Below are positions 1-64,000 of a stretch of 64,000 nucleotides of DNA, in pieces. The translations under genes and the position numbers were made by a program. The notes beneath the pieces were generated by a model, which was not told the origin of the DNA, searched no databases, and saw nothing but the letters and a program-made list of their open reading frames with translations. Origin of the DNA: Methanotrichaceae archaeon (GTDB lineage Archaea > Halobacteriota > Methanosarcinia > Methanotrichales > Methanotrichaceae); the NCBI GenBank assembly GCA_963803145.1, contig CAWDLW010000012.1, positions 96,001 through 160,000 of the forward strand, read 5' to 3'. The number at the start of each line of letters is the position of its first letter. Within the stretch, counting starts at the first letter, position 1.

Positions 1-120
1 GTTTTGGCCATGGCTATATCGATCGCCTGTCACATCGTGCTGGTGCCTGAGTATCGAGAGACGATCTACGAGTCTGATGGAGCCATCCGGACACAAGCGC
101 CGCAGCCGCTCTTTCAAGCA
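1..120 (+). repeat. Copy 1 of island repeat (degenerate IS200/IS605 tnpA 5' part plus conserved ~90 bp block)
   Basis: Encodes HIVLVPEYR (TnpA-like HIVLVPKYR); shares gatggagccatccgga-acaagcgccgcagccgctc with 868, 1600, 2669, 3676. Confidence 0.75.
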
Positions 121-250
121 GGCTCGTTGAGAGCCGAAAGGCCATCACGAGGGATGACCACTCGCTTAATCATTGAGCCATCTTTGAACAACCGGAGAAT
201 AGGGATGAGCCAACCAAGTTATTTATAGCGAAAAACTATAAGTCCTAGCC

Positions 251-415
251 ATGTCAAATGTAACAACCGTGATAAAAGCTGCCCAACAGGACACAGAATC
301 TACTTACGATTCCGATGCCGATCTAACAGAAGAGGATATAGTTAAAGGTCTATCAAAACTGGCAGCAGATGCTTTCGCCGACCTGGCAGCGCAAGAGTCC
401 GATATATACAAGTAG
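251..415 (+). CDS. Small acidic putative antitoxin (54 aa), not in ORF track
   Basis: Hand-translated ATG..TAG: MSNVTT...AADAFADLAAQESDIYK; stops 2 nt before the PemK-like gene. Confidence 0.65.
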   Translation: MSNVTTVIKAAQQDTESTYDSDADLTEEDIVKGLSKLAADAFADLAAQESDIYK

Positions 416-417
416 GC

Positions 418-768
418 ATGTTTGAATTTCTGAAAAAGGGCGATGTTGTTACGATGCCCGTCAGTTTTTCCGACCTTGTTGGATCTAAGATACGGCCTAT
501 GCTGGTATTATACCATGATCAGGATTATCAAGAGCTAACCGTCGTTTATATATCGTCAATTATCCCACGTAACCTAGGACCCTATGATATACTGATTCCC
601 CTGGGTTCCCCTTCGAGTATCAAGGCCGGATTAAGAGAGGATTCAGTGCTTATGGCCCGCTGGATAACGGTTGTTAAAAGAATCCACGTTGTGCGAATAA
701 TCGGAGAGGCAGACAGCGATCTAAGGACTCGGGTAAATAAAGCTGTGCCCACTTGCCTTGCTATCTAA
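418..768 (+). CDS. PemK/MazF-family toxin
   Basis: KKGDVV..P.SFSDL..SKIRPMLV motif typical of PemK/MazF. Confidence 0.85.
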   Translation: MFEFLKKGDVVTMPVSFSDLVGSKIRPMLVLYHDQDYQELTVVYISSIIPRNLGPYDILIPLGSPSSIKAGLREDSVLMARWITVVKRIHVVRIIGEADSDLRTRVNKAVPTCLAI

Positions 769-867
769 ATCCGCTGTCGTGACTTGCAAAACTTCATGCC
801 AAGCAAAAAGCGTTGTCGAGACGATCCACAAGGATAGAAATGCCGGACGATCGAGATCCCCTAACCA

Positions 868-1010
868 GCCTGAGCATCGAGAGATGATCCGCGAGTCTGA
901 TGGAGCCATCCGGATACAAACGCCGCTGCGGCTCTTCCCTAAGCTCGACCCGGCACTCGAAGATGGCTCGAAAGGCCGCCAATCTTAGATTATTCCCTTA
1001 GCCTTCAAAG
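868..1010 (+). repeat. Copy 2 of island repeat, ending in 3' tip of acylphosphatase-like gene
   Basis: Near-identical to 2669-2825 and 3735-3880, including gaaaggccgccaatctta..ttattccctt.gccttcaaag. Confidence 0.8.
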
Positions 1011-1092
1011 AATGCACATCATCTGATACACCTCTACGTAGAACCATGCCTGCAACAAAGTTAAATCCCTTCAAGGTGCATAGGATCTTGAT

Positions 1093-1350
1093 ATGTTTGC
1101 AGAATATATTCAGGCAGCTCTAGAGCGGGCTGAATACGAAATAATCGATGACCCTGAGCCATATTATGCTCATGTTCCTGGGCTTCCCGGCGTGTGGGCA
1201 ACAGGTAAGACCTTTGAGGATTGTCGCAAGGAGCTTATCTCCGTTATCGAAGGCTGGATAGTTCTAGGACTGAGAATGGGTCATCCTATACCATCGATAG
1301 ATGGCCATACCATAGACGTGTCCACGGAGCCAGTTGCCGTTGTCGAATAA
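1093..1350 (+). CDS. hicB: HicB-family antitoxin
   Basis: YYAHVPGLPGVWATGKTFEDCRKEL...G.PIP. Confidence 0.9.
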   Translation: MFAEYIQAALERAEYEIIDDPEPYYAHVPGLPGVWATGKTFEDCRKELISVIEGWIVLGLRMGHPIPSIDGHTIDVSTEPVAVVE

Positions 1351-1567
1351 GCTTGTTCCAGTCTCGCGGAAAGAACTGATCCGGAGATTGAGTAAACTTG
1401 GTTTCAATGGACCGTTTATCGGCTCTGGTCATGAATATATGATCCGGGGATTTACACGCGTGAAATTGCCAAACCCTCATCATAGTCAAGATATAAGCGT
1501 TGATCTTCTGGCCAGAATTTTAAGGGATACAGGAATTTCCCGTGATGAGTGTTTTTCAACGGCTTAA
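1334..1567 (+). CDS. hicA: HicA-family toxin
   Basis: LIRRL.KLGF.GP..GSGHEYM...LPNPH; overlaps hicB. Confidence 0.9.
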   Translation: MPLSNKLVPVSRKELIRRLSKLGFNGPFIGSGHEYMIRGFTRVKLPNPHHSQDISVDLLARILRDTGISRDECFSTA

Positions 1568-1599
1568 GGAATTCATGGATAATAAAAGCGCTGGAATTT

Positions 1600-1642
1600 C
1601 TCCGTCGTATGGAACCATCCAGATACAAGCGCCACAGCCGTT
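1600..1642 (+). repeat. Short copy 3 of island repeat
   Basis: atggaaccatccagatacaagcgccacagccg matches the repeat core. Confidence 0.6.
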
Positions 1643-1825
1643 TGACTAAATATTGGGTGTCAGTCTATGCCTCGCTTGTCACAATATTCGTCGAGAGAGA
1701 ATGTACTGATCCTTCTCACGCTGCAGCTTCAGGTACTTCTCTCTGACATAAGCCGCCTCGTCTTCCACGATGGGCTCCTCACTACATATTGCCATCAGTA
1801 TCGCCTATATGCCATATCTGGGCCG

Positions 1826-2227
1826 CTATTGCTTTTGCTCTTTGTTGCAAAAGGCACCCGTTAGCTCGAAATTGTGCAAGGTCGCATCCATTAAAAGATA
1901 TGGGACATGACCATCGAAGGACTCATACTCGATCTTTGTGATCTGAACCCTATCCCTTTTCTTCATCTCAAATCCCCAATATTTGAGCTGCTCCTCGTCG
2001 GTGTTGTAGTCCTTGCCCTCCAAAGCGTCTGTGAAATACTTTATTTGATCTCTATCATCCTCGACCCGGAGGGTTAGTATTTGCTGTCCATCTACCGTAT
2101 CTTTTTGGCTGATCGGCTCAATAAAGAACTTATCGAGCATTGCATCAAAGGCCAGCCTTACCAAGAATCCTTTAAACAAGAGGTCATGAACATTACTGCC
2201 CACGATCTTAATCTTCTGTTTCATCAT
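1826..2227 (-). CDS. Divergent acylphosphatase-fold protein, paralog of 4796..5311
   Basis: KIKIVGSNVHD aligns with RITITGPKVHD; shared DGQQI/DGKTQI and FDGHV/YDGDV segments. Confidence 0.55.
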   Translation of the reverse strand: MMKQKIKIVGSNVHDLLFKGFLVRLAFDAMLDKFFIEPISQKDTVDGQQILTLRVEDDRDQIKYFTDALEGKDYNTDEEQLKYWGFEMKKRDRVQITKIEYESFDGHVPYLLMDATLHNFELTGAFCNKEQKQ

Positions 2228-2378
2228 TTATCCCGGCGATATGCATCTCTATAGACTCTTCCATTAGAGCTATAGTCTCCTCTTCAGTTTCGGCAGCCGC
2301 AACCACGCCAGGAAGATCAGGGCAGTATGAAGAGTAGTTGCCTTTGCCCTTTTCGAGTAATATCGTGTATTTAGTCAT
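2208..2378 (-). CDS. Short HicB-family antitoxin (56 aa), not in ORF track
   Basis: Hand-translated MTKYTILLEKGKGNYSSYCPDLPGVVAAAETEEETIALMEESIEMHIAG. Confidence 0.8.
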   Translation of the reverse strand: MTKYTILLEKGKGNYSSYCPDLPGVVAAAETEEETIALMEESIEMHIAGINDETED

Positions 2379-2668
2379 TTACGACATTCCCCTATGCCTG
2401 CTGTTCGTCATCGTTTGCCGACCAAAAGTCCGGCGAATCCCCTCGTCGAAATCGTTGGGCTATCTTCTCCAGGTTCAGATACATTCTTCGCTTGCTTTTT
2501 GTCCAATTTTAGAAAATCATTTAGCTCCTCATCGCCAGAATTGAAAAGCTCAAGATAAAACTGGCGTTAAGCAGCTCGACGCTAAGATCCTTGTCAGGGA
2601 TATGTTTCATCAGAACTTATTACGATTGACTCTGTAAATGCGTTTCGCTCGCCTGAAGAACTCTATCC

Positions 2669-2900
2669 GGCCTGGATATCGAGAGATGATCCGCGGGTCG
2701 GATGGAAGTCACCAGATACAAGCGCCGCAGCCGCTCATTCCTAAGCTCGACCCGGCACTCGAACCCTGTGCTCGAAGAGGGCCCGAAAGGCGGCCAATCT
2801 TATATTATTCCCTTGGCCTTCAAAGCGGCTTTGACCTCCGCCATATCACTCTTCAATTCAATAATATCTTTATCCAGGACCCTATCCGTCTTCTGGTTGA
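2669..2900 (+). repeat. Copy 4 of island repeat, with ~100 bp duplicated 3' end of the 3852..4478 gene
   Basis: 2800-2900 nearly identical to 3851-3951. Confidence 0.85.
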
Positions 2901-2951
2901 GTGGAAATTATCGATTATCGAAGGGATCGAACTAATAGACTTGACTGGTTG

Positions 2952-3176
2952 CTATGCTACTGAAAACCATTCCTCTCGACTGATCCCAGCTTCATCTAAA
3001 ATAGTATCCAGCAGAGAGGGATCTATCTCCTCACCATGATGAGGGTTTGGTATGCGTGCGGTTACCATACCCCGTTTCATGTAGGCGTGTTTCCCGCCAG
3101 GATATGGGCCATCAAATCCCAGCGTTCTTAATCGCCTAATTAGCTCACGTGGTGATACTGGAGTTAATCTAGCCAC
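2952..3176 (-). CDS. hicA: HicA-family toxin
   Basis: LIRRLRTLGFDGPYPGGKHAYM...IPNPH. Confidence 0.9.
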   Translation of the reverse strand: MARLTPVSPRELIRRLRTLGFDGPYPGGKHAYMKRGMVTARIPNPHHGEEIDPSLLDTILDEAGISREEWFSVA

Positions 3177-3420
3177 TTGTGATAGGCTCCGCTGATGCTT
3201 CTATGGTTTGGTTGTCTATTGATGGAATTGGCAACCCTAATCTCAGGCGTAAGGCAATCCAACCTTCAATAACCTCGACAAGCTCAGTACGTGCTCCTTC
3301 GATGGTCTTGCCTGTAGCCCAAACACCTTGCAGACCCGGAACGGTAGCAACATACTCGCCATTATCCAAGATCTTGTACCTGGCTTTGGATAATGCCGCC
3401 GTAATGTACTCTGCAAACAT
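3169..3420 (-). CDS. hicB: HicB-family antitoxin
   Basis: VATVPGLQGVWATGKTIEGARTEL; upstream region nearly identical to that of the 1093 hicB. Confidence 0.9.
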   Translation of the reverse strand: MFAEYITAALSKARYKILDNGEYVATVPGLQGVWATGKTIEGARTELVEVIEGWIALRLRLGLPIPSIDNQTIEASAEPITSG

Positions 3421-3504
3421 ATCAAGATCCTATGTACCCTAAAGAGATTTAACTTTGTTGCAGAAATATAGTGTTTTACTCAAAAGTCTAAATTTTTATT
3501 ACAT

Positions 3505-3851
3505 CGGGAGCGCGGAGGGTCACGAATACTCCGGCCTTCAGGTCTGGGATGAAGTGAACCCTCGCATGTTTTTCTCGTTTAAATCGATAAAACCTTACAT
3601 CTTTTAAATTGGTTTGTTATTGGCACCTAAACCACAGGCGGTACCAGCCACCTATGGCCAGGATGTGATATACGTTGGAACTAGCGCAGTTCTGGCCATG
3701 GCCATATTGATCACCTGCAACATCGTGCTGGTGTCTGTGTATCGAGGGATGATCCACAAGTCGGATGAAATCATCCCGGATACAAGTGCCGCAGCCGCTC
3801 TTCCTGTCGCTCGAACCCTGCGCTCGAAGAGGGCCCGAAAGGCCGCCAATC
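3505..3851 (+). mobile_element. IS200/IS605 left-end remnant with decayed tnpA start; includes copy 5 of island repeat
   Basis: gagggtcacgaatactccggccttcaggtctgggatgaagtgaaccctc hairpin (core related to ggccttcaggcc at 52853); degenerate tnpA start ttggaact..cgcagtt..catcgtgctggtg at 3676. Confidence 0.7.
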
Positions 3852-4478
3852 TTATATTATTCCCTTCGCCTTCAAAGCGGCTTTGACCTCAGCCATATCA
3901 CTCTTCAATTCAATGATATCTTTATCCAGGACCCTATCCGCCTTCTGGTTGATGTCTTTTACTTCTACTAAGAGATCATCTTGTTTTTCAAGCATTCGAT
4001 CCTGCCTCTCGAGCATCTTATCCTGCTTCTCAAGCATGGACGAGGTATCTCCTTTAACTTCTTTCAATATGCTGATGGTCGTATCCTGCTTCTCAAGCAT
4101 CTGATTAAATCCATTTTCGGTGATGGCAGTTAAATTATTTAGGCCGACAACCAGTTCCTTCAATATCTCTATTCCATCATCAAGACGCTCTCCAACCTCA
4201 TCAGGACCTGTGATCTTCTTGAAGCTTGAGTACTGTCCGGGCCCCTGAGAGTACTGCGCATCGACGTTTTCAACATTTATTATGGCGTTCCTGATCTGAA
4301 GAGCTGATGCGAATTTCTCCAGATCATTCCTCTCACCCTCTGCTATCACCAGCACCCGGCCATCAGGGCGGTTCTGAACCAACCCCACCAAATTCATCGC
4401 ATGGGCCAGAGATACTACTTTAGCTCTATACCCTACCCTCTGAACCCTGCCTGAGAAATACGCAGTCAGCCTGATCAT
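3852..4478 (-). CDS. Acylphosphatase-domain protein with C-terminal heptad-repeat coiled coil
   Basis: SGRVQRVGYR and GLVQNRPDGRV acylphosphatase motifs; MLEKQD repeats. Confidence 0.85.
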   Translation of the reverse strand: MIRLTAYFSGRVQRVGYRAKVVSLAHAMNLVGLVQNRPDGRVLVIAEGERNDLEKFASALQIRNAIINVENVDAQYSQGPGQYSSFKKITGPDEVGERLDDGIEILKELVVGLNNLTAITENGFNQMLEKQDTTISILKEVKGDTSSMLEKQDKMLERQDRMLEKQDDLLVEVKDINQKADRVLDKDIIELKSDMAEVKAALKAKGII

Positions 4479-4587
4479 TATCGAAAGTAACTGGTGTGAT
4501 CTGTGTATAAATCATCTTCGTTTCGTCTCCTTTGCGGCTAAACTACCGCGTTCCGAATACTTCTTTGCAGTCCACAGTCTCTGGCAG

Positions 4588-4639
4588 TCTACCCGTATTG
4601 AGTTGTTGGGTATAGAAACCATAACTGGACAAAACACTG
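4588..4639 (-). mobile_element. Orphan IS terminal fragment (CAGTGTTTTGTCCAGTT end); second copy at 58360
   Basis: ~50 bp near-identity with 58360-58408; abuts and truncates the tnpA remnant. Confidence 0.5.
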
Positions 4640-4741
4640 CGCAGTTTTAGCCATGGCTATAGTCAGATAACCTACCGCATTGTGCTGGTGCCTAAGTATC
4701 GATACAAGATATTTTATGCCAGGCGAGTTAAAAGGGATTGC
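4637..4741 (+). pseudogene. tnpA: IS200 TnpA N-terminal fragment
   Basis: Translates LRSFSHGYSQITYRIVLVPKYRYKIFYARRVKRDC. Confidence 0.8.
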
Positions 4742-4795
4742 GTCATGTCTACAGGAGTAGCGTTCAAATACAAAAACACGCCAATCCCACTATAA

Positions 4796-5311
4796 ATGAA
4801 ACTTAGGATCACTATAACCGGCCCAAAGGTTCATGATGTCGGTTATAGATATCTTCTATTAGGCGGCGCTATGGGTTTGCGCCTGCCAGGATTTGGTGCC
4901 GATAACTTCACGGACGGCAAAACCCAAATTGTCGATGTTGTAGTTGACGGCAAAGAATCCCAAATTGCCACCTTCAAGGCATTTATTGAAAAAAATAAAC
5001 CAGCCGAGGCCATTGTTTCAGATATAACAACATCCGACTATGACGGCGATGTTATGCGAATAGCCGAATATTCGCAAGCAATCACTGCCATACAACTGCT
5101 CAAGGCAATCCCTACCATGCTGGAAATTCAAAAAAACACGAAGTTTATTGAAAATGTAGCCCAAACTACCGAGAGGACAGCTAGAACCTCCGAGCAGATC
5201 CTAGAAGAGGTCAGGGGAATCAGGGAGGAGATTCAACCTGGGCTCGGAGAACAGCTCAGACAGATGCAGGCGGATATCAGGCCTTTAAAAGAGCGCGCAG
5301 GAATGCTTTAG
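4796..5311 (+). CDS. Acylphosphatase-like protein with coiled-coil tail
   Basis: ITGPKVHDVGYR motif; helical C-terminus. Confidence 0.75.
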   Translation: MKLRITITGPKVHDVGYRYLLLGGAMGLRLPGFGADNFTDGKTQIVDVVVDGKESQIATFKAFIEKNKPAEAIVSDITTSDYDGDVMRIAEYSQAITAIQLLKAIPTMLEIQKNTKFIENVAQTTERTARTSEQILEEVRGIREEIQPGLGEQLRQMQADIRPLKERAGML

Positions 5312-5479
5312 GATTGAAGATCTTTGACTTTTGGCCTCAGAAACGGCCCAGAATTACTCGATCGATAAGCCAACAGGCGGCTTGCGAGGGAACTCTAGAG
5401 GCGACAGTTGTACGCGCTGATGGAGCGATCCTCGACAACAAGAAGATAAATTTCACAGTAGAGTAATGGCTTGTACTCT

Positions 5480-5860
5480 TTTATTTTTATTCTACTACCC
5501 TTGATCTCAGCTATGGTTTGATCCTGTTTGATGATCATTGTATCCATTTTGCCTAAAGCTTGATCCTGTTTGTCGATCATAGTATCCATCTTGCCCAGAG
5601 CTTGATCTGTAACAAATGCAGGTATCGATCTATATTCATTACATGGCCAGTATGCTCCTCTGCGCTTACCTTTGCGACCTTGGCCGCTGGCGGGCAAACA
5701 TTTTCTACCAAGTCCTGGAATTCTTTGAGCTGATCCTCATGTCCATCCACTCGGACTTCAACTATCTGCTGTCCTTCTTTAATTTTATTTTCAGCATAGA
5801 ATCCACCCAGATTGAGGTCTAGCGCCGTTTCTAATAAAAACGGCCTATAGCCTACATTGG
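5480..5860 (-). pseudogene. Truncated, internally deleted acylphosphatase-like paralog
   Basis: NVGYRPFLLETALDLNLGGFYAEN...QIVEVRVDG, then a frame jump into DQALGKMDTMIDKQ 42-bp repeats; no start codon. Confidence 0.7.
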
Positions 5861-6060
5861 TGAATGTGAATCAATTATGATGGCAACTAATCTGATGAGA
5901 TCAGATGGATAGCGGAGAGAACCTTGAAGCTCCTCACTTTGGGAGACATCAAGTTTTAAAGAAGAGGCATGCCTATTTATCCCTGCATCTATGAATTCAA
6001 ATTGGCGGCCCTGGCGATAAAATGAGGCATCATCTCAAGGCCAAGCCAATCTTTATCGAT

Positions 6061-6330
6061 CTACTCCAGAGAGTACTTTTCTATACTATCATAAACATCT
6101 TTAATATTCTTGATCATATCTTTGCCCTTTGCCGTGGCACGGTATATCTCTCTAGGCCCAGGAGCAAGTACTTCCATAAGATCTTCCTTTATCAGCATAT
6201 CAAGGTACATGTCTGCGACCTTGAAGTTTATATTGGAACCGTAGACTATTTTGGTCTTGTTGGCTCCATCGCCGTCGCAGATCTCCAGTATGCCTACCAA
6301 TATTTTGAGCTTATCCCGCCTCATAGTCAC
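6061..6330 (-). CDS. Winged helix-turn-helix transcription regulator
   Basis: RRDKLKI...ANKTKIVYGSNINF...YRATAKG. Confidence 0.85.
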   Translation of the reverse strand: MTMRRDKLKILVGILEICDGDGANKTKIVYGSNINFKVADMYLDMLIKEDLMEVLAPGPREIYRATAKGKDMIKNIKDVYDSIEKYSLE

Positions 6331-6375
6331 CGACTTCTTGGAGAGAGTATCGATATGCTAACCTGTTATTGTGTC

Positions 6376-7815
6376 CTAAACCTCTTTCTTTTTATCGAAA
6401 TCCTCGACCTTTAACTGGTAAAGCGCTATCAAAGATATATATAAAGAATATGGAAGACTGCACTGTTGAAGCTCTTCGACCAGTTTGCCCATCTTATCGA
6501 TGGAATCTTTTGCTTCCGCTAAGCATTTAGCTACTTCATCATCTTTATAGGCAATATTCTTTGAAAGAAGGTCATAAAGCCTCAACATCAAATCATAGCA
6601 CAGCCTGGAATTCCTGGATAAATCCTCTGCGAGATCATCAGTTTTAGTATCAGTCCTTTGGAGCTTGGCTATATATTTCTTAAGCTCCTCCTGGGCTCTT
6701 TTCAGATTAGTGATATCGACGAATGAGTATGCTATGTAGACTGGTCTTCCCAGCCGATCGCAGATATTATTAGCCGATAGCCTCGCGAAGAAATTTGTGC
6801 CGTCCTTTTTTATCGCGGCCGTCTCTCCGATCCATTTTCCTTTGTCACTTAAAGATGTCTCGATTTCAGGGAGCTTTACATCCATTTGATACATCTCTGA
6901 TGCTGGTCTGCCGATGACCTCCTCTGCTTTATAGCCCCAAAGCTCATAAAAAGGAGCATTAGCATACTTGATCGTTCCATTTAGATCGGTTATGCATAGA
7001 GCATTGATAGAACAGGCCATTGCCGTCTCTCTGATCTTCGACTCAATCTCAGCCTCTCTTTGTGATGTCAAATCTTTGAGGATCAGCACCACACCCATCA
7101 CGATTCCTTGAACATCGACTATCGGAGATGCGATATAGTCTACGGGCACATCCATTCCCTCTGCTATGCTGAGGAGGTTACTTCCTGTTGAGGCTACAAC
7201 AGAATTCTTGGCTAATGCCGTACTGACAAGGTTGTTCACTGGAGTCCAGGTTTCTTCATCGATGATCCTTATTACATCATCCAGTCTCTTTCCTACGGCA
7301 TCTTCATGCTTCAAGCCTGTAAGCCTCTCTGCAGAGGGGTTTACGAAGGTAATACGTCCGTCATTATCTGTAGCTATCACTGCATCGCCCATGCTTCTGA
7401 GCACAGTCTCCAACCAGTGATGGCGCTCCCTCAGTTTATCCATCGCTTGCCTGTATAGGGCCATTTCAATGGCTATCTGCAGCTCTTTATCATTATAGGG
7501 CTTGACAAGATATCCAAAGGGCTCTGTTATCTTTGCCCTCTTCACTGTTTCATCGTCAGCGTAAGCAGTCAGATAAATGATTGGAACCTTTAAGTTGCTG
7601 CGAATTTTGTTAGCGGTTTCTATGCCATCCATATCTCCCTTCAGCACTATATCCATTAAAATAAGATCAGGCCTATGTTTGGTTGCGAACTCAACAGCCT
7701 CCGCGCCCGTTGAGGCTGTTGCAGGCACACTATAACCCAATTTCTCAAGCTTATCCTTGAGTTCCATTGCCAATATGCCTTCATCCTCTACTATCAAGAT
7801 GTTTGCATCTGTCAT
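6376..7815 (-). CDS. Response regulator (REC-PAS-PAS-coiled coil)
   Basis: ILIVEDE, DLILMDI, YLTA, YLVKP; two PAS domains. Confidence 0.92.
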   Translation of the reverse strand: MTDANILIVEDEGILAMELKDKLEKLGYSVPATASTGAEAVEFATKHRPDLILMDIVLKGDMDGIETANKIRSNLKVPIIYLTAYADDETVKRAKITEPFGYLVKPYNDKELQIAIEMALYRQAMDKLRERHHWLETVLRSMGDAVIATDNDGRITFVNPSAERLTGLKHEDAVGKRLDDVIRIIDEETWTPVNNLVSTALAKNSVVASTGSNLLSIAEGMDVPVDYIASPIVDVQGIVMGVVLILKDLTSQREAEIESKIRETAMACSINALCITDLNGTIKYANAPFYELWGYKAEEVIGRPASEMYQMDVKLPEIETSLSDKGKWIGETAAIKKDGTNFFARLSANNICDRLGRPVYIAYSFVDITNLKRAQEELKKYIAKLQRTDTKTDDLAEDLSRNSRLCYDLMLRLYDLLSKNIAYKDDEVAKCLAEAKDSIDKMGKLVEELQQCSLPYSLYISLIALYQLKVEDFDKKKEV

Positions 7816-7824
7816 TTCTCTCCC

Positions 7825-10800
7825 TCACTTTAACCCTTTAAAATGAATCTCACATCTAGTTCCATTGATTGTATCTAGGCTCATCTTACCATCGATCTGC
7901 TTAACAAGGGTATCTATCAGTCGGAACCCCAAGGTCTTCGAATCCTTGATATTCAGGCCCTCCTTGATCCCTATCCCATTATCACTAATAACCATATTGA
8001 AGCCATCGTCCTCAGAACTGAGATCTATACTGATCTCGCCCTCCCTGCCATCTGGAAAAGCGTACTTAAGAGAGTTGGAGACCAGTTCATTTATGATCAT
8101 ACCGCAGGGAATAGCTGTGTTTATATTCAAATAAACCTTTTCTGAATTTACTTTAAAGCTGATCTTGCCCGCAAGATCACCATAAGACTGAGATAAATGT
8201 GAGACCAGTTGTTTTATGTACTCGTTGAAGTCAACCTTTCCCAAATCTTTAGACCTATACAAGTTCTCATGAATCAGAGCCATGGATTTGATACGGTTCT
8301 GACTATCTTTGAAGATTTTTATAATATTATCGTCAGTGAGGTTCGATGACTGCAGGGAAAGAAGAGCAGATATGATCTGCAGGTTATTCTTGACACGATG
8401 GTGAACCTCTTTGAGGAGGATTTCCTTCTCTTGGAGAGAGGCTATGATCTTGTCCTCTGCCAGCTTTCTATCTGTGATGTCCCTGGTTATGCCTACCAGG
8501 AACTGGTTTCCTGCATTATCTGTATAAGGAGTCTTCTTGACTAGAACGGTAAGGGTCTTATCTGCATATTTGTTTGTCTCCTCGTTTGTGATCTCGGCTC
8601 CTGTCTTGAAAACCTCCTCATCCTTCATCCAAGAGACCTCAGCCATCTCTTTGGATGAAAAGAGTTCATAAGCTGTCTTGCCCACTATCTCCTCACAGGG
8701 GAGACCCCAGAGCTTGCACGCAGCATCATTTACCAGGGTCATCCTATGTTGTCTATCCTTGACAAATAATGGGTCACCAATGGAATTGATTATTTTGTTC
8801 AAATAGTCCTTCGACTCCTGCAGGGCTTTCTCCATCTTTTTTTGTTCAGTGATGTCCTTGATGGACTCGATAGCTCCAACGATCTTTCCCTGTATGTCAT
8901 ATATTGGGGAAGCTACACCCCAAAGATAGGCACCAACCCCTTTCACTTTGGGCGTGAATGCATATCCTACAAGTGTGCCATCAACCCACTTCAAGTCAGA
9001 GTACTTTTTCTCAATCCTGGACTCGGGTTCAAGCACTAGATCTACCAGCAAAGGCCTCCTCTCGCCGTAAAAGGGCAGAGAATACTCGTAGTCCCCTTTT
9101 TCTAGCATGTCCTCTGCTTTAATGCCAGTCAAGGCTTCCATAGAGCGATTCCAGGCTATGACTTTGCGATCTTCATTTATGACCAATGTGGCATCAGGCA
9201 GAAAGTTGATGATGTCCGTTAACCGCCTCTCGGACTCCTTTAGAGCAGTTTCCATATGCTTCCTGTCAGTTATATCCAAAATAACGCCCACAAGACCTGC
9301 TAGTCGACCTTCAGTGTCAAAGTACGTGGCTTTGCTGAACATGACATCATGTCTGCTTCCGTCAGTATGTGCCATTGAGGACTCGTACATCTGCACCCCA
9401 GGGTCCTGGAAGAGTTTGTTATCCGCCTCATAATATATAGCGGCTAATTCTTTGGGATATAGCTCGTAGACGGTATATCCTACTATATTATCTTTTAAAT
9501 AGCCTGTAATGGCTTCAAAGGCAGTGTTGCAGCCAAGGTAGACTCCCTTTGTATCCTTATAAAAGATGGGGTTAGGTATTGAATCTATCAGCTGCTGTAG
9601 AAAATTCAATTGTTCTCGTAAAGTTCTCTCTGCTTTTTTAAATTCTGTAATGTCACGGATGGATTCTATGGCTCCTATGCGGTTGCCTTTATTATCAAAT
9701 AGAGGTGCTCCGGTTGCCATTACATAGGCCCCTTTGCCTCCGTACAGCGCAGGTGTATATGTTTCAGCATAGAGTATTTTTCCTTTTCTTTCTACATACC
9801 GATATTTGGAAGCAAGATCATTATCGTCTAAATCTAAAAGATCCAGCAAATGCATTCTTCGTTCGCCATAGAATGGGATTGTGTAAGCATAGTCCCCCTT
9901 TCCGATCATATCGTCTTTATTGACCCCAGTCATCTCCTCTATGGCACGATTCCAGGCGATTATCTTCTTTTCGCTATCTATGACCAATGTGGCATCAGGC
10001 AGGAAGTCAATGATGGAAGCCAACTTGCTTTCCGAATCTCGTAGCGCTTCCTCAGCGTGCTTGCGCTCTGTGATATCGCGGGATATGCCAAGAATAGCAT
10101 ATATTTCATTATCATCCGTTTTGAGGGGGATCAGATGCGTATCCTGCCAAAGTCCCATTCCACCAACAATCATCACATCCTCAGAATGGACTGGCAAGCC
10201 TGTCTCAAAGACCTTATCCAGTCGAAGCTTCTGACGATAGGCTACATCAGGAGGAAAGAGGCTGGACCTGAGACTACCGATAATCTCCTCATGTTGGGGA
10301 CCAAGTCCCCTTGCAGCGGAGCCGTTTACATACACAATCTTATCATCACGGCTGATAACATAAATCATATCCTGTGAGGCCTCTGCAAGAATCTTATACT
10401 GCTCCTTACTCTCACGCAGGGATTTTTCCATTTGATTGCGCTCGGTTATATCCAGCATAGATGCGACGCTCTTCCTTGTCCTGGGGATAGCATCGACATG
10501 CAATAGTATATCCCTAATATGGCCATTTTTATCAATGGCCTGAAACTCATAGCTTCTCAGGGCTGCTCCAGGATCTATTCTTCTCAATTTATGCTGCTCA
10601 AGCATCCTTTCGAGATCTTCTTTTACGACGAACTCAGTCCAGCTAATCTTACCCTCAATCTCCTCTCTGCTATAGCCAATAAGCCTTGCGAACTCCGAAT
10701 TGGCCAGCGTTATGAGAGTATCATCTTCGTCAATTACCATCGCAGTACCGGTATTCTCGAAAATGGCCCTGTACATGTTCTCCGATTCCTGCAGCGCCTT

Positions 10801-12969
10801 CTCAGTAAGCTTCAGCTCAGTTATATCCATCAGAGATGCAACGCTTTTCTTTGTCCCGGGTATGGTATCAACACGCAATAGTATATTCTTGACATTGCCA
10901 TATCTATCGATGGCACGAAACTCATAGTTATTCAGGGCCGCATTTGAACCAGTCCTTCTCAATTTATGCTGCACCGTCATCCTTTCGAGATCATCTTTTA
11001 CGACGAACTCAGTCCAGCTTTTCTTGCCTTCTATCTCCTCTTTGCTATAGCCAGAAAGTTTTTCCACTTCCGAATTTGCCAGCGATATGATGGTATTATC
11101 CTCAATGATTATTGTTGCAGTGCCAGTGTTCTCGAAAATGGTCCTGTACCTATTCTCGGATTCTTGCAGGGCCTCCTCTGCCATTTTGCGCTCGGTTATA
11201 TTTACTGCAACATGCACCACCCCTACCAGATCTCCATTTGTGTTCTTGATGACATTGCTGTGAGATATCCAGACCTTGCCGTCAGGAGTAGTTAGCTCGC
11301 CTTCCTGAGGTCGGGCAGTTTGAAGAGCCTTCAAGGCTGTGCAGCCTGGGCAGGATGATTCAATGCCTTGAATCACCTCAAAGCAGCACTTTCCCTTTAT
11401 TTCGTCCTCGGAAAGGCCGAGGTGCTTTTGAACAGCATTGTTCAGCCAGATGATGTGCATCTGGGGATCGAGGTATTCGACAGATACATTCTTCAGGCCG
11501 TCCAGAACCGCAGTCTTTTCCTGCTCCGATTTGCGTAAGGCATCTTCTGCTCGTTTTCGATCTGTGATATCCCGGGCTATTGAGCAGAGAATGCTCTCGT
11601 TTTCAAAGAAGAGGAGATTGACATACACTTCTACATCTAATAGGGAGCCATCTTTCTTGCGGTAGTTTCTTTGACCTATATAGCAACGTTTCTTTTCCTT
11701 GATCTTTTCGATGTTGCTGTCGATGCTATCTCTATCATGGGCTACAATATCATAGATGCTCAATCCGGCGATATCCTCAATGGAATATCCTAGAAGTCTA
11801 TGAAACGCTAGATTTCCTTCCAGAATACACTTCGTCTCTAAATCATAAAGAAAAATGATATCCGAAGCCTGATCCACAACAGAGTGATAGCGATCTTCGC
11901 TCTCCTGAAGTGCTTCATCAGCCAGATTAAGCTCTTGCATCTGGGATAGGGTTGTTGCAAGCAGCTGATTGCTCTCATCAATCGTCACCTTCTGGCGCAT
12001 GAACGCGAGCCCAATCACTGCTGCGATGAATCCTGTCATGACGGAATAACTGATTAAGCGTGTGTTTTCGTAACTCCAGACGAGGAGAAAGGATGTGGCT
12101 CCGATCGCCAGATAGGGTAAATATTGAGTCCATGAGGCACTCTTGTTATAAGTGGCGCTCAAATCTGTTGGTTGGCTGAGCGGTTTAGAGTTTGCCTGCA
12201 TCACGCCAGCAAGCAAGAATAGCATATCACTTATCAGCCAGAGGGTATCTAGGAGGCTACTTGAGACATAAGTTCCCGCTTGCGTCTGTATAGAGAAGAT
12301 CACATCTGCAATCAACCATATAACTAAGCCAAAAGCCAGCAAGAAAAGCGGCTTGCTTCCGGCAAAACTTAGCTTTCTAAATATCAGCTCCATGAATGCA
12401 GCCAAAACAACCAGATCCATGACCGGATAGGCCACGGAAACCACTAAACTGAGGTCAACTGATTCGTTGGATGCAATAATAGGGGCGATCATGAAGACCC
12501 AGAATAAAAAAATAGATGCTATTACTACGATTCCGGCATCTAAGAGAAACTTGATTCTCTCACGAGAAGAGAGTGGAACTGTAGGCAGAAGAAAGATGCC
12601 CAGAGCAAATATAGGATAGAACGCGAGATAAAAAACATCTGCGACTGACGGGAATGGGTTCTCTCGGAGTCCAGCCTCGATCACAGCCCAGCTCACATCT
12701 CCTAAGGCATAGACGATCTGGGCTATAGCCAGGACCATCCAGGCTTTTCTAGTTCGCCCAATTGAGTTTGATGCTCCATACAGCAGGCCGATGGCAGCAA
12801 GTCCGCTGCCTATAGCGAAAATTACATCGTCAATGGGGATAAAGATCTCTCTATCTTTGATAGCAGCTAATATGGCCATGCGGATAAGCACAATTGAGAT
12901 CGCTAGAATGGATGCTCTATGGAAGGATATTGCCTTGCTGCCATCTAACAAGTTCCGCCACCTTAGCAT
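7825..12969 (-). CDS. Membrane multi-PAS sensor histidine kinase (HisKA_2/HWE-like)
   Basis: ~9-10 N-terminal hydrophobic helices, ~10 PAS domains, EVHHRVKNNLQ, NELVSNSLKYAF, DNGIG. Confidence 0.93.
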   Translation of the reverse strand: MLRWRNLLDGSKAISFHRASILAISIVLIRMAILAAIKDREIFIPIDDVIFAIGSGLAAIGLLYGASNSIGRTRKAWMVLAIAQIVYALGDVSWAVIEAGLRENPFPSVADVFYLAFYPIFALGIFLLPTVPLSSRERIKFLLDAGIVVIASIFLFWVFMIAPIIASNESVDLSLVVSVAYPVMDLVVLAAFMELIFRKLSFAGSKPLFLLAFGLVIWLIADVIFSIQTQAGTYVSSSLLDTLWLISDMLFLLAGVMQANSKPLSQPTDLSATYNKSASWTQYLPYLAIGATSFLLVWSYENTRLISYSVMTGFIAAVIGLAFMRQKVTIDESNQLLATTLSQMQELNLADEALQESEDRYHSVVDQASDIIFLYDLETKCILEGNLAFHRLLGYSIEDIAGLSIYDIVAHDRDSIDSNIEKIKEKKRCYIGQRNYRKKDGSLLDVEVYVNLLFFENESILCSIARDITDRKRAEDALRKSEQEKTAVLDGLKNVSVEYLDPQMHIIWLNNAVQKHLGLSEDEIKGKCCFEVIQGIESSCPGCTALKALQTARPQEGELTTPDGKVWISHSNVIKNTNGDLVGVVHVAVNITERKMAEEALQESENRYRTIFENTGTATIIIEDNTIISLANSEVEKLSGYSKEEIEGKKSWTEFVVKDDLERMTVQHKLRRTGSNAALNNYEFRAIDRYGNVKNILLRVDTIPGTKKSVASLMDITELKLTEKALQESENMYRAIFENTGTAMVIDEDDTLITLANSEFARLIGYSREEIEGKISWTEFVVKEDLERMLEQHKLRRIDPGAALRSYEFQAIDKNGHIRDILLHVDAIPRTRKSVASMLDITERNQMEKSLRESKEQYKILAEASQDMIYVISRDDKIVYVNGSAARGLGPQHEEIIGSLRSSLFPPDVAYRQKLRLDKVFETGLPVHSEDVMIVGGMGLWQDTHLIPLKTDDNEIYAILGISRDITERKHAEEALRDSESKLASIIDFLPDATLVIDSEKKIIAWNRAIEEMTGVNKDDMIGKGDYAYTIPFYGERRMHLLDLLDLDDNDLASKYRYVERKGKILYAETYTPALYGGKGAYVMATGAPLFDNKGNRIGAIESIRDITEFKKAERTLREQLNFLQQLIDSIPNPIFYKDTKGVYLGCNTAFEAITGYLKDNIVGYTVYELYPKELAAIYYEADNKLFQDPGVQMYESSMAHTDGSRHDVMFSKATYFDTEGRLAGLVGVILDITDRKHMETALKESERRLTDIINFLPDATLVINEDRKVIAWNRSMEALTGIKAEDMLEKGDYEYSLPFYGERRPLLVDLVLEPESRIEKKYSDLKWVDGTLVGYAFTPKVKGVGAYLWGVASPIYDIQGKIVGAIESIKDITEQKKMEKALQESKDYLNKIINSIGDPLFVKDRQHRMTLVNDAACKLWGLPCEEIVGKTAYELFSSKEMAEVSWMKDEEVFKTGAEITNEETNKYADKTLTVLVKKTPYTDNAGNQFLVGITRDITDRKLAEDKIIASLQEKEILLKEVHHRVKNNLQIISALLSLQSSNLTDDNIIKIFKDSQNRIKSMALIHENLYRSKDLGKVDFNEYIKQLVSHLSQSYGDLAGKISFKVNSEKVYLNINTAIPCGMIINELVSNSLKYAFPDGREGEISIDLSSEDDGFNMVISDNGIGIKEGLNIKDSKTLGFRLIDTLVKQIDGKMSLDTINGTRCEIHFKGLK

Positions 12970-13075
12970 TATCCCTCCCTATTATTCAATATCTTAAGAT
13001 CTGATAAAAGCTTTTTGGTAATGTATTATCTATACCGGGATAATAATTATAACATGATGATTTTGTTTCTACGAA

Positions 13076-14336
13076 GGTAGTGTGACGATATTTCTGTAAT
13101 TTGTCCAAGCCCTGTATCCTTCATTAGTCACTCCTCATCCCAAGATAAATACTTTCTACCTGTGACCCATTCCTCGTTGATATCGATTAAGATAGAGACA
13201 CCTAATCTCATGAATGATTGATCATTGGGGAAAGCCCCAACGACTCGAGATCTTCGTTTAAGTTCTTTATTTATTCTTTCCATACAGTTAGTAGTTCTTA
13301 TCCGTCTCCAGTGGCTCTTTGGAAAAGCTCTATAATTCCATAAATCGAATCTAAACCTTTCAACGGTATCAAGAGCCTTTGAATATCCTCTATCCGCTAG
13401 TTCATCAGACAGAGTTTGAATAGCTTGCTCACTATCCAGAGCTTCTTTGACTTTTTGGGCTATCTCATCTTTATACTTGTTAGGTATATTTTTCAATACG
13501 GCACGCATGAAATGAACATGGCACATCTGCCATGATGCACCTAGAAATGATTCTTGAACCGCTTTTTGAATTCCTTTATGGCCATCTGATACAACTAACT
13601 CCACTCCAGATAATCCTCTAAGCTTCAAATCGTCAAATAGTCCAGACCAAAATAGTTCATCCTCTCCATCTGCAATTCTTGCACCAAGTATTTCGCGATA
13701 ACCGTCCTCACGAACTCCTGTAATAATCAGAAAGGCTCTGTTGACATATCTTGATTCAACCCTAACCTTGAAGTAGCTAGCATCGACAAATAGATATTTT
13801 ATCTTCTTTTCGATAGATCTATTGAGGAATTCATTAACCTTATCGTCTAATTCTTTTGAAATCCTCGATATACTTGAAGGTGATAGCTGATCAAGCCCAA
13901 GATGAGAAACTATATCCTGGATTTTTCTAGTTGAGACTCCTTGAATATAGGATTCTGCAACAGCATTTATCAATGCCTTCTCTATTCGAGAATATCTATC
14001 GAATACTTTTGTCTCGAAGGACGTTTCCCTTAGCTGGGGCTTGTCTAAGGTTATTTCGCCTACTCTTGTCTTTAGAGACCTTTTCTTATATCCATTTCGA
14101 TGAGCTTTCCTGCCATCTATCCTTTGGTAAGGCTCGGCTCCTGTCTGTTGCAGTGCCTCTAGCTGCATTACTAGATTCAGGAACCAGGTGAAAAGCTCTT
14201 TTAATCCTATCTCTTGATCGATAAGATAATCTTGTAGTAATTCTGTTGGTACCATTGCTCTGTATCCCCTTTGTATCTCAATACTTGGTTGGATACAGGG
14301 CTACTTATCAATTTACAGAATTAATGGCACACTGCC
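13076..14336 (-). mobile_element. Complete IS256-family element with 8-bp target duplication
   Basis: Imperfect TIRs GGTAGTGTG..TTCTGTAA / GGCAGTGTG..TTCTGTAA; TCTACGAA at 13068-13075 and 14337-14344. Confidence 0.92.
13128..14255 (-). CDS. IS256-family (Mutator) transposase
   Basis: RNGY, YLFVDA, VVSDGHKG, WQMCHVHF, RTTNCMERINKELKRR. Confidence 0.95.
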   Translation of the reverse strand: MVPTELLQDYLIDQEIGLKELFTWFLNLVMQLEALQQTGAEPYQRIDGRKAHRNGYKKRSLKTRVGEITLDKPQLRETSFETKVFDRYSRIEKALINAVAESYIQGVSTRKIQDIVSHLGLDQLSPSSISRISKELDDKVNEFLNRSIEKKIKYLFVDASYFKVRVESRYVNRAFLIITGVREDGYREILGARIADGEDELFWSGLFDDLKLRGLSGVELVVSDGHKGIQKAVQESFLGASWQMCHVHFMRAVLKNIPNKYKDEIAQKVKEALDSEQAIQTLSDELADRGYSKALDTVERFRFDLWNYRAFPKSHWRRIRTTNCMERINKELKRRSRVVGAFPNDQSFMRLGVSILIDINEEWVTGRKYLSWDEE

Positions 14337-14638
14337 TCTACGAATCGATCTGAATGTGTACTGCAGCAAGCTGGCTGCTGGCTTTGCTGATGTCATTTGC
14401 TGAGTTGAGGTGTACGATTCATAAACGACTTATGGATATAGCTTCAAAACTGAAGCAATAGATATGCTTAGCTTATGTCTTAATATATAGAGAGTGAATA
14501 CCACAGATGTCAAATCCTCTCGGAACTTTTAGCCGATACAATCATGCTTAGATGATACGGATTTTCAGTCAGCTACTTTTGAGCTGCTTATAATATATAA
14601 ATCTCCGAGAAAAGAGGCTAAACGCTAGTTAGTAGCGC

Positions 14639-16576
14639 TCAGGGTTTTGATGGTATGTCGTATTTATCTATCTCTTTGCTTTTAGTATGTCCATTGGGTC
14701 TTGTAATGAAATATGTATAGCCCTTTAGGGTCTTATTGAGTTGAGATTCTACTTGCTCGAGTTCCTTCTTATCGATACAATGCTTCTTTTCCACGCAGCG
14801 ATCCATAATCTCCCAGATATAGTCCTTAGTCTCATAGTTGAAGAAATCGAGAAGCTTCCTGCATGTATCTCCCTCGACCTTCTGGCAGATCCACCAATCA
14901 TTCTCATCGATCATTACATGAACTTCATTGGCAGAGCCGAGAAGGTTGTGGAAGTCTCCAAGGGTGTCCTGATATGCGCCCAAAAGAAAGATCCCTATAT
15001 AGTAATCTTCATTCTCTATTAGAGTATGCATATCCAGATACTCGCGCCCCTCGCTGTCGCCTGCATATCGCTTGACCTCTCCGTCAGAATCGCATGTTAA
15101 ATCAACTATTGTTCCGTGCTCGCAGGGAATTTCATTCAAGCGATGGAGCGGTATTGTTGGAAAGATCTGCTCTACACCCCACATATCCGGTACCGATTGG
15201 AAGAGCGAGAAGTTGCCGATATACTTCTGGCTTACCAACCTTTTCAGCTCATGAAACTCCTCAGACTCATCCTCGGCTTGCTTCGCATAAAGCATGGCCT
15301 TCTTGCAGACCATCCAGAACAGCGTCTCGCCTTTGGCTCTCTCCTCAAGGCCGATGTTGCCCAGATTGAAGGCGTTGTAAAGGTCGTCCCTATACTGCAG
15401 AGCATCGTGGTAGTGCTCTTTGTAGTTATCCAGATTTATTTCCTTGAAAGCACTGCAAAGATCATCTATCTGTATTGGATCATCAGGATCTGGAGGCCTG
15501 AGAAATGTATCCTTGGAGTTCTTCTTGCCTACGATCTTAAAAATTAACATGCTATGGTATGCTGCGATTGCCCTGCCGCTCTCTGAGAGTATCGTTGGGC
15601 ATGGAACATTCTCCTCTTCGCATATCTTCTGGATTGTGTAGATGGCATCGTTCGCATACTCTTGAAGTTTATAGTTCGAGCTGGAAGGCGTGGCTGTGTT
15701 TGAGCCGTTATAATCCACTGAAAGTCCGCCGCCAATGTTGAGGTACTGGATGTCTGCCACCTTCCTAACCTTGGCATAGATCCTCGCGGCCTCATTCATG
15801 GCGTTCTTGATCATGCGGATATCTGTAATCTGCGAGCCAATATGGAAGTGAATCATCTTCAGGCTATCCATAAGGCCGTTTTCCTTTAAAATCCGCATCA
15901 ACTCAAGCATTTCGCTTGTTGAAAGGCCAAACTTTGCGGATTCGCCGCCGGATTCGACCCACCTGCCAGCACCCCGCGAAAAGAGCTTTACACGCATTCC
16001 GATCCTGGGGGTTATGCCCATCTCTTTGGCGTACCTCAGGATATCAAATATCTCCTCAAAAAGATCAACTACTATTATTATATTGTTAACATTGTGAATA
16101 CTTAGCGCGAGGCGCAGGTAATCAGCATCCTTGTATCCATTGCATACTATGAGAGCATCCTTAGACGGCCCAAGGGAGAGAGCAGCCAGAAGCTCTGCCT
16201 TTGTGCCAACCTCAAGGCCGATATTATATTTTGCACCGTACTTCAGTATATATTCGATGACTTCTTTCCTCTGGTTTACCTTCATAGGGAATATCGGCTG
16301 ATAGTTGCAACAGTATTTGAACTCTTTTATGGCGTTGGCGAAAGAACCTGTGATCTCATCTATTCTATCTTCAAGCATCTGTGGAAAGCGCAAAAGCACG
16401 GGAAACTCGAGATCTTTTGCCTCCTCTATCTCCTCTATTAGATCTGTAACATCTACGCTCTGGGATATATTCCTGTTAGGAATAATAATAATATTGCCTT
16501 TATCATTAACTGAAAAATAGCCATTGCCCCAGTTCTCAATTCCATAAAGATCGATAGAATTCTCAGCTGTCCACAT
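14639..16576 (-). CDS. speA: Biosynthetic PLP-dependent arginine decarboxylase
   Basis: YGIENWGNGYF, FPMKVNQ, HFHIGSQI, DLTCDSDG, GAYQDTLGDFHNL; start placed at MWTAE. Confidence 0.92.
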   Translation of the reverse strand: MWTAENSIDLYGIENWGNGYFSVNDKGNIIIIPNRNISQSVDVTDLIEEIEEAKDLEFPVLLRFPQMLEDRIDEITGSFANAIKEFKYCCNYQPIFPMKVNQRKEVIEYILKYGAKYNIGLEVGTKAELLAALSLGPSKDALIVCNGYKDADYLRLALSIHNVNNIIIVVDLFEEIFDILRYAKEMGITPRIGMRVKLFSRGAGRWVESGGESAKFGLSTSEMLELMRILKENGLMDSLKMIHFHIGSQITDIRMIKNAMNEAARIYAKVRKVADIQYLNIGGGLSVDYNGSNTATPSSSNYKLQEYANDAIYTIQKICEEENVPCPTILSESGRAIAAYHSMLIFKIVGKKNSKDTFLRPPDPDDPIQIDDLCSAFKEINLDNYKEHYHDALQYRDDLYNAFNLGNIGLEERAKGETLFWMVCKKAMLYAKQAEDESEEFHELKRLVSQKYIGNFSLFQSVPDMWGVEQIFPTIPLHRLNEIPCEHGTIVDLTCDSDGEVKRYAGDSEGREYLDMHTLIENEDYYIGIFLLGAYQDTLGDFHNLLGSANEVHVMIDENDWWICQKVEGDTCRKLLDFFNYETKDYIWEIMDRCVEKKHCIDKKELEQVESQLNKTLKGYTYFITRPNGHTKSKEIDKYDIPSKP

Positions 16577-17087
16577 GGGGTCTGACCTCAATATATATCC
16601 CATAGCAACTGCCATCGACCATACCCAACTCATCCAAGATTAGTTCGGCAAACATACAGTAAATCAGCTCCCCACGAAATTCGGCCAATTGTATCGAATT
16701 TGCATAAGAGGGCCTTTTGGTATTAAAACTTCACGCGTCCAAAGTTCTCCATTCTCGTGAGATTCCGAAAGATGATCCAGGTCTCATCAATGGACTGGTG
16801 TGTGTAAAGATTAATGATTCAATTAAAGCTTTAGCACTGACAGATTAAGATTATCTTTTTGTGTTTTAGTTGATGAAATGGTTAGCAAGAGATTTTTATC
16901 GGAGATGAATGCTTAGAAATTGCTAGGGTCCTATAGCTTATCTATATTTTATTAAATTCATTAACCGATATAATTCCAATCTAATTATTACCAGTAAGTC
17001 GACAAGGCTAATTATTATTAATGCTAATCTAGCAATGGCCATACAAAATATTTAAAAATAATTAGTAATCACTTAATAGATAAGAGG

Positions 17088-17540
17088 GTGCTAGATGTGA
17101 ATGATGTTGATAGTACACCTAGCTTGCGTATTCTGGTTGTTGATGATAGCGCAGTAAATCGAAAGATATTACTCTTGATGTTAAGCCGTTTGGGATATAT
17201 GGCAGACACAGCAACCAATGGCAAGGAGGCTATACAGGCTCTGGAAAGAAAACCTTTTGATTTGGTACTCATGGATCTTCAAATGCCCATATTGGATGGC
17301 CTCAGAGCCGCAAAAATCATACGCGAAAACTCGGCTGACAGGGAACATCCATATATAATCGCAGTCACTGCCTTTGCGACCATTTATGATAGGGAGACCT
17401 GCATCAATGCTGGCATGAATGATTATCTTACTAAACCTGTGGATATTAATGAACTTGAGGCTGCCATCCAATCGGCAAGACTAGAGGAAAGGGATTATAT
17501 AAAACCCAGGGCCTCTCATCAGGCAAAATCCTGGGTTTAG
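17088..17540 (+). CDS. Single-domain response regulator
   Basis: ILVVDD, DLVLMDLQMP, YLTKP. Confidence 0.9.
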   Translation: MLDVNDVDSTPSLRILVVDDSAVNRKILLLMLSRLGYMADTATNGKEAIQALERKPFDLVLMDLQMPILDGLRAAKIIRENSADREHPYIIAVTAFATIYDRETCINAGMNDYLTKPVDINELEAAIQSARLEERDYIKPRASHQAKSWV

Positions 17541-17737
17541 AAGAGTCACAGTTCAGCAAGCTGCATTGAATAAAGGGCTGTTGCTGCAAAGATGCTTATT
17601 AAAGGGTACTTGCTAAAAGATGATGGCTTTCTATTATCGCTACAACTAAATTCTGTTTTACTAGAGCTAGGGCGCTAGATTATGCTGGATGGTCCTGGGT
17701 CTGGACATTTGTGAAGCATCGATAGCTGGCAATATAA

Positions 17738-18538
17738 TCACAAACGGATCAGAATATCCCCAGGCAGTTGCTTATTGCTGAACCAGGCTCTCAGGATACC
17801 AGCAAATCTTTCTGGTTCGGCGAAAAGGTAGGCGTGATCGGCGCTAGCGATCAGATACCCTTGAGCATTTGGTAGCGCAGCTGTAAGTTCACGCATTGAA
17901 TCACGCATAAGTCTTGGCTCCTTCTGCCCGGCTAATACTAGGGTGGGCACAGTCACTTTCTGAAAGCCCTCTGGCAGCCGAAAAGAACTGTTCTCGTCCA
18001 GGATGCGGCTCAATGCATCAGTCGAGAGCTTTAATGTGTCCTGGTAGTAGATTTCGAAGTCTTCATTGGGGATGTGAAATGATCGAGCTTGAAGCTTTTG
18101 GAAGACACGATGTCGTGCTAGCGGCAAAACAGCACGTGATATTGCAGATAGTAAGTTGGCCATGGGCAGCGGATGTAGCAGAGCACTTGAAACTACTGCT
18201 CGATTTATCATTTGTGGGGCCATGGCCAGGAGAGCGACCAATACCTGACCGCCTAGCGAGTGTCCTACAACATACGCTCGGCCATCAGGAACTCGATCCT
18301 GAACCAAGTCTGCTATTCTCTGAGCGCTGTCTTTGATAGTGAAAGGCTTGATACTGCTGCTGCAGCCATGCTCAGGCAGATCCGGAATCAGGCAGTGAAA
18401 ATCATACAACTGGGAAGCACACCGGTACCACATCCAGCCACTGATACCTCCTCCATGTAACAGTATGACCGTCGGAGCATAGCTGGGGCCGCATTCTCGC
18501 ACAAAGATATCATCAGTGTTCATCACATGAATAGCCAT
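17738..18538 (-). CDS. Alpha/beta hydrolase
   Basis: LLHGGG, DLPEHG, GHSLGG nucleophile elbow. Confidence 0.9.
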   Translation of the reverse strand: MAIHVMNTDDIFVRECGPSYAPTVILLHGGGISGWMWYRCASQLYDFHCLIPDLPEHGCSSSIKPFTIKDSAQRIADLVQDRVPDGRAYVVGHSLGGQVLVALLAMAPQMINRAVVSSALLHPLPMANLLSAISRAVLPLARHRVFQKLQARSFHIPNEDFEIYYQDTLKLSTDALSRILDENSSFRLPEGFQKVTVPTLVLAGQKEPRLMRDSMRELTAALPNAQGYLIASADHAYLFAEPERFAGILRAWFSNKQLPGDILIRL

Positions 18539-18690
18539 ATAATGTATTGGTTCTGTTGCATAATAGGGTTGCTATAGTAAAGTCTACAAAGATGGAAGTC
18601 CTTTCTAATACTCTCGACTGTCTAACTAAAATAGTTATATAAGAGAAAGGTCTAATGGGTGTAGTAAGCATAGTGGATGGTGGCTTAATC

Positions 18691-18810
18691 ATGGTCTTTT
18701 GCTTTCAATGTAGGATCCAGCTGACTACAAAATGTTTAGGTACATGGTATCCTGGCCGCGGGTTCTTATGCCGTGAGTGCTCAAAGAGAAAACACCTATA
18801 CATTAGATAG
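18691..18810 (+). CDS. Putative zinc-finger micro-protein (39 aa), not in ORF track
   Basis: MVFCFQCRIQLTTKCLGTWYPGRGFLCRECSKRKHLYIR; two CxxC; GGTGG upstream. Confidence 0.5.
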   Translation: MVFCFQCRIQLTTKCLGTWYPGRGFLCRECSKRKHLYIR

Positions 18811-18920
18811 GCCGATAAGTGGGATTTCACAATCTCTCATTCCTAGGAGCCAGCTTCAATCGATATCTTTACAACCTATAATATTTTTTAGTAATGTTTA
18901 TTAACTTTAAATGAAATTAT

Positions 18921-19184
18921 ATGCCTATGGCTAAAGAAGAGTATAAGCAGCTATCCTGCGCAGATATAGGCATGCAGTGTGGATTCCAAATACGGGCAAA
19001 GACTGAAAGAGAGGTCATAGAGCTCACGAAGAAGCATGCGACAGAAGCACATGGCATGAAAGAAATTTGGCCGGAAACAGAAAGGAAAATCAAGGAGAAC
19101 ATCAAACCAGTATCGGTAGATGTGCCTGATAGCATCCCTCGGGAGAGTATCCACACAACTAGGCAGGATTTTGGATTTAGATAA
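18921..19184 (+). CDS. DUF1059-like small metal-binding protein
   Basis: LSCADIGMQCGFQIRAKTE...HATEAHG. Confidence 0.8.
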   Translation: MPMAKEEYKQLSCADIGMQCGFQIRAKTEREVIELTKKHATEAHGMKEIWPETERKIKENIKPVSVDVPDSIPRESIHTTRQDFGFR

Positions 19185-19389
19185 GGCCATATTTGTAACC
19201 CTTTTTATAAATATTATGATTCAACAGATCGCGAATTAGTGCACATCAGCCGCTAGCATATCGAAAAATCGTCTTAATGTCAAAGCGGTTTTGAAGGAAA
19301 AATCCATGGATACACTTGATAGTAGTCGGCAATTTGTCTCAGTTCAAAAACATATAAAAAGTAGTAATTGCTAATGATATTAGAAACTC

Positions 19390-19923
19390 TTGTGGATTGA
19401 ACAGGCAAATGAGTGTGATAACATTAGAATAATATACATAATATTGTTATTGCTGGCTTTTGGATTTATTGACAGCTTGGCCGCCTCCGTGAATAATGCA
19501 ACATGTCCGGGGAGCACAATCCTCTGCAACGGAAATTGTACAGATACCAATGTCGATGAACTGAACTGCGGCGCATGCGGAAACGTATGTCCTCTGGGAA
19601 AAGCCTGTATTAATGGAAGCTGTTCGTGTTTCGCAGATCTGACTCTCTGCAATGGAACATGTGCCGATACAGGCTTTGATTTACAGAATTGTGGCAAGTG
19701 CGGAAATGTCTGCCCAGTAGGAATGGAGTGCATCAAGGGAAAGTGTTCATGCCCTGCAGGTCTAACATCTTGCAATGGATTCTGTACCGATATCAGCAGT
19801 GATGAACGAAACTGCGGATCGTGTGGAAATGTCTGTCCTTCTGGCAGGGTCTGCTTTGAGGGAAGATGTTTAACTCAAGTTGAGGTCTGTACCAATGGAT
19901 ATTGCAGGTTTATTTACCGATGA
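19390..19923 (+). CDS. Secreted cysteine-rich repeat protein (start uncertain)
   Basis: Signal-like hydrophobic stretch, then three CNG.C.D...D..NCG.CGNVCP.G..C..G.C repeats. Confidence 0.8.
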   Translation: MWIEQANECDNIRIIYIILLLLAFGFIDSLAASVNNATCPGSTILCNGNCTDTNVDELNCGACGNVCPLGKACINGSCSCFADLTLCNGTCADTGFDLQNCGKCGNVCPVGMECIKGKCSCPAGLTSCNGFCTDISSDERNCGSCGNVCPSGRVCFEGRCLTQVEVCTNGYCRFIYR

Positions 19924-20216
19924 GGTATGATCTTCCAGATGCCTGAAACTAGGTAATAGCCATCCGTATTAGCCCGGAGTCTGCAGGAGTTAGAACTCCT
20001 TAAGACTGCCTCATCCTTCTTCGGGAAACCTTACAGCGTCAGCTTTAACGGATCATTGAAAGCTGACTATCCTGTTATCCTGAAGCAGATTCCCTTCTAT
20101 TTCCTATCGTTTTCTGAACTGAACAATAAGAACAGGATTCGCTAAAGCAAAATATACCCTGAGTAGGACCGGGGCAAGGAAGATGGAAGCAGATATGCTA
20201 TTGAGTCTATATGCTA

Positions 20217-21311
20217 TAACTATAGTTAATCTCCTAGCTTTTTGCACTAAGAAATCGCTCCACCCAGGACTTTGAATATCCATCCTTTTTGGAATAAAAT
20301 ATTTCTAAAGCGCAATCTTGGCTAGCTATAATAGCTTCATCGAAATCAGTGTATTTGGCGATCTCTCTTTTGAAATCCTTCCAACCGAATTCTATAGGAT
20401 TCAAATCTGGTGAATAGGGGATATTATAAATTAAGTGAATATCGATTTCCTCAGCTAGTTTTCTAAATTTCTTGGCCAAATGAATTCTAGCATTATCTAA
20501 AAGTATACAAATTGGCCTCATAATATTATTATTTCTTATATTTTGAGCAAATGCCATCAACGCTTCCTTCTTAGAGGAGTTGGAAACCATAACCTCATCA
20601 TTGCCATTTAATGCTATAAATCCAAAAATAGTTCTTGATCTAACCTTTCCAGGTTTATAATTTATTAAATGAGTGTTTAAGACTCTACGTGTATTAGGGC
20701 GCTGTTGTAAAGAGCTTTCATCAAGAAATCCTATAACAGGATCAGTAACAGTGGTCAGCACTGATTTTATCCTTTTTTAAAAAACTTTCTGCATCTGCAG
20801 GCCTCTTTTCATTTCTGATGTATGGTTTCCCATACTTAACTTTTTTCACTACTCTTAAAATTCGCCAGCCATATTTATATGAAAAATCTATACCTCTTGT
20901 ATCCCTTACATATTTTAATACGTCTTTTATCGTCATTCCTTTGTCTTCAATTTCTTTAATAACTCTATCCCATTCATCAAGAGACATCTTTGGCTTTTTG
21001 CCATTTCTATTCTTTGGTGTCAATCCATTATAGCCTTGATTATTCCATCTGCTTAACCAATATTTTATTGTCCTCTCGCCCCTTTTTAAAATATCAGCTA
21101 CCTCATATACGTTTTTCCCTTCATATAAATGTATTATTGCCAATAACCGTTCCTTAATCCTTAGATCAGTCTCTTTTTTATATAATTTATCAAGGTCTAT
21201 CTTTGATATATGCCTAATTATTATAGGTTTTCTACCCATGCCTATGTATTTTCACGCATTAATTATTAAATGTATCTATAGGGCAATAAGCTCAATGATT
21301 AACTATAATTT
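20217..21311 (-). mobile_element. IS630-family element, AT-rich (ends approximate)
   Basis: Terminal inverted TATAGTTAATC / GATTAACTATA; two overlapping ORFs. Confidence 0.85.
20234..21239 (-). CDS. IS630 transposase split in two frames (HTH ORF 20742-21239; DDE ORF 20234-20761), probable programmed frameshift
   Basis: FLDES, LLDNARIH, PYSPDLNPIE; slippery T/A run at the ORF junction ~20772-20785. Confidence 0.88.
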
Positions 21312-21319
21312 AATATTAC

Positions 21320-21661
21320 TTATCGTGATCGAAATCTCATTTTAATGTTGGAAGTACGTCGTTTCGAAGTTTTCTCGTGGCTATCGTGTTTAATAACGTC
21401 CTTATGTTCATCGTCCTTATGAGCATCCCCATAGGCATCCTTATGAGCAGCATAATTGATCCGGCTGACCTCACTCCAAATATGGTCCAATTTTTCAGTT
21501 GGGAGATTATCGACTAGAACTGGGCAGGCTGTTCTAGTCCCATTTTTCCAGCTACAAAATCTTGCTCGTCTTAACAGTGTCATTGTATAGCGAAATGGCA
21601 CGACTATATTTAAACTCTGGCAGCGCAGAGCGAAACTAATCGTATTCGGCTTCTTCTCCAA
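21320..21661 (-). CDS. Hypothetical protein
   Basis: ORF only; no recognised motif. Confidence 0.25.
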   Translation of the reverse strand: MEKKPNTISFALRCQSLNIVVPFRYTMTLLRRARFCSWKNGTRTACPVLVDNLPTEKLDHIWSEVSRINYAAHKDAYGDAHKDDEHKDVIKHDSHEKTSKRRTSNIKMRFRSR

Positions 21662-21675
21662 TGATCTATCTCTGG

Positions 21676-22764
21676 CTAGATCGCCGAGCTTGGCAAGAAG
21701 AAAAACGCAAATCCCAAAATACCATAAACCACAAGCAGCATTGCCCCCTCCAGCCAGTTGGACTCGCCGTCCAGCGATACTAGGGCTGATATGAATGCGG
21801 CTGCAGTCAGCGCTATTAACTCTAAGTTGTTAAACTCCAGAGTCAAAGGATTGCCCATTAATACAGAGATGAATACAATCAAAGGTGTAACAAAAAGGGC
21901 GATCTGCAGGCTAGAGCCAAGTGCTACAGACAGGCTCAAATCCATTTGGTTCCGTCTGGCCGCTTGCACAGAGACCAGATGCTCAGAAACATTGCCGATG
22001 ATAGGAACGATGATGATTCCTATAAAGAACTTAGTCAAGCCTAGTGTTTCCGTAGCCACTTCAACCGATCCTATCAGAAGCTCGCTCATTACGGCAATGC
22101 CGATTGTAGTGAGCGCCATCAGGGTAATTGCCTGCCGCAGGTTCAATGGCGATCCGATAAGCTCTGCATCATTGGCGCTGGTGCCTATTTCAGATTCTTT
22201 ATCTCCATGAGACCTCAGAGTATAGATGATTGAAAGAAGATAAAGGACCAGAATTGCTCCTGCAGTTGTCAGGCTAAGTTCTTCGACTCCGAGACGGTTG
22301 GGTTCGATATAATGGCTGAAAAGCGATGGCACGCTGATAGCGATTACTACCAGAATTGTCATAGTAGAATCGATGCTTGCAGTGCGACGCTCAAATCTTT
22401 GTATGCCGTTTTTTATGCCCCCTAAAAACATGCTGAAACCAAGGACAAACAGCAGGTTTCCTAGGATTGAGCCGACAATAGATGCTCTGGCCAGCTCAAT
22501 CTCAGTCGCACTGATGGCAACGAGCGTTATGATCAACTCAGTTGCGTTTCCCAAGCTTGCATTCAATAGCCCTCCCATACGTGGGCCAGTCTTTTTGGCC
22601 AGATCATTGGTCGCCTCACCAAGGATGCCAGCCATCGGAATGATCGCCAAGGCAGATGTTGTAAAGATTATGAGGTCACTCCATTGCGCAAGCTTAGCAA
22701 ATAGTGCAATTGGGAAAAAAATCAACAGTACTCGAATCCCGAGCATCTCTTTATCCTTTATCAT
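21676..22764 (-). CDS. Ca2+/H+ antiporter (CAX/ChaA family)
   Basis: LNASLGNATE and IIGNVSEH alpha repeats; DGESNWLEG. Confidence 0.92.
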   Translation of the reverse strand: MIKDKEMLGIRVLLIFFPIALFAKLAQWSDLIIFTTSALAIIPMAGILGEATNDLAKKTGPRMGGLLNASLGNATELIITLVAISATEIELARASIVGSILGNLLFVLGFSMFLGGIKNGIQRFERRTASIDSTMTILVVIAISVPSLFSHYIEPNRLGVEELSLTTAGAILVLYLLSIIYTLRSHGDKESEIGTSANDAELIGSPLNLRQAITLMALTTIGIAVMSELLIGSVEVATETLGLTKFFIGIIIVPIIGNVSEHLVSVQAARRNQMDLSLSVALGSSLQIALFVTPLIVFISVLMGNPLTLEFNNLELIALTAAAFISALVSLDGESNWLEGAMLLVVYGILGFAFFFLPSSAI

Positions 22765-23401
22765 TCTCTTATCAGTCTTATGTGCTCTTTACCAGTTTTA
22801 TTATCGTTTGTTGTACAAGTAACTAATCGTTGAATGAAGCATTATAATTAGAATCAATAAATTAATAAATCACATGGAACTTACTGAATATGGAACCCAG
22901 GGAAATCGTACTTCGCACTTATTATCCCTTTTCGCACCAATATCGTTCAGATCTTTAGTGCTCCATATTCTTGTTATGGCTATTTTACCTATTTGTCCAT
23001 CAGCAGTTCAACTTGCCATTAATGATTCACTCATCCCAATGATCTCAGTGGCTATATGAGGCTACATATTCTAAAATTATGGTAAAATTGGAATATATTG
23101 AAGAACTGGTCTAAGCTGCATTATCAAATGAGAAGTTATGCCACGTAAGGATCGCTCTATGCTTTGCGTTTTTAGGAATATTTATCGAGTGAAAAGATTT
23201 ATTTCAATAGTTAAAAAACCCTAATTGTATAAAAGCAAAAGGATATATATATCACCGAGATAGTAATCAAAACTATTGGTTTAGGAGGATAATATTAGCA
23301 GGCAGTCTTTGTTTGATTCTGCTTGATGAGTTATGGCAATGTATTGCATCGAGATCTTCCCGCTGGCTAGGACATCCACCTAGCCTCCTTTGGTGAGCAT
23401 T

Positions 23402-24052
23402 ATGAAGCGCATTATAATATCTTTCGTTGCATTTGTATTCCTAATGAGCCTAATACCGGCACACGGAGATACGAATATCCTTGAAGAGTACAAAGATCAG
23501 AATTGGCAGCCTTTTATGTCCCATATGTCGGGAGTCTCGGGACCCGGCCTCGTCGTATCAGACTTACCGATTTGCGAGAATCAAACGTTCCTGAAATCTG
23601 TACAGAATGTCTTGAATGAGTATATGTATGAAAAGAAGTACAAAATGGGCGATTTTGATTGCACTAACAGCTCTCAGATCACCTGGTATATACTAAGGCA
23701 GAACGGCTTTGATGCTAGGCTGATATACAGCAACGAGATCGCTATAGGCCGCAAGGATAAAAATGCCAAGGATTTCTCAGGCCATGTCTGGGTTATTGTC
23801 CCTGAGAAAAAATATAACGGCGAGAGTTATGAACAATATGTATACCACGATAGCGGTGGATGGATACCCGTAGAATCACTCGATAACTACTCCAAGCATC
23901 TGGGCCAAGCATACGAGTCAGCACAATCGATCGGATGGTATACACCAAATGATGGCTGGCTCTTCAATAACTCTTCGGAGTACAGTTTGCTGACTGGGGA
24001 CTATAATGAGCTTGGCAATAAGGATTTGCCGATAACAAAGAAGGCAACGTAA
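23402..24052 (+). CDS. Secreted protein with putative transglutaminase/papain-like catalytic residues
   Basis: Signal peptide; FDCTN, GHVWV, WIPVE. Confidence 0.55.
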   Translation: MKRIIISFVAFVFLMSLIPAHGDTNILEEYKDQNWQPFMSHMSGVSGPGLVVSDLPICENQTFLKSVQNVLNEYMYEKKYKMGDFDCTNSSQITWYILRQNGFDARLIYSNEIAIGRKDKNAKDFSGHVWVIVPEKKYNGESYEQYVYHDSGGWIPVESLDNYSKHLGQAYESAQSIGWYTPNDGWLFNNSSEYSLLTGDYNELGNKDLPITKKAT

Positions 24053-24284
24053 GGTCGATGGTCAGGTAATCTATGCCTGCTATTAAAGCAGGTTCCTATT
24101 GACCTTTTCGTCTACGAGATAAAATCTAGGGTCTTTGCCTAAAGAGTTATTTTCGATAATGATTACTTTGAGCTACCTGCAATAAGCTGCTTGATGCTCG
24201 AGGATCTGGGATCTGCCGTCTCGCTCTCAATGCTTTTGTAGCTAATGAAGAGTCCCTTGATACTCTATCTTGATATCCAATACC

Positions 24285-24400
24285 TATACTTTCGCCAGAG
24301 TTTATATACCTATATGCAATCAAGCCATTAGCGAAAGCAACCCTCTAAAACGGGGCATAATAGCATAATATTTATCTCAAAGAGACCCTTAAAGGGGGCT
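24285..24400 (+). promoter_or_regulatory. CRISPR leader with TATA box
   Basis: Non-coding, AT-rich, TTTATATA at ~24301, adjacent to the first perfect repeat. Confidence 0.75.
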
Positions 24401-25805
24401 ATCGCAAAGCTGATCCCGATGAAAAGGGAACTGAAAGTCTGGCTTAGCCCCCTCAATAGTTACTATGATGCGTTTAATCGCAAAGCTGATCCCGATGAAA
24501 AGGGAACTGAAAGGAAAGTATATGAATATCCCGGTAGATCCATGCTTGCTTGTGAGAGATCGCAAAGCTGATCCCGATGAAAAGGGAACTGAAAGTCTAT
24601 CTGTTCAGGATCATAGATCTCTGATGATTGTTATCGCAAAGCTGATCCCGATGAAAAGGGAACTGAAAGCAAAATTAGACATGGTCATACAGAGAATCAG
24701 AGACGCAGATCGCAAAGCTGATCCCGATGAAAAGGGAACTGAAAGCAGTTCCGGAACTGCTTATACATATCGAATCTTTAGAGAATCGCAAAGCTGATCC
24801 CGATGAAAAGGGAACTGAAAGCTATTAGTCGCCCTATCTCAGCGTCCCTGGCCTCTGCAATCGCAAAGCTGATCCCGATGAAAAGGGAACTGAAAGATAT
24901 CGCAGCTATCAGAGTCGTCCTGGAGAGTTAATCATGGATCGCAAAGCTGATCCCGATGAAAAGGGAACTGAAAGCTCCCTATCCGAGAACTTAGCCTGGC
25001 AGGGAGGGCTATATCGCAAAGCTGATCCCGATGAAAAGGGAACTGAAAGTGTTGATGATCTGCCTTTGTATGACGGGCTTAGAGTCTTTGAATCGCAAAG
25101 CTGATCCCGATGAAAAGGGAACTGAAAGTTAAGAACTCCTCCGCATTCGAATGGACTGAAGGAAATATCGCAAAGCTGATCCCGATGAAAAGGGAACTGA
25201 AAGCCCTTTGTGATATCTCTTACCAGGACTTGGAAAAAGCATCGCAAAGCTGATCCCGATGAAAAGGGAACTGAAAGATGGGTCCAGAGACATTTACCAA
25301 CTCCCGCAGGAGTAAGATCGCAAAGCTGATCCCGATGAAAAGGGAACTGAAAGTGCTATCTTTCTCTTCTCTAGCGAAAATATTCAAGCCCATGATCGCA
25401 AAGCTGATCCCGATGAAAAGGGAACTGAAAGAGGAAGCCTCGGCAAGCGGAAAGGCCATAGGAGACGGCATCGCAAAGCTGATCCCGATGAAAAGGGAAC
25501 TGAAAGCATGGCTTGGTATGCTTCCTCAATAGTTTCCATCTTATCGCAAAGCTGATCCCGATGAAAAGGGAACTGAAAGTGTTTGACGTTGCGCCGTTCG
25601 GAGCTGATACTTCGACTATCGCAAAGCTGATCCCGATGAAAAGGGAACTGAAAGATGAACATGTTAGGCAGGGACAATTCGAATAGATGGTATATCGCAA
25701 AGCTGATCCCGATGAAAAGGGAACTGAAAGAGCCGATGAATGTCGCCGTCAGCGCCGTGCCCACGACAATCGCAAGACCGATCCCGTTGAAAAGGGAATT
25801 TATAA
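24401..25805 (+). CRISPR. CRISPR array: 18 perfect 37-bp repeats ATCGCAAAGCTGATCCCGATGAAAAGGGAACTGAAAG plus 1 degenerate terminal repeat; 18 spacers of 36-45 bp
   Basis: Repeats counted from 24401 to 25694; degenerate copy at 25769; 3' GAAAG end and leader give orientation. Confidence 0.98.
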
Positions 25806-25809
25806 TAAT

Positions 25810-26751
25810 TCAACGGCAGTGCTCCCTATATCTACAGTTCCCTGGAGTCTGGCAAATGCCAGGGTCCTTCTCATAGAATATCATGTCCTGTTTCTCATCT
25901 CGTTCCTCAATAAACCATTGGCGAACCTCATCGCTGATTATGAAGAAATCCCTCTCGATGTGTGGCGTTGGATGGTTCTTGGGGAAGCTTAGGTAAACAG
26001 TACAGCCAATATTTATCGGCACCTCGTACAGGCTTTCGTAAACCAGAGCGTATCCTGTGGCCGAAAGCCTATGGAAATCCCTTTTAGGGCCAGTCTTGAG
26101 GTCGCAGATGAGCATGCCACCCATATTTATGGCATCGGCGCTCAAATTGCTGCTCAGGCCGAGGTACTGGCCATCAAGCTTGTGCTCAACTACGAAAGGC
26201 AGAGCATGATTAATCAGAGAGTCCTCGCTAAGGTACCTGTATTTTCCCAGATAAGCGTAAATTGCAGAAACTATCCTGCTTACCTCGAATGTCCAGAGCT
26301 TCTTTAGGTTCACTCCGACCTCTTTAGCGTCATCGCCGGAACCTCTGGCAGAAGCTATTTGCTCTTCGGCTTCAAGAATTGCTTCAGGTAATCGCTCCAT
26401 CAGTATCTGAGCCAGATCAGTACAGACGTCCATGCCCTGTGTATAGATCAGCCTCTTGGCGGTAGGGTAAAGCTCAGCCATGGCTTCATGGTATATCCGA
26501 CCTGCAACCATCTCTTCACTGGCAGGCTGGCTGATCTTCTGCACATGTCTCAGGAATGTATCGCGGCCAGTTTCGCAGTATCTATCTGAGATCTCCCAGA
26601 CGGGCAGCAGGATATCGTGAGGCGGCGAAAGCTCAGTCGAATTCCAGTTCCATCCCCGAAGTTCCTCAGCTATTCCTTTCTCCCGCGCTTTAGGTATGAG
26701 CTTCTTCAGAAGGTATTTGCGCTCTTCCTCGGAAAAGAAATACATGGGCAT
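25810..26751 (-). CDS. csa1: Type I-A Cas4-like protein Csa1
   Basis: EELRGWNW, YCETGRD, LGLSSNLSAD, DLKTG, GYALVYES. Confidence 0.88.
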   Translation of the reverse strand: MPMYFFSEEERKYLLKKLIPKAREKGIAEELRGWNWNSTELSPPHDILLPVWEISDRYCETGRDTFLRHVQKISQPASEEMVAGRIYHEAMAELYPTAKRLIYTQGMDVCTDLAQILMERLPEAILEAEEQIASARGSGDDAKEVGVNLKKLWTFEVSRIVSAIYAYLGKYRYLSEDSLINHALPFVVEHKLDGQYLGLSSNLSADAINMGGMLICDLKTGPKRDFHRLSATGYALVYESLYEVPINIGCTVYLSFPKNHPTPHIERDFFIISDEVRQWFIEERDEKQDMIFYEKDPGICQTPGNCRYREHCR

Positions 26752-26799
26752 CCCTCTAGCGGGAGAACGCCGTTAAAATAGATAAATTGAGATGGTACG

Positions 26800-26888
26800 A
26801 TTTTGCCTGGATAAGGCCCTGTAAACCCAAGTTTCTTCAATCGCCTGATAAGCTCCCGTCTTGATATGGGAAGGAGTTTAGTCTGCAA
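26800..26888 (-). pseudogene. hicA: Truncated hicA
   Basis: ISRRELIRRLKKLGFTGPYPG; similarity ends before the catalytic His. Confidence 0.75.
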
Positions 26889-27132
26889 TAGCTATTGGCT
26901 CCTTTGAGGATTCTATGGTATGGCCACCTATGGGCGGAATCGGATATCCCCATTGAAGCCGAGCTACTATCCATTCCTCGATAACCTCAATGAGATCTCT
27001 CCTGCATTCTTCAAGGGTATCACCAACAGCAATAACACCCTGTAGCCCTGGCACTATAGCCACATAAGAATCATCCTCAAGCGTGTCATATTTAGCACGC
27101 TCCAAGGCTGCTTGGATGTACTCGGAGAACAT
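26878..27132 (-). CDS. hicB: HicB-family antitoxin
   Basis: MFSEYIQAALERAKY...VPGLQGV; paralog of 1093 and 3169. Confidence 0.88.
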   Translation of the reverse strand: MFSEYIQAALERAKYDTLEDDSYVAIVPGLQGVIAVGDTLEECRRDLIEVIEEWIVARLQWGYPIPPIGGHTIESSKEPIAIAD

Positions 27133-27193
27133 ATCGTGATCAATTAAAGCCTTAAAAGGATTTAATACTTGCTGAAGTGAAGAACTATCTCGC

Positions 27194-27793
27194 TCAAACA
27201 AGGGCGCATTCACAATATCGTCTGTATTCACAATCCGTACATCTTCCTGGGTTTCTAGTTCCTAATGGTTCTGTCTCTTCCTGCACAATTCCACCTATTT
27301 CATGGATCATCTTCAGCGTGCGTCTACGTATTTCATCTGTGAAATCGATTCTGGCATTGATCTTGTCGCGACTGTAATGGACGTAGCCCCTCCGAACAAT
27401 GGTCCTGAAACAATCCTCCACCAATAGCGCATAAGCAGCAAGCTGGTACTTATGGTTCAAATGGACATTTCCAGCATTTGATAGGCCAAACTTGTAATCC
27501 ACAGGGACGTATTCTCGTTCAGTTTTTATCAGGTAGTCAAGGATGCCTTTAAGGCCCAGGGCGTTACTTTCAAGAGCAACGCGAAAAAGCTTCTCTGCTT
27601 GGTCGAGTTCAGAATCATAGAATATCGCTCCCTTTCTGCGGCGTTCCTTGGCTGTGATATCATCATGCTTCTCCTTGCCTGTCTCAAGCTTTTGGTCGGG
27701 TGGCTTGGGAACATGGAGCACATGGTCGAAGTAGATTATCTTGGGGCAGTAGAGATATTGCTTAACATCGCTGACTGTGATCATGCCCTTCAA
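27194..27793 (-). CDS. cas4: Cas4
   Basis: YCP, PVDYK, QLAAYA, CTDCEYRRYC. Confidence 0.95.
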   Translation of the reverse strand: MKGMITVSDVKQYLYCPKIIYFDHVLHVPKPPDQKLETGKEKHDDITAKERRRKGAIFYDSELDQAEKLFRVALESNALGLKGILDYLIKTEREYVPVDYKFGLSNAGNVHLNHKYQLAAYALLVEDCFRTIVRRGYVHYSRDKINARIDFTDEIRRRTLKMIHEIGGIVQEETEPLGTRNPGRCTDCEYRRYCECALV

Positions 27794-28068
27794 TACACCA
27801 CCACATCCTCATCCTTAATTTCATAAATCTCGCCGATGCTGTCTTTCATGGAGAAGCATTTGGTGCATAAGGGATAGAACTGGATGTTTCCCTCTTTGTT
27901 ATGCATCATTTTCTCAAGCCTGAGCTTCAATTTCTCTCGCATATTATGATTCATGAAGCCGTAGAAGGCGCTCTTCTGGATTCTTATGCAGCCATAGCCA
28001 AGTAAGGTTTTGGCTATTCTGGTTCTCAGGCCGTTATCGGTTATATCGTAGATGATAATTGTATCCAC
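27790..28068 (-). CDS. cas2: Cas2
   Basis: IIYDITD..LR, RIQKSAF. Confidence 0.95.
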   Translation of the reverse strand: MDTIIIYDITDNGLRTRIAKTLLGYGCIRIQKSAFYGFMNHNMREKLKLRLEKMMHNKEGNIQFYPLCTKCFSMKDSIGEIYEIKDEDVVVY

Positions 28069-28118
28069 AGATTCACCTATCCGCAGATTTACTTATCCGC
28101 AAATTCACCTTTTGGAGA

Positions 28119-29132
28119 TCACCATCTCGGCGTGAATGGCTCGTAAGCTGTTCTCTCACCCCTCAGGAATGTAGCCACTGCCGATGCCTGGGAACGAATG
28201 ATATTTCTGATAAGCTGGCTCTTCTCTCTGTAAGTTATGCGTTCGTCCAGGCGGCCGTAGAATGCAGATGATGCTATTTTCATTCCCTCCTTGGTCATAC
28301 GGCAGTCCTCCTGGAAGTGGCCAGGCTTCATCTCACGGGCCAGTGACACGACCACTCTATCCACCACGATGGGCCTGAACTCCTCCATCATATCATAGAC
28401 CAGCTTCTCCTGGCCGGGTCGATCGGCGTGGAGAAATCCGGCATAAGGATCAAGCCCAGCATAAAGCGTGGCTGCCCAGACCTCCTGCTCCAGGACATAG
28501 TAGCCGAAATTGAGGAGCGAGTTGATTGGGTCCTTTGCAGCCGGATAGTCGCGGCCTGGAAAGGTCCATTCATCCGGTATTAGCTTATGCCAGGTGCGCC
28601 AATAGGTTTCGGCGCCCATGCCCTCCACGCCCATTATCCTCTCGCGGCAGGACTCAAGATCTCCTTTGATCTTGTCAAGCTCAGGGATCATAGACTCAAT
28701 TGATTCTGCAGCAGTCCTGAACTCCTGCCATAGCTCTGTGCGCTCGCCCTTCCACTTCTTGGCAAAGCTTTTCAGGAGCGATGCCTGGTTCCTGAGCTTG
28801 CCATGGATGAACGACTTCGCAAGGTCGGGGCCGCGGTGATCATCATAGGCATGATACTGCTCACGCCTGGTCTTGACTGTGCCGCCAAGGCTGGCGGGAA
28901 TAAGACGGGCTAGGGGTTTACCATGGTAGTTGGCAAAGACGATCTCAACGCCAAGCTCATCTGCCATCTCTATGGCGTCCGAGGAGACGGAGATGCCGCT
29001 GCCGAGGACGAGGATCTGCTCCACCTTGCGGGCAGGGACGAGGGATTCAGGCCCCTCTTTCCGAGAGATGCGGAACTGCTCGCCTGACTTACCGAGGAAG
29101 CTGCCACGGTCGGTGAGGATAATGCGGGACAT
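28119..29132 (-). CDS. cas1: Cas1
   Basis: MGVEG, DPINSLLNFGY, GLDPYAGFLH, DMMEEFR; start placed at MSRII. Confidence 0.95.
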   Translation of the reverse strand: MSRIILTDRGSFLGKSGEQFRISRKEGPESLVPARKVEQILVLGSGISVSSDAIEMADELGVEIVFANYHGKPLARLIPASLGGTVKTRREQYHAYDDHRGPDLAKSFIHGKLRNQASLLKSFAKKWKGERTELWQEFRTAAESIESMIPELDKIKGDLESCRERIMGVEGMGAETYWRTWHKLIPDEWTFPGRDYPAAKDPINSLLNFGYYVLEQEVWAATLYAGLDPYAGFLHADRPGQEKLVYDMMEEFRPIVVDRVVVSLAREMKPGHFQEDCRMTKEGMKIASSAFYGRLDERITYREKSQLIRNIIRSQASAVATFLRGERTAYEPFTPRW

Positions 29133-29273
29133 AAGCGAGGCCTCAGGTCTAAAGTTACTATGCCAGTATTTTTTTATCGATGATATTTCTTTCGTACCCT
29201 TGGAAAAACTGATCTTGACGGTCTGAAGGATCAACTACTAATATAATTTCACGAAATCGATCTATGAGGAGAA

Positions 29274-29759
29274 ATGAACGACCGATTTGCTCGGGAATCT
29301 TTACAAAAGATCGAAACGAGTTTCTTTCAGACCCCCACATTTCAGGCACTGACTATCGGTATCCCTTTTTGCATCTTCAAGCTCCTTTTTGGAGCTTTAA
29401 GCATCAGGGCAGGCACAGATCCACAATCTCCTTTGGTTATTTTCGGCTTATTGATCATCCTCTGGGCATCTGCTGATCTAATAATGAACCTGGTTGTAGT
29501 AGCCTTCAATACTGCAGGCCGCAAATCGCCAATCGAGTTCTGCACAATCGCCCAAGTAGGACGCCTTTTCGGGAAATCAAAGCTGTTCCTGGCCATTGAT
29601 ACACTGATCGCCTTTTGCATCATCTGCTTCGTCCTCTGGTCAGGATGGATAAAGCTTCTCAATATCAATGAATCGTACATCTGGTATGCGGCCACCACAC
29701 TTAATCTCATAAGCATCTCCATTGTAAACATATGGTTGGAACTGAGGAGACGACCCTAG
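29274..29759 (+). CDS. Hypothetical membrane protein (~4 TM)
   Basis: Hydrophobic segments; GAGGAG RBS. Confidence 0.7.
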   Translation: MNDRFARESLQKIETSFFQTPTFQALTIGIPFCIFKLLFGALSIRAGTDPQSPLVIFGLLIILWASADLIMNLVVVAFNTAGRKSPIEFCTIAQVGRLFGKSKLFLAIDTLIAFCIICFVLWSGWIKLLNINESYIWYAATTLNLISISIVNIWLELRRRP

Positions 29760-29793
29760 ATCATACATCATTCAAGAAAGAGATAATTGGATA

Positions 29794-30009
29794 CTTCCCC
29801 CACACGGGTGAGGCATACCCTGATAGAGGTTTCCAAGAACCTTGAGTGTGACTTCGATTTAGCGCGGCAAATAAGAACAATATTCGCATTTGGAGCTGCT
29901 ATTATAATTCAAGGGCTTTATACTTCCTTTTGGGACTGCTACTAGCGGTTATACTAGCGCACTCAATCGCCGTGCGGGCTACCCCTAACCCCTCTTCGGG
30001 GGAAGGTTT
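29794..30009. repeat. Dispersed non-coding repeat/MITE-like element; inverted partner at 40376-40497
   Basis: 29884-30009 is the reverse-complement homolog of 40376-40497; CTTCCCCC...GGGGGAAG termini. Confidence 0.7.
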
Positions 30010-30191
30010 CCTGAGATATGGGCGACAAGGTTGATTGGGACATGATGAATGATTCCCTCCAGCTATGTTCCTTTACCCCAGCTAAAATCGTTCGTCTTTG
30101 TGCGTTCTTCGTGAACTTCGTGTTTTGGTGGTTGGTAGTTCGTCGTTTGTTTAATATCTGGACCAATTACTTTTCGCCACTAAGGCAGCCA

Positions 30192-30326
30192 TTATGTTTC
30201 ATTCCTGTATTGCGCGTCCTCAATCTCCTTCAGCTCTGCCATCTCGCTTCTTCTTATGTTATCTAAGATCGTAGTGATCTCATCGATGCTCTCGATTCTA
30301 CGTACGACTTCCTCTTTTGTGGTCAT
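30192..30326 (-). CDS. Small acidic helical protein (44 aa), not in ORF track
   Basis: MTTKEEVVRRIESIDEITTILDNIRRSEMAELKEIEDAQYRNET; GGAGG RBS. Confidence 0.55.
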   Translation of the reverse strand: MTTKEEVVRRIESIDEITTILDNIRRSEMAELKEIEDAQYRNET

Positions 30327-30585
30327 TTCAAGCCTCCCAATAATGGCGGTCGAGCCAACTGATCGATCTTGATCCCGACTTGATGCTCACCAGCGCACAG
30401 GTGTGTCTGCCTGGCGGGATTGTGGGATGTTGGGGAATTGCTGCTATCATTTTAATTCGCCTTAATACCGATGCGGGTCGATAGTATATATATTTTTGGT
30501 TATATTGGTAATATAGGTTATGATGGTGCTATGTATTTATATAATAAGCGAAATTGTTTATACTATGCTTACGACATGTGTTGAT

Positions 30586-30774
30586 ATGAAGCTGGGAGAA
30601 ATCGAGAACGTCGCGGAAAGGGAGACACTCATTGAACCGCTTTATAAGAGAATCGATAAGCATGGACGCATTTATATAGATGTGGGCCTCGCGAACCAAG
30701 AAGCACTTATCTTGGTAGTGAAGCCAATCCCGAAAGACAAAATAGACTTCATCCGCGTGGGAAGGAGATCTTAA
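30586..30774 (+). CDS. Small AbrB-fold/DUF2080-like DNA-binding protein
   Basis: KRIDKHGRIYI...GLANQEALILV. Confidence 0.55.
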   Translation: MKLGEIENVAERETLIEPLYKRIDKHGRIYIDVGLANQEALILVVKPIPKDKIDFIRVGRRS

Positions 30775-31068
30775 ATCTCCTTGGATAATAGTATTAATAA
30801 AAATAGTGTCTATAGTAATCTACCTAATTTATGTTGATGGAATAAGAGCTATAACATTCCTTGGCAGATCCTCTATTGTTTAGAGATAATTGGTCAAATC
30901 AACCGCCATGGCTGGAGATCTCTTTTGCCATTTCCGTTTGCCACTCAGTTTGCAGTGAAGCTATTGATCTCTTCCTCTATCTCATCTCTGTCGCTGATAT
31001 TAATAAAGCAATTCGAATTAGGGTCCGAAAAAGATTATAAATATCAAGATTAAGAGTGGTTATGTACA

Positions 31069-31169
31069 GGCTTAGGTGAATATCCCGCGCGAAGGGAACT
31101 GAAAGGTATTGTAATACAGCTTGGCAATGAGCATCGCAGAAGACATCCCGATGAAAAGGGAACTTGAAT
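31069..31169 (+). CRISPR. Solitary mini-array (degenerate repeat - 27-nt spacer - degenerate repeat), CreA/CreR-like RNA
   Basis: R1 ends AAGGGAACTGAAAG; R2 ATCGCAGAAGACATCCCGATGAAAAGGGAACTTGAAT; own TATA (ATTATAAATA ~31034) and T-rich terminator (~31186). Confidence 0.85.
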
Positions 31170-31269
31170 ATTAAAGTAGCAAAAACTTTTTATTTTTAAT
31201 CATTAATTACACGGGTTAAAATGGTTGAGTAGAAAGCCTTAAATTCTAACCCTGTATTATAAGTTATCT

Positions 31270-31419
31270 ATGCAATATACAGCGAAGAAGGATACAGGCC
31301 CGATAATGGGGTGGGATGATTGGGTTAACCCAAGACCCAACTGGATTTACCAAGCGAATATCATTCCCGTAAATGATGTAATCTTCTACGATTATGCCAT
31401 ACATCGAAATGGGAGGTAA
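31270..31419 (+). CDS. Unannotated 49-aa, probably leaderless ORF; candidate CRISPR-repressed toxin
   Basis: MQYTAKKDTGPIMGWDDWVNPRPNWIYQANIIPVNDVIFYDYAIHRNGR; BRE/TATA-like AGAAAGCCTTAAAT ~25 nt upstream. Confidence 0.45.
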   Translation: MQYTAKKDTGPIMGWDDWVNPRPNWIYQANIIPVNDVIFYDYAIHRNGR

Positions 31420-31510
31420 TGGCCTAGAATCATCAATATCTATACTTAGATATTTCTTTCATCTTATGGGAAAGATTTAACATATAATAGGGTTACTGGA
31501 GAGCTAAAGT

Positions 31511-33920
31511 ATGGATGTGGGATCAGGGGTTAAGGACATTAGTGTAAATGAATATAAAAATTTTTTCCAAAAAGCTACAAAGTATGAACCATATCCGTAT
31601 CAAGAAAGTGTTTTTTCTAAAATTTCTAAAGGGGAATCTGTAGTTCTCCGTGCCCCAACAGGGTCAGGGAAAACCCTTGCAGTTTTGATGCCTTTCCTAT
31701 ATTATAGCAGCCTAAACGAGCGATTAATCGATAGAGTTATCTATGTGCTACCTATGAGAGCCCTGGCATTCGATCTCTGTAACTCAACAATAAAGACCGC
31801 CGAAAGCGCAGGGTTCAAGGTAATAAAAAATCCTGAAAAAAGGAGTAATCAAGAGAAAGAGATCTGCATCACAATACAAACAGGAGAACGTCAGAACGAC
31901 CACTTTTTTGAGGGCGATATAATCTTCACAACAATAGATCAGCTATTATCAAGTTATCTAACTATACCTGTATCTCTGCCTAACAGACTTGGCAATATCA
32001 ACATCGGTGCAATTATAGGTTCTCTGATTGTATTCGATGAAGTTCACTTAATGGAGTTTCAGCGGTCATTTCTGACCGCTACAGAAATGATGAATAGATT
32101 CAAGGGCCTAGCTCAGTTTTTCGTAATGACCGCTACTCTGACTGAGCCAACACAAAGATGGCTGACAAAGCAGATTGGCGCTGAATCAGTAACTTGCAGC
32201 ATAGATGAGCTTAAAAATGTCCGTGGTTATAAGGAGCGGAGCAGGATTTATTCATTTGAAAAAGAGCCTCTTTCATCAGATGCAGTAATTAAGAATCACA
32301 AGCAAAAGACATTGGTTTTATGCAACAGAGTAGACCGATCCCAAAAGATTTATCCGAACTGAAGGAGGCGCTTAAAGATAGAGATATAAAAGTAGCGCTT
32401 CTCCATAGCCGCTTTTTCAAGACAGATAGAAGTGTGATAGAGAAGAATCTGCAAGGATGGTTCGGCAAGGAATCAAAGAATCTAAATGCGATACTGGTAT
32501 CAACCCAGGTAGTTGAAGCAGGCATTGATATATCCTGCGATGTCATGCATACCGAATTGGCTCCCGCAAATTCTCTTATCCAACGTGCAGGACGATGTGC
32601 GAGATATTCAGGAACTGGTAAAGTATTCATTTATGAGCTTGAGGACCCCGCTAACTTCCTCCCTTATGCAAAGAATGAGGTCGATGCCACTCGAAAAGAA
32701 GTAAATGATTTTAAAGAAGAGAGCTTGATCCAGATTTAGAAAAGGATCTAGCTGAAAGGGTTCATGCCCCTCTTGAAGATTCAAGGCTAATCGATTCCAT
32801 ACAGAATCGCCGTGGAGAAGTAAACGAGGCGATGGATTACGGCCATTCCTCCAATATTCAAAAGCTAATAAGAGAGGTAGACAGCGTCAATATTCTACTT
32901 ACGCCAAATCCAGACGACGAAAACTTAGAAAATTCATGGCCAGAGATGCTATCTGTTCCTCGATCAACACTTTATAGGCTGAAAAAAGAGGGCAATGGTG
33001 ATTGGATCTTCAAAATCCCTATATTTAGCGATGATGAAGATTTTAAAGGCTCAAGATGGCAAGAGGTAGAATCAGTTAATGATATCTCTTGGTTGGCGGC
33101 ATTGAACCCGAGATTTGCGAAGTATTCGCAAGAGATTGGGTTGGTATTCGGTGAAGAAGGACAGAGATGTGTATCTTCTACCGAAAAAACCCCTCATGAA
33201 AGCTATAATTATTCATGCGAATCATATCTGGAACATACCAATCTTGTCATCGATGAAGCAAGATCATTGATCCCACTTTACGATAATGGAATAAAAAATC
33301 TAGCTGCTAAATTTCTGTCAGACAGCGGTTCCATTGAAAGAATGCTTCTCCTGGCCTGTGCTCTCCATGATGCTGGAAAATTAAGCACGCAATGGCAAAG
33401 CGCTATGCACACGTGGCAGAGCATCTCAGATCCGAATGCTAAACAATTTGTCAATGGATTACCCTTGGCACATACAACATACGATTCAAGAAGAGATTGG
33501 AGGAGAATGCAGGAACTAAAGATAAATAAAGGTCCACATGCCGCGGAAGGTGCCTATGCCGTTCTGCCAATGATAATCAAAGGATGCCAAACTCAGTTTG
33601 ATGAAAATATAGATTTAGATAATATAGCGATTGCCATTATGGCAGCTATCGCAAGGCACCACGGCCCTAGGACTTCCAACCTTCAACCATCCAAGCTAAT
33701 TCCCGAAGCGAAAAAGGTGCTATCTGATGCAATTGGGTCATTAGGGATGGACCTAGGAGAACTGGATATAAGCGATACGCCCGATCAAGATGAAATCGAT
33801 ACATTCAAGGATTATCTAAAAATAGATCAAATAGAGAAAGGGCTATTTTTATATTGGCTATTTGTAAGGGTCCTTCGGTTGGCTGATCAGAGAGCAACAT
33901 CTAAGATAGGGAGCCCATAA
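31511..33920 (+). CDS. cas3: Cas3 helicase with C-terminal HD nuclease (two apparent frameshifts)
   Basis: APTGSGKT, DEVH, MTAT, STQVVEAGIDI, QRAGRCAR, LHDAGK, ARHHG, LRLAD across three frames. Confidence 0.88.
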
Positions 33921-35629
33921 TGAGTAAAAAACTGTGTTTTGTGGTCCCAAAAGAGACCAATACATATGCAGATGTCCTCATGACCGTGGGTACATCAGAC
34001 CTTTTAAATGAGATTTATGGAGATGAGGCTCGGATCTCGATCAAAGATAAAGGCGATAGGTTTAACATCGATGTATCTTCCCAGGAAGGGTTAGAGCTGT
34101 TGGATAGATATACACGGCTCGATATTGGCTATCGTTTTGTAAAGCAGAAGGATAATGAGAAGATACCTCTCGGCATAGAGAACTACTACGATTATCCTGA
34201 AGAGAAGAAGAAAGATGACGCCTATTCTAAATTTGAGAAAACTACCGGGAAAAAGAAAACTAAAATTGCCAATAATATAGTTGATGCAGGATTGGATAAG
34301 CCTCCTGCTCCTGATCCCGCTCTTAAGCTTCATAAAATCCTAGCATCTATGCGCAAAGGCTGGAAGAGCGATAAGGAGTTCTACGAATATTTTATCAATA
34401 ATCGCGAAACGGTTACAAAACTAGCCATAAATAACCTAAAGTATTTGGCCGGTTCATGCTCAGAAAAATTAGCGAAGAAAAACTTAATAAGATCGTATCA
34501 GGATCTCAGGTTCTCCTGCCAATTGGCGGAAAGGGCATCAATAGGCCAAAACCGGATTCTACGGGGAAATCTGGCCTGCCTTCAGATTTCATTGATTGGT
34601 TTTCAGAATGGATGAAGTATCGTGGCATGTTTAAGTTCTTGCTTCCCTATAGAAGTGGAGATGATTTCAAATTTTACGTCATAATTCCCAAGGAAATATC
34701 ATTTAATGCCCTAATGGCAATACACAAAGATCTCTTCAATAAGAATTTATGGGGCGGGATAAAGCTAGATATTCAGGCAACTTTGGATCTAGCAAGAATC
34801 TTAATTATGCACTCAGAGGAATATGATAAAGAAAAAGGCTCTTTCAAGATGCTAAAGAGACGCCCCAACCAGATAATCGAAGGGTTATCCCAAGCCTATT
34901 TTAAGAGCCTAGGAACCGCCGCTGCTTTAATGAATTATTCTTTCTTAGGTCTACCTGGCTGGTTCACAATCGAGAATAACGAAACTGCACACGAGTTTAT
35001 AGAAATCATAAATGAGCACGAAAAATGCATTAGCGCTCTTCAGGACGATATATCTAGCGATATCCCTCTTCTTCAAGAATATAGGAGCCCCCTTTCCTCA
35101 GGGGATTATAGGTATTTCCTGGAATTTTTGTCTCTTTATGGAACCTATGTCATACAACGTAGAGAGAGAAATAAGTGGGCAATGCAATTCACAATCCAAA
35201 ACTTGAGGAGGATATTCATGGTGAAAAAAGATTACTCTGAGAGAATATCAAACGAGGGTTTTTTGATTTAGCGACTGCAATAAGGAAAGCTACCGTAAGC
35301 GCTCAATATCGCAAAGCTCAAGGAAATCGAGAGTGGGATATCAAATATGGTTTAGCTCAGGATTGGAAGCGAGTAGTGGAACAACCTGATAAGTTGGTCG
35401 TAGCTATCTCAGATTTCGTTCAGCAGTACAATGCCGAGAACGCAAGACATGAAGAGCAATCGAAAGAAAGGCGAAGCAATGTAACTACTAAAGACCTCAG
35501 TGAGGTTCTGGATTTAATAAAAAATTACGACTCGTACCTGGTAGGATGTTGCTTTTAGCCTATGGATATGCCAGAGAGGTTAGAGAAAAAGATGAACCAG
35601 CTGAGATAAAAGAAGGTGGAACCCAATGA
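33920..35629 (+). CDS. cas8: Cas8-like large subunit (three apparent frameshifts)
   Basis: Position between cas3 and cas7; overlapping stop/start codons; GKGINRPKPD motif. Confidence 0.72.
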
Positions 35630-36605
35630 AAATAAATTCTTTAAGTATATCTGGGCTTTTGACCCTCAATATGCATGCCCTTAATAATGAGGGCTCCGAG
35701 GGAAACTATCTCCAGACGAGGATGGTTGAAATAGTGGATGTAGATGGAGCAGCACATTCAGTAAATGCAATCTCTGGAGATATGTTTAAGCATATCCAAG
35801 CTGATCATTTGTATTCTATTGCTGGAGAAGAAGGTGTCTCTCTGCAATGGGTGCTCAGGCTTTAATCCTAATCGTATTAATATCGATAATAGATTATTAG
35901 ATGAGTATAAACAACGCAAGGAAGTAACTAACTCCGAGATCATCGATTGGGTTATTCGTAATTGTATTGGTGATGATGTCGAAGGAACGATGATAACTCA
36001 AAATATAGGACTTACTGCTGCAGATAAACCACAATCCCGCTCAATAGGCAGAAAATCTGTAGTTGAGTTTGGCTGGGCAGTTGGGGAGCCAGAAAAGACA
36101 AAAACCCGAATCTTATTTCCACGTCAAGTTCGATCAAACTGAAAGAGCTGGCGGTAGAGGCGATGATACTGGCGCAAATATAGGTCAGAACATTTTTCAT
36201 AGGCCCGCATCAAGCGGCAGGTATGCTATCGTTCTTAATACAGATCTATGTCGTATAGGATTCAATGATATTACACGTGAGTACTCAATAAATCTAGAAG
36301 AACGAAAGAAAAGGGCGATAGTCGTTTTAAAAAGTATATTAGCAACATTTCTGAAGCCAGAAGGGGCTCATAGAAACACACAGAATCCACACATAGTGAA
36401 TTTCCAGGGCTGCATTACCGCAAGTTCTACAATGCTTCCAGCTCCAACAGTAAGTGCTCTTAATGATAAGTATTTGGTAGAAATAGGAAATATTTGCAAT
36501 ACTTTAAATGAACTTAGCCCAAATTCAATCACAAAACGGGAGTTCAATAGCCTGCAAGAATTTGTATCTACGATTAAGGAAATAATAGATTCATTAGAGA
36601 TATGA
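35626..36605 (+). CDS. cas7: Cas7 (DevR/Csa2 family; two apparent frameshifts)
   Basis: MHALNNEG, NAISGDMFKH, RKSVVEFGW, IFHRPASSGRY. Confidence 0.88.
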
Positions 36606-37360
36606 GTATGACTGAGTTTGCTCAAGAATGGCTGGTCCTAGAATACTTGCCCACTAGCTTATTCTCTCTCAAAATTTCAACAGCTACGAATAAGGGTGGC
36701 AAAACGCTTTTTGTCCCCACGCCTTATTCGATCAAGCTGGCTTTCGTAGATGCGGCGTTCCGTATTGGTGGAGAAAAATTAGCTAAGGAGATCTTCAGCT
36801 CTATCAAAGGAAGCGATATTCGTTTATCTCCACCAGATAGATTATATGTTCTCAATACTTTTATAAAAATCCTTGACGAAAGCAGAGATAAGACTTCAGA
36901 TCCTTACCAATCAACAATTGCTTATAGAGAATTTTGTTATTTCCAAGGCATGCTTGAGATAGCTTTCTCTTTGGAAAATTGCCCTAATGAAGTTCAAGAA
37001 AAAATAAGGGAAATAGCTGCTCACGTAAACTATTTCGGAAAAAGAGGTAGCTTTTTCCAGTATATTAAAAGTAGAACGATTTCAGAATTGCCGCTTGGTT
37101 TTACAGTAAAAGCAACTGATCTGAAAGGAAATATTGGTGGATATGAAGTTATTCAGCCTCTGGATGACATTGGAGAATTAAATTCAAAGGATTTATTCGA
37201 CCGCATTAATACGTTTTCTGATAAAAAGATTGAAAGGGGTAAACATAGAGTATTTGTGCTTACATATTTACCTTATAAAATGGAGAAAAGCTCAACCAGC
37301 TATACAGCGTATGTAAATCCATATCGGTGCGAAACATGCCCCTCCCCCGCCCCAACCTAA
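36602..37360 (+). CDS. cas5: Cas5
   Basis: SLFSLK...KTLFVPTPYSIK, YREF, YFGKRGSF. Confidence 0.85.
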   Translation: MSMTEFAQEWLVLEYLPTSLFSLKISTATNKGGKTLFVPTPYSIKLAFVDAAFRIGGEKLAKEIFSSIKGSDIRLSPPDRLYVLNTFIKILDESRDKTSDPYQSTIAYREFCYFQGMLEIAFSLENCPNEVQEKIREIAAHVNYFGKRGSFFQYIKSRTISELPLGFTVKATDLKGNIGGYEVIQPLDDIGELNSKDLFDRINTFSDKKIERGKHRVFVLTYLPYKMEKSSTSYTAYVNPYRCETCPSPAPT

Positions 37361-37379
37361 ACTCCTTTTTGCTAACTCT

Positions 37380-37532
37380 CGCCAAGCATTACACCATCAC
37401 CGCAAAGGAAGCCTTATGACACAGCTCATCTCCACAGCCCTCTACAGCTCAGTAGCCCGCAGCCTAACAGGCCCATCCTCCGACATCGACCTCTTCATCG
37501 TGCTTCAGGAGACACCCTCGGGCATACTGGCC
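37380..37532 (+). pseudogene. Partial duplicate of the MNT gene at 38267
   Basis: ALYSSVARS..GPSSDIDLF; DNA nearly identical to 38376-38473. Confidence 0.75.
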
Positions 37533-37624
37533 TACTGTCCGTTTGCTCCTGACCAAATGAATGGATACCTGCATTCCAAAAAGTTTATCACGTCTGCTTC
37601 CCCACTAATGGGACAGTGAATTAA

Positions 37625-37885
37625 ATGCCAGTCACAAAGGTCGATGAAAAGGGCAGAGTAGTCCTGCCGGGTGAGCTCAGGCGCAAGCTGAGGATTAACA
37701 CCGGCGACGAGTTCATCGTAGAGGAGCTGGGGCCGGATTCACTCGTCCTGAAGAAGGTAAACCTGCGGGCTCTGATGCAGGATATCATAGAAAAGGCCAA
37801 GAACGTCGATATGGATAAGCTAGAGGCTGAGATTGAGGAAGAGGCTAATCGGCTTGCCAGACGAAAATACAAGATTCTTGATTGA
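37625..37885 (+). CDS. AbrB/MazE-family antitoxin
   Basis: KVDEKGRVVLPGELRRKL.I..GD. Confidence 0.9.
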   Translation: MPVTKVDEKGRVVLPGELRRKLRINTGDEFIVEELGPDSLVLKKVNLRALMQDIIEKAKNVDMDKLEAEIEEEANRLARRKYKILD

Positions 37886-37973
37886 TACCAATCTGTTCAT
37901 GGCCGCCGCAAAGAGTGGTTGGACTAAGAGCACAGATCTGCTCTCGCTATCCCCATGCGGTTGTGTACAATAA
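37854..37973 (+). pseudogene. Truncated PIN/VapC toxin
   Basis: RFLIDTNLFMAA PIN N-terminal motif overlapping the antitoxin; early stop. Confidence 0.7.
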
Positions 37974-38084
37974 GCTCGCCGGGCATCCAGGCAGTCTGCC
38001 ATCGGATGCCTGCAAAGAATAGGGCAGATTCGCAGGAATTCTTCCAAAGAACATTTAAGTTAGCTAGGTTGATATTATAAATCA

Positions 38085-38237
38085 TTGCCCACACTCACAG
38101 CAGTTATCCACAGAGAAGAAGACATGTACATTGCTGAGTGCTCGGAGGTAGGTACGGCAAGTCAAGGTAAGACCATCGAGGAGGCAGTGAAAAATCTCAA
38201 GGAAGCTACAGAGCTATATCTGGAGGAGTTTCCCTGA
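38085..38237 (+). CDS. Short orphan HicB-family protein (50 aa), not in ORF track
   Basis: TAVIHREEDMYIAECSEVGTASQGKTIEEAVKNLKEATELYLEE. Confidence 0.8.
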   Translation: MPTLTAVIHREEDMYIAECSEVGTASQGKTIEEAVKNLKEATELYLEEFP

Positions 38238-38266
38238 AGGATAGGGAGCGTTAATCACCATAAAGG

Positions 38267-38779
38267 ATGTGTAGTGTGTCACTATCAAAGGCTGAGCTAA
38301 ACGCCATTTTTCGAACGCTTGCAGAGCGTTATGCAACAGCAGCCAAAATGGTCCTCGGAGATCAACTAGTTTCAATAGCCCTCTACGGCTCAGTAGCCCG
38401 CAGCCAGGCAGGCCCATCCTCCGACATCGACCTCTTCGTCGTGCTTCAGGATGCTCCCTCAGGCATGCTGGCCAGACGTCGTCTTCTCCAGCCTGTGCGT
38501 GACTCCCTCACAGCGGAGCTGGAAGGTCTATGGGAACAAGGCATCTACACTGATTTCATCGAGGTGATCCGCTCTAGGACAGAAGTTCTGCAGTTCCATC
38601 CCCTCTATCTGGATATGTCGCAGGATGCCATCCTGCTCTATGATCGTGACCAATTTTTGCATACTCTGCTTGAAAAGGTCAGAGAGCGCCTGCAAAGGGC
38701 GGGCGCTGAGCGCTATGCTATGGGAAAACATTGGTACTGGGATATGAAACAGGCCTTTGTGTCTGGGGAGGTTGTGTGA
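38267..38779 (+). CDS. Minimal nucleotidyltransferase (MNT) antitoxin
   Basis: LYGSVAR...SDIDL. Confidence 0.9.
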   Translation: MCSVSLSKAELNAIFRTLAERYATAAKMVLGDQLVSIALYGSVARSQAGPSSDIDLFVVLQDAPSGMLARRRLLQPVRDSLTAELEGLWEQGIYTDFIEVIRSRTEVLQFHPLYLDMSQDAILLYDRDQFLHTLLEKVRERLQRAGAERYAMGKHWYWDMKQAFVSGEVV

Positions 38780-38781
38780 TC

Positions 38782-39213
38782 ATGAATCCCAATGCTCCTG
38801 CCAGGCGCATGGTATCAAGAGCTCTAATCATCATTGAGGAGGCAGAGTACCTACAGAGAAAACTTGCCTGGAACATGGTTGTGCGGCGCTCTCAGGAGGT
38901 TGTAGAGCTGGCGTTAAAAGCTGCTCTCCTCTGGGCGCAAATAGAAGTGCCTCGTATCCATGATGTTGGACCCATACTAAAGCAATACTCTGACCGCTAT
39001 CCAGAACCATTTCGAGGGCGTATATCCCATCTAGCATCCATCTCTCGAATGCTGAGAGCAGAGCGTGAGATCAGCTTTTACGGGGATGAACAGAGCGGTA
39101 TACCTCCCGAGAGCCTCTATACTCCAGAAGATGCAAAGGAAGCCCTATCAAAGGCGCACGAAGTGCTGAGTGCCTGCCATGAGCTTATAGGTAAGGATGC
39201 CCTGGATGACTGA
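38782..39213 (+). CDS. HEPN-domain protein
   Basis: QEVVELALKA, PRIHD, REISFY; adjacent to MNT. Confidence 0.88.
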   Translation: MNPNAPARRMVSRALIIIEEAEYLQRKLAWNMVVRRSQEVVELALKAALLWAQIEVPRIHDVGPILKQYSDRYPEPFRGRISHLASISRMLRAEREISFYGDEQSGIPPESLYTPEDAKEALSKAHEVLSACHELIGKDALDD

Positions 39214-39229
39214 TCTTACTTTCATATGT

Positions 39230-40204
39230 CTAAATCGATATCTCATAACTCCCATTTCCAAACGTAGCCATCTTGCCTATATGGATCAGCTTACCTAACT
39301 CAAGCAAGGCCATGATCTCTCTTGAGAACTCCCCGGAATAGACGATCTCCCCTCTGAAAAATGGTGCCAGGGGTTTCTTCTCAGATCCCTGATCGTGGAA
39401 TCTGCGTTCCATCCATATCTCTTCTGTCTTGGCGCTTGCAATATTCACTCCCCGGCATAGGCTCAGGATAGATAGAACCTCCTCATGGTCATAGAGCATT
39501 CCAGGGCCGTAAAACTCAGCCAGGGCATTTGCCCTGGAGATCAGCCTTCCCATGAGGCCTCTGAAGCTTGGAGCAGCAGTGAACCTGCCGTTCTCCTTGA
39601 TCTGTGTAGGAGTAATGAAATGCATTGATAATTTTCCGGAGTGCTCCTGTGATGCCTCAACCATTTCCCTATAGCTGAGGCAAATTGATCTGTTATAAAC
39701 GGTCTCTCCCTGGAAGATATTTGATCTGGCTCCATACCCTATGGAGTCCACCGCCTCTAAACAGAACTTCCCCTTGCCCTCTCTGAAGCCCAGACTCATT
39801 CCCTTTTCCCCCAGGTTTCTCAGAGCCAAAAGGAAGTAAGGCAGATAAGACATAGCCTTTCCAACGAGGGTGAACCCGAGGACCAGCCCGTCTCCTGGGC
39901 TGTATCTTCCGGGCTTCGGCGGCTCGAAGGCAAAGGGTCTCGGAATCTCCTGGTTCCTCAGCACCTTCGCCCCATCAAATGGACGAGAGTTATAAAAGAA
40001 ATCGTAAGCACATGATGCCCTTTGAAGGCATCCTGAGCAATCATTCCCATGGCCTCCATAGCTCAGGCAGACCATCTCTTTCAATCTGGCCCCAAAGCCG
40101 CTTCTAAGTACATTGCCTGACCAGGGAGGAAGATCTGCAGCTGTGCTGAATCTGATACTGGCCTCATATCTGGCCAGCTCTAGGTTTTTCAGTTCCCTTT
40201 TCAT
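39230..40204 (-). CDS. cas6: Cas6 endoribonuclease
   Basis: GNVLRSGFG, Cys cluster, FITP, C-terminal HIGKMATFGNG. Confidence 0.92.
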   Translation of the reverse strand: MKRELKNLELARYEASIRFSTAADLPPWSGNVLRSGFGARLKEMVCLSYGGHGNDCSGCLQRASCAYDFFYNSRPFDGAKVLRNQEIPRPFAFEPPKPGRYSPGDGLVLGFTLVGKAMSYLPYFLLALRNLGEKGMSLGFREGKGKFCLEAVDSIGYGARSNIFQGETVYNRSICLSYREMVEASQEHSGKLSMHFITPTQIKENGRFTAAPSFRGLMGRLISRANALAEFYGPGMLYDHEEVLSILSLCRGVNIASAKTEEIWMERRFHDQGSEKKPLAPFFRGEIVYSGEFSREIMALLELGKLIHIGKMATFGNGSYEISI

Positions 40205-40210
40205 CGGGAT
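40187..40210 (-). promoter_or_regulatory. 24-nt CRISPR repeat copy overlapping the cas6 start codon
   Basis: Minus strand ATCCCGATGAAAAGGGAACTGAAA is identical to repeat nt 13-36. Confidence 0.9.
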
Positions 40211-40375
40211 TCCCCATTATTTATTCAAAGTAAAGTCGAAGGCGCCAATGACACATCAGACAGCCATTGGATATTAGAATATAAGCTTTCGACATCACCT
40301 CTATGACTATATTAGCGAGTATTATCTATCAATAGTTAATCTTATCCCCTTCAACCTTATAGCATGAATTTTCCA

Positions 40376-40497
40376 AAACCTTCCCCCGAAGAGGGGTTAG
40401 GGGCAGCCCGCGCGGCGATTGAGCGCGCTAAGATAGCCGTTAGTTTTAGCCCCTGAAGAAAGTGTAGTCTCTTGAATTAGTTGCAGCCTCAAACGCA
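40376..40497. repeat. Inverted partner of the 29884-30009 repeat
   Basis: aaaccttcccccgaagaggggttagggg.agcccgc.cggcgattgag.gcgcta shared. Confidence 0.8.
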
Positions 40498-40767
40498 AAA
40501 TCAATTATGCCTTCCTACGAAAAATCCATAGAGCGTATCGGTTTTTCATACTTAGAGCACGACGCATAGAATCACGAGGATTTTGTGGTTGATCGTTACT
40601 GAACTCTCATCACCAAGGCACGAAAAATTTACTTTGAGGATTGAAGTTATTAGGCGATTAGTCGAAAGAAGAACTGGAGTAGGATTGCATAACTCGTTCA
40701 AGGCTCGCTTGACTGAGGATAATTGCCTGCAAACGTTTAAGCCTGAGCGCAGCGGAAATATATCAGG

Positions 40768-42012
40768 ATGTCATCTAAAGATATTCTCTCGATTGTTCAA
40801 TCCCACCTCTCCAGGTGTGCCTGCGACATGGGCCTGGATAAAAATGTCTTCGAGATTCTTCGCTCTCCGGCACGTGAGCTTCAAGTCTCTCTGCCGGTTC
40901 GCATGGATGACGGCAGCATCAAGGTTTTTCTGGGCTTCAGGGTTCAATATAACGATGCTCTGGGACCGACTAAAGGCGGAGTAAGATTTCATCCAGATCA
41001 GAGCATGGAAAGTGTCAGGGCTCTAGCAGCTCTCATGACCTGGAAGTGTGCCCTTCACGGCCTTCCCTTGGGCGGCTCCAAGGGCGGAGTCATATGCAAC
41101 CCCAAAGAGCTTTCCAAAGGGGAGTTTGAGCGTCTGAGCCGCTCCTACATCCGTGAGATCTATAGCTTCATTGGGCCTCGCAAAGATATCCCTGCGCCTG
41201 ATGTCAACACGAACGCTCAGGTCATGGCCTGGATGATGGATGAATACTCGAAGATTGCAGGCGAGAATGTCTTCGGCAGCGTGACTGGAAAGCCCGTTGT
41301 CCTCGGTGGGTCTGTGGGCAGAGAGGAGGCCACTGCACTCGGCGGCTGGTACACTATCCGTGAGGCTGCGAAGGCTTTGGGCCTGGAGCTCAAGGGTGCG
41401 AGTGTTGCTGTCCAGGGATATGGAAACGTCGGCTACCATGCAGCCAGGCTTGCTCAAAGATTTGGATGCAAAGTCGTTGCAGTCAGCGACAGCAAGGGCG
41501 GCATACTCTCAGAAAATGGGCTTGAACCTGAAAAGGTCTACAGGCATAAGGCGGAAAGAGGATCTGTTATAGGGTATCCTGGCACAAAGAACATTTCCGG
41601 CGAGGAGTTGTTAGAGCTTGATATGGATATCCTGATACCGGCTGCCCTGGAAGGTGCAATTACTGCGGATAATGCTCCGAATATCAAGGCTAAGATTATC
41701 GCAGAGATGGCCAACAGCCCGACAACGCCGGAGGCCGACGAGATTCTTTTCAATAAAGGCAAACACATCATACCGGATATACTATGCAACGGCGGAGGTG
41801 TAATTGTCTCATACTTCGAGATGGTGCAGAACTTCGATATGTGGTCGTGGGATGAGTCTGAGGTCAATCGCCTGCTGGATAAGAAGATGGTGCAGGCTTA
41901 TGATACGGTGCTGAAGGCTTCGAGGGAATACGACGTAGATATGAGGCAGGCGGCGTATGCTGTTGCTATTAAACGTTTAGTGGAGGCGATGAAGGCTAGA
42001 GGGTGGGTATAA
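40768..42012 (+). CDS. gdhA: Glutamate dehydrogenase
   Basis: GPTKGGVRFHP, GGSKGG, DIPAPD, VQGYGNVG. Confidence 0.95.
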   Translation: MSSKDILSIVQSHLSRCACDMGLDKNVFEILRSPARELQVSLPVRMDDGSIKVFLGFRVQYNDALGPTKGGVRFHPDQSMESVRALAALMTWKCALHGLPLGGSKGGVICNPKELSKGEFERLSRSYIREIYSFIGPRKDIPAPDVNTNAQVMAWMMDEYSKIAGENVFGSVTGKPVVLGGSVGREEATALGGWYTIREAAKALGLELKGASVAVQGYGNVGYHAARLAQRFGCKVVAVSDSKGGILSENGLEPEKVYRHKAERGSVIGYPGTKNISGEELLELDMDILIPAALEGAITADNAPNIKAKIIAEMANSPTTPEADEILFNKGKHIIPDILCNGGGVIVSYFEMVQNFDMWSWDESEVNRLLDKKMVQAYDTVLKASREYDVDMRQAAYAVAIKRLVEAMKARGWV

Positions 42013-42550
42013 ATATAGTGCTTCTCTCGACCTTTTGGCTTATACCATTCATTGTTCTCTATAAGGGCATCAATTTAATTCCCTTTATTTTCCTTCGATT
42101 AGATAATAAATAATATTTAATAAGGAAATTGGCCGAGGTGGTCGGTAGGCCAATCTTTTGCCAAGCTTACTCATAACCGCGTTAGAGATGTCGTATAATG
42201 GACGCAATGTATCTATTCGTGTTTTGGAGGGAATGATTTCTCTATTGTTGGCCTACCAATTTTTGGAATTAAGTTTACATATGTTTAACTCTTTTGGTAG
42301 TAATGGTAAAATCACCATAAGGGTAAAATAGGTAAACACCTATTAAGGTATAGCAAGGAAAGGTAACGAATGATGTCAGATTGGATTTGGAGAAAGCGCA
42401 TGGATAATCTTTGGAAGGTAGGTCAATTCCCATTGCATATCATCCATACAAGGCTTCTCTCTTCTTGCGCTTCCATCAAAGAGCATTCGCATCTGATTTC
42501 GTTATCTTTCCTATCAATAATTGAAAAATTAAATAATTCAGGTGATCTAA

Positions 42551-42727
42551 ATGGAAGGAATAACTGATTCAATGCGACAATATGGGAAAACTGTTGACGA
42601 GGTTATTAAGAAGAATCCAAAGCATGGTAAGGAATATGGAGTTAAACGTCCTGAGAGCGCAAACATAGTAGCAGTGTTGGCCGGTCTATTTGTACTCTCA
42701 GCAATTATCGTTGAATTAACGCGATAA
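42551..42727 (+). CDS. Small tail-anchored membrane protein (58 aa), not in ORF track
   Basis: AGGTGA RBS; MEGITDS...IVAVLAGLFVLSAIIVELTR. Confidence 0.5.
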   Translation: MEGITDSMRQYGKTVDEVIKKNPKHGKEYGVKRPESANIVAVLAGLFVLSAIIVELTR

Positions 42728-43274
42728 ATGCTCCAAAAGGATACGGTTTGGGCCTAAAGGTTTAATGCAATTGAGATAAATGGCATTAATTTTTTGGCGA
42801 TATGAGAATGAAATATATCAATGAGGGGTAAAGATGCAGATGAGACAAAATATGTTTCCCGTATGGATTGGGATTTTATTAATAGTCTTAATTATACTAA
42901 TTGCTTGGGGAATTACACATTGAGATCTTTAGAATTAGCTTCCGATATTCAATTGAACCAAAGTGGCTATTGCTATCATGTGGTGGTGGTTCATGATACG
43001 ATAAGTATGAGCATCCAATAGGATAAATTGAACTAGACCTTTTCTCTGCAGATCTCATGCTGCCCTTAACCCGTATCCTTCACACCGAAGCACCCCAACA
43101 CGCCTGCCTAGCAGCTCCCTCAGTTTTGAAGCCATCTTACAGGGAGAAGTACTGAAATCCTGCCGATTTGTGAAATAATCCATCTACCGCGCTCTTCAAT
43201 ACTTTGTAGATCTCCGAATATGTAAAAGTCAGATAATGATCGAATTGTTAAATAAATTGAAAAGAATATCGATC

Positions 43275-43727
43275 TCATTCCGTCGCACAGGACTCGCCCT
43301 CCATCCCGCCCTCGGGCTTTGCCTCCTCCGGCTTAATCTTTCCGATTTTGACCCAGTAATCCTTGATTGCAGCATGCAGCGCATCGGCGCCTAGGTTGGA
43401 GCAGTGCATCTTCTGCGGCGGCAAACCCTCCAGCTCAGTCGCCACATCTTTCCGTGTAATCTTCATCGCCTCATCAAGCGTTTTGCCCTTGGCCATTTCT
43501 GTAACCATGCTACTGACGGCTATCGCTGACCCGCAGCCAAAGGTTCTGAACTTTATGTCATCGATCTTGTCATCCTTGACCTTGATGAAGATCTCCATCA
43601 GATCACCGCAGACAGGATTTCCAACCTTGCCGTAGCCGTCAGGGTTTTCTATTACCCCCACATTCCTGGGGTTCATGAAGTGCTCCATCACCTTTTTACT
43701 GTAACCTATCTGTGCCATCACAATCAC
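43275..43727 (-). CDS. iscU: Fe-S scaffold IscU/NifU
   Basis: GNPVCGD, FGCGSAIA, KMHCS. Confidence 0.95.
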   Translation of the reverse strand: MIVMAQIGYSKKVMEHFMNPRNVGVIENPDGYGKVGNPVCGDLMEIFIKVKDDKIDDIKFRTFGCGSAIAVSSMVTEMAKGKTLDEAMKITRKDVATELEGLPPQKMHCSNLGADALHAAIKDYWVKIGKIKPEEAKPEGGMEGESCATE

Positions 43728-43770
43728 CTAATAAATCATATCAAATTCTATCAAATCAGCTTGGTCAACT

Positions 43771-44925
43771 TCAAAGCGGAGAGAAGGCCCTCAGCCTCTC
43801 AACAGTCTTTTTAACGGCATCTGCTACTGCAGGCACTTGATCTACTGTGTTAAATTTGCCAAGCGTCATAAGCATCGAGCCATGGGCTTCAACGTGCTTT
43901 AAGCCTATGGCCAGAAGCACATGTGAAGGCTCAAGGGTCTTTGAGGAGCAGGCTGATCCCGTTGAGACCTGGATATTGAACATGGCATCCAGCGTTAGAA
44001 GTATGCTTTCGCCCTCAATTCGGCTGAACCTGAAGCTGGCATTGTTCGGAAGCCTTTTTGTCGGGTGGCCTGCGAGGTAGGACTCTCCGATCTTTAGTAT
44101 CTCGCCTATCAGCACATCCCTTATATGCCGGAGCCTTTCGCTCTCAGCCTCCATTTCAATTTTTGCAATCCTTGCAGCCTCGCCGAACCCTGCAAGAGCG
44201 AAGAGATCCTCAGTGCCTGGTTGGAGGCCACGCTCCTGGCCGCCTCCGAAGATAACAGGCTGTGTCCTTATGCCAGGCTTGATGTATAGCGCTCCTGCTC
44301 CCTGAGGGCCATAAAGATCATTGGATGATATAGTCAGCAGATCTATGCCATCCTTTTGAACATCAACAGGAATTTTGCCCGCTGCTTGAGTCGCATCGAC
44401 ATGCAGATATTTCCCTTTGGCATGAACGATTCTGCTCACCTCATCGATTGGCTCAATGGTCCCGATCTCAGGGCTTGCATACATCACAGATGTTAAAATG
44501 GTATCCGGAGATAGCATATTTTCAAGGGCAGCCAGATCGATTATGCCTGCCGAGTCCACAGGCACCAGCGAGAGCTGGAAGCCAACCTTCTGAAGGTATT
44601 TCATCGGGTTTAGAACTGAGATATGCTCTATTGCGCTTGCAAGAACCTTTTTTCCCTGATTCGCGTTCCTGGCGGCAGTTCCATGGATTGCCAGATTGTT
44701 GGCCTCAGTTGCAGAGCCGGTGAAGATTATTGTGCTCGGGTCCTCAGCGTTTATCAGCTCTGCAACCTTTGTTCTTGCATCCTCAACTGCCGTTCTGGCA
44801 GCAATGCCTACTGAATGAAGCGCAGAAGGATTGCCGAACTCCTCCGTAAGATAGCGGCCCGCAAACTCACCGACACGCGGATCTACTGGGTAGGCCGACT
44901 GGTAGTCAAGATATATCCCGCGCAT
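43771..44925 (-). CDS. iscS: IscS/NifS-family protein (PLP Lys replaced by Asp)
   Basis: FGNPSALH, EHISV, SSNDLYGP, STGSACSS. Confidence 0.92.
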   Translation of the reverse strand: MRGIYLDYQSAYPVDPRVGEFAGRYLTEEFGNPSALHSVGIAARTAVEDARTKVAELINAEDPSTIIFTGSATEANNLAIHGTAARNANQGKKVLASAIEHISVLNPMKYLQKVGFQLSLVPVDSAGIIDLAALENMLSPDTILTSVMYASPEIGTIEPIDEVSRIVHAKGKYLHVDATQAAGKIPVDVQKDGIDLLTISSNDLYGPQGAGALYIKPGIRTQPVIFGGGQERGLQPGTEDLFALAGFGEAARIAKIEMEAESERLRHIRDVLIGEILKIGESYLAGHPTKRLPNNASFRFSRIEGESILLTLDAMFNIQVSTGSACSSKTLEPSHVLLAIGLKHVEAHGSMLMTLGKFNTVDQVPAVADAVKKTVERLRAFSPL

Positions 44926-44938
44926 AAATCCTCCTGGT

Positions 44939-45298
44939 CTAGAAGCTTATGACCGCATCTGCATCCAAGGCAAGATCATTCAATGTCCCTGCACCTGCGA
45001 TCGTGGCCGCCGGCATAAAATCACCTCTTGGAATTCCCAGCAGCTGAGTGCTCTGCTCACAGACATACATCTTCACGCCAGCGTTTATTGCCTGATCAAT
45101 AACATCCTTAAGGTTCGGGAAACTGCCTATCTTCACCTTCTCGGCCTCACCTTTTTTCATAGCCATTATGCCCTTGATCATGAAGAAGATCGATGCATCC
45201 ACATCCATCGCCTTTGCTGTCATGCCGAGAATGAAGGGCGCATAAAGCCGCTCAGGTGTGTCGAGACCGCTCGTCTGCACATAAAGTATGCTGCTCAT
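44939..45298 (-). CDS. DsrE-family sulfur relay protein
   Basis: LYVQTSG..TPER, YVCEQS. Confidence 0.85.
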   Translation of the reverse strand: MSSILYVQTSGLDTPERLYAPFILGMTAKAMDVDASIFFMIKGIMAMKKGEAEKVKIGSFPNLKDVIDQAINAGVKMYVCEQSTQLLGIPRGDFMPAATIAGAGTLNDLALDADAVISF

Positions 45299-45365
45299 AT
45301 CTACCATCTCTCTTTCATTTTCTTTCATCTATTGTTTCAGCTTATCTTTATTCAATTTATTTTAC

Positions 45366-45608
45366 TCACTTCATCCTCTTTATCCAGAAGGTCGATATAT
45401 TGCCTGACCTCTCGAACTTAAGCAACTCGTGCCCTGTGCGTTTTGCCCAGCGCTTAATATCCTCCTCTGCCGCAGGATCATCGGCCTCCACCTTCAATAC
45501 TTGTCCTACCTCAATTTTCTCTATCTCCTCTTTTGTTCGGGCAATTGGCATTGGACAAAAGAGGCCGACACAATCCAGCTCTGCATCAGGAGTTATATTT
45601 GAAACCAC
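45366..45608 (-). CDS. tusA: TusA/SirA sulfur carrier
   Basis: LDCVGLFCPMP, ADDP. Confidence 0.92.
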   Translation of the reverse strand: MVSNITPDAELDCVGLFCPMPIARTKEEIEKIEVGQVLKVEADDPAAEEDIKRWAKRTGHELLKFERSGNISTFWIKRMK

Positions 45609-45740
45609 GTCTGATCACCTTTTAATGGGCATGCAACATAAACGCTAGGAGACTCAAAGTTGCATTCGGCTTTATCCATTCTCAACATCGCTTAGAATTT
45701 GTACGTTATTGTATATGTATCTTCTCAAATTATAGGTATC

Positions 45741-46295
45741 TTATTTTAATATCATTTGCAGCCCTGCTACAATATTAGCGGACATAAAGATTAACGCTAT
45801 TCTGCCTAGCCATTTATGAGCTACTCGCATCCTCTTATCTTTAAGTTTGAACTGCATAAATCCTATTATTGGTGTGAGGATGACAAATGACACTGCTCCT
45901 ATGCCGAGGTAAGAGTGGATCTCTCTAACGAAATAAACCTCAAAATACGTTGAGAGTAAAAATGCTGCTGTGAAAATTCCGATCATTGATAGGGATGCGC
46001 CAAGTAGTCCCATCGTCTTATGTGCCTTAAGCCACCATCTCTTGCCCTTTTTATGCCTTGCGGTGAGCATACCTGCTGTCATGAGCATCAGCCCTGTAGA
46101 TACAAGGAATGCGTGATATGGCCAGTGAGGCGGCGGATTATCGCTATCGTTGCCCATTCCATGAGCATACGCACTTCCAGAGAGTGCCATGAAGGATAAA
46201 GCGAGGATGCTTACAAGGATTATTGACTCTAGGATTTTTGATGGAATAAAATTATTTTGGATTTTGTAGCGATGCTCTGAATTTAGATTTCCCAT
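45741..46295 (-). CDS. Membrane protein, cytochrome b561-like His pattern
   Basis: TM helices with His in YHAFL, AHKTMG, IHSYLG, AHKWLGR. Confidence 0.7.
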   Translation of the reverse strand: MGNLNSEHRYKIQNNFIPSKILESIILVSILALSFMALSGSAYAHGMGNDSDNPPPHWPYHAFLVSTGLMLMTAGMLTARHKKGKRWWLKAHKTMGLLGASLSMIGIFTAAFLLSTYFEVYFVREIHSYLGIGAVSFVILTPIIGFMQFKLKDKRMRVAHKWLGRIALIFMSANIVAGLQMILK

Positions 46296-46535
46296 TGTAT
46301 TTACTTTAGGTATTTAATACTACTTAAAATTTTCTTAAATATAGATAAAAAAGATAAATTTGAAGATATCGTTATTTCTATCAACTAATGTAAAAATTCT
46401 CGCTACAAACTCCGGATGTCTAGTAATCATAATAATATAAATTTCAATGTATTATGTACTGATCATTTCGAAGACCATCAGGAAATATGGGAAAATTTCA
46501 TCTAGATAGAGGCTAAAGAGATTTAAGGTGAGATA

Positions 46536-46700
46536 ATGGATAAATACGTCTGTAAAGTCTGCGGGTACATCTACGATCCCGACAAGGGAGACTCGACACA
46601 GAACATCGCTCCTGGAACATCCTTCGAGGACCTGCCCGACGATTGGCTCTGCCCCGAATGTGGCGTAGGGAAGGATCAGTTCGAGAAAATAGTTGAGTAA
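46536..46700 (+). CDS. Rubredoxin (54 aa), not in ORF track
   Basis: [15 protein letters not shown]...[18 protein letters not shown]. Confidence 0.95.
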
Positions 46701-46765
46701 TCTAGATTAGGGATAATTCCCACATAAACAATATCAGCAATAACAATGGCGTGAAGGGATTGCAT

Positions 46766-47326
46766 ATGCTTAGCCAAAAGATGACAGACGCGCTCAATGG
46801 ACAGGCGAACAGAGAGTTTTACTCGGCCTATCTTTATCTCTCAATGTCTGCTTACTTTGAGTCCTCAGGCATGAGGGGAATGGCAAACTGGATGAGAGTC
46901 CAGGCTAGCGAGGAACTCGTGCATGCCATGAAGATGTATGATTATGTAATCGCCGCAGGTGGCAGGGCGAAGATGCTGGCGGTCGAGGAGCCCCAGTTCT
47001 CCTGGGCATCGCCTGTGGATGCATTCCAGCATGTGTGGAATCATGAACGTGCTGTTACCGGACTCATAAAAGCCCTCGTTGGTGTCTCGCTCTCAGAGAA
47101 GGATGATGCTACAAACAAATTCCTGCTATGGTACATAGATGAGCAAGTCGAGGAGGAGGAATCATCTGATACAGTGCTGAATAAGGTCAAGGCAGCAGGC
47201 AATGATACCAGCAAGCTTCAAGCTGTGGATAAGGAGCTCGGCCAGAGACGTTTCAAGTTCCCTAGGGGATATAACATATTTCCATACGGGGCTGAAGGTA
47301 TGAGCATAGGGTCATTGAAAAAGTGA
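46766..47326 (+). CDS. ftn: Non-heme ferritin
   Basis: REFYSAYLY, EELVHA, EQVEEE. Confidence 0.92.
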   Translation: MLSQKMTDALNGQANREFYSAYLYLSMSAYFESSGMRGMANWMRVQASEELVHAMKMYDYVIAAGGRAKMLAVEEPQFSWASPVDAFQHVWNHERAVTGLIKALVGVSLSEKDDATNKFLLWYIDEQVEEEESSDTVLNKVKAAGNDTSKLQAVDKELGQRRFKFPRGYNIFPYGAEGMSIGSLKK

Positions 47327-47480
47327 GAGCTGATGCAAACCGAGAGTCGTGCTCTCGATGATTTTTATTGTTTGCCATGCCTAATTAGTTTAAATTATTT
47401 AGCAGTAATCTATACTTCCTTCTTAAGGATACCTATATTTACCTTCGAAACATTGCTATTTTGCAACCGAGGTAATACCC

Positions 47481-48212
47481 ATGAAATGGACTGCGCTTCT
47501 GATAGCATCTCTGATGCTTCTGTCCCTTTGTGCTATGGGACAACCAAATCAATACAGCACAAGAACAACAGGTGGCGCGCCTACGCCGATAACACCAACA
47601 AGCCCAGAATCTCTGGGCCTCCAGATGCCATCGCCAACAGAATCCTCTCAGGCTCCAACACCGGAGGAGAATTCGCAGGGGCTGATGAGTACAAGTCAGG
47701 ATATGGCCTATTCTGCCTCACCCCAGGGCCAGAGTTTGATGGCTACAGGTTCTACGATCGCCAAAATGGTAGTTCCATCTGGCGGCTATGCGCCAAACAT
47801 TCTCTATGTCTTATATGCGCCCCAGACTGTGGCAGCCTGCAATCTCTATGCATATCTGCCTCTGTGGTTGCAGACATCAAGCTACGGCAGCGCCTGGTTC
47901 TATGAGTGGTACCCGAGTGGACAGTTGGATATCAACTATGCGGGCTTCATAAACTATCCAGGATGGTATAAGAGATGGTTCTTTGCCGATGTGCCGGGCT
48001 GGCATATCCTGCAGTACTATTGCAACGGCTGGAGCAACTACGCCTATGTCTATGTTTATGGCCAGGGACCAGGCTATTGGGTCAACCCCGGACCTTATTA
48101 CCAGCCTAATCCGTTGCCCTATATGCCACAGGAATCAAATCCTCCGATTTATCCCTTCTCGGTCCCGGCAACTGGCCATACTTTCTTCAAATCCAAGATG
48201 ACCCTGAATTGA
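47481..48212 (+). CDS. Secreted hypothetical protein
   Basis: Signal peptide, P/S/T-rich linker, aromatic-rich domain. Confidence 0.7.
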   Translation: MKWTALLIASLMLLSLCAMGQPNQYSTRTTGGAPTPITPTSPESLGLQMPSPTESSQAPTPEENSQGLMSTSQDMAYSASPQGQSLMATGSTIAKMVVPSGGYAPNILYVLYAPQTVAACNLYAYLPLWLQTSSYGSAWFYEWYPSGQLDINYAGFINYPGWYKRWFFADVPGWHILQYYCNGWSNYAYVYVYGQGPGYWVNPGPYYQPNPLPYMPQESNPPIYPFSVPATGHTFFKSKMTLN

Positions 48213-48408
48213 AATTGAATTCGTGACCTGGAATTATTGAATGCTGAGATTAGGGCTGGGATAAAGCTGAGATAAAACTGAGGCAAAACGTGAGCGAGAC
48301 AAGTTCATTGAATACTGCTCGCTCAGTTCCTATTTTATCTATTAAGCTAATTGGTTCCAATGCTGAGATAATAACCATAGCGCTGAATTCAAGATAAATC
48401 AATCCGGA

Positions 48409-48645
48409 TTATGTGCTTTTCTTCTGCCACCTTCCGGATCTTTCATCCTTCTCGTAAACCTGCTTTACAGCCGACCAGGCAACTTTATGGGCAGTCTCTT
48501 CTCGGGAGGCATCCTCTTTGCGCTCCTTCGGATTTGCGTACTCCTCCCATGCATTGTTGAATGCTTTAAGATAAATCTCCTGGGCATGCTCCGGCAGGTT
48601 TTCCCTTACACTGGCAGGAAGATCACTTATACTTTTATAGGGCAA
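48409..48645 (-). CDS. chaB: ChaB-family protein
   Basis: DLPASVRENLPEHAQEIY..AFN...AHKVAWSAVK. Confidence 0.92.
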   Translation of the reverse strand: MPYKSISDLPASVRENLPEHAQEIYLKAFNNAWEEYANPKERKEDASREETAHKVAWSAVKQVYEKDERSGRWQKKST

Positions 48646-48758
48646 CTCTAAACCTCCAATAAGAAATTTAGTTCAATTGTTAATTAATTTTTCGTTTTAG
48701 AAGATATACTACAATGATAAACCTCTTAAGGATATACGCCATTCAAGGACCCTAGCCC

Positions 48759-49826
48759 ATGCCGATCAAACTCCGCATAACCACCTTCAATCTGCTAAAC
48801 CTGGATGATAAAAGCGAGCGTCCTCCGACCCTAGAGGAACGGATCCCTGTCATGCGGCCTCAGCTCATCCGTCTGAACGCCGACATTCTCTGCCTCCAGG
48901 AGGTATGCGGCCAGGAAGATCGTGGTCATTTGCGCCTTAGCGCCCTCAATAAGCTTCTTGAATGTACGCCTTATGAGGGCTTCCATAGGGTCTCGACAGT
49001 GGCAGACGATAGGGGGAATGCCTACGAGAACCATAACAACCTGGTTATACTCAGCCGTTACGAGATCGTTGAGCACCATCAATATCTTCATGACTACGCT
49101 CCATCGCCGAGGTATCAGAAAGTTACTGCCCAGCCTGAGGAGCACGAGGCAAAAGAAGTATCCTGGGATAGGCCGATACTTCATGCGAAGATTAGGCTTC
49201 CCAACAACATGACATTGGATGTTATTAATCTTCACCTGAAGTCGAGGCGACCGACGAATATTCAGGGACATAAGATAGATGAAAGAACCTGGAGGACTGC
49301 ATCGGGTTGGGCGGAGGGCGTCTTTATATCATCGATGAAGAGAATCGGTCAGGCGCTGGAGACACGCATTTTGATCGACAGGCTTTTCGACGAGGACCCA
49401 TCAGCCATCATAGCAGTATGTGGCGACTTTAACGAGGAGCTCGATGAGGTTGCACTTGAGGCCATCAGAGGGGATTTGGAGAATACAGGCAATCTCGACC
49501 TGGCAATGAGGGTCATGGTCCCATGCGAGCGCAATATTCCTGAGCCAGCAAGATACTCGTTCCTGCATAACGGCAAGGGCAAGATGCTGGATCACATCCT
49601 TGTATCTAGGACATTACTAGCCTACTTCACGGGCTCTGAAGTACATAACGAACTGCTCCATGATGAATCCATAGTCTTCACTCCAAGGGTGTTTTATCCC
49701 GAGTCGGATCACGCTCCTGTTATAGCGCGATTCGAGCTGCCTGAAGCAAGAATTAAATGGGCGACGGTCCCTCCAAAGGATGAAAGATGCGATAGAAAGG
49801 ATCGGTGGGCGAACTATCAGCGTTGA
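48759..49826 (+). CDS. Endonuclease/exonuclease/phosphatase-family protein
   Basis: TFNL.N, LCLQE, GDFN, LDHI, SDHAP. Confidence 0.9.
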   Translation: MPIKLRITTFNLLNLDDKSERPPTLEERIPVMRPQLIRLNADILCLQEVCGQEDRGHLRLSALNKLLECTPYEGFHRVSTVADDRGNAYENHNNLVILSRYEIVEHHQYLHDYAPSPRYQKVTAQPEEHEAKEVSWDRPILHAKIRLPNNMTLDVINLHLKSRRPTNIQGHKIDERTWRTASGWAEGVFISSMKRIGQALETRILIDRLFDEDPSAIIAVCGDFNEELDEVALEAIRGDLENTGNLDLAMRVMVPCERNIPEPARYSFLHNGKGKMLDHILVSRTLLAYFTGSEVHNELLHDESIVFTPRVFYPESDHAPVIARFELPEARIKWATVPPKDERCDRKDRWANYQR

Positions 49827-50317
49827 AAACGATTCTTACGGAATTTCATCAACTCCAATTCTGTTCTGAGAAACACATTTGATATAGTTATGTCCAATAA
49901 ACGAAAATATTTCTAGATTTTAGCCCAAACTTTTGAATATTTTGTAAAGCTTATAGCTATGCCACTATCTCCCTAAGCATCTCCAATTAGTAACATCCTA
50001 ACCGATAGCTTAATATCCATTGAGGTCTTATTCGACTTTTGTCGAATACGAACTCGTCATGATACGTAGGAGGGAGATGAATCACCTGATATATGGCTTA
50101 CTGCGAACGCTTTCATGATTGTAATGCCTTTGTTATAATATATCTATGGCAAACATCGAAGATGAAAGTGTTCACTAGGGCATTGAGTGCATTACTATGA
50201 ATGGTATTGTATAAGTAGTAACATATGGTATATTCTATTATGATTACTACCACTGTTCATATTATCTAGTAAAGTCCTTGAATAATACTTGGCCAATGGT
50301 CAGGAGGCGAATATTAG

Positions 50318-52510
50318 ATGAGGCTTCTGATAGTATCAAACCGCTTGCCAATTACAGTACTCGATGAGGGCGAGCTTAAATTTAAAGAGAGCGTGGGAGG
50401 GCTAGTCACTGGACTCAAGGCATACCTGGATACCAAGGGCGCCCAGTCATCCATAGATTACACCTGGATCGGGTGGCCTGGAGCAACTATAAAAGATCAA
50501 AATAAAGAAAAACTAAAATCCAAAGTCTATTCAGACCTGCATGCTTATCCTGTTTTTCTATCCGAGGCCGCTATGGACAAATTTTATCACGGATTTTGCA
50601 ACAGAACAATATGGCCACTATTTCATTACTTTACATCCAATGTTGTCTATGATGAAGAAGGATGGGATTATTATAAATCGGTTAATGAGGCATTTTGTGA
50701 AGCAGTCGTGCAGATCGTCCGACCTGACGACGTAGTTTGGATACACGATTACCATTTGATGCTGCTTCCAAAGCTTATAAGGGAAAAGGTTCCTGGAATA
50801 CCGATAGGATTTTTCTTGCATATTCCATTTCCCTCATATGAGGTGTTCCGCCTTCTTCCAAGCATCTGGCGTACTGAGCTTCTTGAGGGACTTCTTGGAT
50901 CGGATCTCATAGGATTTCATACCCATGACTATACTCAGTATTTCATGCGATGTGTCCTCCGCATTCTGGGCTACGAGAATAACATGGGGCAAATTGCTAG
51001 AGACGATCATCTTGTGAGTGTGGGTACATTTCCTATGGGGATTGATTTCCAGAAGTTTTATGATGCGGCGCTCAGCACTGAAGTGCAGGCTGAGAGAGAT
51101 GATCTGAAGAAAGTACTAGGCGGCCATAAGATCATACTTTCGATAGACCGATTGGATTACACGAAAGGGGTCATCAGCAGACTTCTCGGATATGAGCGCT
51201 TCCTGGAAAAGAACCAGCAATGGTGCGAAAAAGCTGTCTTAGTGCTCATGGTAGTTCCTTCTAGAACAAAGGTGGAGCATTATCAGCAGATGAAGAGGCA
51301 GATAGATGAGCTCGTCGGCCGCATAAATGGCAAGTTCGGAAGCATAGACTGGACACCCATATTATACCATTATAAGTTCATTGAATTTAATAAATTAATC
51401 GCACTTTATAATGTTGCCGATGCCGCTTTGGTCACACCTCTGAGAGACGGCATGAATCTAATTGCAAAAGAGTATCTAGCGACGAAGACCGATGGAAAGG
51501 GCGTCCTGATATTGAGCGAGATGGCTGGCGCATCAAAAGAGGTAAGAGAAGCCATCATTATAAATCCGAATGATATTGGAGAGATAGCTTCCGCACTTAA
51601 GGAAGCACTCGAGATGCCTGAGGAAGAGCAGATAAGGCGCAATGGGATAATGCAATCGCGTCTCAGGCGTCATGATGTAACTCAATGGGCGGATAGCTTC
51701 ATCCAGGCATTGCTCTCAATGAAGGAAGATGAAAGGAGCCTTGATTACAAACTACTCGGACCATCTGTAAAAGGACAGATGATAGACGATTTCCTCAAAG
51801 CACAGAAGAGGCTTATACTGCTGGACTACGATGGAACTCTTGTCAAGTTCGCAAGCCATCCACAGGCTGCAAGGCCCACGGAGGAAGTACTGAAAGTGCT
51901 CAGACAGCTCTCTGAGAATCCTAAAAACGAGGTTGTGCTTTTAAGTGGGCGTGACAGGATCACTCTTCAGAGCTGGTTCGGCGTTCTAGGCATCGGTCTG
52001 GTTGCAGAACACGGCGCATGGATAAAAAGAAAGAATGAGGAGTGGAGGATGTCAAAACCGCTGACGAACGATTGGAAACCCAAGATTCTTCCTATCCTTG
52101 AGATGTATTCTGATAGACTGCCCGGTTCATTTATCGAGGACAAAGACTTCTCGTTGGCATGGCATTACCGTATGGCAGATCATGAGATGGCGTCGATTGT
52201 ATCAAAGGAGCTGCTTGATGATCTAGTGAGATTCACTGCGAATATAGGCGTTCAAATTCTTCAGGGTAACAGAGTAATAGAGATAAGAAATCCCGGAATG
52301 AATAAAGGAGATGCAGCTACAATCTGGACTGCAGAAAACGGATTTGATTTTATCTTGGCGATAGGCGATGACTGGACAGATGAAGATATGTTCAAGATTT
52401 TGCCTGAGACCGCATATTCCATAAAAGTTGGCAGGGCGCAATCTCAAGCAAAGTATAACTTAACAGACCAAGACGACGTGATAGATTTGCTGCAGGAGCT
52501 TGCGAAATGA
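50318..52510 (+). CDS. Bifunctional trehalose-6-phosphate synthase/phosphatase
   Basis: VSNRLP, HDYHL, DRLDYTKG, DGMNL; HAD domain LDYDGTL, GDDWTDE. Confidence 0.95.
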   Translation: MRLLIVSNRLPITVLDEGELKFKESVGGLVTGLKAYLDTKGAQSSIDYTWIGWPGATIKDQNKEKLKSKVYSDLHAYPVFLSEAAMDKFYHGFCNRTIWPLFHYFTSNVVYDEEGWDYYKSVNEAFCEAVVQIVRPDDVVWIHDYHLMLLPKLIREKVPGIPIGFFLHIPFPSYEVFRLLPSIWRTELLEGLLGSDLIGFHTHDYTQYFMRCVLRILGYENNMGQIARDDHLVSVGTFPMGIDFQKFYDAALSTEVQAERDDLKKVLGGHKIILSIDRLDYTKGVISRLLGYERFLEKNQQWCEKAVLVLMVVPSRTKVEHYQQMKRQIDELVGRINGKFGSIDWTPILYHYKFIEFNKLIALYNVADAALVTPLRDGMNLIAKEYLATKTDGKGVLILSEMAGASKEVREAIIINPNDIGEIASALKEALEMPEEEQIRRNGIMQSRLRRHDVTQWADSFIQALLSMKEDERSLDYKLLGPSVKGQMIDDFLKAQKRLILLDYDGTLVKFASHPQAARPTEEVLKVLRQLSENPKNEVVLLSGRDRITLQSWFGVLGIGLVAEHGAWIKRKNEEWRMSKPLTNDWKPKILPILEMYSDRLPGSFIEDKDFSLAWHYRMADHEMASIVSKELLDDLVRFTANIGVQILQGNRVIEIRNPGMNKGDAATIWTAENGFDFILAIGDDWTDEDMFKILPETAYSIKVGRAQSQAKYNLTDQDDVIDLLQELAK

Positions 52511-52559
52511 TTAATAAATACGGCAAATCTTTAAGGTTTAATTGTATCGTACAGTAAGT

Positions 52560-52876
52560 ATGACCGATTATGCTCGATTGATTTATAAGGCCAGAGAAGC
52601 TGGAATTGCAGTAATCTACGTTGATCCTACTTATACCTCACAGACATGTCCCAGATGCAATCATATAAGCAGAAATAATCGATATGGCCTGGAGTTCCGC
52701 TGTGAGATATGCGGTTATGAATCTCATGCCGATCGAGTGGGTGCTATGAATATAGAGCACAGAACACGAGACTTGAGGTATATCTTTGAGTCTCAGGGCG
52801 GTACTGTCAGCCCGCCAGACGCAACACGATTTTTTGCGTAGTTGCAAGCCACGGCCTTCAGGCCGTGGTAGTTGAC
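52560..52876 (+). mobile_element. tnpB: IS200/IS605 remnant: TnpB C-terminal fragment plus right end
   Basis: YKAREAG..V..VDPTYTSQTCPRC...FRCEICG...ADRVGAMNI; right-end hairpin ccacggccttcaggccgtgg followed by tagttgac. Confidence 0.88.
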
Positions 52877-52896
52877 TATCTGTATCTTCTATAGGC

Positions 52897-53079
52897 TCAT
52901 CCTTCCAGCCACTTCTCGAACTGCCTTTGACCGCAGATCTTCTTGATAATGATAGTGCCATCTCTAAGATAGTCAAGATCAAGCTCACAATCTCCATTCA
53001 GCTTGAGTTTATCTCTGATTTCAGCAGGCAGCTCTATTCTCCCGTTGGCATCGAGCTTGATGATCGGCATGTCTCTCAC
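52897..53079 (-). CDS. AbrB-family small regulator
   Basis: KLDANGRIELPAEIRDKL. Confidence 0.8.
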   Translation of the reverse strand: MRDMPIIKLDANGRIELPAEIRDKLKLNGDCELDLDYLRDGTIIIKKICGQRQFEKWLEG

Positions 53080-53316
53080 TATAAAGAACGTTCGAGGTCT
53101 ATTTTATTAAGCTTTGTTTTAAGATGAGGTTCATATCAGGATGATCTGATGGCACTATAGGCTGTTATTATGCATACAATATGTTAGAATCCGCAGAAAG
53201 ACCAAACGCTCTGATTTAGGAAAAAAGCAAAGCAAATATTAAACTTATTTTGGATATCTAGAAAAACGAATTAAACCTAGTAAATGATCGTTAAACGATC
53301 ATAAATTAATGGGGGA

Positions 53317-54192
53317 TCAGCTTTTGCTGATCATAGTGCCCACGCCTTCGTTTGTCAAAAGCTCAAGAAGAATTGCATGAGATTTCCTGCCATCGATAAT
53401 ATGTGCCTTATCAACGCCGCCCTGGACAACACGCACGCAGGCTTCTACCTTTGGAATCATTCCACCTTTAATAACTCCGCTTTGAACCAGCCTCTCAAAA
53501 TCAGATATAGGAAACTCCGAGATTACTGAATTCGGATCATCAGGATTCATGCGGACGCCCTCAACATCGGTTATAGAAAAGAACTTCTTGGCGCGGAGGG
53601 AGATAGCGATCGCGCCAGCTGCAGTATCCGCGTTCACATTCAGATTGTTGCCTTCATTATCGGCGGCTATCGGAGAAACCACAGGAATGTAGCCTTTGCC
53701 TGCCATGATCATTAGTATCTCAGGGTCCACATCCTCCACCTCTCCTACCCATCCAAGATCCACAGGCTCTTTCCCTTGAATTTTGACAGGCGCCTTTTTC
53801 CTGGCCTTTAGAAACATCCCATCCTGGCCGGATAATCCAATGCCCTTTCCGCCATACTTTCCTATCATTGATACCAGTTCGGCGTTAATATTGCCTAGAA
53901 GAACCATGCGGGCGATCTCCAGCGTCTCTTTATCCGTGACCCTCAGTCCGCTCACAAACTCCGCCTTCTTTCCGAACTTCTCCATGGCCTCTGAGATCTC
54001 AGGCCCTCCACCGTGGACTATTATCGGCTGAATGCCGATGTAACGCAAGAGAACGATGTCTTCAATAAAATCCTCCAAGACGTCCTTGTTTGACATTATG
54101 GAGCCGCCGATCTTGAAGACCATGATTGAGTCGTAGAACTCACGGATATAGGGCAAAGCTTCGATCAGGACCTGTTCTTTCTTAGCCGACAC
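53317..54192 (-). CDS. argB: Acetylglutamate kinase
   Basis: KIGG, VHGGGP, NVNAD, GGMIPK. Confidence 0.95.
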   Translation of the reverse strand: MSAKKEQVLIEALPYIREFYDSIMVFKIGGSIMSNKDVLEDFIEDIVLLRYIGIQPIIVHGGGPEISEAMEKFGKKAEFVSGLRVTDKETLEIARMVLLGNINAELVSMIGKYGGKGIGLSGQDGMFLKARKKAPVKIQGKEPVDLGWVGEVEDVDPEILMIMAGKGYIPVVSPIAADNEGNNLNVNADTAAGAIAISLRAKKFFSITDVEGVRMNPDDPNSVISEFPISDFERLVQSGVIKGGMIPKVEACVRVVQGGVDKAHIIDGRKSHAILLELLTNEGVGTMISKS

Positions 54193-54240
54193 TTTCCATC
54201 TCCTACTATTCTGCTTTCACTATCCTTCCTTACCATATCT

Positions 54241-55953
54241 TTAATCTATGGACATCAGCACATCGCCGGGGGAAACGGTTATGCCCTCTTCAACGTAGAT
54301 CTCCTTGATCATGCCGTCTTTGTTGGCAAATACGTTATTTTCCATCTTCATTGCCTCAAGTATTGCCACTATATCCCCTTTAGCGACCTTATCGCCTTTC
54401 TTCACCTTATATTTGATGATGACACCCTGCATAGGAACAGTGACACCATTTGTCGGTGCCTTGGGCTGGACCTCCTGAATTGTCATGCCTGCAGGCGCGA
54501 CCTTGACAAGATATGCCTCCCCATCGACTTCGATATTGAACGCCATGGGTTCGGCCTTGATATTTGATGTTGATGAAGCAGGTGCCGTGGGCTGCTTCTT
54601 AACAAGAGGCTCTTCTACTGCTGTGCCCTGCAGAAACTTCACTGCAACCTGTGGATAGAGTGCATATGTGAGGTAATCCTCCTCCTTCTTGGCAATGCCG
54701 AGCGCATCCAGCTCCTTCTTGGCCTTCTCGTACTCAGGCTTAAGAAGATCAGCTGGCCTGACTGTTATTGGCTCCTCATCGCAGAGCACCTTTAGCCTGA
54801 CCTTTGGATCGATCATGCCAGGAGACTTTCCATAAAGCCCCTTTACATAGTCCTTGACCTCTTTGGGAACCATCTTGTACCTATCGCCTGTGATAACATT
54901 GAGCACTGCTTGAGTTCCGACAATCTGGCTGGTCGGCGTCACAAGCGGCGGATAGCCCAGGTCCTTCCTGACCTTGGGAATCTCGGCCAACACGTCTTCA
55001 TATTTATCAAGGGCCTTCTGCTCTATTAGCTGAGAGACAAGGTTTGATAGCATGCCTCCGGGAACCTGATAAGCAAGCACATTAGTATCAACACGGGCAG
55101 AAATGGGGTTAAATACTGAAGAATATATCTCCATTACCTTCTCGAAGTATCTCTTGATCTCTGTAAGGGCGCCTAGATCCAGTCCAGTATCATAGAATGT
55201 ACCTTGGAGTGCAGCCACTACGCTTTCAGTCGAAGGCTGAGATGTGCCTCCTGATAGAGGCGATATCGCTGTATCTAATATATCGACACCCGCTTGACAT
55301 GCACGGAAATAGCTCATCTGGGCCATGCCGCTTGTGCAATGGGTGTGGAGGTCTACGGGCAGGTTGACCTCCTTCTTAATGGCCGTGATAAGGTTGTAAG
55401 CATTCTCAGGCGTGATAAGCCCAGCCATATCCTTGATGCAAATAGAATCAGAGCCGAGCCCAGCCAGCTTGGAAGCAAAATCAGTAAACTGCTCGATTGT
55501 ATGAACTGGGCTTATGGTATAGCTTATTGATCCCTGGACATGGGCACCCATACGCTTGGCGACTTCGATCGATTTCTCCATATTTCTGATATCGTTAACA
55601 GCATCAAAGATCCTGAATATATCGACGCCATTCACTGAAGCTTTCTCAACGAATTTCTCAACTACATCGTCAGAATAATGCCTATATCCGACAAGGTTCT
55701 GCCCACGAAGAAGCATCTGCATCGGAGTTTTAGGCATAGCCTTCTTTAGTGCACGCAAGCGCTCCCAAGGATCTTCATTCAGGTACCTAATGCAGGTATC
55801 GAAGGTAGCGCCGCCCCACATCTCCAGAGAGAAAAATCCGATCTCATCCATAGCCTCTGCTATTGGGAGCATATCCCTTGTTCTCATCCTAGTAGCCAGA
55901 AGCGATTGGTGAGCATCTCTGAAAGCCGTATCAGTAAGTTTTACCCTGCCCAT
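54241..55953 (-). CDS. pycB: Pyruvate carboxylase subunit B (carboxyltransferase-biotin carrier)
   Basis: RDAHQSL, WGGATFD, IKDMAG, EAMKM. Confidence 0.92.
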   Translation of the reverse strand: MGRVKLTDTAFRDAHQSLLATRMRTRDMLPIAEAMDEIGFFSLEMWGGATFDTCIRYLNEDPWERLRALKKAMPKTPMQMLLRGQNLVGYRHYSDDVVEKFVEKASVNGVDIFRIFDAVNDIRNMEKSIEVAKRMGAHVQGSISYTISPVHTIEQFTDFASKLAGLGSDSICIKDMAGLITPENAYNLITAIKKEVNLPVDLHTHCTSGMAQMSYFRACQAGVDILDTAISPLSGGTSQPSTESVVAALQGTFYDTGLDLGALTEIKRYFEKVMEIYSSVFNPISARVDTNVLAYQVPGGMLSNLVSQLIEQKALDKYEDVLAEIPKVRKDLGYPPLVTPTSQIVGTQAVLNVITGDRYKMVPKEVKDYVKGLYGKSPGMIDPKVRLKVLCDEEPITVRPADLLKPEYEKAKKELDALGIAKKEEDYLTYALYPQVAVKFLQGTAVEEPLVKKQPTAPASSTSNIKAEPMAFNIEVDGEAYLVKVAPAGMTIQEVQPKAPTNGVTVPMQGVIIKYKVKKGDKVAKGDIVAILEAMKMENNVFANKDGMIKEIYVEEGITVSPGDVLMSID

Positions 55954-56445
55954 GAAGGTCTTCTCCTACAACCTTGTACTTAAACCTCTTCAATCTTGCA
56001 GACGAATATGGCTCGTTTAATTGGTCTCTCGCCGCTGTTCATAGCATTTTGACCGGCGATGAAACTATAGGATCTCTGAAGAGATCGCCGTTAGATCTTA
56101 ATTCTCCAGCAGTGGCCACGATGTGTTATATAAATCTGGTGGATTCGATCGTGATCGTAATTGATTGTAATTCATAGGGCCGAATTTATATAAGGCCCGA
56201 TAATTCTATGTTTGCTTCATCTGCCCAATCAGACTCTGCAGATTTACCTCTGATTAAAGATCTGCTGCATATCAAAGCAAATGTGACCAAATAAACTCTG
56301 ATTATAGCTAATTTTAGAACGCCTCACAACCATACCAAGATTCGCATCGCGAAGGTTATATATTCAAATTCTAATCAGCCATCTACAAGGCTTCCCGGGT
56401 TTTGGGCATGGGCTACAAACTATTTCTCATTTCATAGCGCTCAGC

Positions 56446-56515
56446 CTTACTGTGATACTCTTACTGTAATACTCTTACAGTAATACTCTTGCCGTAATAC
56501 TCTTGCCGTAATACT
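56446..56515. repeat. Five tandem 14-bp repeats (CTTACTGTAATACT-like)
   Basis: cttactgtgatact cttactgtaatact cttacagtaatact cttgccgtaatact cttgccgtaatact. Confidence 0.9.
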
Positions 56516-56982
56516 ATTAGTGTTCAATAGTGTCCAAAGAGCACTTTAGGATGCTTTTATAGACCAAATGGAGATCTTGAATTTATATCTAGAACATAAA
56601 TCCGGAACCCTTTGGTAAAACAAGCTTTAGCCCTAAATGATCAATTTTGCTAGTGTTTCCTCTGTATGATCAGAAAAAGTTATAAATTATCGAGTAATAC
56701 ACTTATGATATAGTAAAAGATGGAATTCGAAGAGTAATGGTGAAGTTCGCGAAGTACAATCACCTCGCCGGATCTCATCTGGGCCGGACACGCTGGAAAG
56801 ATCTAAACCACGGCCGTCTAAGCACAACTGAAGTAATCTTGTTTAGCTGGTTTATTACTAAGATAATAAATCTGAGTCCATGTTCTGACTCTATCAGAAG
56901 CGATTTATACAGATGTGTACAGTTTTGGAATACAAGTGTCTATTAATAATATGAGAGCCTTGTATTTGTTTGGAGATAAAGC

Positions 56983-57390
56983 ATGAGACTTAGAGTAGTA
57001 AGTTCAAGAACTGAGATTCCGGGCCTAAGCCCAAATGAGAAGATGATTCACCTAGCATTCAGGGCATCAAACGTTGATTTCCTTAACTTGATGCAGAAAT
57101 GTCCAAGGCTCAGAATGATCCAGGTACCTCCCTCCTACAAAAAGACCATGTCCAACGCAATCCAGGTATTTTTGGATATGCAGGGCATTGAACTCCTTGA
57201 GGGCGATGTTTGGGGCCACAGAAAGGACCTCGACGAGTACTTCACAGTTGAAGATACAACTATGGAGGAGATCCGCGCCCTTGCAGCCAGCGGTGTAAGC
57301 ACTGATGAGGTTGCAGCCCAGATCCAGAAGAAGGCAAGGCTCGGACCGGACCTGATCAAGTACATAGCCAAGACAAAGCTGACAGCATAA
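56983..57390 (+). CDS. DUF1699-family protein
   Basis: MRLRVVSS, HLAFRASNVDF, LLEGDVWGHRKDLDEY. Confidence 0.88.
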   Translation: MRLRVVSSRTEIPGLSPNEKMIHLAFRASNVDFLNLMQKCPRLRMIQVPPSYKKTMSNAIQVFLDMQGIELLEGDVWGHRKDLDEYFTVEDTTMEEIRALAASGVSTDEVAAQIQKKARLGPDLIKYIAKTKLTA

Positions 57391-57884
57391 GCCAGACTTA
57401 GAGCTGGCTTCATAATTTCCCTCCCTCATACCCAACTATTTTTTCAGATTCTTGTTACCCTATTCGGCATAATTCCTGAACACATTTGTTCATTTGATCA
57501 GGTGATTATGAGCCTTTGTGATCCTGTATGAATTCCTTCTGGCATTATTGCCTAAAAAGCAGTATACAACATCTTCCTAAACCGGCACACTTCGGGTAAT
57601 GTATGCAGGAATAAGCATATACAAGCATATAAGCGTGCACATAAAAAAGCATAATGAAATGAATAAGCATCATGATATAAGGGGTCCACCGCTCTATGCA
57701 TAAGCGATATATCTCTGCCTATCTTTTATTATTCTATGAATATTGTCAGTTTTAGTATCATTCAATCTGACATAAACCTATTTATTCCTATGTTTATCGT
57801 CGGCAAATACCGATCTATTCAGAAGTGTACATTACAAGTGTCTATTAATAATATGATAAACTCTTTCATTAATTGGAGATTAAA

Positions 57885-58292
57885 ATGAGACTTAGAGTAG
57901 TCAGCTCAAAGAATGAGATATCAAGTTTGAACCCCAACGAGAAGATGATTCACCTAGCATTCAGGGCATCAAATGTTGATTTCCTTAACCTTTTGCAGAG
58001 TTGTCCAAGACTCAGAATGATCCAGGTACCTCCTTCTTACAGAAAGACCATGTCCAACGCAATCCTGGTGTTCTTGGATATGCAGGGCATTGAGCTCCTT
58101 GAGGGCGATGTTTGGGGCCACAGAAAGGACCTCGACGAGTACTTCACAGTTGAAGATACAACTATGGAGGAGATCCGCGCCCTTGCGGCCAGCGGTGTAA
58201 GCACTGATGAGGTTGCAGCCCAGATCCAGAAGAAGGCTAAGCTCGGACCCGATCTGATCAAGTACATAGCTAAGGACAAGGTTACTGTATAA
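57885..58292 (+). CDS. DUF1699-family protein (tandem paralog)
   Basis: Near-identical to 56983..57390. Confidence 0.88.
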   Translation: MRLRVVSSKNEISSLNPNEKMIHLAFRASNVDFLNLLQSCPRLRMIQVPPSYRKTMSNAILVFLDMQGIELLEGDVWGHRKDLDEYFTVEDTTMEEIRALAASGVSTDEVAAQIQKKAKLGPDLIKYIAKDKVTV

Positions 58293-58359
58293 ATCAATAA
58301 ATCAGATTTAGGTCGGCACTCAAGCGGGCTTCTTTTTCCTCTTATAATCTTTTAGGGAA

Positions 58360-58495
58360 TCTACTCATATTGAGTTGTAGAGTATAGAAACCATAACTAG
58401 ACAAAACAACTCATCACAGAGACACAGAGAAAAATACAAAAAGGCTCTGGATAATAATATTAAAATCTCTCTGTGCCTCTGCGTCTCTGTGGTGA
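58360..58495. repeat. IS-end fragment (as at 4588) followed by a CACAGAGAC...CTCTGTG palindromic element
   Basis: cacagagacacagaga ... ctctgtgcctctgcgtctctgtg inverted arms. Confidence 0.6.
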
Positions 58496-58675
58496 ATACG
58501 TATAGGCTCACTACAAAGCACGATTTTATGGATGGCCAAATCAGGGGCGGCCACTTTAAGCGCTTAGGTTATAGATCGTAAAAGATTAGATCAACTAAAT
58601 TGTGGTAGACTACCGGCTTTTAACAATGTTGTAAAGAGTTCTCTTTTCGACATGGGACCATATGTTTGACTCTTT

Positions 58676-58756
58676 TCAATTCGGTTTAATCGCTTTTGTT
58701 CAACTCGGTTTAACCGCAATTTCTAATCGCAATTTCTAACCGCAATTCCTAACCGT
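58676..58756. repeat. Short degenerate tandem repeats (13-bp AATTTCTAACCGC)
   Basis: tcggtttaa.cgc x2, then aatt.ctaa.cg x3. Confidence 0.65.
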
Positions 58757-59421
58757 TATTTCTTATTTGCTCCCAGCTCCAATAGCAGTTGTGAGAATCG
58801 TTCTGGCATGGAAGCCATTGGCACGTGGGATGTCGTGAGCTCAATATAGTTCCATCCTTTTCCATCAGCTGCAATTTTTTGACGGGCACCTTTAGTAACG
58901 ATAGCAAACTCGCTTTCCGTACAGAGGATATAGGTTTTAGGCAGCATCTGTATCTTCTGTGTATCATAATGCAGTTTTTCCACATAGGCTGATGCTTTCT
59001 CCAGTCCAGCAAACGACATAGGATCACACCCGCTGGAGGCAAAAAGGTCAAATAGCGATTGTCCCGGACTGGGCAGTGCCGCATCAACATACACCAGACG
59101 GCTGATTCTCTCCGGCATCCTGGCCGCGACACCTGTTATAACCATGCCGCCGTAGCTGTGCCCGACAAGTATTGCATCCTCCAAATTATTATCGATAATT
59201 ATGGTGCATATTTGGTCAATGTGCCCTGTCAGATTGCTCGTGTGTTCATCCATAAGCGTTGGCGCAAAAACACGACAGTTCTGTGCCTCGAGAACAGGAA
59301 TAATGCTATTCCATATTCTGCCGCCCAGCGTGCCGCCAGATGGATAAACCTCCTTCTTGGCAAGTTTATTCCAGGTATCTGTAGACATATTACCGCCATG
59401 GACAAGAACATAAGTGCTCAT
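58756..59421 (-). CDS. Alpha/beta hydrolase (esterase-like)
   Basis: YVLVHGG, GHSYGG, LVYVDA, SHVPM. Confidence 0.9.
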   Translation of the reverse strand: MSTYVLVHGGNMSTDTWNKLAKKEVYPSGGTLGGRIWNSIIPVLEAQNCRVFAPTLMDEHTSNLTGHIDQICTIIIDNNLEDAILVGHSYGGMVITGVAARMPERISRLVYVDAALPSPGQSLFDLFASSGCDPMSFAGLEKASAYVEKLHYDTQKIQMLPKTYILCTESEFAIVTKGARQKIAADGKGWNYIELTTSHVPMASMPERFSQLLLELGANKK

Positions 59422-59523
59422 CGGCTCATCCCTCATGAAGGCAAATTGCCTATGAAAAGAAAAAGGTTTCCCGCCAAATGAGGAATTTGGCTTCAATTCT
59501 AAGTGGATTATCTTTCCCAATTG

Positions 59524-60219
59524 TTATATTATGCCCGTTCCCGATGTTTTCAGGGTATCTATGGGAGGAACAGGCGGCTCAGGCTGCGGATTGAGCGAAA
59601 CACGTTCGAGGCCGCTCGTTGGTTTTCCCAGATTTGATGACATAAAAAGATCCGGGAAATTGGGATGAAGATCTATACTTGATGCATTCAATTCATTCAT
59701 GTCAACCTTCTTCCCGGTCGTTTTGAGGTCAGACATCGCATAGGTCTCTGTCCTCGTCCATTTTGTGCCGCTGAAGCCACCGGTCTCCTGAACCAAAGTT
59801 ATCTTATCGTTTGATTCAATGCCCAAAGTCAAGGAGCCGCTGCCTAAGCTACTGCCTTTTGGAACATCCATCCAATTAATCTCGATTGTGCTGCCAGTAA
59901 TCTTGCCGTAAGCAACATTTGTTCTGGATTGATCTGAAGGCTCTCCAAGCCATGCGAGCGTATTTCCTATCTGTCTGATATAGTACTTGCTTCCATCATC
60001 GCAGTTCCAGGTGCCTGTCAAATCGATAGATGCGGCATCTGTATTGAAGTCAGAATCCTGCTTCACTTGGCTGGTATCGGGCATGGCCTGAATGTGTGTA
60101 CTTCCGGCATCAAAGGTGTTGTTACTGTCTGTATCTGAGCCCAAACAGACCGGTAAAAGAATAATTGCGCCTAAAAATAGCGCCATCAGCTTTCCGATAA
60201 TCGATCTTATTGGTGCCAT
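59524..60219 (-). CDS. Secreted hypothetical protein
   Basis: Signal peptide; DLTGTWNCDDGSKYYIRQ domain; C-terminal LNPQPEPP. Confidence 0.7.
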   Translation of the reverse strand: MAPIRSIIGKLMALFLGAIILLPVCLGSDTDSNNTFDAGSTHIQAMPDTSQVKQDSDFNTDAASIDLTGTWNCDDGSKYYIRQIGNTLAWLGEPSDQSRTNVAYGKITGSTIEINWMDVPKGSSLGSGSLTLGIESNDKITLVQETGGFSGTKWTRTETYAMSDLKTTGKKVDMNELNASSIDLHPNFPDLFMSSNLGKPTSGLERVSLNPQPEPPVPPIDTLKTSGTGII

Positions 60220-60311
60220 AAATCAACCCCCGTTCACGTGCTGGTTTTATTACTACTAATATCTTCCTCCAATAAGAAAAGTTCATCTCACCTCAGGCTC
60301 ATGTCCAACAC

Positions 60312-61472
60312 ATGAAATGTGACGTGCTGGTGGTTGGCGCATCGCCAGCAGGCATTATGGCTTCGATCTCTGCAGCACGAGCGGGATCAAACGTTATTAT
60401 GATAGATAGAGATCTCGATAGCCTGAATCATCCTGCAAATACCATTTTCGAAGGGATGGCCTCGCGTGCCGGGCTTGAGATCAACGATAGCTATGTGCTG
60501 AAGACGCTTAAGGGCATGCACATACTCTCTCCATCAGGCTATGCTGTAACAATACCGGCAAAGGGCTACTTCCTGGATAGAAAAATGTTTGATGATCATT
60601 ATATCAGTATAGCTGAAGACGCCGGAGTAACTTTGCATCAATGTACAGCCACGCGCATTAAGCTGACCGATGGCATAAGATTTGTTTCAACCAGCATTGG
60701 CGACATCGAGGCGAAAATTGTAGTGGATGCAACAGGTGTTAAGCCGGCTCTTGCGGCCGAGGCTGGACTATCCCCCATGCGCCATCCGAATGATATCGCC
60801 TGGGCAATGGAGGCAACGGTTCAGCATCCGTGTCTGGGAGAGGAGGATTTTTTCCAGTACTGGATAGGCAGCATGGCCCCAGGCTGGAAGGCAACATTCT
60901 CGCCTGCCGGAGGCGATATCGCAACGCTGGGCGTATTTGTCAGGGGCCATGGATCAGATGTTAAACCGTTCTTTCGCAGATTCCTGAGCCACTTCAAGCA
61001 GTACAAATTGAAGGCCTATAGAGATATCGAGAATATGAGGATACTATCTGCACACATAGGCGGCGATCCAATTGCTGTCTTACCTCACGAGATTGTTTCA
61101 GACGGCTTCATGGTTGTAGGCGGAGCTGCAGGTCAGAGCGGTCTCGCATATTCAATGCGGGCAGGTGCGATCTGCGGCGAAGTAGCGTCAAATGCTATCT
61201 TGGATGGCGATGTATCGCACAGGGCACTGACAAGATATGAGCGTCTCTGGCGGTCTGAATTCTACTGGGAGTACCGCCTGGGGAGAGCAGCTCTTGAGAC
61301 ACTGCGATATTTAAAGGATGATGAGATCGATCGGCTTGTTCAGGGAATGTCAGGCAAAGGCCTGATAACAGATGGGCCGCTTTACAAAAAAGCTGTTAAT
61401 GGAGCAATGTTGGCTGCATCTATCAGGCCTAGAATTACGTTCGATCTCATCCTGAACTTGGCAAGGAGTTGA
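60312..61472 (+). CDS. Geranylgeranyl reductase-like FAD oxidoreductase
   Basis: DVLVVGASPAG, LDRKMFD, VVDATG, VGGAAG. Confidence 0.85.
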   Translation: MKCDVLVVGASPAGIMASISAARAGSNVIMIDRDLDSLNHPANTIFEGMASRAGLEINDSYVLKTLKGMHILSPSGYAVTIPAKGYFLDRKMFDDHYISIAEDAGVTLHQCTATRIKLTDGIRFVSTSIGDIEAKIVVDATGVKPALAAEAGLSPMRHPNDIAWAMEATVQHPCLGEEDFFQYWIGSMAPGWKATFSPAGGDIATLGVFVRGHGSDVKPFFRRFLSHFKQYKLKAYRDIENMRILSAHIGGDPIAVLPHEIVSDGFMVVGGAAGQSGLAYSMRAGAICGEVASNAILDGDVSHRALTRYERLWRSEFYWEYRLGRAALETLRYLKDDEIDRLVQGMSGKGLITDGPLYKKAVNGAMLAASIRPRITFDLILNLARS

Positions 61473-61517
61473 AAGACTTAGAAAAGCCCTTTATCTATCG
61501 AGATAAATGGTCCTTCT

Positions 61518-62042
61518 ATGATTGAGCTGTCGAGCGATCCTTACGTTTTAAAGCCCAGAATAGCGCCGATAAGTGAGGCCGACTTCAGGCTACACCTGAA
61601 TATAAGTTGGTGTCGCGGTGTTCTCTTCAATGTTGTGGCCCTCAAGAACTCCTTAGCCATAGTGGAATATGATGCACTGCTCTGGTCCGATGACGCGATA
61701 ATGTTTATTGAGTACAAGGACTCTGTCACGGCCTATAAGGGCTTATCCTCTCGTCGCGTCCAGCAGATGAATAGCTTCGCCAAGAATATCGCTCGTGGTC
61801 TTGGCTATAAAAATTATGTGTTTGTGGTAGTTGTAAAAGGGCTAGACGAGGGAACAAATAAGGGTGGTGTAGAAGTGCTTCCTCTTTATTCTCTCGGAAA
61901 TTACCAGCCTAAGTTTTCCTCAACCATCGCAGAGCTTGAGTACCTGGATAAGGTGATAGGAAAATACTCTCGCGATGGCAAAGAGGATGTTGTCAAGGAG
62001 CTTGAAAAGCTGAAAAAGATCTTTGAGATGGAACAGCCCTGA
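61518..62042 (+). CDS. Hypothetical protein, possible PD-(D/E)xK fold
   Basis: EYDAL...FIEYK...QQM. Confidence 0.55.
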   Translation: MIELSSDPYVLKPRIAPISEADFRLHLNISWCRGVLFNVVALKNSLAIVEYDALLWSDDAIMFIEYKDSVTAYKGLSSRRVQQMNSFAKNIARGLGYKNYVFVVVVKGLDEGTNKGGVEVLPLYSLGNYQPKFSSTIAELEYLDKVIGKYSRDGKEDVVKELEKLKKIFEMEQP

Positions 62043-62058
62043 GGGAGATCTGGAGATC

Positions 62059-62910
62059 TTGAGGGGATACGCAACTGTCAATGGCGCTGCAACCATACTA
62101 AACGCTGTCGCCATCTGGAAGGGCTCAGCCTTTGGAATCGATCTCAAGACCTCAGCTGAGGTTGAGCTGAACTCCACGGCTCGCATCAAGGGTGATGTGC
62201 CAGGTGTAGACACGCGGCTTATTGAACGCTCTGTTGAGTTGGTTCTCAAACGATTCGGCAACAGCTATGGAGGGGTTGTTCGCACATGGAGCGAGATTCC
62301 AGTTGCAAGCGGCCTTAAGAGCAGCAGTGCAGCCGCAAATGCAACAGTGCTCGCTACCCTCGATGCGCTGGACGAAGAGATGGACCTGATCGAGGCTGCG
62401 AAGATTGGTGTCCAGGCTGCACGCGATACAGGTGTTACCATAACCGGTGCCCTCGATGACGCGCTTGCATCTATTCTTGGCGGAGTAGTAGTAACTGATA
62501 ACAGAGAGATGGAACTCTTAAAGCGTGAAGAACTTGAGTCGGATGTGTTGCTGCTTGTTCCCAATAGAAAGCTGCTCTCGAAAGACACAGATGTCAAAAG
62601 ATCTAGACTGATTGCGCCCCTTGCCGAGCTGTCTTTTGAATTGGCTATGAAAGGCGACTTTAGCAGAGCCATGACGCTAAATGGGTTCATCTATTGTGGT
62701 GCCCTTGGCCTTTCTGTCGAGCCAATGCTGCTCGCTCTAGAGGCAGGGGCATGGGGTGCGAGCCTTTCAGGCACAGGTCCATCCTACGCAAGCTTGATCG
62801 ATGATGACAAGATCGATATGCTTGAGGCCGTTTGGATGGGTCTGGGCGGAAAAGTGATAAGGACAAAGGTTAATAATCGCAATGGAATTATGGGCAAGGG
62901 GTACGATTGA
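62059..62910 (+). CDS. aroK: Archaeal (GHMP) shikimate kinase
   Basis: IPVASGLKSSSA, TITGALDD, LSGTGP. Confidence 0.92.
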   Translation: MRGYATVNGAATILNAVAIWKGSAFGIDLKTSAEVELNSTARIKGDVPGVDTRLIERSVELVLKRFGNSYGGVVRTWSEIPVASGLKSSSAAANATVLATLDALDEEMDLIEAAKIGVQAARDTGVTITGALDDALASILGGVVVTDNREMELLKREELESDVLLLVPNRKLLSKDTDVKRSRLIAPLAELSFELAMKGDFSRAMTLNGFIYCGALGLSVEPMLLALEAGAWGASLSGTGPSYASLIDDDKIDMLEAVWMGLGGKVIRTKVNNRNGIMGKGYD

Positions 62911-63188
62911 GTCTGCTTGAGCATCGTCAAGAGGTCGCAAAGATCGATGAAAGGATAATAAGGCTGATCCAGCAGCGTGTTGAAATCTCAAAAGAAATTT
63001 TCCTGGCCAAGAAATTAGAGGGCAGAGGGATATATGATCCTGAGCAGGAAAAGCTGGTTTTGACGAGGGCAAATGATATGGCAATAGAGCTTGACCTCGA
63101 TTCGGTCGCAGTAAGGGATATATTCCAGATACTGATTAGGATGAGCCTCCAGAAACAGCATGAGCTACAGGGAGATGAGCAGGAGTAA
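62907..63188 (+). CDS. Chorismate mutase (AroQ type)
   Basis: [15 protein letters not shown]...K; follows aroK. Confidence 0.85.
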
Positions 63189-63190
63189 CA

Positions 63191-63580
63191 ATGCCGGATA
63201 TAGCTGTTATCTCAGGATCCAAATCAGATCAGGAGATTGTAGATAAAATACTGCGTAGGCTTGAGGAAAAGGGCGCGAGCTACGAGCATAAAATACTATC
63301 AGCTCACAGGAATCCTAAGGAGCTGGAGCAGTATATAACCGAGTGCAATGCTAGAGTCTTCATCGGCGTGGCCGGCCTATCTGCAGCACTTCCTGGCTAT
63401 ATCGCCTCAAGAACAACGCGTCCTGTCATCGGCGTGCCGGTGAGCGCCAAGTTGGGAGGGCTCGATGCACTTCTATCAATAGTCCAGATGCCGCCGGGTG
63501 TGCCTGTTGCCTGCGTGGGGATCGATTCGGGAGAAAATGCGGCTCTTTTCGCGCTACGAATACTGGAGGCCGGTAGATAG
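63191..63580 (+). CDS. purE: PurE (N5-CAIR mutase)
   Basis: [24 protein letters not shown]. Confidence 0.93.
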
Positions 63581-63645
63581 CTATTGATAGGAAGATAGCT
63601 ATTTATACAATGTCTGTGTGATAGAGCGTCCAAAGGTGGGATAGG

Positions 63646-64000
63646 ATGTACAAGCGGATTTTGATCGCCACTGATGGCTCAGATAAGTCAAAGAAGGCTG
63701 CTCAGGATGCTTTTGAAATGGCTAAGTCCTTGGGCGCATCCGTAATAGCGCTTTACGTAGTAAATGAAGTTGTAATTGCAAGCGCAGTCAGACAGCTTGG
63801 GGCAGATAGAAAAGAGGTTGAGAGCAAGCTCTCTGCCACTGGCGAGAAGGCAGTCGAATCCCTAAAGAAGATGGGCGACGATGCGGGTGTTGCAGTGGAT
63901 ACCATTGTGAGGATCGGCGTTCCTGCCAATGATATCATAGATGTATCCGGAGCGGAGAAGGCTGATCTGATCGTCATGGGAAGCCATGGCGAGTCAGGGG
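63646..64000 (+). CDS. Universal stress protein (runs off window end)
   Basis: MYKRILIATDGS...ADLIVMGSHG. Confidence 0.92.
   Translation, partial: MYKRILIATDGSDKSKKAAQDAFEMAKSLGASVIALYVVNEVVIASAVRQLGADRKEVESKLSATGEKAVESLKKMGDDAGVAVDTIVRIGVPANDIIDVSGAEKADLIVMGSHGESG

Follow-up and report, generated by a model that had tools for sequence, protein, structure and literature searches.

The CRISPR-Cas locus in the 64,000-nt stretch of DNA analysed here (the window) carries, outside its main array and between cas1 and cas3, a solitary mini-array made up of a degenerate repeat, a short guide and a second degenerate repeat (psiR1-psiS-psiR2). Elsewhere in the genome, this guide matches best at a site covering the start of a small adjoining gene, ORF49, so the arrangement resembles a known self-regulating CRISPR switch. 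From the features of the DNA, we lean slightly towards the mini-array and ORF49 being a CreA/CrePA-like module, possibly a relic. The main array, the mini-array and the target region comprise the following features.

24401-25805, plus strand: type I-A CRISPR array of 18 identical 37-nt repeats and a degenerate terminal repeat
31026-31043, plus strand: BRE/TATA-like element, CGAAAAAG ATTATAAATA, some 30 nt ahead of psiR1
31069-31105, plus strand: psiR1, degenerate repeat, by comparison with the array repeat
31106-31132, plus strand: psiS, 27-nt spacer-like guide, GTATTGTAATACAGCTTGGCAATGAGC
31133-31169, plus strand: psiR2, degenerate repeat, 29/37 to the array repeat
31187-31197, plus strand: oligo-T, two T5 runs, read from the sequence
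31231-31244, plus strand: BRE/TATA-like element AGAAAGCCTTAAAT, by motif likeness to cas3 promoters
31251-31253, plus strand: CCT, PAM-like (CCN class), immediately 5′ of the target
31254-31290, plus strand: target site, of which 31254-31280 reads GTATTATAAGTTATCTATGCAATATAC and the rest is the extension
31270-31419, plus strand: ORF49 (49 aa, ATG start), from the ORF list

The coordinates and letters of the mini-array in the first-pass annotation, which had been made from the sequence alone, all agreed on recheck. The two repeats are identical to each other at 19/37 positions and have degenerated in different parts. The last 14 nt of psiR1 are exactly those of the array repeat, including the 8-nt 5′ handle ACTGAAAG (8/8), and its first 29 nt agree at 11/29 positions, while psiR2 agrees at 24/29 of the first 29 nt, with hairpin region 13-32 intact, and at 5/8 of the handle. 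The 4-bp stem UCCC/GGGA is retained in both psiR1 and psiR2, and the stems fold. Such divergent degeneration, with the 5′ handle retained in psiR1 and the 3′-handle/hairpin part in psiR2, is the published signature of creA, described in PMC8501985 and in the CreR preprint (10.1101/2023.03.10.532045). [quoted passage not shown] The 200 nt upstream of psiR1 did not resemble the 200-nt leader of the array: the local alignment score was 19, compared with an average of 20.1 after shuffling, and at least the score of the real pair was reached in 662 of 1000 shuffles. An Rfam scan of 24000-41000 generated a single sub-threshold chance match and nothing else.

Comparison of psiS with 31254-31280 bore out the alignment proposed in that annotation, namely 17/27 identical positions (1-5, 7-9, 13, 15, 16, 19-23 and 27), CCT directly 5′, and mismatches at positions 6, 12, 18 and 24 (p = 0.012 given 10 mismatches). 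The annotation had missed that the ungapped match runs on into the first 10 nt of psiR2 (positions 28, 30, 31 and 33-37), giving 25/37 in total; psiS plus these 10 nt makes a 37-nt guide, which is a normal spacer length here. The sixth-position pattern is weaker over 37 nt (4/6 mismatched, p = 0.07). At repeat positions 7-12, psiR2 has five changes, three of which bring it closer to the target sequence. The match begins exactly at guide position 1; the handle of the guide and the PAM flank of the target agree at 0/12 positions. When the 37-mer was compared with 8.26 million genome positions, its best non-self match was the site at 31254, 148 nt away (25/37, 23/31).

For psiS by itself, the same 8.26 million positions contained 350 non-self sites with at least 17/27 matches and, with every sixth base left out, 19 non-self sites with at least 17/23, four of which had a perfect seed (positions 1-5, 7 and 8 in this count). 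The site at 31254 was the sole non-self site combining at least 17/23, the perfect seed and CCN; a genome-wide search for PAM-adjacent matches had been suggested as a check. A local null was then set over the 1444 positions within ±400 nt. Among 50,000 shuffled spacers, 5447 found the seed, 313 the seed with CC, 14 the seed with at least 17/23, and none all three; the corresponding counts for 20,000 real 27-mers taken from AT-rich DNA, against their own neighbourhoods, were 3173, 140, 66 and 0. The match between psiS and its target is not due to chance. A gapped alignment reaches into the psiR2 hairpin (31106-31160 against 31254-31310; 7 of 2000 shuffles scored as high), and part of the likeness could therefore reflect common descent rather than selection for pairing.

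As to the PAM, CCT is a working PAM, and CCN is functional, in the characterised type I-A system of Sulfolobus islandicus (PMC4770200), in agreement with the earlier statement that characterised I-A systems use CCN. The main array, with 18 perfect repeats and one degenerate repeat (25769-25805), holds 18 spacers of 36-45 nt, the number given previously. Spacers of the window (18), of G338 (23) and of G336 (12), 53 in all, gave only chance matches of 14-22 nt when searched for protospacers in the genome of the window itself. The whole array had no match in phage and plasmid collections, and 24-nt patterns showed 0 matches to viral contigs, whether exact patterns from spacers 1 and 2 (2/18 of the window spacers) or one from psiS.

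The 49-aa ORF of the first-pass annotation is present in the ORF list at 31270-31419. The BRE/TATA-like element at 31231-31244 would set a transcription start near 31268-31270 and hence a leaderless ORF49 mRNA, and the target at 31254-31290 spans both this predicted start and the ATG. ORF49 generated no family match in Pfam, NCBIfam or PADLOC, including none to the KilAC domain that characterises CreP. A HMMER search of 1.84 billion representatives returned one homologue, P0002, of the same length (49 aa; E 1e-6), which has GPIxGWDDW...RPNWIYQANI in common with ORF49; the other two matches, P0001 and P0003, were long repeat proteins and were regarded as spurious. An alignment search with ORF49 likewise returned P0002 alone, a word-index search found no relatives, and the protein atlas gave no usable match. 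No other genome with ORF49 was found among the 392 of the class or the 401 sampled from the phylum; the weak match in G272 (class genomes) proved on inspection to be noise, and that in G368 covered only residues 5-21 and lay inside an 835-aa frame. The locus encoding P0002 was not found in genomes, metagenomes, viral contigs, plasmids or phages, nor in the 392 class genomes and 401 sampled phylum genomes, and the 4+1 loci returned in this search were chance matches of 12-31 residues in bacteria. ORF49 is not hydrophobic, and its AlphaFold model (pLDDT 51.5) had no confident fold, points that weigh, together with the missing family match, against the CreA/CrePA-like reading. Identical codons stand in tandem in ORF49 only as AAG AAG and GAT GAT, with no tandem rare codons. 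Thus ORF49, with 49 codons and a homologue at the protein level, does not have the consecutive rare codons of a CreT-type mini-ORF.

Under the proposed CreA/CrePA-like module, the RNA of the mini-array would start from its own BRE/TATA element and end at the oligo-T, and Cas6 would cut psiR1 and psiR2 to give a crRNA-like RNA in which the usual 8-nt 5′ handle precedes the 27-nt guide and the 3′ part comes from the repeat. Within type I-A Cascade, this RNA would base-pair at 31254-31290 with the template strand, adjoining the putative CCT PAM. Pairing would be perfect over the seed (1-5 and 7-9) and patchy further on, which may allow binding while falling short of a full R-loop and cleavage. 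As the target would lie between the TATA-like box and +11 of ORF49 (+21 with the extension), bound Cascade would block initiation at ORF49 and read-through towards cas3. By the logic of CreTA and CrePA, ORF49, a candidate toxin, would stay silent until Cascade or the guide was lost or inhibited.

The cas genes of the locus lie on both sides of the mini-array, the adaptation block at 25810-29132.

25810-26751, minus strand: csa1, open frame, adaptation block
26878-27231, minus strand: UPF0150/HicB-like ORF, open frame, adaptation block
27194-27793, minus strand: cas4, open frame, adaptation block
27790-28068, minus strand: cas2, open frame, adaptation block
28122-29132, minus strand: cas1, open frame, adaptation block
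31511-33920, plus strand: cas3 (helicase, then C-terminal HD), frame-broken
33920-35620, plus strand: cas8a, frame-broken
35626-36605, plus strand: cas7 (Csa2/DevR family), frame-broken
36602-37360, plus strand: cas5a, intact
39230-40204, minus strand: cas6, intact

The locus is of type I-A (Cas8a, Cas5a, Csa2-type Cas7, Cas3 and Csa1), and the earlier assignment to this type was upheld by profile matches of Cas8a and Cas5a on intact orthologues together with Csa1. In PADLOC, the intact G338 orthologues scored 1.1e-66 (Cas8a), 9.4e-86 (Cas5a), 5.4e-29 (Cas7a) and 4.7e-78 (Cas3a1). Csa1, in the window, scored 5.3e-65. Type I-A systems usually possess a small subunit, Csa5, and a split Cas3′/Cas3″. 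In the orthologous operon, cas3, cas8, cas7 and cas5 abut with no room for csa5, and Cas3 is a single protein of 800-824 aa with the helicase N-terminal to HD rather than split Cas3′/Cas3″; the locus is therefore a variant of type I-A. The ATG of cas6 is located in the loop of a stray repeat copy (40186-40222, minus strand, 27/37).

The genes cas3, cas8 and cas7 contain seven frame-breaking indels: two 1-nt deletions in cas3 (at about 32353 and 32708, against an intact 824-aa orthologue), three 1-nt deletions in cas8a (about 34470, 35266 and 35546), and a 2-nt deletion (about 35835) and a 1-nt insertion (about 36105) in cas7. In 45 control genes (19,815 aa), 0 frameshifts were detected. With frameshifts in cas3, cas8 and cas7, this genome probably no longer runs the circuit. 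If the indels are real, the cell has lived on without Cascade, a point against a lethal toxin that is still active, and the addiction to Cas put forward in the first-pass annotation is hard to sustain as a working circuit in this genome.

The mini-array and ORF49 are contained in an insertion of about 2.27 kb bounded by an imperfect flanking duplication of about 25-30 bp, downstream of which the cas3 operon begins.

29182-29206, plus strand: left copy of the flanking duplication, ancestral cas1-cas3 intergenic sequence (repeat family D20)
31449-31473, plus strand: right copy of the flanking duplication, by repeat comparison
31467-31481, plus strand: TGGGAAAGATTTAAC, promoter-like motif shared with the cas3 upstream regions of two orthologous loci

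The insertion also holds a dispersed repeat of about 90 copies, and small AbrB/RHH-like ORFs were read in it from translations, with no family match. The two closest cas loci, in which the N-terminal fragment of Cas3 is 82% and 75% identical, have a cas1-cas3 spacer of about 120 nt with neither mini-array nor ORF49. The 392 class genomes yielded no orthologous module. Scanning them by pattern for units with a short spacer returned two other genomes, and the match in G346 turned out on inspection to lie inside a regular array. No isolated repeat was present at the more distant Cas3 loci (G007, G036 and G037) or in the arrays of G021, and in 61 relatives, 31000-31520 as a DNA query gave repeat matches only.

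These observations raise the question of whether the mini-array is a non-functional relic, that is, a decayed array fragment or a local duplication brought in on the insertion, the likeness to 31254-31310 then being due to common descent. Its single, non-conserved occurrence, its place in an insertion with an imperfect flanking duplication and dispersed repeat, the gapped likeness into the psiR2 hairpin, the frameshifted interference genes at the locus and the second stray repeat copy at the start of cas6 would all suit such a relic. Random decay, however, does not predict the complementary pattern of conservation in psiR1 and psiR2, nor does it predict a match that sets in exactly at guide position 1 after 0/12 before it, an intact seed beside CCT with mismatches at 6, 12, 18 and 24, or a TATA-like box and an oligo-T end belonging to the mini-array itself. 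We regard this origin as unlikely.

Another explanation, which we consider quite improbable, is a CreR-type autoregulator that throttles transcription into cas3-cas8-cas7-cas5, with ORF49 incidental or a short upstream ORF. The mini-array is directly upstream of the interference operon in equal orientation, and there is no strong oligo-T stretch from ORF49 to cas3. CreR itself is usually located upstream of effector genes and is often toxin-free (10.1101/2023.03.10.532045), and Cascade of Sulfolobus type I-A helps to repress its own operon (PMC5389559). Against this, the conserved motif at 31467-31481 (consensus TGGGAAA[AG][GA]TTTAAC), likely the native cas3 promoter, is downstream of ORF49 and about 215 nt downstream of the target, where Cascade bound at 31254 would not cover it, though read-through towards cas3 may still be controlled from there. 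Regulatory mini-arrays of the CreR kind, known from type I and V-A systems (10.1101/2023.03.10.532045; PMC10120712), are similar in that a degenerate mini-array upstream of effector genes carries a guide partly complementary to a nearby site flanked by a PAM or, here, by the PAM-like CCT, but their targets adjoin an effector promoter (cas8, cas10d or cas6) with no cargo gene. The target here covers the start of ORF49, an ORF with a protein homologue, and sits at a BRE/TATA-like element of its own that precedes the conserved cas3 promoter. The CreA/CreP/CreR-like module of the first-pass annotation stands in its anatomy, its partial PAM-proximal pairing and the non-randomness of the match, and is weakened in its proposed control of transcription into the cas3 operon.

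We hold it very improbable that the mini-array serves a mobile element, as a decoy or counter-defence RNA titrating Cas6 or Cascade, or diverting Cascade, to the benefit of the element. The inserted segment does have small AbrB/RHH-like ORFs and a dispersed repeat, and viral and prophage mini-arrays that hijack Cas effectors have been described (PMC10120712; 10.1101/2024.10.29.618823). Against this, the guide finds its best target in cis, 148 nt off, and that target is no cas promoter or other defence gene; the insertion showed neither an integrase nor any other mobility gene; and the phage, plasmid and viral collections gave no match.

The CreA/CrePA-like module is closest in layout to CrePA of the type I-F system of Acinetobacter baylyi ADP1 (10.1101/2024.01.05.574328). 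In both, psiR1-psiS-psiR2 is followed by a partial site, flanked by a PAM in ADP1 and by the PAM-like CCT here, in the promoter (here a putative one) of a small gene, the elements are co-oriented in a cas intergenic region, both repeats are degenerate with hairpins retained, and the mode of action, here as a proposal, is a steric block of transcription initiation. CreP is a 103-aa KilAC-domain protein, whereas ORF49 has 49 aa and no family match. Pairing extends over 19 nt in ADP1, with only the 12th left out, whereas here the contiguous PAM-proximal stretch ends at position 9, sooner than in the published cases. CrePA belongs to a bacterium and type I-F, and the present locus to an archaeon and type I-A. 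Toxicity and repression were demonstrated for CrePA and are putative here.

The haloarchaeal type I-B CreTA of H. hispanica and H. hubeiense (PMC8501985) is likewise archaeal and leaderless, and has two divergent degenerate repeats, psiR1 retaining the 5′ handle and psiR2 the 3′ handle. It uses short PAM-proximal pairing in a BRE/TATA promoter, as is proposed here; in published CreA guides, pairing may be limited to positions 1-5 and 7-11 (PMC8501985). CreT is a small RNA whose mini-ORF contains tandem rare codons, unlike ORF49 with its protein homologue, and the PAM is TTC there against the PAM-like CCT of a type I-A locus here. Type I-A Cascade of S. islandicus represses transcription within its own locus, and the repression lifts when Cascade is drawn elsewhere (PMC5389559); it is, however, recruited there by Csa3b on palindromes, and here a dedicated, partially matching guide would take that role.

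A bolder version of the CreA/CrePA-like module, which we hold to be quite improbable, is that a portable Cascade-dependent cassette was inserted between cas1 and cas3, using psiS and 10 nt of the downstream repeat as a guide of the normal 37-nt spacer length, that ORF49 founds a new family of CRISPR-repressed archaeal protein effectors, and that the seven frameshifts mark a lineage that escaped or outlived its addiction.

Cascade-guided self-regulation by CreTA, CreR and CrePA has been demonstrated for types I-B, I-E, I-F and V-A. The survey in PMC10120712 puts mini-arrays at about 10% of I-A loci in archaea (Table 1: 6% of 139 I-A loci), and the text consulted describes no target for a I-A mini-array, though the supplements of PMC10120712 and Figures S6 and S7 of the CreR preprint may list some. 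To the survey-level counts that this text offers for type I-A, the present locus would add a concrete example with a defined guide and a defined target, perhaps in a methanogen-related class of archaea to judge from the make-up of the locus, and would provide a test case for how I-A Cascade reads partial pairing. If the CreA/CrePA-like reading is true, ORF49 would be a second, unrelated protein cargo beside CreP, the one known. The locus also shows a limit of such guards, as the genes that would be guarded appear to have decayed anyway.

The window carries one CRISPR-Cas locus, comprising an array, adaptation genes, effector genes and cas6, arranged as follows.

24401-25805: array of 18 identical 37-nt repeats (ATCGCAAAGCTGATCCCGATGAAAAGGGAACTGAAAG) and a degenerate last repeat, with 18 spacers of 36-45 nt
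Minus strand: csa1, cas4, cas2 and cas1, adaptation genes
Plus strand, beyond a 2.4-kb gap after the adaptation genes: cas3-cas8-cas7-cas5
Minus strand, after cas3-cas8-cas7-cas5: cas6

As the intact orthologues in the related genome G338 generated hits on the PADLOC profiles Cas8a (1.1e-66), Cas5a (9.4e-86), Cas7a and Cas3a1, and Csa1 is present in the window, the system was assigned by profile to type I-A. It is a variant of this type, as csa5 is absent from the operon and Cas3 is a single protein, helicase first and HD last. Upstream of cas3, the first-pass annotation had described a CreA/CreP/CreR-like module, in which the guide of a mini-array matches the adjacent promoter of a hidden 49-aa ORF. 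Re-reading of the sequence recovered all of its elements at the coordinates given.

31069-31105: degenerate repeat (psiR1)
31106-31132: 27-nt guide (psiS)
31133-31169: degenerate repeat (psiR2)
31254-31280: target
31270-31419: 49-aa ORF (ORF49)

psiR1 ends in the same 14 nt as the repeat, the 8-nt handle ACTGAAAG among them, and 11 of 29 positions match 5′ of the handle. psiR2 matches the repeat at 24 of 29 positions in the future 3′ handle, with repeat positions 13-32 unchanged, and at 5 of its last 8 nt. The UCCC/GGGA stem is retained in both. This degeneration is divergent, the same as in creA genes according to the accessible text of PMC8501985 and of the CreR preprint (bioRxiv 10.1101/2023.03.10.532045). 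No likeness to the array leader was found in the 200 nt upstream of psiR1; a putative BRE/TATA-like element is located at 31026-43, about 30 nt before psiR1, and two T5 runs, a putative terminator, follow psiR2 at 31187-97.

As annotated in the first pass, psiS is identical to 31254-31280 at 17 of 27 positions, with CCT immediately 5′ and mismatches at positions 6, 12, 18 and 24. The ungapped likeness begins at guide position 1 (0/12 in the handle/PAM flank) and falls to background beyond nt 10 of psiR2. The first 10 nt of psiR2, absent from that annotation, add eight matches for a total of 25/37, and at repeat positions 7-12 three of the five departures from the repeat go towards the target. 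As 37 nt is the usual spacer length in the window array, the 5′ part of psiR2 may serve as additional guide on the Cas7 backbone. When every sixth base was ignored, a genome-wide search of 8.26 million positions found at least 17/23 matches at 19 non-self sites, four of them with a perfect seed, and CCN preceded only 31254 among these four. The best single non-self genome match of the 37-mer was likewise the target, 148 nt downstream, by both 25/37 and 23/31. In a local null (±400 nt, 1444 positions), scored by a seed, sixth-base and CC scheme chosen post hoc, though in line with established Cascade behaviour, 5447 of 50,000 shuffled spacers had the seed, 313 the seed and CC, 14 the seed and at least 17/23, and none all three; the corresponding numbers for 20,000 real 27-mers from AT-rich DNA were 3173, 140, 66 and 0. 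Contiguous guide-target pairing ends at position 9, mismatching at the sixth positions drops to 4/6 with the 37-nt extension (p = 0.07) vs p = 0.012 for psiS alone, and a gapped alignment of 31106-31160 with 31254-31310, equalled in score by 7 of 2000 shuffles, reaches into the psiR2 hairpin. Therefore, part of the likeness may stem from a shared origin.

The target sits between AGAAAGCCTTAAAT (31231-44) and position +11 of ORF49. From the TATA-like box at 31231-44, transcription would begin at about 31268-70 and yield a leaderless ORF49 mRNA. The AGAAAGCCTTAAAT motif resembles an element kept upstream of cas3, at 31467-81 in the window and in two orthologous loci; given this conservation, the native cas3 promoter probably lies downstream of ORF49, and the target would thus not be the cas3 promoter. 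The proposed control of transcription into cas3 is thereby narrowed to read-through, which could be affected.

ORF49 generated no hit in Pfam, NCBIfam or PADLOC. Among 1.84 billion representatives it had one convincing relative, P0002 (49 aa, E 1e-6), which has GPIxGWDDW and RPNWIYQANI in common with it and supports the view that ORF49 is a genuine protein-coding gene. Searches of genome, metagenome and viral contigs, plasmids, phages, 392 class genomes and 401 sampled phylum genomes did not find the locus encoding P0002. ORF49 is not CreP, as the KilAC domain is absent, nor a CreT-like RNA toxin, as it lacks tandem rare codons and has a protein homologue.

The closest cas loci are those of G338 and G336 (Cas3 N-terminal fragments 82% and 75% identical), in which divergent cas1 and cas3 lie about 120 nt apart, with neither mini-array nor ORF49. 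The window carries an insertion of about 2.27 kb here (29207-31448), absent from both relatives and flanked on its two sides (29182-29206 and 31449-31473) by imperfect copies of what was once the intergenic sequence. It contains a membrane-like ORF of 161 aa (29274-29759) as well as small ORFs that had no family matches. It also includes one copy of a dispersed repeat (about 130-180 nt, end GCGCNCTCAATCGCCGNGCGGGCTNCCCCTAACCCCTCTTCGGGGGAAGGTTT; about 90 copies genome-wide). This repeat, found in the window at 29880-30060 and, on the minus strand, at 40376-40499, resembles a MITE or a structured RNA and had no Rfam match in the copies scanned. The mini-array and ORF49 each occur once. When all 392 class genomes were searched with a pattern for short-spacer units, two other genomes matched, and the inspected match, in G346, was inside a regular array. 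The module is therefore a singleton among these genomes.

Compared with intact orthologues, the reading frames in 31511-36605 are broken by seven indels (six deletions, one insertion): two 1-nt deletions in cas3, three in cas8 and, in cas7, the loss of 2 nt at one site and the gain of 1 nt at another. Three of the seven are GAAT to GAT. The frames of cas1, cas2, cas4, csa1, cas5 and cas6 are open. No frameshifts relative to G336 were found in 45 orthologous genes of at least 300 aa (19,815 aa; two multi-frame cases were paralogues), so the assembly is not generally error-prone; the seven indels reflect either genuine decay or an assembly error confined to this region. If they are real, this locus would make no I-A Cascade, leaving the circuit as a relic, and ORF49 could not be a lethal, still-expressed toxin. 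A second, apparently intact system of type I-B lies elsewhere in the genome (contig C18, about 132-144 kb and 155-156.4 kb), with cas1b, cas4b, cas8b, cas7b, cas5b, cas3b, cas6b and arrays of at least 34 repeats; its repeat, related to that of the I-A array but distinct from it, ends in the handle ATTGAAAC, which has two differences from ACTGAAAG.

The cas6 ORF starts (40204) within a copy of the repeat hairpin and handle (40186-40222, minus strand; ATCCCGATGAAAAGGGAACTGAAA, repeat positions 13-36), which folds like the repeat and supplies the cas6 ATG from its loop. As cas6 in G338 and G036 lies just downstream of a co-oriented array, this copy has the look of a final array repeat that was left behind and became fused to cas6, and the start codon of the cas6 mRNA might be a site of binding or cleavage by Cas6 itself. 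The G338 locus has a degenerate repeat downstream of cas6 (11308-11344, minus strand), placing cas6 between the last good repeat and a decayed one. In the G336 locus (14321-18791), cas7 is just 253 aa and lies about 3 kb from cas5, with intervening ORFs of 495, 202 and 159 aa not in G338; thus, this I-A locus looks disrupted too. In the window, the stretch from cas5 to cas6 carries small toxin-antitoxin-like genes (37416-39213).

37416-37619: short nucleotidyltransferase-like ORF, with an 86%-identical 111-nt repeat at 38363-38473
37625-37885: MazE/AbrB-type antitoxin ORF
38267-38779 and 38731-39213: two further ORFs

In the accessible literature, CreTA (I-B, I-F) and CrePA (I-F) act by CreA-guided repression, with which the mini-array agrees in anatomy and proposed action; on paper, the module would work as they do. 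CreR sits on the effector promoter, and the window target does not. The available text of a survey (PMC10120712) puts the share of archaeal I-A loci with mini-arrays at about 10% and describes targets for I-E, I-F1, I-D and I-B only; among six papers found with both creTA and I-A, it was the sole relevant one. The subtypes in the available CreR preprint are I-B, I-C, I-D, I-E, I-F, I-U and V-A, and the term 'I-A' is absent from the available text of PMC8501985, a 2025 review (PMC12737573) and the crlRNA preprint (10.1101/2024.10.29.618823). Judged by sequence, the mini-array has the features of the CreA class, with a PAM-like CCT and a putative promoter at its target. It is a real, statistically supported CreA-like element within a variant I-A locus, and its cis target covers the beginning of a small protein gene; the frameshifts in the effector genes point to a module that has probably ceased to operate in this genome.

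What the first reader, a model, noticed from the sequence alone, without database searches (positions are those of the whole stretch)
40187..40216. cas6 start codon sits inside its own substrate: candidate Cas6 self-cleavage feedback loop
Seen: on the minus strand cas6 begins GGGGA-ATCCCG[ATG]AAAAGGGAACTGAAAA. The 24 nt ATCCCGATGAAAAGGGAACTGAAA are identical to nt 13-36 of this locus's CRISPR repeat, 14 kb away from the array, so the N-terminus MKRELK is repeat-encoded. The copy keeps the TCCC/GGGA stem, with the ATG in the loop, and 7 of 8 handle nt; it drops the 5' 12 nt. Established: Cas6 enzymes cut repeats 8 nt from the 3' end, at the base of the stem. Inference: Cas6 would cut its own mRNA just after the start codon, separating RBS/AUG from the CDS, or block initiation by binding. 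That would give negative feedback titrated by pre-crRNA. I know of no description of this exact arrangement but cannot search the literature.
Basis: partly seen in the sequence, partly recalled or inferred. Interest (0 to 1): 0.9.

Follow-up and report, generated by a model that had tools for sequence, protein, structure and literature searches.

The report
CRISPR repeat piece starting cas6
The only cas6 gene of this methanogen-related archaeon begins inside a captured piece of its own CRISPR repeat, an old and conserved arrangement that might let Cas6 control its own synthesis, though that is not shown.

Summary
Window 40187-40210 (-) matches nt 13-36 of the locus's 37-nt repeat at 24 of 24 positions. 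It supplies the spacer after a Shine-Dalgarno-like GGGGA, the ATG, and codons 2-6 of the genome's only detectable cas6.

It is not a recent accident. The same start (MKREL) occurs in all three members of one well-supported Cas6 clade (G000, G001, metagenome locus L039), whose fourfold sites are near saturation. All other relatives start M(x0-3)GDL without it.

The copies do not follow their own genomes' repeats (22/24 or 21/24 in G001, 17/24 in L039). The 8-nt handle is lost in L039 and the repeat's 5' segment is missing. In TtCas6A, a close solved structural relative, that segment is indispensable for binding.

In a different Cas6 clade, arrays sit directly upstream of cas6 in 8 of 17 non-MKREL loci, so a repeat relic is a plausible source.

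Best reading (0.45): a repeat fragment domesticated as an ordinary translation start. Main rival (0.35): a low-affinity Cas6 operator or self-cleavage site. No RNA data were available. None of 20 other PF10040 cas6 loci with a nearby array has a repeat over the start codon.

The parts
40187..40210 (-). 24-nt copy of CRISPR repeat nt 13-36 (ATCCCGATGAAAAGGGAACTGAAA). It covers the SD-AUG spacer, the start codon and codons 2-6 of cas6.
   Evidence: 24/24 identity; unique outside the array in the window and in the 4.13-Mb assembly.
40211..40215 (-). Shine-Dalgarno-like GGGGA, 6 nt before the ATG. G001 has GGAGA and L039 has AGGTGA.
   Evidence: The 16S rRNA of this genome ends ...GGATCACCTCCT, so AGGTGA in L039 is a 6-nt perfect complement.
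40194..40209 (-). Predicted stem-loop TCCC / GATGAAAA / GGGA, the same as in the array repeat, with the ATG (40204-40202) in the loop. A Cas6 cut at the usual place (8 nt from the repeat's 3' end) would fall between 40194 and 40193.
   Evidence: -6.1 kcal/mol, the same hairpin as in the array repeat and in L039. It is weak: 38 of 200 shuffles fold as well. The cut site is inferred from the general rule (review PMC5965381, passages).
39230..40204 (-). cas6, 324 aa, PF10040 type with a Cys-rich insert. It is the only Cas6 detected in the assembly.
40157..40178 (-). Second, stronger hairpin (GCTGGCC / AGATATGA / GGCCAGT) in codons 9-16. It is found only in the MKREL clade and is the most conserved stretch of the gene.
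24401..25805 (+). CRISPR array: 18 perfect 37-nt repeats plus one degenerate distal repeat. The AT-rich leader lies at about 24300-24400, so the array is read on the + strand.
31080..31169 (+). Two-repeat mini-array (psiR1 31080-31105, 27-nt spacer-like 31106-31132, psiR2 31133-31169) upstream of cas3'. This is a separate repeat-derived element of the same locus.

Best explanation
A fragment of a CRISPR repeat was captured once, at the root of a small Methanotrichaceae Cas6 clade. It now serves as the translation-initiation region of cas6: the 6-nt spacer after a Shine-Dalgarno sequence, the AUG (originally the ATG in the repeat's loop) and four extra codons (KREL).

It works as an ordinary leadered start. 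The extra residues form a flexible tail ahead of the first beta strand. The sequence is kept because it carries the SD spacing, the start codon and a favourable A-rich beginning, not because Cas6 acts on it.

Shown: the identity, the single origin, the conservation, and the lack of tracking of own repeats. Inferred: the source (a repeat next to cas6) and the absence of any Cas6 action.
For: (1) Single origin. 3 of 83 homologues start MKREL (13 of the 83 start further inside, so their N-terminus cannot be compared). The three form one clade with support 99/98.

(2) No tracking of own repeats. The G001 copy matches its own arrays at 22/24 and 21/24. The L039 copy matches its own array at 17/24, with Leu as TTA where CTG would match, and the handle gone.

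(3) The repeat's 5' 12 nt are not retained: 3/12 in G000. In TtCas6A, deleting nt 1-13 raised Kd about 900-fold and deleting nt 1-14 abolished binding (PMC3902920, section 17 read). Foldseek ranks the Thermus Cas6 structures among the closest solved relatives: 4c9d (TtCas6B) is top at E 1.4e-13 and 4c97/4c8z (TtCas6A) follow at about 1e-10.

(4) A source is at hand. In 8 of 17 non-MKREL loci an array lies directly upstream on the same strand, with its last repeat ending 62-135 nt before the ATG. One more locus keeps a solitary decayed repeat there. Another solitary decayed repeat lies elsewhere in this genome. Shmakov et al. report an excess of ectopic repeat copies in CRISPR-positive genomes (PMC10120712, passages).

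(5) An SD (GGNGA) stands at -11..-7 in all three members and is complementary to this genome's 16S 3' end. The 16 other loci shown have pyrimidine-rich leaders there (my reading).

(6) Residues 1-8 are unstructured in the AF2 model, and the first strand starts at residue 9.

(7) The hairpin is thermodynamically marginal (z -0.88).

(8) No repeat lies over the start codon in 20 other PF10040 cas6 loci that have an array in the fetched DNA.
Against: The initiation region is among the most conserved DNA of the gene, although fourfold sites between L039 and G000/G001 are only 38-40% identical. 18-nt windows with at least 17/18 identity occur at only three places among 924, and one is the repeat hairpin. 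The untranslated arm AATCCC is invariant in all three. The longest three-way invariant run in the gene is ATGAAAAGGGAA.

The KREL linker is identical at 69-72% protein identity. Linkers in sister clades are identical in only 15 of 75 pairs at 60-80% identity, and those pairs are not independent.

In the hairpin itself the copies differ from real repeats only at loop positions that also vary among real arrays of the family.

In G000/G001, codons 6-7 (AAA AAC) replace the GGC GAT that L039 and the outgroups have. This adds three more matches to the repeat.

The array-upstream arrangement belongs to a different Cas6 clade. The sister clade has no array upstream, so the relic origin is not demonstrated.
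Confidence: 0.45

Rival explanations
1. Autogenous control by substrate mimicry. Free Cas6 binds the repeat-derived stem-loop that holds the AUG and sits 1 nt after the SD. It then either blocks initiation or cuts after 40194, removing the SD and AUG. Pre-crRNA repeats, the better ligand, compete for Cas6, so Cas6 synthesis follows the demand for processing.
For: The copy is in the sense orientation and is 24/24 identical to the cleavage-proximal part of the substrate. This Cas6 is the only one found in the genome, so it must process that repeat.

The stem, most of the loop and the unpaired A before the stem are invariant in 3 of 3 clade members across near-saturated silent divergence. Variation in the copies' hairpins is confined to loop positions that also vary among real arrays.

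[quoted passage not shown] The wrap-around P. furiosus enzyme 3pkm ranks lower, at E 7.5e-8.

A weaker site than the true substrate is what such a feedback needs. Ribonucleases and RNA-binding proteins that regulate their own mRNA are common (recalled: RNase III, RNase E, ribosomal proteins, MS2 coat protein).
Against: The copies do not co-vary with own repeats, and the handle is lost in L039. The 5' segment is missing, and it is indispensable for TtCas6A.

The hairpin is weak. The conservation extends over the whole initiation region (-18..+12) and a second, unrelated hairpin, so it is not specific to the Cas6 site.

The arrangement does not recur in 20 other loci. There is no expression or 5'-end data. 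No paper describing it was found.
Confidence: 0.35
2. A Cas6-independent RNA structure. The two conserved hairpins (the AUG-in-loop hairpin, and the GC-rich hairpin in codons 9-16) tune translation initiation or mRNA stability by themselves. The likeness to the repeat is only a trace of origin.
For: Both hairpins are predicted in G000 and L039. They are the two most conserved blocks of the gene. Hairpin 2 is clade-specific and unlike the repeat.
Against: No compensatory changes exist to prove either helix, because all stem positions are invariant. Hairpin 2 lies in conserved codons. The fold z-scores are modest: -1.84 and -1.66.
Confidence: 0.1
3. The 5' arm is not transcribed. The mRNA is leaderless or nearly so, as the promoter-like motif about 39 nt upstream of the ATG suggests for other family members. 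The hairpin then never forms, and only the ATG and codons matter.
For: Most relatives carry a conserved motif (A/T)CGCAAYATTTT(T/A) about 39 nt before the ATG and no SD (my reading). G000 has CTTTAC at a similar distance.
Against: An SD is conserved at -11..-7 in all three clade members, and it is perfect in L039. TATA-like sequences also lie about 76 nt upstream in all three (my reading). No promoter tool for archaea was available.
Confidence: 0.1

Closest known systems
Standalone CRISPR repeat-like regulatory elements (creA/CreR mini-arrays, crRNA-like RNAs): Shmakov et al. 2023, PMC10120712 (passages read); Liu et al. preprint 10.1101/2023.03.10.532045 (abstract in listing)
   Same: Repeat-derived sequence outside the array and inside a cas locus. 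Such sequences are enriched next to cas6 in type I-B, and they regulate cas expression.
   Different: Those are two-repeat mini-arrays in intergenic DNA. They give a guide RNA that acts with the effector complex on a promoter. Here there is one partial repeat inside the mRNA, over the start codon, with no spacer-like part. Any action would be by Cas6 itself on RNA. The published pipeline kept only repeat-like hits that do not overlap ORFs, so it would not have reported this one.
Autogenous control of RNA-binding proteins and ribonucleases through a mimic of their substrate in their own mRNA (MS2 coat protein operator holding the replicase start codon, ribosomal protein operons, ThrRS, RNase III and RNase E leaders). 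Recalled, not from a call.
   Same: A copy of the natural RNA ligand overlaps the ribosome-binding site or start codon of the protein's own message. A weaker affinity than for the main substrate would give titration.
   Different: No binding or cleavage is shown here. The mimic lacks a segment that a related enzyme (TtCas6A) needs.
Solitary repeat units / RNA anti-CRISPRs of phages (Camara-Wilpert et al. 2023, PMC10651486; abstract in listing)
   Same: Single repeat mimics outside arrays that are thought to engage Cas proteins.
   Different: Those are non-coding RNAs on mobile elements that inhibit immunity. This one is chromosomal, lies within the cas6 message, and is inherited vertically in a Cas6 clade.
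Array-then-cas6 arrangement in related Methanotrichaceae loci
   Same: A Cas6 site lies on the same strand just 5' of cas6. It is the likely raw material for the fusion.
   Different: There the last repeat ends 62-135 nt before the ATG and cas6 keeps its own promoter-like motif and start (MGDL...). Here the repeat overlaps the start, and no array lies upstream.

Membership tests
Cas6 endoribonuclease (PF10040 / PF27225 type) | Match to the family profile above its curated cut-off | tested here: met
   PF10040 57.7 bits against a cut-off of 25. Precomputed PF27225+PF10040 on the protein and its homologues. TIGR01877 is below its cut-off.
Cas6 endoribonuclease (PF10040 / PF27225 type) | Cas6 fold (two RRM-like domains) like solved Cas6 enzymes | tested here: met
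   AF2 model with pLDDT 88.3. Foldseek top hits are 4c9d, 6fjw, 6dd5 and 4ill, with E 1e-13 to 6e-12.
Cas6 endoribonuclease (PF10040 / PF27225 type) | C-terminal glycine-rich loop (motif recalled from the literature) | tested here: met
   H308, G310, K311, F315, G316 and G318 are invariant in 30 aligned homologues.
Cas6 endoribonuclease (PF10040 / PF27225 type) | Cuts the repeat 8 nt from its 3' end | not testable with these tools
   No assay and no RNA reads.
Cas6 substrate (CRISPR repeat RNA) | Cleavage-proximal stem-loop in sense orientation | tested here: met
   24/24 identity and the same predicted hairpin as the array repeat. Kept in G001 and L039.
Cas6 substrate (CRISPR repeat RNA) | 8-nt handle after the cut site | tested here: inconclusive
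   7/8 in G000, 6/8 in G001, 2/8 in L039 (my count).
Cas6 substrate (CRISPR repeat RNA) | Single-stranded 5' segment of the repeat (needed by TtCas6A and by P. furiosus Cas6) | tested here: not met
   3/12 identity in G000 and G001, and 6/12 in L039 (my count). The requirement is taken from PMC3902920 and PMC5965381.
Cas6 substrate (CRISPR repeat RNA) | Follows the genome's own repeat when the repeat changes | tested here: not met
   G001 22/24 and 21/24; L039 17/24. One of the differing positions is fixed by the AUG.
creA/CreR-type mini-array | Two repeat-like units flanking a spacer-like sequence | tested here: not met
   At the cas6 start there is one unit. The upstream TCGAAAGCTTAT at about -88 resembles only repeat nt 3-14 and has no handle. 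The separate element at 31080-31169 does meet this feature.
Autogenous translational operator (substrate mimic) | Mimic overlaps the SD or start codon of the protein's own mRNA | tested here: met
Autogenous translational operator (substrate mimic) | The protein binds the operator and lowers its own synthesis | not testable with these tools
   No RNA-protein modelling or expression data were available.

The most novel reading that the evidence does not exclude
Cas6 measures its own free pool. A low-affinity copy of the repeat's stem-loop, placed over the SD spacer and AUG of cas6, is bound (and perhaps cut after 40194) only when pre-crRNA repeats are not occupying the enzyme. Cas6 synthesis is thereby coupled to the processing load. 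This would be a natural case of substrate-mimicry feedback inside CRISPR-Cas, and it acts through Cas6 on RNA rather than through a guide RNA on a promoter.
Probability: 0.35. Interest if true: 0.75.

Novelty: new variant of a known kind. Interest (0 to 1): 0.5.

Why it matters
Known repeat-derived regulators of cas genes are mini-arrays that make guide-like RNAs. None of my five literature searches found a repeat fragment that supplies, or regulates through, the start codon of a cas gene.

If Cas6 acts on it, this would add a new and simple feedback layer, enzyme-level titration by pre-crRNA. It could be tested with one protein and two short RNAs.

If Cas6 does not act on it, it is still a clean, datable case of a CRISPR repeat exapted into a ribosome-binding region and coding sequence.

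It also exposes a blind spot. The largest survey of repeat-like elements kept only hits that do not overlap ORFs.

Tried and rejected
- **RNA evidence:** The look-up of sequencing runs (kind rna) on 39230-40400 listed no RNA holder.
- **L039 record:** searching the whole record behind L039 for its repeat failed because the record is not held. TRF on the locus was used instead.
- **More clade members:** the family-wide genome search (105 genomes), the metagenome scan and the genome-contig scan gave only G000, G001 and L039.
- **Mini-array reading of the cas6 site:** rejected. The upstream repeat-like stretch lacks a handle, and 12-mer matches to the repeat's 5' end outside the array are at chance level (7 found, about 7 expected).
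- **Second independent case:** a 12-nt repeat match 40-52 nt upstream of cas6 in L053 is not conserved in its relative L068 and lies in what looks like the end of the upstream gene. Rejected.
- **Rfam:** nothing relevant in 39900-40800.
- **PDB by sequence:** no hit with the single protein. The profile gave only weak hits to Cas6 domains.
- **Alternative SD-masking helix (GGGG with UCCC):** possible in G000 but not kept in G001 or L039 (my reading). Dropped.
- **Extended pairing of GA-AUCC with the 16S 3' end:** considered as another reason for the conservation. It needs a bulge and leaves too short a spacing, so it remains only a remark.

Full report
**Observation.** On the minus strand the sequence reads TAATGGGGA-ATCCCG-ATG-AAA-AGG-GAA-CTG-AAA-AAC. 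The array at 24401-25805 (+) has 18 perfect 37-nt repeats, ATCGCAAAGCTGATCCCGATGAAAAGGGAACTGAAAG, plus a degenerate distal one, and an AT-rich leader on its low-coordinate side. The 24-mer at 40187-40210 (-) equals repeat nt 13-36 with no mismatch. With up to 3 mismatches it occurs 20 times in the window: 18 array copies, one copy in a mini-array at 31145, and this one. None was expected in 100 shuffles. The whole 4.13-Mb assembly holds no further copy.

**The gene and locus.** ORF 39230-40204 (-) is a Cas6 of the PF10040 type (E 2e-15). Its AF2 model (pLDDT 88.3) resembles solved Cas6 enzymes. It is the only Cas6 found in the assembly: PF01881 gave none and PF10040 gave one. The ATG at 40204 is the only usable start, because a TAA lies five codons upstream and the next ATG is residue 44.

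The surrounding locus is type I-A-like:
- csa1, cas4, cas2 and cas1 lie on the minus strand next to the array.
- cas3', cas3'' (HD), two unassigned ORFs, cas7/csa2 and one more unassigned ORF lie on the plus strand.
- An MNT-HEPN pair follows, and then cas6, which is convergent with these genes.

Names that public sources give to close homologues place the organism in Methanotrichaceae.

**Distribution.** Of 83 homologous proteins, only three begin MKREL: the window's own, G001 (87% identical) and P0003 (68-69% identical). Thirteen others start further inside, so their N-terminus cannot be compared. The rest begin M(x0-3)GDL.... I found no further member in 105 genomes of the family, in the metagenome scan, which returned the DNA of P0003 as L039, or in the genome-contig scan. 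In a maximum-likelihood tree the three form one clade (99/98) that is sister (91/91) to an MxxGDLEF clade. The feature therefore arose once.

**State in the three members.** The start regions read as follows:

| Member | Start region |
|---|---|
| G000 | GGGGA ATCCCG ATG AAA AGG GAA CTG AAA AAC |
| G001 | GGAGA ATCCCG ATG AAA AGG GAA TTG AAA AAC |
| L039 | GGTGA ATCCCA ATG AAA AGG GAA TTA GGC GAT |

L039 keeps the GGC GAT (Gly-Asp) that follows the ATG in outgroups. The core event thus looks like the replacement of the old start by repeat nt 13-33.

The copies do not follow their own arrays:
- G001's arrays read ATCCCTATG...ACTGAAA and ATCCCCAGG...ACTGAAA, giving 22/24 and 21/24 identity to its copy.
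- L039's array repeat is ATCGCAAGGGCTATCCCGAGGAAAAGGGAACTGAAAG, giving 17/24, with most of the handle lost (2/8 kept).

Two points soften this. One differing loop base is locked by the AUG. The other hairpin difference lies at a loop position that also varies among real arrays of the family.

**Conservation.** Fourfold-degenerate sites are 38% (92 sites) and 40% (94 sites) identical between L039 and G000/G001, which is close to saturation. They are 66% identical between G000 and G001. Against that background the initiation region stands out:
- In 924 windows of 18 nt, at least 17/18 identity between G000 and L039 occurs at only three places: the repeat hairpin (-8..-6), a second hairpin (+24..+29) and +198..+200.
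- The longest three-way invariant run in the gene is ATGAAAAGGGAA, preceded by the invariant GAATCCC.
- The four-residue KREL linker is identical in all three. In sister clades only 15 of 75 pairs at 60-80% identity share their much shorter linker, and those pairs are not independent.

This argues that the region is functional. However, the conserved block runs from about -18 to +12 and includes the SD, so it is not specific evidence for a Cas6 site. All stem positions are invariant, so there is no covariation to prove the helix. The hairpin itself is weak: -6.1 kcal/mol, and 38 of 200 shuffles fold as well.

**Is the 5' arm in the mRNA?** All three members have an SD-like GGNGA at -11..-7. 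L039's AGGTGA is a perfect complement of this genome's 16S 3' end ...GGATCACCTCCT. SD 5-mers precede 5 of 26 long ORFs in the window, against 1 of 26 at a control position. Other clades lack an SD and carry a promoter-like motif about 39 nt before the ATG (my reading). A leadered message is therefore likely but unproven.

**Origin.** In 8 of the 17 loci outside the clade, a CRISPR array lies directly upstream of cas6 on the same strand, and its last repeat ends 62-135 nt before the ATG. One further locus keeps a solitary decayed repeat there. A deletion that fused such a terminal repeat in frame to cas6 would give the present state. But those eight loci belong to a different Cas6 clade, and the sister clade has no upstream array. 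In the three members, housekeeping genes lie upstream: gdh, divergently, in G000, where G001 has a similarly placed divergent 420-aa ORF that I did not scan, and an eIF-2B family gene in L039. The relic origin is therefore plausible but not shown. A weak upstream resemblance to repeat nt 3-14 at about -88 is near chance level.

**Would Cas6 recognise it?** The closest solved structures are T. thermophilus TtCas6B/A (4c9d, 4c8z), S. thermophilus Cas6 (6fjw), the Cas6 domain of Cas6-RT-Cas1 (6dd5) and S. solfataricus Cas6 (4ill). The wrap-around P. furiosus enzyme ranks lower. [quoted passage not shown] For TtCas6A, however, removing nt 1-13 raised Kd about 900-fold and removing nt 1-14 abolished binding (PMC3902920, section 17 read). 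P. furiosus Cas6 binds the first 10 nt of its repeat (PMC5965381, passages). The cas6 copy keeps only one repeat base before the stem. By analogy it would be at best a weak ligand. That weakens the self-cleavage idea, although a weak site is what a titration loop would use. These relatives share only about 12-17% sequence identity with this Cas6, so the analogy is loose.

**Survey for recurrence.** PF10040 matched 53 places in 46 of 401 genomes sampled from the phylum. I fetched up to +-10 kb around all 53. Twenty loci held an array. Comparing each repeat with the region from -200 to the Cas6 domain gave these results:
- No repeat-like segment over a start codon.
- One solitary decayed repeat upstream, in a Methanotrichaceae outgroup.
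- One unconserved 12-mer, and two 10-mers inside coding sequence.
- No hits for the reversed-repeat controls.

The arrangement is thus rare.

**Literature.** Five full-text searches found no natural case of Cas6 acting on its own message, and no repeat fragment forming a cas start codon. Shmakov et al. mapped only repeat-like hits that do not overlap ORFs and report enrichment near cas6 in type I-B as mini-arrays. Supplements were closed, so tables that might list ORF-overlapping hits were not seen.

**Verdict.** The sequence fact is solid. It is old, of single origin, and lies in a constrained translation start. The most likely reading (0.45) is a domesticated repeat fragment that works as an ordinary SD-spacer-AUG start with a disordered four-residue tail. 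The Cas6 feedback reading remains open at about 0.35. It is favoured by the placement and the conservation. It is disfavoured by the missing 5' segment, the lack of tracking of own repeats, the lost handle in L039 and the lack of recurrence. Two smaller rivals, a Cas6-independent RNA structure and a leaderless message, take about 0.1 each.

Noticed in passing
window 31080-31169 (+), candidate target 31254-31280 (+): A two-repeat mini-array lies upstream of cas3': psiR1 with an intact ACTGAAAG handle, a 27-nt spacer-like sequence, and psiR2. Its best partial match in the window lies 120 nt downstream in the same intergenic region. The match has a seed of 9 with position 6 ignored, 17/27 identity overall, and 5' flank CCT. 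It looks like a creA/CreR-type regulator, but seeds of 8 occur several times by chance.
   Followed up: partly
window 31511-32739, 33920-35271, 35765-36605: cas3' (283 + 139 aa), a cas8-like pair (231 + 271 aa, no family hit) and cas7/csa2 (125 + 180 aa) are each split into overlapping frames. The interference genes are either decaying or the assembly has indel errors. cas6, cas1, cas2, cas4 and csa1 are intact.
   Followed up: partly
window 40157-40178 (-): A 7-bp GC-rich hairpin with an 8-nt loop lies in codons 9-16 of cas6. It is present only in the MKREL clade and is the most conserved stretch of the gene (22/23 between G000 and L039).
   Followed up: partly
L023, L024, L026, L029, L032, L033, L036, L016 (upstream of cas6): In one Methanotrichaceae Cas6 clade the array runs straight into cas6 on the same strand, with the last repeat 62-135 nt before the ATG. 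A conserved promoter-like motif about 39 nt before the ATG begins ATCGCAA, the same seven bases that begin the repeat.
   Followed up: partly
G000:C44:19500-19530 (-) = L098 about 2003-2031: A solitary degenerate repeat copy (about 23 of 29 bases) lies in non-coding DNA far from the CRISPR locus. Again an ATG from the repeat loop opens a short frame of 38 codons (my reading).
   Followed up: partly
G001:C78:382-630 and L039:5111-6347: In both other clade members an array lies just downstream of cas6 on the opposite strand. In G001 it ends about 16 nt from the stop codon. Read-through of the array would therefore be antisense to cas6.
   Followed up: no
window 38267-39213 (+), 26878-27231 (-); L039:4325-5038 (-): An MNT-HEPN pair lies between the effector genes and cas6, and a HicB/UPF0150-like gene lies among the adaptation genes. 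In L039 an ADP-ribosyltransferase-like ORF (PF03496) lies between cas6 and the array.
   Followed up: no
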